A stretch of 56,131 nt of DNA, filler included, from Catajapyx aquilonaris (taxonomy: Eukaryota), in assembly GCA_000934665.2 (NCBI GenBank). It is 3 parts of 3 records of this genome, joined end to end, with 100 filler letters (N's around TTAATTAATTAA, not from the genome) between each part and the next. Parts side by side here need not be neighbours in the genome. Positions count along the whole stretch, not along the records: positions 1 to 18,610 come from JYFJ02006654.1; 2 more parts are not named here. One strand, given 5' to 3'. Below are positions 1-56,131 of the stretch, piece after piece. Positions within the stretch are counted from its first letter, which is position 1. Every line of letters begins with the position of its first letter. The notes beneath the pieces are model-generated. The model searched no databases and was not told the DNA's origin. It saw only the letters and a list, made by a program, of their open reading frames with translations. A program made the translations under genes and the position numbers.

Positions 1-882
1 GTGAAAAAGAGGAGGGATACAATTCTGGAGAGACAGGGGGAGGGGTTGAGTGAGAAGGGAAAAATGTAAATGTAAATGTGTATGTAAATGTAAATGTGTG
101 AAGGAGGAGGAGGGTCGGCCAAGCGGCGTGTGCTGCAGGCCGACGGACTAAATAAAGCGCAAAACAAACAAAACAAAACATAATAATAATATATCCAGAA
201 AAGTAAATAAAAGTAAATAAATAAATAAAATAAAATATTGGAGGGGAAGGATATATTTCACAATAAGGTCCTGTAAACAAATAGAGATAATAGGCGATGG
301 AATGCGGCTTATTACAAAAGTGGAATAACTTTCATTGTATAATAAGGGAAGGACAATAAACAAATCCAGTGAATGTGCATGCAAACCTATATGTATTGCG
401 TCTGCAAATAAAAAGGTAGTACAATGAATGAGCTCATCATGAATGGGGAAGCATTTGCGACGAATAGGAAAGAGCATAGAATCCAGTCCCATTGTTGTCG
501 GAAACAACACTCATTGTGGGATGAATCCATTCACATAAAGCTGATGGGTCTCTGTCCATTGCATTGGCATAGATAGTGGATGTAGCATAACAGATTTGCG
601 TGTTGTTGAGCTGTTGCGTAATAACTGAACACCAGTCATGCTAGTTGTGCTAATCATGCTAGTGTGGTTTGGCACATTGATTCCATAGGTATCGACTAAT
701 ATCGGTACACTCGTGTGCAAATGACATGTAATGAGGGATATGCTCAAGATGCAAACAGGAGTTCATGTTGGGTCTGGCTAATATTATAATGATCAAGAGT
801 ATATGAAACAAGTTTTTATTGTAAAAGTTGTATTAAAGATTCATAACCCAAACTCCCACCCATCATATTATGTGCGTCTCTT

Positions 883-1383
883 CTAGTCATCCTCCTCCTC
901 AGAATACTCATTCTCATCTTCTCGCTCCTGATCCTCATCATTCATCTCGGGCTGGCTGATCACTTCAGGCTCATGTTCCACTGGGGTGATCTTCACCTGA
1001 GTCTTCTTCTCGTGTACTATGTTATTCTTATGACCCTTCCCCTTCTTCCCCTTGTTGTCGTGTGTGACCTGGATGACCTCTTCCACTGGTGGCTGGGCAT
1101 GGGATGAGCTGGACTCGAACTCTCCCTGCTCGTTTCGAATGTCCAGCGCGATGACGACGGGTGCTGGGTCGGCTCTCCTGGACGCGGCAGGGTCCAGTAC
1201 GTAGTCTGCCAGCATCTTTTCGTCTTCCATCAGCTGCCCTTCCAACCAGAGCTGCTGGTTCTTGGGGATCACCCTCATGTACTCCTCCACCAGCTTCTTC
1301 AGGTCGCACACCTGGGTCGTCTCACGCGCAGAAGTGAAGATCGTGTTCTTATGGCGGCGGATCATCAGGAACACCTTTTCCTC
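883..1383 (-). CDS. Divergent Elongin-B-like (ubiquitin-like) protein with Lys-rich and acidic C-terminal extension; start codon uncertain (first in-frame ATG at 1365)
   Basis: [53 protein letters not shown] resembles the Elongin B N-terminus ([33 protein letters not shown]). Acceptor tcttcag just above 1383; stop at 883-885. Confidence 0.8.
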   Translation of the reverse strand, partial: [166 protein letters not shown]

Positions 1384-2138
1384 CTGAAGAGAGACAATCA
1401 AATTGATTATTTCTATACAAACAAAATGTGCAGAGGCGACTCACCAATGGTGCCTCAGGCCCTCAGTATCAGCCATGTCAGCAAAAGTAACTATTGTAGA
1501 TAGATAAGTCGAACTTTCTGGAAGTAAAAAACCTGAGCTCGATCTCTACTTGCAATAAACAAATGGCTCAACAATGATGGTTCGGTTTAACCAAGCAACG
1601 GGAATTTTACAAATATCATGTTTTTTTTGCAGAAAATCAATTAAATTGATATCAGACTTTTTTCTCGAAAAAGTGTGAAAGTCTAATATAGCACGCCTAA
1701 AAAATACCCAATGAAACCCTATGGAATATCTGAATATTCAATTGCTCATGAATACATATTCATAAATTAGGACACCCATAACATTTGTTATAAGAAATCA
1801 CCCAATTAAAATCCCTTTATTAAAAAATGCAAGTCAATACAATAATTTGGATAGGTCATAGCAATTGCACTTCAATAATGTACATGCTACGACACTGAAT
1901 AAATGCAGGTTAATGTGGGTCTTGCTTAACACAGGTAATTAAGTCTTATTACCACATGATAATCACTACAAGTACATGTAGTGCCACAATGAACAATGCA
2001 GCTGCATTTCTTTCAAATCAGTCCCTTACCGCACGTCATTACATTAATTGATTCTTTGCATTCGCTTATTAATTGGCAGTCATTTAAAATTAAGCCTGAT
2101 GAATGAAGTAGTTTACCCAAAGAATGACAAACAACCAG

Positions 2139-3437
2139 TTACTGGATGGTCAAGTTTTTAAATAAATTCAGGGCAAACTCGTGCGTTGCAGTTTGGAGAG
2201 ATATTACACTCAAAGCTACGTCGGGACGAGAACTTTTAAACAGAGCAATGGCCAGGCTTATCTTGTCAACACCGTTGCACTTCTCAACATGAAGAGACTT
2301 GACATTCGCCAACATGCAAACTAAATGGTGAAGGCCTTCTTCAGTGATTCTTGAGCAGCTAATGAAGGTCAGCTTGGTCAGAGCAGTGCATTTCCACATG
2401 GATCTCAGGCATGTGTCGTCAAAGTTGTGCGCGTATTTCAGTGTGAATGATTCCAGTGTTGAAGTCAAGTTTGGCAAGGAAAACAGTTTCGGAGAAACCA
2501 ACCAGGTCAGGAAGGATGGCTGCGAGAGTGTCAGATGCTGAAGATTTTCAAGGGAACCAAGTCCTTCAAGGGCTTTGTTGTCTGAGAATTTTAGTGGGAA
2601 GCGCACATCCAGAGCTTCGACCTGTGTAAATTGTGCCAGGGTCTGATATGGCTGCAATGACTCAAAGTCTCCAACTGTTAGCTTCTTGATTTGAAGGCCA
2701 GCAGCTGACGACAGCAGCTGGAGTTCTTCTTCCTCGTTATGCGAAGGACCGATGTGGACCTCGGTCAGGTTTGGCCAACTGTGCTTCAGAAAACCTGGAC
2801 GGAACCACCTCAGTTTTCCTTCGTTGTATGTAAGGAACATACTGGCGAGATGAGGAGCCACACACATGAGGTCCAAGAAGTGAAGACTGCCAGTTGGAAA
2901 TGCGCACAGGCTGATTGAAATGTGCGTCAACTCCCGGCTGTACATCTGAATCATCCATTTGGCTGTTTCTTCTCTCATGATCCTGATACGCCTCAGGTGC
3001 AGCGATGTGACGCCCGGAGCCAAGGTCTGGAGGGCAGACAAGATGCGATCATCTCCTGGCTTGACGAACTCCCAATATTCCAGCTCCAGCCTCCTGACGT
3101 GGATAATCCGTTCTCCATAAATCTGGAGCTGCCTCACCAACTGCTGGGCTTTGCTGATTGTTACTTTCCCATTCCATATGTTCCTGAAATTCCTTCCGTC
3201 GAGCTTCAGCTCCCTCCACAGTTCATGGTCGTAGGACAGCATCCTCCACTGCCTGCAAACTGGTGCCGCATTCTTCACCAGCTCATCTTTCGTCAAGTAG
3301 GAGAAGACCTTCAGTGTTAGCTCATTAGGCAAATGGGGTCTGTCCTCAGCCTGTAAACGGACAAAAAGTGTAAGCCCATGTTCTGCCATATTCTAATGAT
3401 CCACGCTTACCTGTTGTCCCTGGTCGTTGTCCCCCAT
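2139..3437 (-). CDS. F-box/LRR-repeat (FBXL-like) protein; exons 3437-3411 and 3350-2139
   Basis: F-box motif LPNELTLKVFSYLTKDELVKNAAPVCRQWRMLSYDHELWR followed by LRR-like repeats (LTKLTFISCSRITEEGL, VKSLHVEKCNGV). 27-nt exon MGDNDQGQQ|gtaagc and a 60-nt phase-0 intron ending tttacag join in frame. Confidence 0.88.
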
Positions 3438-3734
3438 CTTTTCGCCTGGCTATTCCGCTTCTTCAGGATCACAAGTGCGCTGTAGGAATGAGATGAGAGG
3501 AAGTGTGATAAGCCCCGTGTGATTCCAACATGTGCTGTGAACACTGGTCATCAAGCAGTAGGAATACGGATGGCCCAGCACTGGACTGTGGTCAAACCAT
3601 CCAGTCTGGCCCACACTCTTCTTGTGCACTACATGTAGCGAATAAATACGGCATAAACGTACTATGTGAAGTCTGCTATTCCTAGTCCAGTAAACAACAG
3701 CCTGTGAGAGTACACATTTATGGTACTTTCGTCT

Positions 3735-4458
3735 GTTAATTCGGACTGTATTTTTTTTTTAAATATATTTTGCAATGTTTTATGGCCAAAAATGTTCAGG
3801 TTTTTATTTCAAACCACTGCGCAATGGGCGTACTTGACATGTTCGAACCATCTGAACATACTTACTCTCTTTGAAAGTACTGAGCATATCCTGCAGCTCA
3901 ACTCTAGTTGCCTGTACTCATCCAAATGTAATTACACGTCTAATTAAAGTAATTAAACCACGTGGTTGAACTTGGCATGTTCTGCACGCCGCCATCTTGG
4001 ATTCCGAACAAGTGATAGTCGGCCAATGGCGCCAACCGTTCCCAAAGATACCAACATAAAACGAATAACTTAACATACAAATAATTTAATAATTACTTGG
4101 CTATAATTTGCTGGATAACAATTAATTAAGGAATAATTAATAGACGCATTTCATTTTAGCACCTTTGGCAGTGGTTGGCACCATTGGCCGACTGTCACTT
4201 GTTCGAAATCCAAGATGGCGCCTGTTCTGGAGTAGAAAAATTCCAAGTTTAATTACGTTTAATTAGACGTGTAATTACACTGGGATTAGTACAGCTGACT
4301 AGAATTGAGCTTAAGTACATGCTCCGTACGCTCAAAGAGAGTAAGTAGGATCAGGTGGTATGAATATGTCGAGTACGCCCATTGCGTAGTTGTTAGCAAC
4401 CTGAACATTTTTAACCATAAAACATTTCACAATGTGTCAAACTAAAGTCCCAATTAAC
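3735..4458. repeat. Long imperfect inverted repeat (arms ~3735-4065 and ~4145-4458), MITE/foldback-like, between divergent F-box and ZF genes
   Basis: gccatcttggattccgaacaagtgatagtcggccaatggcgccaacc pairs with ggttggcaccattggccgactgtcacttgttcgaaatccaagatggc; gtaattacacgtctaattaaa pairs with tttaattagacgtgtaattac. Confidence 0.85.
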
Positions 4459-4659
4459 TCCAGCTGAATAGTTTTAAAAGGGATTAACAGATATTTAAGT
4501 GTCCAAACGTCGGAAGTTGTGGCCACTAACTGTGCTGTGCCACCCGCTAAATATTTTTAATGACGTCGCGATGTGCTTTATGCCGGGTTCTTATTTTCCC
4601 AGAGAAATGTTCCGGCGATGTAGCTTAAATGGGACAGTGATTGCGTGACCTGCAGGAAC

Positions 4660-5915
4660 ATGTCGTTGGGACTGAGGGTGAAGACGGAAGAACTGGAGGA
4701 AGGAGATGATGACAGCATAACGGTGGCGGAGACCTGGCAGCTGAAGAAGGAGGCGCCGTCTTGCTTTGAAGATGACTCTACGCTCATAGAGGACACACTC
4801 TGTGAGATCAAGAAGGAAGCAGTGGAAGAGGAGGAAGAGGAGATGGTGGTGGCCATATCCAGTGTGGTCGAAGATGAAGATGACCCATTAGCGATTGCGG
4901 TATGTAATCTGCTGAACTTGCAATACAGTTGTGCTGCAGTGACGCTCTGGCTTGTTAAGAAAGAGCAAAACTGCGGACGCAAATGTTAATATGCTGCATC
5001 AGGAGTAGTAGCAGTGTTTATGGAACAATGTATGGTGTAGCCAGTACAGTTAGTGATGTACTCTGATTCACGTTTCAGATTGTCCCAGAGACCACTGAGG
5101 ATGGAAGCGAAGAGAATGAGATCCATAAGGGAAGGAACATGGGAACAGGCTCTATGAGAAATGCGTTTGAGTGCACAATGTGCCAGAAAGTAACTGGTAC
5201 TCGGCATGAAATGGAAATTCACATGCTAATTCACACTGGAAAAAATTGTTGCCACATTTGCCAGAAACAATTTAGCACTCAAATTCGTTTGAAACTCCAC
5301 ATGAGAAGTCATGCGGGAGAGAAGCCATTCGTGTGTGAGGTGTGCCAGAAAGGATTTCTTGAAGAAAAGTATTTGAAAGTTCATATGCTAATTCATACGG
5401 GAGAGAGACCATTTCATTGTGACGTGTGCCAGAAAAGATTTCTTGCAGAAAAGTATTTGAAAGTTCACATGCTAATTCATACGGGAGAGAGACCGTTTCA
5501 ATGTGAGGTGTGCCAGAAAAAATTTGCCAAAACAAGGGATTTGAACCTTCACATGCAAATCCATACGGGAGAGAGACCATTTAATTGTGAGGAATGCCAG
5601 AAACAATTTAGTAGCGAAAGAGATTTGAAAGAACACAAGCGAATTCATACAGGAGAGAAAACGTTTCATTGCGAGTTGTGCCAGAAAAGTTATTTCCATG
5701 CATCTAGTCTGAATGTTCACATGCGAACTCATACGGGAGAGAGACCTTATCAATGTGAGGTGTGCCAGAAAACATTTCGTGAAGCAAGTAAGTTGAAAAT
5801 TCACATGCTAATTCATACGGGAGAGAAACCTTTTAATTGTGAGGTGTGCCAGAGAAAATTTCCTACTACGAGTCACATGAAACTTCACATGCGAAGAAGT
5901 CATACAAAAGAGTAA
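4660..5915 (+). CDS. C2H2 zinc-finger protein, copy 1 (acidic N-terminus, 9 fingers, ~358 aa); exons 4660-4899 and 5079-5915
   Basis: ATG 4660, donor gtatgt 4900, acceptor tttcag 5078, phase 0 in frame with the 5139 ORF; nine CxxC..HxxxH fingers with HTGERPF/HTGEKPF linkers. Confidence 0.92.
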
Positions 5916-7224
5916 CTTTTTTAATACTTGAGCTGCCCCATGAAAATGTTTTGTAATGCACCCTCTGCCTTTTAAAATACATATAAAACAGGCAAGCATG
6001 GCGCCAGTGTGATAATATCAACGTAATTCATGAAATTCGTACATGCTATGGTGACATTATATCGAAGTCATGCTCAAAATGCAAGCATAATAATTAATCT
6101 GTGCGAGATAATGTCTGGTTTTGCAAACAGAGTTTGCAATATTTAATTTCGCAATGATATTTCAAGAGTTTCACATGTAATGTTTTGTTAGTTCAGGATG
6201 TGGAAGAAATAAAGTGAAAAAATTACATGTACCCATTCGTGTACTTCGAACCACGTATTACTGGTATTAGTTACAGAGACTTTATATGTTCAAGTGCTTC
6301 ATGTACTTATAGTTGCCCCAGATCCCAGCAATGAAAGAATTCAATGAGTAATATGTTATGAAAAAATTAATTATTGCTTTTTATGTTGTGTGGAGAGAAC
6401 AAACGGAAAAAAAGGGTAACTTGGAGATAAGCATTTTTTTTTTGCAATCAGTTGCGGCCAGATATGAGCTCATAACCACATTCACAAAGTGTATCCAGTA
6501 TGTGTAATTAATATAAAAGCATTATAGAGAAAATTAATTGCATGAAATGTTAATTAGGTATGACCCGTTTGTGGGGATCGATTGATATTGATTTGACTGT
6601 ACATCAAACGTCATCGTGTGAATTTAAATTTAAAAACTTTAATATCCGCATCATATTTAATTACTAGGTTCTCAATTAGCAGGTTCAAAAATTAATAAAT
6701 AAAAAGATATTAAATGCATTTTATGTTGGCACCGTTGGCACCATTGGCACCATTGGTCGATTGTCACCTGTTTCGAATCCAAGATGGCGCCGATTAGTAT
6801 TTTTGTTCTGAAGCTGTAAATTCCAAGTTTAATTACGTTTAATTAGACGTGTAATTACACTGGGATTAGTACAGGTAACTAGAATTGAGCTTCAGTGCAT
6901 GCTCCGTACTCTCAAAGAGAGTAAGTAGGATCAGGTGGTATGAATATGTCGAGTACGCCAATTGCGCAGTGGTTAGCAACCAAAAACCTGAACATTTTTA
7001 GCCACAAAACATTTCACAGTATGTCAAACTAAAATCCCAATTAACTCCAGCTGAATTGTTTCAAAGGGATGAACAGATATTCAAGTGTCCAAACGTCAGA
7101 AGTTGTGGCTGTCCCACCCGCTAAATATTTTTAATGAGGTCGCAATGTGCTTTACTTATTTTCCCAGAGAAATGTTCCGGCGATGTAGCTTGAATGGGAC
7201 AGTGATTGCGTGACCTGCAGGAAC

Positions 7225-10200
7225 ATGTCGTTGGGACTGAGGGTGAAGACGGAAGAACTGGAGGAAGGAGATGATGACAGCATAACGGTGGAGGAGACCT
7301 GGCAGCTGCCGTTGAAGAAGGAGACGCCGTCTTGCTTTGATGATGACTCTACGCTCATAGAGGACACGCTGCGTGAGATCAAGAAGGAAGCAGCGGAAGA
7401 GGAGGAAGAGGAGATGGTGGTGGCCATGTCCAGTGTGGTCGAAGATGAAGATGACCCACTGGGAGTTGTTTCTGGAAGGGTATGTAATCTGCCGAGTACT
7501 TTTCCATTTACTGATACCCACTACAGATAGTTCATGTAACTGCCTTATATTCTGTTATTCCGTGAAGATACTGCAAAAGGAGTAAAGCCGCGTTTACATG
7601 TGAGCTATGTGATCAGCGATGTTGCAGTGATTGCTGACCGATGAGACCAATCGTTTGGGGCGAAAATATGTTGTTACTTTCGCTCGGCGATGAGCCGATG
7701 ACATCGCCGATCAAATCGCTTGCGTGTAATTTGGCTTAAACAGTGTCACCAATAGAGATTTATATGCAGGGTTGGAGAGAGCGGGGGGCAGGGGGGGCAA
7801 AATTCCCCGGCCCACGTGACCCAGTAGTATTCGTCAAAAACTATTTGCTTTGATGATCAGATAGGGCCCTACCTGTATGGTAAAATTTTTAAGTGGGTAA
7901 TATTAATAAGAGATGAATTTCCTATTCTGTACCCTCCCAGTCTCAGTTGCTGGCGCAGAATGATCCTTCAGTGCTATGGCCAGAATAAAAAGTGAGACAC
8001 GATCGTCACTGGGGCAGCAGTGACTGAATTCCTTAGGAATGTTATGCCTCAATGCCACTCTTGCCCGAAAATTGAATTTCGAGGACGAATTTGACGAATT
8101 CGCCCATAGGAAGGCCAGAAAAGTTGAGTTAACCAAGTATTGAGCGTGGGTATGTCATATGTGCATCAGTGCATACAGGATATGGGACGATCAAGTCACT
8201 GAAGTATTTCATGTCAACATATTTGCCATCCTGGACCAATTACATACCGACACTACAAAATTTTCATAAGTTACCGGGTTATCGCTGCCTATAGTTCGCT
8301 CAAGAAGTCCGGTCACAAAAGAAGTCCTGGACAGAAGAGTGTTCCCACATTTTTTATACATAGGATTTTGAGCGTTTGGTGGATGAAACAATGTGCCAGG
8401 ACAGGCTAGTTCTTGCCCATTGGTGGAGAGAAAAGTGAAAGGTGATGACCACAAAGAGAAAAGAAGAAGGGGGAGACGGGGTGGGGGGCTCGTGGCCACA
8501 CCTTTTGTGACCGGACTTCTTGAGCGAACTGTAGCCATCTGTAATTATATATTTGCGCGGACAGTAAATACAGCCTATTACTGATTATTAGAGTCCAGAT
8601 CTATTCATTTCGTAAGTGCAGGATGTGGAAAATGTAGGTTTTATAGTTTTAAAATGGCCTATTTCGTGGTTTTGGGAACTCTTTTGCCTATTCTGGCTTT
8701 TTGCGACTTTTTTCATGCCAATTTGGCCTTTTTTGAGATAGTTTTTGAAGTTTTTGAAGCAATTTTGGGACTTTTTGGGCCTGTTTCTTCATAATTATGC
8801 ATGTTTGGTTTTTTTCGGAGTATTTTTTGTGCCCATGAAAGGACCAAAATTGTTCAGAAGTAATACTATGAATCATGTTTATGTGACGCGTAACATGCCA
8901 AATATTTTTCTAAATTTTCCTCTGATTGTTCCAAACAGAGGAAAATTTAGAAAAATGTTTGGCAACATATTGTGCAAGTGGAAACTGACATCCTTAGTGT
9001 GTTGTTTGGACTTCATGCACATGCAATATGCGCCATGTTACAGGTACGCCAACATTGTATAGGCTTAATTATTGCAAAGGTAACTACCAAATCAATGATG
9101 AGTCACTCCTATGGAAAAGTATTTCATAACCCGAGCAACGCCAGGTATCCTGCTAGTTTAAGTGCCTGTTTGAGGGTTTTTTCATGCCTAAAAATCCTGA
9201 GACTACCGATTATGTTTCTCGATATAATCACAATGCCTTTTTCTCAATTTAGAACGAAAATTTGTTCCTGTCACTGTCTGTACTATTCGAGCGAAGGTGC
9301 CCCGAATCTTTGTCATCCCTGGATCGGCCCGGCTAGACCTCTCTCTTCGGCCCTGTTTATATGCGTCGAAGTATGGTTCCAGGAGAGTGTATGGGGCAAA
9401 TTGGGGTCAGAAATGGAGTTGCCCTTTGTGTTGGTGTTCAATGCTAGCAATAGGGCGAGTTAGGCGCTTATTGTGGGTTTCGATTCCGCCAACAATGCGG
9501 TCCTCATTGTGCATCGCAGTCCAACGAATGTTATTGTGACTTTGACAACCGCGAACCTTAGCTACAAATAGGCAGCCCAAGAAAAGACTGCATGGCCACG
9601 TGTGTTTTTTTTTTTAATTGCTTGGCAAAGCCACAATAATGTTCATTGGCCTGCTGTGCACCATGAAGACAGCAGGCCAACGAACATTATTGTGGCTTAG
9701 CCCATTAATTTTTTAAACCCCCATTTGGCCATGCAGTCTTTTCTTGAGCCACCTCTATCTAGCTAAAGTTCGCAAAATTTCACTTCATTTGTGCTCTTCT
9801 ATTCTGATGGGCATAATATCATTATGAGTATCAGTGAACGGTTAACAAGTTTGTATTCAGTACAGTTAATGACGTACTCTGATTCATATGTTTCAGACAG
9901 TCCAAGAGACCACTGAAGAAGGAGCAGAAAGGAAAGGGATCAAGAAGGGAGAATGCTCTAGAAGAAATACATTTGAGTGCACAATATGCCAGAAAGTAAC
10001 TGGTACTCGGCATGAAATGGAAATTCACAGACTAATCCACACTGGAAAAAATTGCTGCCACATTTGCCATAAACAATTCCGTAATCCAAGTAGTTTGAAA
10101 GTCCACATGCGAAGTCATGCGGGAGAGAGGCCATTCATTTGTGAGGTGTGCCAGAGAAGTTTTCTTGAAGAAAAGTATTTGAAAATTCACATGCTAATTC

Positions 10201-10886
10201 ATACGGGAGAGAGACCGTTTCATTGTAAGGTGTGCCAAAAAAAATTTCTTAGTTCTTGTAACTTGCAAATCCACATGCGAGGTCATACGGGAGAAAAACC
10301 TTTTCATTGCGAGCTATGCCAGACAAAATTTGGTAAAGCAAGTAGTTTGAAAGTTCACATGCAAATTCATACGGGAGCGAGACCCTTTAAGTGTGATTTG
10401 TGCCAGAAACAATTTTGTAATGAAAGTGGTTTGAATCAGCACATGCAAACTCATACCGGGGAGAGAACTTTTCAGTGCGAGGTGTGCCATAAAAAGTTTT
10501 TCCATGCATGTAGTTTGAAAAGTCACATGCGTATTCATACGGGAGAGAAACAATCAGTTTGTGAGGTGTGCCAGAAGAAATTATGCGATTCAAGTAGTTT
10601 GAAAGTTCACATGCGGAGTCATACGGGTGAGAGTCCATTTCAATGTGAATTGTGCCTGAAAAAATTGTGTAACGCAAATAGTCTGAAAAATCACATGCGA
10701 AGTCATACGGGAGAGAAACCTTTTCATTGCGAAGTGTGCCAGAAAAAATTTAACACTTCAAGTAATTTGAAAGATCACATCCGAATTCATACAGGAGAGA
10801 GACCGTTTAATTGTCAGGTGTGCCAGAAAAAATTTCACACTTCAAGTCATTTGAAAGGTCACATCCGAATTCATAAGCCCAAGTAA
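7225..10886 (+). CDS. C2H2 zinc-finger protein, copy 2 (acidic N-terminus, 11 fingers, ~414 aa); exons 7225-7479 and 9897-10886
   Basis: Exon 1 nearly identical to copy 1; donor gtatgt 7480, acceptor tttcag 9896, phase 0; eleven C2H2 fingers. Confidence 0.9.
7585..7738. mobile_element. Short degenerate MITE, possibly PIF/Harbinger-like
   Basis: aagccgcgtttacatgtgagc ... gcttgcgtgtaatttggctt imperfect terminal inverted repeats with TAA-like flanks. Confidence 0.4.
8292..8531. mobile_element. Tc1/mariner-type MITE in the ZF2 intron
   Basis: ~30-bp TIR agttcgctcaagaagtccggtcacaaaag / cttttgtgaccggacttcttgagcgaact, with TA on both flanks (8290-91, 8532-33). Confidence 0.85.
8626..8690 (+). repeat. 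Dispersed repeat end shared with 52461-52525
   Basis: tggaaaatgtaggttttatagt..taaaatggc.tatttcgtggttttgggaact.ttttg occurs at both loci. Confidence 0.75.
9551..9773. mobile_element. Foldback MITE in the ZF2 intron
   Basis: gcgaaccttagcta..caagaaaagactgcatggcca / tggccatgcagtctttttcttg..tagctaaagttcgc, with inner arms aagccacaataatgttc.ttggcctgctgt / acagcaggccaa.gaacattattgtggctt. Confidence 0.8.
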
Positions 10887-11129
10887 CTATTTATATTTAA
10901 GCTGTCCCATGAAAGTTTTTTTGTAATGCACCATGGAAGGAATAAAGAGCTAAAATTACATGAACCTTATTGCGTATTGTTCACGTACTTCAAACAACAC
11001 TACAGAAAGGTGTAGTTTAGTTTGTATTACTTTCCAACAGAGGTTAATTCGGCGCTATGTACCCACTGAAATTGTAGGCTGGCCGACTATACACTCCTTT
11101 GAAAGAAAAAAAAAATCCGTTACAAAGCG

Positions 11130-11256
11130 TCCTGATTGGCTCCCGCCTTCGAAAGACCACGCCCACTAAACTCGCTCTATTTTTCAACTTCCGGCCACGT
11201 CACTTCCGGGCCACGCCACTTCCGGGCCACACCACTTCCGGGCCACGCCACTTTCT
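11130..11256 (+). promoter_or_regulatory. Putative housekeeping-type promoter of the GLYR1-like gene: CCAAT box plus four tandem ETS/GABP-type ACTTCCGG sites
   Basis: ctgattggct at ~11132; repeat cacttccgg(g)ccac x4 with ~15-bp period, ending ~60 bp upstream of ATG 11313. Confidence 0.65.
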
Positions 11257-11312
11257 CCTTCAGGTTCGTCCTTTTGTGGCTGCGTATCATTCGTTCTTTC
11301 GTTGGAGTAATA

Positions 11313-14300
11313 ATGGCTAGTGGAGGACAAGGCGTTTCCAGGAAGGACAGGGTGAGGCTGAGGAAGGATCAGGATTCCGACGAGGTACTGAGATAATCTT
11401 GGATTAGCTACATTCTGTACAGAGTATGTCAACATAATAATGTTGCTTATTATTACCTTCAGAGAATGTATGAGACAGGGAACGGTAAGATCCGTGTGGG
11501 AGACATAGTGTGGGGAAAGATTGGGGGTTACCCCTACTGGCCAGGGACTTTCTCTGGGTTGGACCAAGAGAAACTGGCCAAAGTCTCCTTCTTCGCCGCC
11601 AAGACCTGTGGCTTCCTGAAACTCACAACCGTAAGGCCCTACCGGACTCACAAGCCGGAGGCGAGGGATTTCAAGGGTCACAGGGGGCTCAAGGAGGCCA
11701 TCAAACAAGCGGAAGAGTACATGAGAACTAAAGAGCCAGTGACCCAAGAGGGTGAGGATGATGCAGAGGGTTCAGTGGATATAAGGACCATGACGGAGAC
11801 GCTCAGAGAGAAGAACATACAGGTAACGATGCAGTACCACTTGCTGTGGTCCTCAGGCCAATTGCATAAGCATCATAAGTCATGGTGAATTATTATCTCC
11901 CAGGTCAAATATGCAAATAGCATGTTGGTTGTCTTTTGCAAGCCACAATACCTAGGAAAATGGTTTAATTTTTTCATCAATCACTTTCATAAATTATGTA
12001 CGGTAGAGGGTTAATTTCCGCCTTTCATGTCTACAAGCCACAAATGGCACTACCATTATCAAATTAAAAGTTGCATTGTCCGGTAGGATTATCAGCATTA
12101 ATTGAGTGAACATCAACACCGATTTATGTGACTGGTACAGCCTTGCAACATTTTAATCATCTGCGACTGCAACATGTAATAAGAGAGCCATGTGAATTAT
12201 TGAAGGTGTTAATGTACTCAATGTATGTATTTTTTCCAATCCAGCCTTCTCAGCTCAAGATTGGATTTTTGGGCCTTGGCTTGATGGGATTTGGTATTGT
12301 CAAGAACCTTGTGAACTCAGGTCACAAGGTCATGGTCTGGAATCCTGCCCTTGATACATGCCAGGTGTTTGTGGAGGCTGGGGCAGAGCAGGGGAAGACA
12401 CCTTCCGAGGTGGTCCAGTCGTCGAATGTGACCTTCAGCTACCTGGAAGATCCCCATGCAGCTAAAGAAATTGTGTTTGGGGTTGACGGTGTCCTGAAGG
12501 ATGTGACTGCGGGCAAGGGTTACATAGAAATGACTTGGATGAAGCCAGACATGAGCCGTGAGATAGGGGCGGGCATTACAGCCAAGAAGGGAAGATACTT
12601 GGAAGCACAGGTCCTGGGGAGCAAAGAGCAGGCCATGGAAGGGACACTGGTGGTAATTGCTGCAGGGGACTACTCCTTGTTTAAACACTGCGAGACTTGC
12701 TTCCAGGTAAAGTTGTGTTACATTTTGAAAGGTCTAGCCTCTTGCATGAGACAACATGAGGTCTGTTCCTCTTCCAGGCAATGGGCATCGACTCGCTCTA
12801 TGTTGGTAAGGTACTAGGAACAGTCTCCATGATTTACCTGTTCCTCCAGCTGTACGGTGCAGTTATGCTGACTGCCACAGTTGAATGCATGTCCATGGCA
12901 GTCCAAATGGGCTTAAAGGAGGAAGATGTACTGGGCATTATCAAACTCACTTCCCTGGCCTGCCCGGCTGCTCTTGAAAACATGGGAGCCGTGATTGATG
13001 GAAGCTTCGTCTCCACCCAACTGGACCGCATGCTGACGGACCTGAAGATAGCCATTTCCATAGGCGATCAGACGAGTCAGCCAATGACAACTACTATTAG
13101 GGCCTACGAAGCTATTAAGCAGGCCATGCAGAATGGCCGCATGAAGTACAAACCATCACCTGTCAAGGTAGGCGCACCCTTACTATGCCGCATTAATTTT
13201 AAATTTTGTCTGACCTACCATTTTTTTTATTGTTGGGGTGGTTAGAAGCGCCGGTCAACCTCTGCAGGTCATTCTCTGGCCATCAGATATCAGCTGGGCA
13301 ATGGCTCAGGAGATGGGGCAGCATTGATCATCCACCACAACCAGCCGCATATATTCTTAAACCTGCCTACCCTACCTAATGTGATAGCCGAACCAGAACT
13401 TGTGCAGTTAGATGTGAAGACTATCACTGAGAGACTTCGAGAGTTGAAGTTACAGGTGACAATGCAACCTCATTTCATACCTGCAAGGCAAAAACAATGT
13501 GTCATAAATTTTTTACTTCATTTCAGCCATCTGGCCTCAGGATTGGATTTTTAGGACTTGGCTTGATGGGTTCCGGAATGGCAAAGAATCTTCTAAACTC
13601 AGGTCATAAGGTCATGGTTTGGAACCGCACACATGGAAAATGCCAGGTGTTCGTGAAGGCTGGGGCAAAGCGGGGGCGGACACCTTCCGAGGTTGTCCAG
13701 TCATCAGACGTGACCTTCAGCTGCCTGGCTAACCCTCAAGCTGCCAAGGAAGTGGTGTTTGGGCCTGGTGGTGTCCTGCATGGTATGGCTGAGGGAAAAG
13801 GTTACATAGAAATGACCGGCATGGACCCAAATACCAGCTGTGAAATAGAAGACGCCATTATCGCCAAGCAAGGAAGGTATCTGGAGGCACAGATCCAGGG
13901 GAGCAAATCACAGGCCGTGGAAGGGACGCTGGTCATAATTGCTGCAGGGGATCAGTCATTGTATAATGACTGCCAGACATGCTTCCAGGTAAGGTTGCTA
14001 ATGACTGTTGTCTGAACTGTTACTGCATCTTGAAAATTGTGGTATTTGACATAAACATGGAAATGAGACAATATCTTCTTCCAGGCCATGGGCGACAACT
14101 CCCTGTACTTAGGTGCTGAAGTGGGAACGGCCACCAATATGTATCTAGTCCTTCGTCAGTATGCCGCAATTATTCAGGCTGGTTTAGCAGAGGGCATGGT
14201 TTTGGCCGACGAGGCAGGAGTAACTCAAGACCTTCTACTGAAGGCCCTAGGAGTCACCTCCATGGCATCCCCCTCTGCTCTGGAAAGTATGCAACTGGTG

Positions 14301-14498
14301 ATTGAAGGATTGAGTGGCCCCTCCCAATATATGCTGCAGCACATGCAGAAGGACCTGAAGCTGGCCATCACCATGGGGGATCAGACGAACGTCCCAACTC
14401 CAATGTCTTTTGGGGCCTACGAGCTTTTTAAGAGGGCCATTAAGGCAGGCTACTTCAAGTACGATGCATCAGCACTCTACATAGCAGCTCGCTTTTAG
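11313..14498 (+). CDS. GLYR1: GLYR1/NP60/N-PAC (NDF)-like protein: PWWP plus two tandem beta-hydroxyacid dehydrogenase-like domains (~789 aa); exons 11313-11384, 11463-11822, 12245-12706, 12778-13167, 13246-13455, 13527-13988, 14085-14498
   Basis: PWWP GDIVWGKIGGYPYWPG..KVSFF..AIKQAEEY. Both DH repeats match N-PAC signatures (IGFLGLGLMG, GH.V.VWN, TPSEVV, YLEAQ, LVIIAAGD, CFQAMG, DLK.AI..GD); DH2 ends DASALY. All six introns are GT-AG, phase 0, and the joined frame is open. Confidence 0.88.
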
Positions 14499-15902
14499 TG
14501 TAGCAGATGTAAGATACACCACCTGCTTCCAGTGTTTACTTTTTTCCCCCCCCTTAAGTTTGGTTAAAGGATATTTCCATTACGTGTGAGACAACTTCTC
14601 TACTTTTTATTATCATGTCATCAAAAACCAAGGACTCTGAATCATGATTTTTGAAATATACATATTTGCATAATATTTGTTCATTGATGACTAAAGTTTT
14701 CTAACAGTGGCCCAAAGAAGTTGGTGAAAATAATATTTCATTGTTGAAAACATCACATACGTGAGAGTTTAAGTCCACATCTACAAAACATAACTGCTCA
14801 ACAGCAAATAAACTTTAGTCATCTTTAAATGAAGAACAACTCAGAAAAAATGTAATCGTATAATCATCGTGAGTTTATAATGGCAATAAATCACTACCTC
14901 AAAAGTTATTTGAACTGGCGCACATCACATCCTACTTTTATTTTTCATTAATGCAACCAAGATGCCCATATCTGTTAACCATATTTTCATGTAGCCTCCT
15001 GATCTACCTTGTTTTACAGTAGCACATTTCTCAGTGTGTGAAAATATGGAATGTACCAAGTGAAATAGCAAAAATATGTATTATTATGAAAACATCAACC
15101 AAAAGTTATGATCCTACCTCACATTATTAATATATCTTTCGATATTTGCATTTTGGGAAAATTTGTGTCCACCCACTGTACCGGTCGAAGATTTCAATCC
15201 GAAATGAACAGTATTTTCATGAAGCCTCCTGTGGGAGTCACAACCATATTATGGTTGTGACTTTTGTTATGAGCAAATTAACTGGCTGTATTAAATGAAA
15301 ATAAATAATTCCAACAATGGAGGACATTCTTAAAAAGGACATCGAATGTGTAAAAATGCTACAGTGCTCAGCACTCTTTGTCCTGCGACTGCTTCTCCAC
15401 TCATTACTTTGGTATGAAAATTTTTGTCAAGTGAAATTAAAATGCCTTCCTTCCAGTCTTCCTTGGTTTGAAATGAAGAGAAAATTAATTAGTTCAAGGG
15501 TAAAGTCCCACATTGTATATCAATTATTTTTTAATCATATCAATTTTAGTGAACAATTTGCACTTCAAGAAATTAAACATCTACAATACCCAAAAAAAAC
15601 TACATTAAAATCTGTAGCACCTATACTGTGACCATTTCAAATGTGAAAAAAAATTGCAATTTTGCAATTTTCAAGCCCAGCGGAAAATATTGAACTTCAC
15701 CTATTTGTGTAATATTGTTAGGAACATATTCCATTAAAAAATATCATGCAGCAGTTTCCTAAGCAGTAAATGGGAGTGAATCAAGCATAAAGCAGCAGAT
15801 GAATTGAGAAAAAAAACAAACGCAAGTATTACCTGAGTTTCTAAAAATATATGCATCTCCTTTTTCCTGTGCCGTGATTCTGATCAATGGGAATGTCTAC
15901 AA

Positions 15903-16280
15903 ACCATGGGGGATCAGAAGAACGTCCCAACTCCAATGTCTTTCGGGGCCTACGAGCTTTTTAAGAGGGCCATTAAGGCACCAAATACGATGCATCAGCA
16001 CTGTACACAGCGGCTCGCTTTTAGTTAGGTGCTTCCAGTGTTCAACATTACTCTTTTTTCCCCTTAAGTTTGGTTAAAGGATATTTCCTTTACACATTTA
16101 GGACTACTGTCACAACTAAAAAATGAAGTTCTTCAGGAATTAATTTTATTATAATGGCAGCAAAAAGGATAAGGAATGAACAATGATTCTTGAAATGCAT
16201 CGATTAGCATATTATTTTGTCCATTTATGACTAAGTTTTCTAACAGTTGCATGACGAAATTATTGGAGAAAATAATTTCT
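15903..16280 (+). pseudogene. Partial duplicate of the GLYR1-like last exon end and 3'UTR (source ~14370-14740)
   Basis: accatgggggatcaga.gaacgtcccaactccaatgtctt.ggggcctacgagctttttaagagggccattaaggca is near identical; a deletion precedes tacgatgcatcagcact; 3'UTR ccccttaagtttggttaaaggatatttcc is shared. Confidence 0.85.
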
Positions 16281-16749
16281 ATGAATTTCATAGTTGTAGT
16301 CATCATAATTATGACACACATTCATTCTTCTACTTTACATCTAGTTTCCTGAACTTATCATCCAGATGACGTCGAGACACTGTCTATCTATCCATCTTTT
16401 TATATGAAAAAAATTAACAATCTTCAAAAACATTGTTTATTTTTCTTGTGCGACTCATATCTTCAAGCCTGACGTTCTCATTAAATGTTATACTGTGCAT
16501 AACATGTCCAAATTTTCAGCTCAATCGCATCACTTTCAACAGATGATACGCCCAGAAAACAAAAAAGTTGCAATATACTAATATTATTTTGGCCACTAGT
16601 TATTGCCAACATTTTATTTTTCTTCTTCTAACAATGAAAGCAAGCGTTTCCGTAGAAACATTCTGCACAGCAATTTATAGTATAGCAAACTGCAGTTTCT
16701 ACACAGGGAGATATACATGGAGATTCTGGCCAGGTTGCATTATTAGTAT

Positions 16750-16815
16750 AATAATAATAATTAAGAGGTCTAATAATAATAATTAAGAGGTCTAATAATA
16801 ATAATTAAGAGGTCT
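16750..16815. repeat. Short tandem repeat (aataataataattaagaggtct) x3
   Basis: Direct reading. Confidence 0.9.
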
Positions 16816-16966
16816 TACAAAGCGACGACTTATTTCAGCAAATTATTGTGCCAATAACCACTAAATAGAAGTTAAAATGCAATAATATGTATGTTATCGG
16901 TGGCACTCATTAGCAGCTGAGGAACTGATTGTTGCCTGATTCCAGGCCTGCAAGTGATTTGTGGAC

Positions 16967-17469
16967 ATGGTAAGTGCCAGAAGATATTTTAAAAAATTAT
17001 TATAATGCATTAAGTCGACTGCCTTCATTAACAGTCTAAGTTGCTTTTTGCAGGTTACTGTCGGCGGAATCATTCGGTTAGCCTTGACTGGAATCCTGAT
17101 TGGATTGATGATCGGTGAGTTATTCCTCACATAATTATTATGACGTCCTCGTACAATCTAGAACAAAACGAATAAAAATGAACCTGTGTGTAAAACACCT
17201 TTATTGCTTTATTATTTAAAACATACTTATGCTCAACAGCTGTTATGCTGCACCACGAACCGTTTGTTGAACGCAATTTCTCTTTTCTCGATTGCCTTCC
17301 AGGTTCACTGTCCGTAATCGAATGGGAGACTGGAATGGTGGACGCCCGTGTTCCGTACCAAGGGCGGAAACAGAAATTACGACTTTACGTTCGTTTGGGA
17401 TTGTCACAATTTAACATTCAAGCAGGTGAGGATCAGTTATTTGAAGCAGCAACAGCAGGAGGAGTATGA
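16967..17469 (+). CDS. Candidate small secreted/membrane peptide gene; exons 16967-16969, 17054-17114, 17303-17425 (or read-through to stop 17469)
   Basis: Consensus sites ATG|gtaagt, ttttgcag|, G|gtgagt and ttgccttccag| with compatible phases give MVTVGGIIRLALTGILIGLMIGSLSVIEWETGMVDARVPYQGRKQKLRLYVRLG... Confidence 0.4.
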
Positions 17470-17750
17470 CCAGTTTCAGAAAGGGACGTCACGTCCCTTT
17501 CTGAAACTGGTCATGTATGAAACTGGTCGTGTATGAAACTGGTCGTGTATGAAACTGTGAAACTGGTCGTGTATGAAACTGGTCGTGTATGAAACTGGTC
17601 ATGTATGATGACGTTTCATAAAGCACCAATTAGAGACACGATCAGATGTGATACTTGAAGCTCATTGGCTGGAGGGAGAGGATCCTGCCTCTGATTGGTG
17701 CTTTATGAAACGTCATCGTACGTCACGTCCCTTTCTGAAAGTGGTCATAC
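17463..17750. mobile_element. MITE with TIR gtatgaccagtttcagaaagggacgt, an internal palindrome and a 16-bp minisatellite (gtatgaaactggtcgt)n
   Basis: Left end pairs with acgtccctttctgaaagtggtcatac (17725-17750); inner IR atgacgtttcataaagcaccaat / attggtgctttatgaaacgtcat. Confidence 0.75.
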
Positions 17751-18124
17751 CAGGGAGCATATACTACAAAAGAGACGCAAACATTCGATTTTCGCGTCTC
17801 TCTGTTTGGGGCGTTGCAAAGGCTGGCGGCCATTTTGAAGTGTGGGTAACGCCAACGAGGTATAAATAGGGTACAGGCAAAAATAGGGTCCGACATCTTT
17901 GATTCGCGCGTGTTCTACTTGCCTTTCTTGCCGTGTAGTTGCCATGGCCGCCACAACCATCAAATATGGCGGACCCTATTTTTGCCTGTACCCTATTTAC
18001 ACCTCGTTGGCGTTGACCACACTTCAAAATGGCCGCTAGCCTTGGCAACGGCCCCAAACAGAGAGACGCGAACATCAAAGGCGCCGACAGAAGTTAGCGC
18101 CTCTTATGTAGTATATGCTCCCTG
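17751..18124. mobile_element. Foldback MITE, P-element-like (CAGGG terminus, 7-bp TSD)
   Basis: TIR cagggagcatatactac / gtagtatatgctccctg; long inner arms; direct repeat gtcatac at 17744-17750 and 18125-18131. Confidence 0.85.
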
Positions 18125-18160
18125 GTCATACTTTGTACGAGCACAACTGAGTGCGCAGCC

Positions 18161-18451
18161 CAAAGAGTTCTGCTATTATATAATATAATACCTAGAGGAG
18201 GTACTCCCTATCCTTTTCCATTAGACAGGCTGAGGCAGCCGCCATCTTGTTGGAGGTCATATTGTTGTTCTAACAGTTGTCTAGCAACTGGGACAACAAC
18301 CAATAATGACAACTGGGCGACAATTAGTTCAAATAATGTCAGGCGTCCGCCATCTTGTTGGAGGTCATATTGTTGCCTGCATTGTTGCCTGCCTCACATT
18401 TCAGGCCGAGTACCTCCTCTAGGTGTATATATAATATAGCAGAACTCTTTG
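18161..18451. mobile_element. MITE, P- or hAT-like (CAAAG terminus, 8-bp TSD), with an inner IR pair
   Basis: TIR caaagagttctgcta / tagcagaactctttg; TSD gcgcagcc at 18153-18160 and 18452-18459; inner acctagaggaggtactc / gagtacctcctctaggt. Confidence 0.88.
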
Positions 18452-18610
18452 GCGCAGCCACATTCGCACAGCTCCGACGTTGCCAGAGTTACTGATGAGC
18501 CTTGGCAACGTCAAAAACATTGGCCACAAAAGTAGCGTTGGAAATAAGTGCAGCGCTTACATGCGAGTACATCCACTATACACAGAGCTTACCAGATATC
18601 ATTGGTAATA

Positions 18611-18710
18611 NNNNNNNNNNNNNNNNNNNNNNNNNNNNNNNNNNNNNNNNNNNNTTAATTAATTAANNNNNNNNNNNNNNNNNNNNNNNNNNNNNNNNNN
18701 NNNNNNNNNN
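18611..18710. other. Assembly gap (N44-TTAATTAATTAA-N44 artificial linker)
   Basis: Same 100-nt construct at 37305-37404; the 12-mer puts stops in all six frames. Confidence 0.97.
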
Positions 18711-18860
18711 GACAGGAGGTTCAGTGACAGGAGGTTCAGTGACAGGAGGTTCAGTGACAGGAGGTTCAGTGACAGGAGGTTCAGTGACAGGAGGTTCAGT
18801 GACAGGAGGTTCAGTGACAGGAGGTTGTGTGACAGGAGGTTGGGTGATAGGAGGTTGGGT
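18711..18860 (-). repeat. 15-bp coding minisatellite: 3 TQPP(I/V) plus at least 7 TEPPV units
   Basis: gacaggaggttcagt x7, then gacaggaggttg(t/g)gt units. Confidence 0.95.
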
Positions 18861-20564
18861 GACGGGGGGAGGAGATATGCATGGACAACCGTTCCAGGCT
18901 GTGCCCCTGACACTAATCACAGGCCCGAGATCCCATAGGAAGTCACTCGCGTTGTAGAAGGGGCCATTTCTGTCTATCGTCATGATAACCTGCATCGGTC
19001 GACCCATGTGGCTCATGAACTGATATATGTCTGCTCGGAGTAGTTCGTCAGCTGCCTTTTGACGGTACTTGTCGGCGAGTATGGTATAGTTCTTTATCAA
19101 AATGTCCGGAAGACCACTGTTGTATTCGGCTGATCGGACCTTCCTCCACCGGAGCTTTTTTGTCTTGTCCCCTGCGTCATTCACAATAGGTTTGAGCAAG
19201 CCGCGTTCTCTTCTGCATGTCTGGAAGTCCTTCTGGCAGATAAACGTCGAGTTCTGCATGCATGTCTCGTCCATCCAACCGTCGTATTCTCCAAACAGTC
19301 CCATCATGCAATGCTGCACTCCATCCCGGTTGTCCGGCTGACCTTTGGCCCAGAAATGACCTCGAACAGGAGTCAGGGTCGATTCCCACACCCACTTGCC
19401 CTCGTCACCCAGGTCGGTTCCTCCCAGCCAACTACTACCAGCCTGATCTATTAATATAATAACACACTTAATATGATATATGAACTCGTATTAGATACTT
19501 AGGGCCATTCTAATACAAAGGCCCATATCTTGTGATTTTTGTGGAAACGCATGACAACGATAATATGGGCAATAAAAAATATTTTGAAGTATTATTGTGT
19601 TAATCGTGTTACTCTCTGCAAGTTATGATTCTGAACTGGACAATTTAATATAAGGTGGGCTTACAGCACTGAAACCCCTCTCCAGCTTTAATACAGTCCG
19701 GCTTTCAACTACAAAAATCGACAAAAATTGTCAAGATCTTAAATATTACGTAAATCACTAACAAAACTGATAATAATATTAATCTTTGTTAAAACCAATG
19801 TTTCTCTGTAAAAGTACAGTACCTCTGTATCAAGTCTGTGTCAATGGTCCGTTATTAGTACGTAGATAATAGTTTGATTAGTAGCCATCTTATTTGCAGG
19901 CTACCGGTACCGTACCTTTAATATCATATAATACCGAAGTCATAACAGCACTGTCTTATTGGCAGAGAAATGAAAATCGCTAATGTCACATGAGCTTTTT
20001 ACACATCATTTCAGTTAGTGTTGAGAGTTTTCAAATAACTGGTAAAATATCACAGTCACAATGTAACGTTCAAAGTAGTGGTATGCAATATAGTGTTGAA
20101 AGTGTGATGAGTATAACTTATTTATCTCTGTAAACATCATTCTATAGTGCTGATTGATATTTTTGTGGAAATTGACGTAGACTAATCATCAATTATAAGG
20201 TTATGGCAGGATAGTTCAATATTATTATTGGTTTGGCCAACTCAGAGCATTTTTATGATATAGAGTGAGAACAGTTTAATAATTCAGGCAAATCTCTATA
20301 CTCACTTATTTGAAGTTCATTCAATGAATCAATTTCTTCCCTGGTTTGAGGCGTTGCCAAAACAGACCCAATTCGCCTGCAGTATTCCGCGGCCAAGAAC
20401 CAGTTTATCTTAAATTCGGTTGAAATGTAGTAGCATAGTCCTGTAGGTGTCCTAGAGAATGGTCTAGGACATTCGTGGTCTGCAGTCAGTGCAAGTGCCA
20501 ATGACATCATTGCATAAATGGCAAACGGGACTAGAAGGCCAGCCATCTTGTGTGTTCTCGCCAT
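18711..20564 (-). CDS. Secreted C-type lectin/mucin protein, copy A (3' part lost in the gap); exons 20564-20306 and 19447-<18711
   Basis: Signal peptide; CPRPF..GLCYY..NWFLAAEYCRRIGSVLA; WLGGTDLGDEGKWVW..WAKGQPDN..QHC..WMDETC..FICQ = CTLD with QPD; then (TEPPV/TQPPV)n up to the gap; phase-1 intron. Confidence 0.88.
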
Positions 20565-22358
20565 TGCTGTTTCATATTTTTAAAAACAATTTCATTAGAC
20601 TAAACTCCGAAACTTAAATTAAAAGCATGTTCACTTCCTTACCCTTTGCAGCGCGACTTCCAGAATAGACTAGGCTACTGCACATCTAAAAGACTGCTAC
20701 AAAATATCAAATGCATTATCTAGACAATTTATTACACAATGGGAAATGATTTTTATGACGTTTGTTTGAATCACTTAGTCTACATATGGCAATACATAGG
20801 TTATAATGATATGAAAATTACTTATTCAAAGGTTAAAATTGCGCTCTGACTACTTGATATTTGTCATTGACTGTATAATGGAACGAAATGCACGTCAATC
20901 CTGAATTATTATCGGGAAACCAACATATTTGTCGAATATACGAGCTTCCAATAATAGGCTTTGACGCGTGAAGGCATCTACAAATGCCAGGTTATCTATT
21001 AAATGAAATGGCTCATATTATGCCATTCTTTCATTGTTAACATTGCTAACCATCAATGTAATGGAGGGAAGAATCATCTAAATAATTTACCCCAGACAAG
21101 TATAGGAGATCGAGGATTTTTTTTCATTCTTTTGGGTTGTAAATATTTTTATTCAATCATATCATAATTAAGGGGGAGCAGTATCAAAATTAAGGTAAAC
21201 AAGTTGGCTCTGCAGCTAGCTGGCAAAGTGAGCCTACCGAATGTTTGCACCACAACAGAAGGCAGTTGTTGCCCCCCGTTGTCAATACGTCCTCCTCCAT
21301 CATCCTGCCCTATGTGTGTTTGAACCTTAGAGACACGCATCTAATCTACCCCACTGCAAGCAGCGCCCCTTCCGACGACCACTCGAAGGTCCCTTACCCG
21401 CCGGCAATATAGGAGGATTCGATAATAATTATTGTCTACATTTCTGAGGCCGTATGGCAGGAAAAAAGGTTCATTCGTGGCAGAAATTATTGCAGCCAAG
21501 AGAAGTACATGATTTGGTGCAAGGCACGTAGTTTCTTTTTGTTCCACTTTCGGGCAAGAAATAAACTTTGCGGCGAGTTGATGTTAGCGGAAAACGTCGT
21601 TCTCGAAAGGGCCATTTGAATAACATTGCGGCAGGGATCACGATAAAATCGGACACATTTTTGAAGCCACATGTACACAATTTTAAATTTTTAATCAGTC
21701 ATGACAATTGTGGTGCAATTGTCAAGGGGAAACGTTTCCGCAAGGCTCGTAGTTCGTATTTTTTCAGATTAAAGACGAGTTTCGCGACAAAACATTTACG
21801 TTCCCTACAAAATGCGTTACCATATTTTTGCTACGGTCATGCTACAGCTTTGAAAGGAATTACTGAAAAATAATGGTACTACCTACTAACATTGTGACAG
21901 TGACGGAGGGTGGTTTATTATTGTCAACTCTTTACACGAGTAGTACGGGGCTACATAAGGTGATACCTGCAAGAGAGGGGATTTTTACATAATACAGTAG
22001 ATCGGTGTGCTTGATATTAGCCTATAATATACGTATGCCGATGTATTAAACAGTGGTGGAGGCTCCTAAATATGGATCAAGATAGGACATAAACGGAGAG
22101 AATAATATGCCCTTCCCACAACCCCCAAACAACAATTTTCAATATTTTCTGCGTACGTAAATTGATTTTAGAATGAGGTATGGTGAGTTATAGTGTTTTA
22201 TTTTCATTGATTACTTTCAACAACAGCTCACTCCTACGGATTAATTTTGATATGATAATTGCTGAAGGCGTTTCAAAGATGGAGTCTAATTAGGTGAGAA
22301 AATGCCGTCACCCACGTAACAAGTCAATATTACAGTAGGTTACAGAGCCGGTGTGATG

Positions 22359-25300
22359 TTAGTAATCTGTCGGTACTGGGTTTTTAGTCCAGGCTGTCGG
22401 TTCTGGGAGAATGTAGTCTCCTGTCGACAGATCCACAGAACAGACGAATGATCGCACATGTTCACAATTCCCACCAACCCTCCTCATCTCTGTGGCAGTA
22501 AATTCTAGCATAAGGCAGGCCTCAAATTCTGTAAGCTCTGGCATTGTGCCACCCATTGTATTCAGCTCGGCTGTGCTGCCATCGGTGATCCACTTCCAGT
22601 GGGCAGTCTTTCCAATGTAGAGAAGACCTTCCAGTTTACCTGTAAGATGCCAGAAATGGCATCATGCTCGAGAGTAAATAAATGCAATGCACTCACTGTT
22701 GAGACCGTACTCCTTTATGGCAAGAACGTCTAATTCTTCACGAGGCTCTGCAAGAATTCCTCCCATGTTCTCGCAATGCGTGATGGACTCGTTGAATGTG
22801 GCCTTGAACTTCCCGCTGAAGAGATAGCAGGTTCCAGAGACCAATTGGACAAACCGGGGAGGACAGCAGCTGAGAGGTGGTTTCGGTGGACGGGAGCTTG
22901 TCGACGGGCCTTCAGAAGTGGATGGTGAAACAGTAGTATTCATAGTGGTGTCAGGACCGGTGGTGTAGTCAGGTGGTGCAGGAGTTTTAGTTTGTTGGGG
23001 TGATTCAGTGGTGGTAGTATCAGGGCTGGTGGAGTAAGGATCAGTGTTGGGGTAAGGACCGGTGGTGGAGGATTTAGTGGATCTAGTCCCAGGAGGATAA
23101 TAAGTGGTGGTAGTATCAGGGCTGGTGGAGTAAGGATCAGTGGTGGGGTAAGGACCGGTGGTGGAGGATGTAGTAACGGGAGGTTGTGTGACAGGAGGTT
23201 GTGTGACAGGAGGTTGGGTGACAGGAGGTTGGGTGACAGGAGGTTGTGTGACAGGAGGTTGTGTGACAGGAGGTTGAGTGACAGGAGGTTGGGTGACAGG
23301 AGGTTGGGTGACGGGGGGAGGAGATATGCATGGACAACCGTTCCAGGCTGTTCCCCTGGCACTAATCACAGGCCCGAGATCCCATAGGAAGTCACTCGTG
23401 TTATAGATGGGGCCATTTCTGTCCATCATCATAACCTGCATCGGTCGACCCATGTAGCTCATAAACTCATACATGTCTGCCCGGAGTTTGTCGTCAGCTG
23501 CCTTTTTACGGTACGTGTCGGCGATCATGGTATAGTTCTTTATCAAAATGTCCGGAAGACCAGTGTTGTATTCGGCTGATCTGACCTTCCTCCACCGGAG
23601 CTTTTTTGTCGTGTCCCCTGCATCATTCGCAATAGGTTTGAGCAAGCCGCGTTCTCTTCTGCATGTCTGGAAGTCCTTCTGGCAGATAAACGTCGCGTTC
23701 TGCATGCATGTCTCGTCCATCCAACCGTCGTATTCTCCAAACAGTCCCATCATGCAATGCTGCACACCATCCCGGTTGTCTGGCTGACCTTTGGCCCAGA
23801 AATAACCTCGAACAGGAGTCATGGTCGACTCCCACACCCACTTGCCCTCGTCACCCAGATCGGTTCCTCCCAGCCAACTACTTCCAGTCTGACCTATTAG
23901 TTGTATATGGATTAGAAGTTTAATGCCATTCTAATACAGAAAGCCATACTCTTTTTTGTACCTTGTGATTTCAGTGAATACTCTTGACAATGATGAGTTA
24001 TTATGAGTTCCTTTGTTTCACTGTGCACAAGTTTTTCTGAATAGGATTATTTAATACTAAGTAGTAAAGTAGGTATAGTAAAATCTGTCTGTAGTGCTCA
24101 AGTAGCCTACATTCCGTACAAAAATCGTTAATAACAAATGTAAATTATAGTAACCTACCGTGCTAAAATTAACTAAGAACCCTTCATCTGGACTAATTAG
24201 TCTTCTGTTCCTGTACTTCTGTGTGAGGTCTGTTTTCAATGGCCTGCTAATAAGTGGATAAGCGTTTGGTTAACTGCACTGTCTTAATCCCACCAAAAAC
24301 ATTTCTGTAAAAAAAAAGGCCAAGTTCTCCTGAGTCCTGACTGCTTGGCCGTCAAGAGTGGTGAGATCTGAAATACGGCCAAGTTCAACGTCGATGTCAA
24401 TTACTGGTATTCTCAACTTCTTCAACCTAAACCACTAACTTGGTTTTTTCAGGTCGACCTTAAGTTTAATCATCGAAAAATTTTAATGGAATTTCTCTTG
24501 CTGTAACTTGGCCATTGCTCATGTCCGAGGTATTGTTGAATTCTACAACTGTTTCAATGTTTTAAGAGCAATGGCCAAGTTACAGCAAGAGAAATTATTT
24601 CTCTTGCTGTAACTTGGCCATTGCTCTTAAAACATTGAAGCAGTTGTAGGGCGCAAACTGCAGGAGATAGCGACACATGGTTTTCGGATTCGGATTCCTC
24701 GTGGCCAAAATAGGCTCCATGGCCAACTTCCGGTGACCCACCACTTCCGGTTTTCGGGGTTCATTCTATCCGACAAAGTCAGTTTACCTGGCATATCCAT
24801 TGGCAACGGGAAATGAGACTGACTACAATCAGTGTTATTATTATCCCATTAGAATCGCATCGCATCATATCGTATCGGGTTTGTCAGCCTCATTTCCCAT
24901 TGCCCAATGAAAAAATGTATATTAGAATCACGCTCTCGTTATTTGCCATTCTTGTTTTATTCTTTGTCAAGTTGACCTGTCCTGAGCAGATAGGACTTTG
25001 TCACAAGAACATCCTGACTGAGTAAGCCAATTAATTAGTTTATAGAAGACGCGTATGTTCAAGCAGCTCTCCAATGCTTTACAGATAATTATAGGCTACA
25101 CTGTGAAAACCGTTATAATCATCCAGGCATTACGTATCTCTATACTCACTTATTTTGAAGTGTTCACTCAACGAATCGATTTCTTCCCTGGTTTGAGGTG
25201 TTGCCAAAACAGACCCAATTCGCCTGCAGTATTCAGCAGCCAAGAACCAGTTTGTCTGAAATGCGGTTGAAAAGTAGTAGCACAGTCCTGTAGGTGTCCT

Positions 25301-25393
25301 GGCGAATGGTCTTGGACAGTCTCGGTCATCAGGCAGTACAAGTGTCACTGGAATCATCGCATATATGGCAAACGTGACAAGAAGGCCTGTCAT
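22359..25393 (-). CDS. Secreted double C-type lectin domain mucin-hinge protein, copy B; exons 25393-25150, 23893-22697, 22639-22359
   Basis: SP, CTLD1 (QPD), linker, (TQPPV)~9 plus Thr/Ser/Pro stalk, then CTLD2 (CPPRFVQLVSGTCYLF..HCENMGGILA..LYIG..WKWITDG..C..C..FVC); phase-1 GT-AG introns keep frame. Confidence 0.9.
24543..24649. repeat. Near-perfect 107-bp palindrome in lectin B intron 1, with a third partial arm copy at 24492-24520
   Basis: ctacaactgtttcaatgttttaagagcaatggccaagttacagcaagagaaat-t-atttctcttgctgtaacttggccattgctcttaaaacattgaagcagttgtag. Confidence 0.9.
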
Positions 25394-27190
25394 GTTGCGT
25401 GATCTTGCCAACACTGTTTCATACACAAAAACAACTTCATTAGTTTCGACTACAAAAATTAAATTAAAAGTGTATTCACTTCCTTACCTTTTGCAGCTCG
25501 ACTTCTACTGTAGAACGCTGCACATGTGAAAGGCTGAAACAAATTCTCAAAATATTATCTAGTCAATTTACTAGCCTACACAATAGGAAATTATATTTAT
25601 GACGTTCATTGAATCACTTACATATGGTAGGGCATATAAAGATGTGTAAATTGCTTATTCATAAGAGTATTATTGTTCTCTGATTACGTGACATTTGGCA
25701 TTGACTGTAATAATAGAACTCAATGCACATCAATCTTGAATTATCTGGAAATGTTTGTCGAATTATCGAACTTCCAATGGCAGTTCTTGACGTGTGCAAG
25801 AGACATGTTAATGTCTCGTTATGTATTAAATGAAGTGCTAGTCCACTGCCACCAGTTATGAGCTACATTGCACCGAGGCATACTCCCGCTCGGGGACTCC
25901 GTATGCCCCGCTTAAATACAAGTACAATATTATTATACAGAGCCTGATACAAGTAAGCCTACGTTGGAATTTTGCTGTGAAAAAATGTCTGTAGCATTTT
26001 CAACTGAATAAGAATAATTGTAAGATTTCCATTAGTCAATATATTTGTGAACGGGGGGCGATGTGGCAAATCTTGAGAACCGCTGATCTAGCTCCTGCAC
26101 AGAGAGACATTTACATGGCGGTTCTACACTTCCGCAAAAATATTCGGCCAGGCCATAACTTAGGAAGTGACTAAGAGGACAGAGTGTTTAGCATAGGCTT
26201 ACTAATTTTAGTAGGCCTACCGCATGTGTCAGAATATGCTTTGTTGGTCGTATAGTGGTTTTGTCCAGTAGGGTATGAACTAAAGATATGCGCTAGCAAG
26301 TGACAGTGTTCGCTTTGGAAGGAAATTGTTGAGATATTTTTACGTCTAAATAGGTACAAATAGTCGTTTTTTTACCTTTCATAATGATGTGATTTAAACA
26401 ATATTATTGGTTATCTGGAACATTTTGATGATATTTTATTATTTGAAAACTTTCTTTAACAGCTCACTCACTGTCATATGGATTAGTTGTTGACGCCGAT
26501 AAAAACATGGAGCATAATATTATTGTAGTCGAGAAGGTAATCATCATCCATTGGTCACTCATACATTACACAGCGCAACAAAAAAAAAATATTTCGGCGT
26601 GTCACTCGGACACCACTATGTAGATCATGTTAGTAGGACCCAAAGTAGCTAGGAAACGCCCGGGATTTCTCTCCCAAAATGTGCAGGGGGTCAGGGTGAC
26701 CAAAAATCCGAAAAATTCAAGATATTGACGTTTTTTGGCATATTTCAAGGTCTGGCAACCACTGTAAGTTTCGGATTTTGTTTTTGCTGGCATTAGGTGT
26801 TACCTGGGGCTAGTCTGAAGCCACTATGGTGTTTAAAGTCAATCTTTTATGGAAACTGTTGGTTTTCCAGGGTCCTTTTATGGAAAAAATTTCGTTTTTT
26901 GGTACTTTTTCGTCGGTGCTCTTTATGTAAATTCGCGAAAAACTTATTTTTTCAATGTACCCTGTTACGCTCATGTGAAGGTTGATGTTCAAGAAATGAT
27001 GTTTACGAATGGTTCTGATTGCATTACCCAGTGGTCGGATGGGATGCTCGGACTAAATTTTTTTAACTATAAACACATCTTATCTTTCTAAAATGCACAT
27101 TAGCTGTATAATTAATTCCACTTCTAGTGTCTGACGGTTTGTGTAAAATGAAAACATAGGTAGGGGCCTACATATTTTCAAAGAGTTTAT

Positions 27191-27292
27191 TACAATGAAA
27201 CCTGTGTATAGCAGAATCGAGACCCAAAAAATTTTCCGTGATGGACAGGTTTCCGCTATAAGCAGGGTCCGTTATAGACAGGTTTCACTGTA
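27191..27292. mobile_element. pogo/Tigger-like MITE (same family as 51684-51860)
   Basis: ta-caatgaaacctgtgtata ... ttatagacaggtttcactg-ta. Confidence 0.7.
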
Positions 27293-28759
27293 TTACTTCT
27301 GGAATTGTCTGGTACTATTTTAGGTGCCACCACTGAATTCTGCACCCTCAAAAACACCTGATTTCATACCAAACATGACCATGTAGCTGAAAAGTTTATT
27401 TTCCGACTTTTGGCGGCCTTATTTAATGTTATAATGATAAAATGGCCCTTGAAAATTATTTAATATTTCGATGGAGTTTTACACTACAACGTGTGTGACA
27501 ATAACATGTCATACATGATAAATAGCTGTAAATAAGAGTGGAATTCCGCAATATAATATATTTCCTGAATACCACAATTTTGATGAATTAATTACGGGCT
27601 AATTAGAGCCTTATAACTTGTGGTCTGGGGCTATTTACGTTCAGGAAGGGATGTAGTATCAGCACAGTAAATGGCATCTTCTCTGCCAGAAGTGAAATAT
27701 TATTGTGACTTCCGACCCCACTGTGTGAGCCAAGCACGAGTCTTCTTTCATATCAAAACTGCACTTTCCGGCCGCTAGACGGCTCCACCGTCTCAGAATC
27801 TACCTACCAATAGGCGACAACATACTGTCGGCATTCGAGAGACTCCAGTATGACTCTGACTATAATGATTGGCAATGGATGACATTTCTTGTCAAGCCCA
27901 CAGCAGATCCCCTTCCCCTTCCTCGCTTCTGAATTAAAAAGCGAAATGATGAGAGAAGAGTGATGCTGTTTACACCAGTTTACACGCACTCCTCAAAGAC
28001 CATCTTGATGACCCGTTGTCGGCATTGAATGCGAGAAGTTATTTTTACCTGTTTATGATATATCATTTTGCATCCAAGAGGAGGGCCAGGACGAGATGAA
28101 AGTCTGGATGGAGGGAGAGGCTAACCATATCATGTCCTTCCCTCTCCTCCAGCCACCTACGTGGACGTGCCCAACTCTCTCTGAAGAACTCGGATAGGTT
28201 TCGATGCCCGCAAAAATGTAGGCTGCAGATTTACTTCGTAATCAATTGTCATCAATAAATATGTACTGAAGGAGATTGTCTATTATTGTGCCCTGGATCT
28301 GATCATTGCCTTTACTGTGCATACTTTCCTCGATGAGATGACTGCAGGATGTTGCATCATAGCTCTTTTGTCTTGTCATAGTCTCTGCTGTGTGAGAAAG
28401 ATTGTCCCCAAAGAAGAGTGTTTGTGGTTGACCCTTCGAGGCTTCCGTACTTGGCCGGCCGCGTTCCGCCACTAGATTCGCTGTGTGTCGCCTTGTGGCT
28501 TGTGGTAAAAGTAACTAAAGGAACTGGCCAAAAACGCCGCAACTAAACCAATGCGGTACCCCACCTAACTACTGATATGCCTATCTAAGGTCACGGGGGT
28601 CGGAGGGGGAAACAATGTGAAAAAAACGGGAGTTGCACTGGGCTGTCCTGCACCGAGACATTTCCGTAAACATCTTCTTCCAGGCCATGACCTATAGGGA
28701 GTGACCAAGAGGAGAGAGTGCCATATTCTTACAAATTTTAGTACCGGATGTGTCAGAAT

Positions 28760-29340
28760 TTTCTTTGATGGTCGTAGAGGTTGTGTCACAATCTCCAGCC
28801 ACCTATCTAACCCCTGGGTCCGAAAAGTCCAGCATTCGGCACACCCCATCCTCTGCAGGCTGTTGCTGGGTGTCATCCTCTTCAGACGCCTCCTCTGATT
28901 CTCCATGAGTATTCCACTTCCATTGCGCATTCTTGCTAATGAAGTACAAACCATCCAGTTTATCTGAAGGATGCCAAAATGTCCCCATGTTTACAGTTCT
29001 CGAGTAAATAGACGCAATGTACTTACACAGTTACACTGTTGAGGGCGTATTCCTTTATGGCAGCAGCAGCAGCTTCTCCTTTGTGATGAGGTTCTGCCAG
29101 AATATTACTCCCATTTCTTTGCACTCCATGATGGCGTCTTTGAATGAGGCCTTGGTCTCTCCTCTGAAGTGATAGCAGTATCCAGAGACCCATGTGACAA
29201 ACCGGGGAGGACAGCTCCCAGGAGGAGGCTTAGGTGGGCCTGTAGTTGAGGAATGAAGTTCGGAAGTTGATGGTTTAACGGTATAGTCTTAGCATCCTCG
29301 GTATCGGTGGCAGAGGGAACATCGGTGATGTCAGGTTAAC
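28760..29340 (-). pseudogene. Degenerate 3' part (stalk end plus CTLD2) of a fourth lectin paralogue
   Basis: PPKPPPGSCPPRFVTWVSGYCYHFRGETKASFKDAIMECKEMG, then a frameshift before LAEP..AIKEYALN; downstream exon DKLDGLYFISKNAQWKW..CRMLDF..VR*VAGDC has a premature TAG; no CTLD1 or signal exon seen. Confidence 0.8.
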
Positions 29341-29755
29341 TGCTGGTGGTCGTATTCATTGGTGTAGAACAAAATAATGAAATGTGCAAAATTAATTAAG
29401 TTATTATTCGTTTATTGACCCAAACTGCTAGTTCACTCATTCTGAGTAATTTCTGCATTTCGTTTTTTTTTCTAAAGTAAATAAAAAGTTACTAGTGCAC
29501 TGTACTACATCATTTCCAATGTAACACGTCGCCTTTGTAAACAATATGTAATGCGGACCCCACAAAAAATATCTGGCTAATTATACGTCCATTGTTTAAA
29601 AGAGGTTATCGCATTCAGGAGAACCTTCCAGTACCACACAGTCACACATCCACACACATAATGGTAGGTTTTGGCACATTCGTCATCATTCTGAAAGACA
29701 ATGTTACAGAAACAGGGTCACAAAATTTAAGCTGTAAGATACACATACGTACTGT

Positions 29756-32438
29756 CTATAAAAATTCGTTGTATAACTTGAAACTCGTCTTCATCCTTGA
29801 CGAGGGACTTATCATTGGCTTTTCGATGGAGGTTTCTAAGCCCGGAATGACAGGTATTGGGACGTCTCTTTTTCTTCTGGCCCCTGAGTTTTTTGATTTA
29901 ACAGAGCAGAGAAATGAACGGTTCTCATCGCAATTTCCAACAATCGACGACATCTCATCGGAGTTAAATCCGAGACTGAAACACGCATTCACGTCGTCAG
30001 AAGGCGTCAAATTCACTTTCAATATGGAAAGATCAACCATGCTTCCATCACTGATCCACTTTAAACTTGCAGTTGCGCCGATGTAGTAGTTATCACTAAT
30101 GTTTTCTGGAAATAAGATTCAATGATAAGACAGTAAGCCTAACACTTCGGTGCTAAAATAATTAATACAGAAGGGAAAATTATTATAGTTCGAGCAGTAC
30201 AAAATAATGGGGAAGTAAAAATCGTATTGTAGTGTCCAGTTACAGTGCAAAAGCCACACCTGAGGAGACCCAAAAGACTTACCATTTATCGCGTATTCTC
30301 TTATGGCAAAAAGTTCGGTTGTGTCACGAGGTTCTGCCAGCATTCCTCCCAGATATTTGCAATAATTGATAGTATTTTTGAATGCGCCCTTGAAGCCTTT
30401 GCTGAAGTAATAGCAGGTTCCAGAGACCAACGGGACAAACCGCGTAGGACAACATCCACAGCAGGGTGGTACCGGCGGACGAGAAGTTGTAGTTGGGCCT
30501 GTTGGTTCACTGGTTGGAGCTGAAGAGCTGGTAGTTTCACCGGTTGAAGGTGACGAGCTGGTAGTTTCACCGGTTGAAGGTGACGAGCTGGTAGATTCAC
30601 CTGTTGAAGGCGACGAGGTGGTAGTTTCACCTGTTGAAGGTGACGAGCTGGTAGATTCACCGGTTGAAGGTGACGAGCTGGGAGTGGAAGTAGTAGGGTT
30701 TGTGGTAGTGGGGATAGTAGTAGTGGTGGTGGTGGTGGTGGTAGTGGTAGTGGTAGTGGTAGTGGTACTAGGCGGTGGTGGAGGAGGGGGAGAAATGCAT
30801 GGGCAACCGTTTTTCCACCCCCTAGGCTCAATTGGCCCAACATCCGATTGGCTATCGTTATATTGATAATCTATCAGAATCTGGATAGGTCTGGCTATGT
30901 AGTTATTGAAGTCGTACATGTCTGCTCGGAGTTCGTGATGGTCTGCCCTGAGCATATGCATGTTGGCACGGAGGTCAAAGTCGTTCGTCATCAAATTTTC
31001 TCCGCGGCCAATGTTTCCTTCTGCTGATCTGACCTTCCTCCAACTGACTTTGCTTAACACGTCACCCACAATAGGTTTAATTAATCCCCGTTCTCTTCTG
31101 CATGTCTTGTAGTCTTTCTGGCAGACAAAAGCTGCCTTTCGTAAGCATGTCTCGTCCATCCAACCGTCATAGTTTCCAAAGAGTCCCATCATGCAATGTT
31201 GCACTCCATCCAGATTGTCCGGCTGACCTTTGGCCCAGAGATGACCTCGTACAGGAGTCAGGGTTGACTCCCACACCCACTTGCCCTCGTCACCCAGGTC
31301 GGTTCCTCCCAGCCAACCTCGTTCAATTGGATCTATTACAGTAATAAACCCAGACTATTATATATAACAATGCAGGCTTATTTTAATTATTGTAACAGTT
31401 TCGCAAATAAAATTTTCTTAGGATCATTTGGGTATGTCACTCTAAAACCATTCCCAAATATTCAAGTTGCATTTTTTTAAAGTGGGGAAGGGTCAGTTTA
31501 AAACATGCTGACGTGTGTAGGCTAATAATCAATTTCATTCAGAATCTGCAGCTGTGACTGATATACATGTTTCAATCTGTTTTAGTAGTTTGAGTTGCAT
31601 TAAAATATTATTCCCTGGGTACAGAGTTAATTTTAGCAACTCAATCTAAGATGTAGAATCAGGTGAGTTGTCGGATTTGTTGCGTTTCTTTTAATTGGCA
31701 AAATTAGGACTGTATTAAACCCCGTCAATTTTTTTTTGCTGGCATATAATCGTGGCTCTAGCTTAAATTCAGTGAGTAAATGCGGCTACAAACAGAGAAG
31801 AATGATGTTGTCACAAGCTTTACATAAATTCTTCGTTACATTGTTGACTTTGTTGGAAGTAATTTTTGCCATTGTGACGCTTGTACTTTTCTTTGTTTGC
31901 GGCTACAACAACGAAGCAACGTATCGTATAATTTATTTGCTGTTTTCATTATAGGCGTAACTCCCCATGTTCATATTATTGTGGCTACAGCTGCATAAAA
32001 GTAACAATATACTACATATACATATAAGTCAAGACTTTCCCACAGAAAGGAAAATGCAGTTGAACAAATTCGCGCGCTATTACTTTCCTGTATTTCCAAT
32101 TTAATACGAACCAGGACTTATGTTCCACGATAATTCTAATTACTCAAGTTATAGTGGTAGTGATATTCAACTTCATGTAAAACATTGCACTCACTTATTT
32201 TGAAGAATTCATTCAGCCCGTCAATTTCTTCTTTGGTTTGAGGCGTCGCCAAAACAGCTCCAATTCGCCTGCAGTATTCAGCAGCCAAGAACCAGTTTGT
32301 CCTATATGCACGTGAAAAGTAGTAGCACAGTCCTGTAGATGCTGTCCTTGTGAACGGCCTGGGACAGTCCTTGTCAGGTAGTACAAGTGCCACTGGCATC
32401 ACCACACAAACAACAACCGTTAATAATAGGTTTTCCAT
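29756..32438 (-). CDS. Secreted double C-type lectin domain mucin-hinge protein, copy C; exons 32438-32195, 31332-30283, 30105-29756
   Basis: Same exon phases and CTLD1 as A/B; hinge is poly-Pro, poly-Thr and (SSSPSTGE[S/T]T)n; CTLD2 followed by a tail with RRKR. Confidence 0.9.
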
Positions 32439-33669
32439 GTTGTATCTGACAATGTTTCACATGCAAAAATATACTATTCACTTCTAATGACAGGAAAATA
32501 TGTTCTTCACCCTTGCAACAGGGCTGTAAGAACTGATGAAACAAACTGTTCTTGTACATACATAGCACGGAAAAAAAATTCTGGCGTATTGTCTGGTGCT
32601 TAGTATACCGATACAATAGGTAATGTTGTCTATGACGTTACCCATAAGTACTGTGGATAACGTCATAGACAGTGACATGGCTGACAGTGCATATTAAGAT
32701 AGAGAAATATATTGTGGGTTCAAACAAGATATAATACTGTGCAACGTGATTTGGAGCCATCTGATGGCCGTCACACATTGTTAGTACTGATTAATGAAAT
32801 AATGTTATCAATGCCTGACAAATTACCATTTTTCTCAGAGTAAAATTTTCATGACTCTGAAGTAATAAAACTATTCTGTTAATGAAATATCTGGACAATT
32901 GTTGCCCAAAATAAGAAAAGCCGATGCTCCTAATTCAAAGCCCAATATTTTTGTTCATTAACTTGTTCCCAAGAGAAAATATTATTTGTTGAACAGTGCA
33001 CATCACAAAACATATTCTTGTAAATAAGAGCAAAACACTGACTTAATGCCTGTTGTTTCGTCTCCTCTATCATGCTTTTTATAGCTCCAGAAGTGTAGTG
33101 ATGTAACTGAGACAAAGCAACATGGGCACGATATTGTTAATGATTGTTTTACACCATTACTTGCTTACTGACTATGTAGCCTATTGCTTGTTCTTCAGAC
33201 CATGCATTTCTCAGGATGATAAATTAGGTAATTTCAACATTCACAATACTTGCTCAGAGTGACAGAGAACACATCACGTGCGTCATCTTCAATAATTGTT
33301 CCTGTTATGGGTTTCCCACTCTTATTAAGACAACAGGACTGAGAAGCTGAGTGCATGCGATAATTCCGCTGCTTTTTATTCAAACCTTAATAATTTTGAG
33401 TATGAAAAAGTACTGAGTCCTACGTTATTGAGACTACTTCTGAAACACCTCTGCTTGGCCCTTGCGCTATAGAGAAGGTCATAGTATTGTAATGTCTATA
33501 TTATATTTTTATGGGGGGAGGGGGAAACATTATACCTCCAGTGCGTTGGTAATCCTGAAGACCTACTGCATCAGTCATCTGAACCAAATATGTCATCAGC
33601 AAAAGAAGCAAATAAGTATAATTATGGACTTTTGTATCTCATACTCACGCAATTGATTTTGTTTATGTC

Positions 33670-33905
33670 ACCTACACTCCAATAAATACGATCAATTTGA
33701 TCCGTAATCAATTTTAAAAACTACAAGAGAGGTTCGAGAGCAAATACTTACAGTGTAACGGATGTTCTATTTTTGTCTAATGCACGCACTGCACGCCAGG
33801 GAAAAAAAGAAAGGATTTGATAAGACAGTATGGAAGGCCATTAAATAGCAATCGTATCAAATGCATAGCCACCCAAATGTTCACTGTATACAGTCTACAC
33901 TTTTC
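33670..33905. repeat. Diverged local duplicate of ~35618-35845
   Basis: ctacactccaataa.tacgat, ctacaagaggttcga.agcaaatacttacagtgta, tttgataagac.gtatggaaggccatta and atagcaatcgtatcaaat are shared. Confidence 0.8.
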
Positions 33906-36470
33906 AGTCACGTCAAACAGCCCATGGGGATTACTTGGGCCTTCGTGTAACTCAATGCGTATACTCAATGAACTTGGATGTAACTGCAATTAATAGAGGG
34001 TTAGTTCTGGTGTATGACTAGAGCTATGGTCAAATTAAAATGTAATAAGCATGGTAGGCTTCTCCACACTCAAAGAAATATTTGGAGACAAAATCAATCA
34101 AGGGTCTCATGCTATTAAATTATGCTATCAAATTATTTTCAATTGATGTAAGGCTCAAAATCTGCTTTTTAAAGCTTAAAATGGCCACCTACAGAGTTAG
34201 GAGCTTTAAAAATCTTCATTTCATTTTTACGATCGTAATGGCAAAAGATGTGCACAAGTATTTTGAATCATCCTGTATATGCATTAATGCAAGGGTCTGC
34301 AATATTTAAGAATGCCGCAAAAATATTACCCTGTGAGAATGGTCTTACTGTTTTTTAAAAAAAATGTCTGAAATGTTTCACACGTTATCAGCTATTCACC
34401 TTTTAATGGCTACAACCTTCGTCTTTATGTTGCGATTAGTGCCCGAGTTATGAATCATTATTGAGGACAGAAGTGTTCCCTTGTAGGGAAATGCTGTGGA
34501 ATCATTCCATGTCGAATCAGTAGACTTTGGTGCACTTCTTGGGTCAACGACGGACATTGGAAAAGATTTCTTTTCATCCCAGCTATTAGTACGAACCCAT
34601 TGTCATACACAGTACATTCTAATGAATATGTCCGTATTGTATACAGCATATCATTTAAATCACTAATTTTGAGGGGACTTTTTGGTGGTTATTTAAAATA
34701 TTCACTGGTAATAATAGGCTTACACCGCTTGCTACTAATAAAAGAATATACGGTACAGTATATATCTGCAGGGAATAAAATTTAATTATATAATTTTCTG
34801 GGTGAAAGTACGGACAGTTCTGCAGTTAGGAAACACCATATCCTCTCGTTTGTGTCTATACGACTGAAATAAGTGGAGAGGAGACAATGATAGTGTATAT
34901 GAATTAGGTATTTATTACAATCAGCAATGTATTCAACGTTTAGTGTTCCTTGTCCTGTTGCTGCAAATGTTACATTGTCTGCAAGGTCTGATTTTTTTCT
35001 CTTGTAGAACGTAAAAATATCTGACTCGTTGTTGCCAAATTTTGTAAGTTTCACCACGAATGGTGTCTGTCTCACATTATAGTGCCGATTAGGTAGGTGT
35101 TAAGCGTGCTTGAGTATTTTTTGGTGCTGAACCAGCAGTGTATTGTGAGCTACAGGTGCTGGGGGTTAAATCTTCAGAAGAAGCGAGGCACTAAATTGTT
35201 GCTGTAAAAAAAAAAAAAAACATGTCAGTATGTCCACATTGGATAAAGATTTATTTTAATGGGACTCTGAGAGCATACCTTAGCAGCGTGGGGTGTTCAT
35301 ATAATTACATTGCAAATAAAGAATTCGACAATAGCAATCAAACCATTGTCCTGAATAATTGCAGCATTGACGTGTATATTTCCAGCAAAAAAAGAAGAAG
35401 ACAAGATCTGTAAAAAGGGTAAGGTATATAAATTTTATATCATGCGTCTCAAAATATCGGCTTTATGGGGGGGGGATACATTACTTCCACTGCATGGGTC
35501 CCGCATAAATGTTGCGTCAGCCACCAAAACCAAATAGGTCATCAACAAAAGACGTAAATAAATAGTTGAGATTTTGGCTGTCATACTCAAACGGTATAGA
35601 GTGACTCTTCCTGTAATCTACACTCCAATAAGTACGATTTGATCAGAAATCCAGAAGGAAAATTATACTACAAGAGGTTCGAAAGCAAATACTTACAGTG
35701 TAGCTGATGTCCTATTTTCGACTGATACACTCACTGCACACATGCAGTAGAAAAGAAAGGGTTTTGATAAGACGGTATGGAAGGCCATTAATAGCAATCG
35801 TATCAAATACATAACCACTCAAATGGTCAATCGACACTTTTTGTCGTGTCATGCGTGATTACTTAGAGCCTTTGCATAAACATTTTTTTGAACAATGCTG
35901 ATATAAACTTCACATGTTCTTGCTCCATCCTGACAAGCATCATGGTGAAGGCAAACCATACCAACACAACGTGAATAACAATCACTGGCTGGGAGGCCTG
36001 CAGAGTCTGCCTGTTGCTGTTGGAGCTCTCACTTGCATGTATTGCGCTGGGCAGATGAAGCTGTGCACTCAATAAGGTTAGTACCAAGCATCTATCATGC
36101 ATAGTTATTTTTATTGTGATGGTTCAGTCAAATCAGTAGGCTGCATCGCCTTCTTACTTCTGGCCTTCGACAACTTCAAATGAAATCACTGGTTGCTTCA
36201 GAGGAAAACCCAGACAAGAGCTGCCCCACTTCTGTGGGCTTCGACTATTTCATCAGATGCCTCAGCCTGATGGTCCATCACCTACTCTAGAAGGCAATCC
36301 ATCAGTGGCGTCGCTAGGCAGGTGCGGGGGCTGCGGACCGCACCGGGTGCCACCCTCAAAGGGGGTGACACCCAAGTGATGTGTGAAATTTTTTGGAACC
36401 CTTGAGAGAATGTATGCTTTCTTTGCGGCATCCACACATCGATGGAAACTACGGAAATAATTTAAAGGTG

Positions 36471-37120
36471 TACGAGGTGTGATCAAAAAGTTCCCGGACT
36501 GTCGATATACCGTGAAACCCAGTGGAGGTACGAACTTGTGACGTTAGGGGGCGCTAGGTACATCTTTCATCTATTAGCCTGAAAAATTTCGTCTTCATAG
36601 GTGCACATGTTTCCGAGTTTCGGCAGTTTTCTTGACACCGTGTTCTTGTGCTTCTGCGATTTTTCGAAATCGCTTATGTTAGGGAGCAAAAGATTTGTAA
36701 ATTTTGCTTCCAGCTCAACAAAACTTCGGATGGAACCAACCGAATGCTGAACAAGGCTTTAGATGAGCAAGTTGTAAGACAAGCTATAACATAATTATAT
36801 GAGTGGGTTAACAGCTTCGAAGGTGGCGCGTCAAGTTTGCAGCAAAATCAACTCAATGCTGATCATTTTCTTTGACATTTTAGGAATTATGCATATTATG
36901 GAGTTTCTCCCTCCTGGTAAAACTGTCAACGGCAAGTATTAGGGCCTACTGGGATGGTTTGAGACGATTTAGGCTCAAATGGCCGGAGATGTGGAAGAAC
37001 ATATAGACTGGTTGCTGCACCATGACAATGCCGCCAGCACACACCTCACGCGTAGTCAGGGACTTCCTGATATAAAATAACATGACCACTGTTCCCTACC
37101 CTGCATATTCGTTTGTCCTG
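36471..37120 (+). mobile_element. Decayed mariner transposon (TIR plus fragmented transposase)
   Basis: TIR tacgaggtgtgatcaaaaagttccc; relic peptides KFCFQLNK..RMLNKA..YEW, MLIIFFD..EFLPPGKTVNGKY, WLLHHDNA and VPYPAYS (mariner HHDNA and YSPDL motifs) with frameshifts and stops. Confidence 0.85.
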
Positions 37121-37304
37121 GCCAAGGGGGTACTCACTTCGGTACTCCGGTGTACTATCACGGTCAAAAAGATTGTCGGACTGTTATGGAATCGTCCGCG
37201 ACTTTTTCTCCCGCCAATCAGTGTGCCAGGTGCAGGTGATTTGGGCGAGTGCCGTCGAGAGCTTTCCTCCCGCGACCTTATGACACGTGCTCGAATTTTC
37301 ATCG

Positions 37305-37404
37305 NNNNNNNNNNNNNNNNNNNNNNNNNNNNNNNNNNNNNNNNNNNNTTAATTAATTAANNNNNNNNNNNNNNNNNNNNNNNNNNNNNNNNNNNNNNNN
37401 NNNN
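37305..37404. other. Assembly gap (artificial linker)
   Basis: N44-TTAATTAATTAA-N44. Confidence 0.97.
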
Positions 37405-37945
37405 TTGATGCAACAGAGTGGTGGAATGTATGTTTACAGGCATGGGCTAGCTAGTTATGAACAAAAATCCAAAATCCCAGACCAAGGCTACTTCCCCATT
37501 GCTACATCCCTCTACAAATGGTGGTTTGTTTTCTGAAGTGTATGAACCACTGGCCTTGAGCAAGGCATGTGTTTACATTGTCTATACATGAAGGAATACT
37601 CAATGGGGAGACTTATCAACTGCCAAACTTATTGAGATTCCCACAACTTTCACACAGACACAATGGAGATCTGTGTGCTAGAGAATGCGGCAAAATATTT
37701 AGATGATTTTTTCCTCCACTAGAGTCATATGCAGTACACTGCCATCCTACCAAATAAACTTACATCTGCATGTTGTCACAGGGTCATATTTTCCACCAAG
37801 TTGTCTGGCCCAGGCAACCTTATTGCCATGTGCAAATGTTACTTTTTTCAGTAGGATAGTAGCCCTGAGCTCATTGTTGTACATAATAAAATTTCCTGAT
37901 ATCAAAATAAAATTTGACTCCCCCTTATACAGGGTGCTTAGTCGC

Positions 37946-38190
37946 TAATCTGACAAAAGGGCAAATTCAACATTTTTGCTAAAATAGGATTAAGGCCTCT
38001 GACAGCAACATCAACTGTTGGGTTTCATTCTGACAAAGCAGAGAACACAATCATGGGACAAGTGCCGTCAGAGTTGGAATGGAAAATCAAAATGCCATCC
38101 TATGTATGTATTTGTATAGTGGTTTGCAGGTTTCTTTTGGCTCTCTTGTAAAATTATGAAAATGTTGAATTCGCCTTTTTGTCAGATTAA
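37946..38190. mobile_element. MITE with ~30-bp TIR
   Basis: taatctgacaaaagggcaaattcaacatttt / aaaatgttgaattcgccttttttgtcagatta. Confidence 0.7.
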
Positions 38191-38232
38191 AGGCGGTTTC
38201 TTACTAGTGGAAGATCCCACCACTAGCGTAAT

Positions 38233-39141
38233 CCTTGGCTCTAGACAAGTTCAAAATATAGGGGTGAGAAATGTCACGGGACCGATCACTAATGAGGTAA
38301 ATGACCAGATGCATTTGCCTGCACCTAGACACAAGTGCCAACCCACATTCAGTCATTGAGGAAACCTTGCAAAAATTGCCATCTCTTGCACAGTAACCAT
38401 TGTCACACTCATATCCTGCTCCTTAGTCAGCAGCTGCAAATCCACATGCTGTTCTGTTAATGGCATACTGCGTGTGTATATTGATAACACAATTGAGATG
38501 GATCGATAAGCGTTAAGTAAAACTAGGGCATACCCGCATTACAAGGACATAACAAACGGTTACATGCAAGAAAATTATCTGAAATGTAGGATGTCGCTGC
38601 ATTTGGTGAGATTACTAATAAACATAAGAAATAAGTCGAGGACAATCTATGTGTGTAATTATGCCTTTAAATTCCAAGAAGATGACTGCTGTACACTCTG
38701 CAATGATAAGGAAGAGTTCACATTGTTCCATATGATGTTTAACTGTAGTTTTTATAATGAGGCAAGGATACATATACGAGAGTTCAGGAGAGTACCGATC
38801 GACAAAATTCACTTACAGTTTTTGGATATCCCCCCGCTAATGATGTTTTCTTTATACAAGTTTTTTTTATGGCAGTCCAAAAGCTGCAGTTGTGTAACAT
38901 TGTATTGTAGTGTGTAAAATATGGTAACATTTGGTGAAGGTGGGTGGTGTCTTTCTATGTACTCTGTACGATAGAAATAAAGAATCTATCTATCTATCAC
39001 ATGCTGTTCTGTCTGTGATGGCTGCAATGTGGGTGGGCACTTATGTTTAGGGACAGGCAAATTTGTCTGGTCATCTACCTCATGACTGATCGGTCCCTCA
39101 ACATTTCTCACCCCTACATTTTAGACTTGTTTTGGGCCAAG
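38233..39141. mobile_element. Degenerate foldback element (arms ~38233-38356 and ~39018-39141) interrupted by a LINE
   Basis: taggggtgagaaatgt..gggaccgatca..atgaggtaaatgaccaga pairs with tctggtcatctacctcat..tgatcggtccc..acatttctcaccccta. Confidence 0.75.
38458..38997 (+). mobile_element. 5'-truncated non-LTR retrotransposon (LINE 3' end)
   Basis: ORF 38564-38917 has the CCHC knuckle CTLCNDKEEFTLFHMMFNC; AATAAA plus (tcta)n tail; 15-bp TSD cacatgctgttctgt at 38443-38457 and 38998-39012. Confidence 0.85.
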
Positions 39142-39543
39142 TGCCAAGTGCTTACTATTTTGGAATGACCTGAAACATTCAAAAACAACAAATGAAAAGA
39201 AGTGGCCAAGTGGTATCAATGCCACAGAAAAACCAGGAAGTCAGCCCTGTTTTCCTACAGTTAGTGTTGTAAATATAAGAGATACATCCTGCACGTGGAT
39301 ATTTTCTTGTACAAGTGTGGGGAAAAAAAACTGCCTTGCACCCCCACAGACAGTGCCAAGCACCCAGGCAAGCAGGTGCAGGTGGGAGCATGCATGAATC
39401 ATCTCACACTAGTACATGCTTCTACTTGCACCCACATTGGTGCTACTTGCCAGAGTACAAGGCAGTTTTTCCAGTAGTTCACAAGCTTTACATTTAATAT
39501 TACAATAGTTTGAGATTGAGATGAAGAAGGTAAATTTTAAAAC

Positions 39544-42500
39544 CTTAGGGAAAGCGAGGATAACTCCAAGGACAAATATGGGCACGGTGCTCTGGGTCAG
39601 TCGGGTGCTCACTATCTGCTTATCATCACTGTGCTCGTCCTCAGGTGGCCAGAGTGTGTTCTTAAATGTTGTCCATAACTGCAACAAATCTCACTTGTGC
39701 CTCAACAAGATTCTCCTTGTCAAGCACTAACCTTTTTAGATGTCAAGTTGTCACCCAGCATCCAACACAAATGATTGTACAAGTCAATCCATGCCAAAAT
39801 GACATTCTGGTGGTTCATTGTCAACTTCACATGCAACTTTGTCAGATCTATAAAGAATTCATCACACAGCCAGTCCAATTCAGGCCATGATTGCCACTCG
39901 TCCTGAGCAAAGTGCTGGTTAAAAGCAGAGACCAATCTGTGTATGCTATCACCCCAATAAGTGGACAGATCTTGAAGAGGATTTTGAAGCTCTGGGAATG
40001 ATGGAACTGAAAGAATCATAAGAATAAGATTTGCTCAGCCTTTGCAATTTTATGACATACCTCCATTATGAGGCATTTGAGCCTCCCAATCAAAAGGTGC
40101 CTTCTGTCCAACAGCCAAAAATATGAATGAGGAAATATTCTTCAACACCGTCACGAGCACTGAAATCATCTGCTCTGTGACACTGATGCCCACTTTGACA
40201 GTCCCAGATGGCCCCCTTGTATTCATTTCCTGCAGCAATCGAGCAATGCATGTTAAATTCATCAAACTGGCAATCGAGAGAGCAATCTTTACCTTTATAA
40301 CACCATCAAGAAGACCCAAGATGCTTGCCACAAATGGGTCAAACAACCTATTAAGTTCCAATGCCCAAGCAGCAAGAACTGGCACCAGCAATTCAATTGC
40401 AGAAGTTCTCACACCCTGTGTTTGGTCTTGAATGGCAGCCAGTGCAAGTTCTAGGCATGTGCCAAACTTGTTCTCATCTCCCACATACACAGTGACAAGG
40501 GCTAAGCTCTTCACTGCGGCCTCCCGCACTTGTTCATCTTTGTCTTCCAAGAGCATTTGCTGGAGCATGCTCAACATCAGAGAGTTGCGAATTGCACTCT
40601 GAAATGTAACTGCAGTCATAAACAAAATACACTACAAAGATATGCATACCCACAGAGGTGAATGGAGCTAGTACACTGCAGGCCTCAGCCACTAGCAACC
40701 TTCGTTCAGTATATCGATGACTAATTTGCTCCCAACACTGAGGAAGCAGTTCAGACTCGACACAATGCAGACCTAAATGTTGTGCAATGCTTAGGAAACC
40801 TGAAAACAAGATTACACGTTGTACAAAAGTTGCTTTGTATACTGTTTATACTATACAGGGTGAAGGGAAACTCGCAGACAATCGCCAGGTAGACTGATAG
40901 TACTCATAAAACTAATATAGGGATGTGCAATTAGTTTTGGGCGCCGTAGCGTAGTTACCGCATATGGCGCCGTTAATAGAGGGCCGGACGGTAAAATATG
41001 AGGTAAAAATGATAAAGTGCACAGATGTCACACCCGGATTCTTACTCTGACAGGATTTGATCACTTATTGCACATGAATGATGTGTTACGGACCAAGGTT
41101 GGATTATTCGGAGGCCCTCGAGCTGACTTTTGTTTCTTTGAAGCTGGCGGAACGGGTGACGTCACAAAACTTTGACGGTGCCATACGTAGTAACTATGCA
41201 ACGGCGCCCAAAATTAATTGCACATCCCTATATTAGTTTTACGAGTACTATCAGTCTACCTGGAGATTGCCGCCCATTAAGAAATAATAACTGTATTAAA
41301 TTTCACTGCAGGGACTCTCTGTTTTGATCTTTCTGAAACTGATGTAATCACAAAAGGAAAAAAAATGGAAATCACACAAAATGCCCTGATCTCTCCACAG
41401 CCAACACAATGCTAAATTAACCTTAAGAGCAGGCAATATAAAATTTCCCTGGCATCATAAGAGGCAAAACATCATGAACCAGCACACCTGTAAGAATCAT
41501 CTGACGGTTGTCCTCATCTGGACGCTTGATCAAATTAAACAAAAGGTTGAGCAACACATCTCGAGTCTTCACATGTGGGTGAAGGTTAATGGTGCACACT
41601 ATCAGTGGAATTAGTTCCTATAAACAAGAGAAAACATTATTACAAAATGGATCGATGGCAGTGCTTCCCAAACTGTGGGTCGCGACCCCATTTGGGGTTG
41701 CGAAAATAATATTTGGGGTCACGAGGGAGGGTTACAAATTATTTTCCCGAAATGATGCTAAATTTTTTGAAAATTATGACCATAAGGTAAGTCATTTGAC
41801 TGTTTACCTGTCTTTTCATGTTGGCGGATCGAAATGTGCACATATAGGGGATCGCAAATTTGACAAGACGTTTCTTTGGGGTCGCCAACGAAAGAAATTG
41901 GGAAGCACTGATCTATGGTGTCACACTAGTTGAATATGCTAATTATGATCACTTTTCTGGGGAGACAAAAGGTATTGTGTGCAATACTTTTTTGCTTTGG
42001 GAGCAATATTCTAATACCTTCAATTGATTAAGCAGGATTTTAAAAATATCATTGACAGACAGTTAACACACTGCAGTGGCAATTTTAATTCAACCAGATA
42101 TAACTGGGTATTTTAAAAGGAATTTTGGTCACATATTGTGGCTTTTACTAAAATGAATGAATGAACGACAATCAGTGATATGTAACACTAATAGTTCCAC
42201 TGCCAGTCTTGTAAAATTTTATTTCATGTGAATGCAGGTTTTATTGCCAAAAATTAACAAAAGTCTCATGTATTTATTTTTTTACAATAATTCAAAATCT
42301 TTTCAATTCCTTTGCAAGAGAAATGCTGCACAAGAAAAGGTCACAGACCACTTTTGCTGCACTGCCAAAAGATTGCAAAAAGAGAAGATAATGCTGCCAC
42401 AAACCTCTCTCTTATTCAATATCACATTCGGCACAATGTGAGGTAAACATGCACCCAGCAACAGCACCACTTTGTCTGATGTCTCAGTGGAAGCAGCCAA

Positions 42501-45500
42501 ATCCACAGAGAGTTTGCTCTGTTTGTTTGGCCGATAATGAAGGCAGGAATCAATTACTTTCGCCTGATACGCTTCTGGCAGTTCCCTGAAAAACAGAATG
42601 TTAGTTTCCGTGACCGCTTTTTGAGGAAGACTTACCTCTTAGTGGATGCCCCAAGCAAAGTGGCCAGGTGGCTCAGGGATGGAGCACCTTCTTTGTTCTC
42701 AGTCCGCAGCTTTTCTAAGATGAGTTCAAGATCTTGACGAAATACATCATGAATTCCACCTTCAAGCTGAGTGTCACTTTTTGATACTATTGGAATGTCA
42801 GGCTCACTCTCTTCCATTGAGCTACCACCATGAAGGCCTAATGCACTGGTCGAATCAGATGAATCAATCGATTTCATTGCAAGGGGCCCAACAGGAACTG
42901 TGACTTCACCGGGTGTAGGTGAGGAAGGTGATTTCACATCTTCTTTCATGCTACACACCATCAGAGAATCAACACACTTATGATTCAAGAGAAGGTATTC
43001 ATAGAACATCAAGTGACTGGGTTTTGGGATGATGGAGGTCAGTTAGAGTTGAAGCAGCCAGGTGGTGGCATCTTTGGCAGAGTGGATGGGTGTTAAATTA
43101 TCCTGCACATTTAAAATGAATGTATAATTAACCACATCATAATTTTAATACATTTAAACATTTTGCTTTCTATTTGCAAAAGAAACCTCTTTAAATAAAC
43201 CATTCTTAACACACTCCTGCTAAAATCCTTGCTCAAAATTTTATTTTCAGGACACTGACGAAAGTCAGATTGCATTCACATGGTGGAGAAAAATTCCACC
43301 CACGGTCAGTATAATAACCCAGATCAGTTGCTAATTGTTGGCTTCAGTATATTTGGTCTGATCTCATATGATTTTGGATATCAGTTGTGTGTGTGAAAAA
43401 TTTTCAGAAAAACCTTTCTCTGAGGCATTGCTGAGCAGCACATGCAGGCTTAACCAGTCCTACATTTTTGCACTGAACATTTAAGTGTCACAATCAACAA
43501 TGAGAAGTTTTCAAATCCTAGTTATACCACAAGGCAAATCCATAATGGCTTACTGAAAGTCTCTGAAAGGCCTGTTACTTGTTGGGAAATTTAGGTCCCC
43601 ATTCTAACAAACACTCACATCCAGTATTCTTCACAGGAACTTGAACTCACTGACGATGGCTCACGAATTTAAGCATTTCTTGAGATTTTTAAAGGTAGTC
43701 CAAAAGAATGTCACGTTTGAATTTATATTCAAGCACAAATGTACTTTCTATATGCTTGGCTCCTTCAGAAGTATTGTAAATGGTGGAATCAATATTTCAG
43801 GGAATTTGTAATTCCAGATGTCTATGACTACACTGACATCAGCAGTAATAACACACCTCTCACAAACACTGAGTTGCCTTTTTAAGGCAGACAGCAAACA
43901 GCATCAAGAAAAATTTTGACAGCTGCCAGCAAAAACCCAGTGACTGATTTTTGGATAACAAAATTGGAAAAAAAATTTGTACCTTGCCTAAAGCAAATAA
44001 AAGTTCAGCTCAAAAATGACATATATACCAAAGTCTGCCAAATCTGCTAGCAAAGGAAATAAGCCAAAAAAGCACCAAGTCTGGGACAGATTTTATAACG
44101 TACTTTCCAAGAAGCAAGGGACATTCTTATATGCCACTTTACACGTAGAAGATGAAGCTCACCTCTCATTCATGAAGACCTGCTTCTCAATTGTCACTGC
44201 AGATAATTCTTCTCTAAGCTTGTCAAGTTCAAGCTGCAAGCCCTTTGCTCGCAACTCTAGCTCATTCCATGCATCATCAGTCTGGCATCCGCAATTTCGA
44301 GAGTCCACTTGTGGGAACACATGGTGCTGCCAGTTTCGGAATTGGTGCACAACATCTGGCGGCTTAGAAATGTTCAGTCCCACATCATCCCAGTCCTCAA
44401 AGTCTTGATCTTCATTTTCATCAGCAAATGTGATTGATGTAAGCTTGTATCCGTGCTTGAGGAGGTACTCATTTACTAGGAAATTGATGGCACGTTGCTC
44501 ATGTGGCTTAGTTGGGTCATCATATTGTGTACGTTCTAAATTACTGTTGGGTGTATTTGCCTCAGTTTCTGCAACAAATTAATTGTTATTGGATGCCTGC
44601 CATGTTACATACATTTTAAACTAACCTGCTGCTTGTGTCAGGTGCGCCCGAAGTGAGCTGATTGTCTCTCTTGCCTTCCTCAGCTCAAATTCTAGGATGG
44701 CAACCCGGTCATCAGCTGCTCTTTCACCATCCTCGGAGTACCTAGCAAAATCCAGTGAATCAAGAGTACCTTGACTAGATGAACGTCCTGAAATAAAATT
44801 ATATCACATTAGAGGTTAGACCCAGCAACTTTTCTTGACATTTTTAAATGCCTTCTAGTGATCTGATTATGCAACACATGACTCTCACGTTACCCATGTA
44901 AGATAATATGCATGCTTTTGAAGTCAACTGTGACTCTAGTAACAATGTAATACCAAGACATTAACATTAAAGAGTAATGAATTACTAATGTCATGTCAAG
45001 TAAAATAACATTAGGATACTGAGACTGTTGCACACAAATGTACAGTACTGAATACAACTAAAGCACATGTTTATGAAATAATTTGGAGGGAAAATGGACA
45101 AAGTTTTTTTAGAGCAGTTGCACAAGCTAATACAGACTATTACTTGCACAGTAACGCAATTTTTTATTTTAATCATTAATATATTTGTCTGTAGAATCTA
45201 CTAACAATTCATGTTGCCCTGAATATCTTGAATCATCATCATAATTTACTTAACCAGAAAAAATATTAGCTCCAGGCTAAATTCACATGGCATGTGTGGT
45301 ACACATCTTCAACACTGCAAAACCCAATATTACATTGGCACCATACTGACCTAGGGTTGGCGAGATTTCAGGTGGCTTGGCAGCAACATGCTTCTCAAAA
45401 TTACCAGGGTTGGAAAAATACTCCTTAAGCCGAGGAAGCTCTTTTCCCGACTCCACCAGCTCCGTATGAAGCTCAAGAGCCGTAAGCAAAAAATTGTCTG

Positions 45501-45639
45501 CTATTAACTTGGACGCAATATCATCATAACTTAACTCGGCCTGGCTCTTTCCCGGACCGCATGCGGGCATCGGAAAAGATGCCGTTTGCAGGCTCTCTGG
45601 ACGAATGGCCTTGTGCGGAGTTTCCAGGCCGAGATCCAT
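39544..45639 (-). CDS. RELCH: RELCH/KIAA1468 (RAB11-binding LisH, coiled-coil, HEAT protein), 3'-incomplete; exons 45639-45351, 44787-44626, 44568-44163, 42950-42636, 42585-42405, 41617-41488, 40799-40654, 40598-40293, 40229-40061, 40006-39732, 39678-39544
   Basis: FLLTALELHTELVESGKELPRLKEYFSNPGNFE, TLDSLDFARYSEDG..LEFELRKA, NFLVNEYLL..YKLTSITFADENEDQDFEDWDDVGLNI, LPHIVPNV.L.KREELIPL, ELLPQCWEQI.H.Y.ERRLLVAE and LSMLQQML.EDK all match RELCH; GT-AG phases are consistent. Confidence 0.92.
40854..41275. mobile_element. Foldback MITE (Tc1/mariner-like tacagggtg start) in a RELCH intron
   Basis: ccaggtagactgatagtactc.taaaactaatatagggatgtgcaatta.ttttgggcgccgt pairs with acggcgcccaaaa.taattgcacatccctatattagtttta.gagtactatcagtctacctgg. 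Confidence 0.85.
41659..41910. mobile_element. hAT (Charlie/MER5-like) MITE
   Basis: TIR cagtgcttcccaa / ttgggaagcactg; 8-bp TSD atcgatgg / atctatgg; ggggtcg subterminal motifs. Confidence 0.85.
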
Positions 45640-46410
45640 GAGGACGAACTCAAGGGGGCGGAAATCGGGGACTCAAATGGTTCATCATCGATAGTCGTCC
45701 AGCATCAGCTGACGAGCGCCATTTTTTACACTTTCCACTGCTGCCATTGAACTATTTCGAAAGTGAAAGTTGTAAAATATCTAAACAGATTTTACAATTA
45801 TAAGTAGATAACAAAAATTAATGGTTATATAACTTATGGCAGGCATTTTATGTAGCATTAAAGTCAAATTAAAAATCTTAATAATATCGGTTCATTATGA
45901 TAATCCGAATGCGCCCGTTTATGAACTTAAACTCAAAAAGGCAGTGATTCAAAAATACTGGAGCGAGCTTATTTATTTTTATAATATTAAACAGTTAATT
46001 AGCACTATAAATGTTATTAACTAATTGGTTTTTAAAATGCGCGATCACGACCTAACAAAGCAGTTATTGTTACTAAGCAGCCTATTACTCGAACAGCTCT
46101 CTGCAATGGCGTGTGGGCGACTATTTTCAGCCCAACACCGCTTTTAATTTAAATCTAAATACAATAAATCATATTCAGCATGACTGCACAGCCATTATTG
46201 TGGAGGAGTGTGTATACACCACGTACACACTAAAAAAGTTGCAAATATTCTTAAGGGGTGAGAGACAAAACTAAGTATCAGTTAGGATCAAAGTCTTCCA
46301 TGCTAGTGGCCACTTTTGTTTGTGGAAGGTGCAGCTTGTAAGATAAAAGAAAAGATGATAACATCAGGTGAAATGTCGTTAGTGTTGGGCGTGAACGGCC
46401 ACAGATCACG

Positions 46411-56131: not shown

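Follow-up and report, generated by a model that had tools for sequence, protein, structure and literature searches.

The locus considered here raises the question of whether a PWWP domain and two successive dehydrogenase units, DH1 and DH2, are encoded by one gene as one protein chain, or whether a duplicated region yields separate products. It lies at positions 11313-14498 of the plus strand in a window of 56,131 nucleotides, filler included, from the genome of Catajapyx aquilonaris, the window being the whole stretch of DNA that was analysed. Joining seven phase-0 exons gives a frame of 789 codons with one terminal stop; all of the introns begin with GT and end with AG, and the length of each exon is divisible by 3. 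This reproduces the chain of about 789 residues proposed in the preliminary description, including its claim that a 210-nt exon (13246-13455) bridges the repeats without a stop. Pfam searches of the individual exons recover the proposed architecture of one PWWP and two dehydrogenase units, with the domains in the order PWWP, NAD_binding_2, NAD_binding_11, NAD_binding_2 and NAD_binding_11. Neither exon 1, whose ATG is the first within the open frame 11136-11396, nor exon 5 matched a Pfam family. The components of the model and its flanking signals are the following.

11201..11242, plus strand: candidate promoter repeats, three exact copies of CACTTCCGGG with 16-nt spacing, 70-110 nt before the start codon
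11313-11384 (72 nt), plus strand: exon 1, with the start codon and 24 codons, phase 0, donor GAG/gtactg
11463-11822 (360 nt), plus strand: exon 2, with the PWWP domain, a short acidic linker and the pre-domain segment (..VDIRTMTETLREKNIQ)
12245-12706 (462 nt), plus strand: exon 3, Rossmann half of DH1 (NAD_binding_2, E 5.2e-31)
12778-13167 (390 nt), plus strand: exon 4, helical half of DH1 (NAD_binding_11, E 1.2e-9)
13168-13245 (78 nt), plus strand: intron 4, GT..AG, with CTGAC about 33 nt 5' of the acceptor
13246-13455 (210 nt), plus strand: exon 5, a 70-codon bridge lacking Met
13456-13526 (71 nt), plus strand: intron 5, containing an ATG (13497) that shares the frame of exon 6
13527-13988 (462 nt), plus strand: exon 6, Rossmann half of DH2 (NAD_binding_2, E 2.2e-37)
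14085-14498 (414 nt including the stop), plus strand: exon 7, helical half of DH2 (NAD_binding_11, E 1.9e-13)
14807..14890, plus strand: poly(A) signals, AATAAA at 14807 and 14885, the first ones 3' of the gene

The repeats ahead of the start codon are likely to mark the promoter of the PWWP-dehydrogenase gene. Besides the three exact copies, CACTTCCGGG occurs twice with one mismatch elsewhere in the window, while 1.18 matches are expected and none of 100 shuffles gave five. On the opposite strand the repeat reads as what we take to be an ETS-type GGAA core.

The gene is of the N-PAC/GLYR1/NDF type, as had been proposed. The best matches are arthropod N-PACs, among which the locus nests in a quick tree, and the best 120 matches of exon 6 are mostly named N-PAC, GLYR1 or NDF. 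DH2 is the copy nearer to canonical N-PAC, with exon 6 being 61-68% identical to the arthropod proteins over 154 residues, and the best solved relative of exon 7 is human N-PAC (2uyy, E 5.1e-19). Members of this family, such as human GLYR1 and Drosophila CG4747, likewise combine an N-terminal PWWP with a NAD_binding_2 and NAD_binding_11 dehydrogenase lacking the catalytic Lys, and fly NDF is described as a PWWP joined to an inactive dehydrogenase domain (PMC6004073). They possess one dehydrogenase domain per chain, whereas the predicted spliced frame contains two. The branches of the locus are also much longer than those of the N-PAC orthologues. Because of these long branches, the locus is probably a fast-evolving paralogue of N-PAC. 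Neither its own protein nor a close orthologue was present in the protein collection, where the best identity to exon 6 was 68%.

The PWWP domain of exon 2 covers nearly the entire PF00855 profile, from position 1 to 92 out of 93, and its 38.1 bits (E 2.2e-9) lie above the cut-off of 25.6. By tblastn it is 31% identical to the canonical N-PAC PWWP (E 2.6e-9), and the GYPYWPG and SFF aromatic positions align between the two with MAFFT. One loop is about 11 residues shorter than in the canonical domain, and the linker between PWWP and DH1 is very short, with about 144 residues ahead of DH1, where the aligned canonical proteins have about 220-300. Neither exon 2 nor exon 5 contains a recognisable counterpart of the AT-hook or the LSD2-binding linker. 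Fly NDF is reported to lack both as well (PMC6004073), so neither feature defines the arthropod family.

Several lines of evidence support the origin of the two units by intragenic tandem duplication. DH1 and DH2 share 158 of 291 aligned columns (54%), with the identity higher in exons 3 and 6 (106/154 residues) than in exons 4 and 7 (52/137). At the nucleotide level, blastn finds 68.9% identity over 953 columns between 12242-13158 and 13524-14471 (E 3e-109). The introns fall at the same codons in both units (..Q/PS.. and ..CFQ/AMG..), and intron 3 aligns with intron 6 at a score reached by none of 300 shuffles. The preliminary description had thus correctly recognised the exon pairs 3/6 and 4/7 as paralogous with identically placed introns. 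It had further claimed that the pre-domain segment was duplicated, and a second blastn match, 11778-11833 to 13411-13466 (71.4% over 56 columns, E 0.002), comprises this segment together with the first 11 intron bases. In the quick tree, DH1 and DH2 are sisters (SH-aLRT 100) inside arthropod N-PAC, on a shared stem of 0.49 with branches of 0.82 for DH1 and 0.39 for DH2. No N-PAC-related dehydrogenase units other than these two were matched in the whole window. An assembly or haplotype artefact is excluded because the copies, at about 69-77% nucleotide identity, are far too diverged.

The two copies have not changed alike. The glycine-rich loop is retained in both, as GLGLMGFG in exon 3 and GLGLMGSG in exon 6. 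DH2 also keeps the WNRT motif, which in DH1 reads WNPA and has lost its Arg. In alignments to 3doj and 3pdu, the column of the catalytic Lys is occupied by Tyr in both units; its counterpart in the human 2uyy motif is the second Met. The same column holds Asn in eight aligned canonical arthropod N-PACs and Met in the human protein, where Met437 is reported to replace the Lys and the M437K variant is monomeric (PMC13144531). Because Tyr replaces the catalytic Lys in both units, the alignments support the view that DH1 and DH2 are catalytically dead and would act as scaffolds rather than enzymes. The active beta-hydroxyacid dehydrogenases, including the plant glyoxylate/succinic semialdehyde reductase 3doj and the 3-hydroxyisobutyrate dehydrogenases 3pdu and 3pef, belong by sequence to the same two-domain fold family and have the glycine-rich nucleotide loop in common with both units. 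They differ from the units described here in that both of the latter carry Tyr for Lys, DH1 also lacks the WNRT Arg, and the pair is fused to a chromatin reader. The units differ at their ends as well. Exon 7 encodes the family-typical C-terminus (..YIAARF) and a stop codon, which are found in all eight of the aligned canonical proteins. In exon 4 both are absent, and the exon terminates on a splice donor (AAG/gtaggc).

These differences bear on whether a lineage-specific duplicate is on its way to becoming a pseudogene here, be it the whole locus or just the DH1 half, with the open bridge frame as a leftover. The loss of the WNRT Arg and the long stem and DH1 branch would fit such decay, as would the lack of an orthologue in searches of the protein collection and of metagenome contigs. 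The dN/dS between exons 4 and 7 is 0.73-0.80, which is near neutral and also compatible with decay; this part of DH1 may be weakly constrained. For its helical half, no relatives were found among 374 candidates, and none of 115 pattern matches was confirmed. However, all 12 splice sites of the seven-exon model are intact, and the 789 codons contain no frame-disrupting stop or frameshift. Exons 3 and 6 are still equally long, whereas the lengths of the paralogous introns have drifted apart (71 and 96 nt; 422 and 71 nt). Moreover, in neutral simulations at 0.3 substitutions per site, a frame of the length of DH1 stayed open in 3 of 5000 cases, with indels uncounted. The dN/dS for exons 3 and 6 is 0.27-0.32, with no indel, and that for the pre-domain segment (exon 5 compared with exon 2) is 0.19 over 17 codons. 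The value for exons 3 and 6, together with the rarity of open neutral frames, argues that DH1 is under selection and translated. Decay is thus a highly improbable account of the locus.

The preliminary description had placed a read-through stop at 13245, and in-frame reading through intron 4 indeed adds 25 residues before TAG at 13243-13245. The same TAG supplies the AG of the proposed exon-5 acceptor, which is immediately preceded by a G-rich stretch, so that retention of intron 4 would end a PWWP-DH1 protein. This exact coincidence favours two adjacent genes, the first encoding PWWP-DH1 with a stop in intron 4 and the second a stand-alone DH2 from the ATG at 13497, behind an untranslated leader formed by exon 5. 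That ATG, the sole start available to a stand-alone DH2, opens an in-frame product of about 301 residues starting just before the first strand, and stand-alone proteins of about 290-350 residues exist in the databases, some of them 63-65% identical to exon 6. In contrast, the codon score of intron 4, and hence of the read-through tail, is -0.55 bits per codon, which is non-coding-like. The gap between DH1 and DH2 is just 359 nt, and neither AATAAA nor ATTAAA occurs between 13100 and 14806, so that a first gene would have no poly(A) signal before 14807. Five out-of-frame ATGs (13301-13462) precede 13497, the longest frame they open being 30 codons. The pyrimidine tract of intron 2 also contains in-frame ATGs, with MYSMYVFFPIQ preceding exon 3, so the ATG at 13497 is no sign of a start. 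Finally, the donor, the first 11 bases and the acceptor of intron 5 are conserved with intron 2, and exon 5 is coding-like in the frame continuous with its neighbours. Two adjacent genes are therefore quite unlikely.

The coding character of exon 5 is evident from its codon score, which is -0.002 in frame 0, whereas the two other frames score -0.44 and -0.33. Coding-like codon use of this degree was matched by 2 of 2000 shuffles, or by 26 of 2000 for the 5' 165 nt alone, and a comparable open frame arose in 517 of 20,000 composition-matched shuffles. Its GC content is 0.49, against 0.32-0.42 in the introns and 0.385 in intron 4. Its 3'-terminal 45 nt are a paralogue of the exon-2 end, and no source was traceable for the 165 nt that precede them. 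Motifs such as KRRSTS appear collinear between exon 5 and canonical N-PAC linkers in a MAFFT alignment, but derivation of these 165 nt from the canonical linker is not supported: of 300 shuffles, 46 and 60 attained the Smith-Waterman scores, and a profile made without the pre-domain segment fails to match exon 5. Nor did intron 4 and the 5' part of exon 5 align better than shuffles with the old 3' UTR, exons 1-2 or intron 2 (scores reached by 237, 412, 343 and 285 of 500 shuffles). No relatives of exon 5 were found in 34 longer-protein candidates, and none of 598 pattern matches in metagenome contigs was confirmed.

Alternative use of the two copies as cassettes must also be weighed. Exon 2 would be spliced to exon 5 or exon 6 to give PWWP-DH2, or the message would contain DH1 only, with the 789-residue chain rare or absent. 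Duplicated exons in arthropods are commonly used in a mutually exclusive manner. Because all exons are in phase 0, any skip would stay in frame, and joining exon 2 to exon 6 would restore the canonical junction ..NIQ/PS... A DH1-only message, however, would have neither a clean stop nor a poly(A) site, and DH1 is held open under selection while its tail-free end is reached solely through exons 5-7. Furthermore, the copies are two-exon blocks split by a coding-like bridge and not adjacent alternative exons. Cassette use as the main output of the locus is hence doubtful.

A single fused gene, expressed as one transcription unit, is the best reading of the locus, with a probability of roughly 0.6. 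The sequence features suggest splicing at 13167^13246 and 13455^13527 into one 789-residue chain. In spliced exons 5-7 the first Met falls inside GLGLMGSG; with no earlier Met, DH2 would need the upstream exons. In addition, the predicted fused frame is the sole termination of DH1 that avoids a non-coding-like tail.

The novelty of this architecture was assessed by an exhaustive protein search of 1.84 billion representatives, in which the best 150 matches were examined for their domains. The preliminary description had regarded the architecture as undescribed. This stands for the complete arrangement, as none of those 150 matches combined a PWWP with two dehydrogenase units, but a doubled dehydrogenase chain alone has precedent in four of them, which are tandem beta-hydroxyacid-dehydrogenase fusions. 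These proteins (P0176, P0208, P0209 and P0259; 609-724 residues) likewise possess two complete NAD_binding_2 and NAD_binding_11 units. They lack the PWWP, and their identity to exon 6 is 28-35%. In P0208, each half matches a different type of enzyme; the fusions are from singleton or near-singleton clusters, plus one partial plant gene model that may be a merged prediction. In a literature search, no report of two dehydrogenase domains in a PWWP protein came up, and the available text of PMC3457860 describes the single PWWP-dehydrogenase combination only. For CtBP, a transcriptional corepressor, it is reported that a dehydrogenase fold has been reused in chromatin regulation, as a scaffold for oligomerisation that binds NAD(H) (PMC13144531). 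CtBP belongs to the D-2-hydroxyacid superfamily and has neither a PWWP nor a tandem duplication, so the likeness is an analogy only.

Under the single-gene reading, the locus would be a fast-evolving arthropod gene of the N-PAC/GLYR1/NDF type, and its tandem duplication would have taken in the linker's end together with nearly the entire pseudo-dehydrogenase domain. DH1 would then have lost its final residues and stop, so as to end on a splice donor that joins the 70-codon bridge exon in phase 0 and, through it, DH2. The predicted product of 789 residues would consist of the PWWP, DH1, a linker of about 85 residues and DH2. DH2 would have stayed near the canonical form while DH1 lost the WNRT Arg and its helical half diverged rapidly.

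The dehydrogenase domain of canonical N-PAC forms a tetramer that is a dimer of dimers (PMC13144531). By analogy, DH1 and DH2 of one chain would probably pair with each other. On this analogy we infer a covalent pseudo-dimer, two chains of which could supply all four domains of the core but only half of the usual four PWWP readers. A more specific proposal, which we regard as tentative, is an obligate asymmetric covalent pair in which DH2 keeps the canonical surfaces and nucleotide pocket and DH1 is remodelled, such that two chains would have half the PWWP readers and would offer partners two non-equivalent faces. If this is the case, the tether may have freed DH1, allowing the remodelling of its helical interface (dN/dS about 0.75) and the loss of the NADP-type Arg.

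Proteins of the NDF family bind H3K36me3 and nucleosomes, destabilise nucleosomes and stimulate Pol II elongation (PMC6004073, PMC8973848, PMC12112590). Within N-PAC/NDF, the valency of a particle in PWWP readers and in partner-binding linkers is reported to be set by the dead dehydrogenase domain, which acts as its oligomerisation core (PMC13144531). The present case consists of a single locus from an arthropod lineage that has been little sampled, and is known at the level of genomic sequence. It would exemplify gene fusion in which a new splice donor bypasses a stop codon after tandem duplication. If true, it would also represent a natural asymmetric, half-valency version of N-PAC/NDF, which could help to show if nucleosome destabilisation requires four-fold symmetry and the full set of four readers. 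In that case, evolution would itself have probed how far NDF function depends on reader valency and on the symmetry of the pseudo-enzyme.

The stretch at 11313-14498 on the plus strand contains seven predicted exons, each with a length divisible by three, that are separated by six short introns (71-422 nt), all of them GT..AG. The joined exons form one open frame of 789 codons, whose sole stop is the terminal one. A preliminary description of this DNA had proposed such a frame, with a PWWP domain followed by two dehydrogenase domains, and it was correct in both respects because the exon structure, the frame and the Pfam domains were all recovered. Exons 3 and 4 encode the first dehydrogenase unit (DH1), exons 6 and 7 the second (DH2), and exon 5 is a 210-nt bridge.

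Exons of the N-PAC-like gene and their Pfam matches
11313-11384, plus strand: exon 1, nothing
11463-11822, plus strand: exon 2, PWWP (2.2e-9)
12245-12706, plus strand: exon 3, NAD_binding_2 (5.2e-31)
12778-13167, plus strand: exon 4, NAD_binding_11 (1.2e-9)
13246-13455, plus strand: exon 5, nothing
13527-13988, plus strand: exon 6, NAD_binding_2 (2.2e-37)
14085-14498, plus strand: exon 7, NAD_binding_11 (1.9e-13)

Alignments also bear out the paralogy claimed for exons 3/6 and 4/7, with introns at identical positions. DH1 and DH2 are identical at 158 of 291 columns, with 69% identity in the Rossmann halves (exons 3/6) and 38% in the helical halves (exons 4/7), and introns interrupt the same codons in both. 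At the DNA level, 12242-13158 and 13524-14471 are 68.9% identical (E 3e-109), and introns 3 and 6 can still be aligned, with a score reached by none of 300 shuffles. The short pre-domain segment before each unit is duplicated as well, as had been claimed: the final 45 nt of exon 2, extended by 11 intron bases, match the stretch across the exon 5/intron 5 boundary (71%, E 0.002). The duplication has its left edges near 11778/13411 and its right edges near 13158/14471, and the intervening 243 nt, made up of intron 4 and the opening 165 nt of exon 5, have no match in nearby DNA. The dS between the duplicates is ~0.6-0.7. On these comparisons, the tandem duplication is genuine and of moderate age, and an assembly artefact is ruled out.

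Whether this is one gene or two was judged from sequence alone. The preliminary interpretation is partly supported: the bridging exon 5 is open as it stated, and the single fused 789-codon product is favoured with a probability of about 60%. It is quite unlikely that DH1 and DH2 belong to two adjacent genes. DH1 ends ..KYKPSPVK on the donor AAG/gtaggc; the conserved tail and stop are present in DH2 and in all eight aligned canonical proteins. If intron 4 were read through, DH1 would acquire a tail of 25 residues whose codon usage looks non-coding (-0.55 bits per codon). AATAAA and ATTAAA are absent between 13100 and 14806; downstream of the exon 7 stop, AATAAA occurs twice, at 14807 and 14885. 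Additionally, exon 5 lacks a Met, and when exons 5-7 are spliced the earliest Met falls within the glycine loop; on its own, DH2 could start only at the ATG at 13497, inside intron 5 and after five other ATGs. The promoter-like triple CACTTCCGGG is found upstream of exon 1 only. However, the acceptor AG of exon 5 sits in an in-frame TAG after a G-rich stretch. Exon 5 is also without a detectable homologue, and protein and contig searches found no related protein or contig for it or for exon 4.

Because all exons are in phase 0, skipping isoforms are possible, which counts against the fused product; use of the exons as alternative cassettes is unlikely. Several features of exon 5 favour the fused product. 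It has no stop in the frame that connects both neighbours, a property shared by 517 of 20000 shuffles. Its codon score in that frame is -0.002 bits per codon (other frames, -0.44 and -0.33), comparable to exon 2 (-0.047), and is reached by 2 of 2000 shuffles (by 26 of 2000 when the 5' 165 nt are taken separately). The GC content of exon 5 is 0.49, and that of the introns 0.32-0.42. Conservation relative to the paralogous copies extends to the pre-domain segment, whose dN/dS is 0.19 over 17 codons, too few for a test, and to the intron-5 donor.

Decay is highly improbable. The dN/dS of 0.73-0.80 in the helical halves (exons 4/7) speaks against the fused product. DH1 is maintained, which favours the fused product: exons 3/6 have a dN/dS of 0.27-0.32 and no indel, with paralogous introns of unequal length, and a neutral frame rarely stays open (284 codons at 0.3 substitutions per site, 3 of 5000 simulations).

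In-frame ATGs occur in the pyrimidine tracts of two paralogous introns, intron 2 (12200-12244, plus strand; MYSMYVFFPIQ/PS..) and intron 5 (13497-13526, plus strand; MCHKFFTSFQ/PS..), a few codons before each Rossmann exon, so that intron retention would yield N-terminally intact stand-alone dehydrogenase-like frames. The CACTTCCGGG repeats, three exact copies with 16-nt spacing at 11201-11242 (plus strand) just upstream of the start codon, are nested in a longer repeated unit (..GGCCACGCCACTTCCGGG..) and resemble ETS-type sites arranged in tandem, as in a housekeeping-style promoter. Two C2H2 zinc-finger frames lie directly upstream of the gene, the second ending ~430 nt before the start codon. 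Three long lectin and extensin-like frames seem to make up a small lectin-mucin-like gene family arranged in tandem.

Other frames in the window
886-1440, minus strand: ubiquitin-like frame (Pfam)
2142-3392, minus strand: F-box frame (Pfam)
5067-5912, plus strand: multi-finger C2H2 zinc-finger frame (Pfam)
9873-10883, plus strand: multi-finger C2H2 zinc-finger frame (Pfam)
18666-19490, minus strand: C-type lectin domain end with proline-rich, extensin-like tail, long open frame
22665-23930, minus strand: the same
30122-31354, minus strand: the same
40053-40631, minus strand: HEAT-repeat exon (Pfam)
50255-51334, plus strand: FAM69/PIP49 kinase-like frame (Pfam)

In a search with exon 6, 1585 of 2042 candidate proteins matched at E <= 1e-10. 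The 120 matches listed are mostly named arthropod N-PAC, GLYR1 homologue or nucleosome-destabilizing factor, with 61-68% identity, lengths of mostly 470-630 residues and a PWWP domain. For exon 7, the closest solved relative is human N-PAC (2uyy, 5.1e-19). In a quick maximum-likelihood tree of 29 dehydrogenase domains, from which the database protein P0131 was left out as it has no anchor motif, DH1 and DH2 group together (SH-aLRT 100) within the arthropod N-PACs. Their end branches are 0.82 and 0.39, respectively (median 0.17), and their long stem (0.49) suggests that the gene is a fast-evolving paralogue, not the sole orthologue. Another unusual architecture in the family is that of P0098, a metatranscriptome-type relative of 675 aa, whose precomputed Pfam list holds the ubiquitin-family PF00240 and PF11976 besides PWWP and a dehydrogenase unit.

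In HMMER alignments, both units carry Tyr where 3doj and 3pdu, which are active enzymes, have Lys. Human N-PAC has Met in this column, and the eight aligned canonical arthropod N-PACs have Asn. The glycine loop is kept in both units (GLGLMGFG in DH1, GLGLMGSG in DH2), and WNRT is kept in DH2, with WNPA in DH1. A review describes the human domain as an inert NAD(P)H binder that assembles into a dimer of dimers shaped like a four-leaf clover, an assembly that the M437K mutation breaks up (PMC13144531).

If made, the chain would combine one PWWP reader, a canonical-like DH2 and a degenerate DH1, with ~85 residues, including the Gly/Ser-rich start of exon 5, linking the two units. The canonical domain dimerises before it tetramerises, so by analogy one would most simply expect DH1 to pair with DH2 within the chain, giving a two-chain particle with two readers. 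The rapid divergence of the DH1 helical half would suit an interface freed from self-complementarity. Given the long linker, pairing between chains or open polymers would be just as feasible.

When exon 6 was searched exhaustively with phmmer against 1.84 billion representatives, 21048 matches at E <= 0.001 were obtained, of which the best 150 were listed. A protein with two N-PAC-like units would rank at the top of this list by its summed score, and none of the 150 is of this kind; the representatives are of 50% clusters, and a double form under a single-unit representative would escape the search. The top score, 209.8 bits, was in one stretch. Two matched stretches were present in nine listed matches: P0168 and P0245 have a single unit each, three are too short for two units (289-391 residues), and four are true double units without PWWP (609-724 residues, 28-35% identical). 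These four (P0176, P0208, P0209 and P0259) each contain two complete beta-hydroxyacid-dehydrogenase units without any further domain. They are rare and comprise singleton or three-member clusters plus a partial taro gene model, and may be real fusions or merged gene calls. The halves of P0208 differ, one being tartronate-semialdehyde reductase-like and the other 3-hydroxyisobutyrate dehydrogenase-like, and none of its 27 PDB matches is a tandem chain. The literature searched describes no PWWP protein with two dehydrogenase domains. The architecture had been put forward as not known to have been described, and neither the listed matches nor this literature holds a precedent. The PWWP and two-dehydrogenase gene would be an unreported variant within the known N-PAC family.
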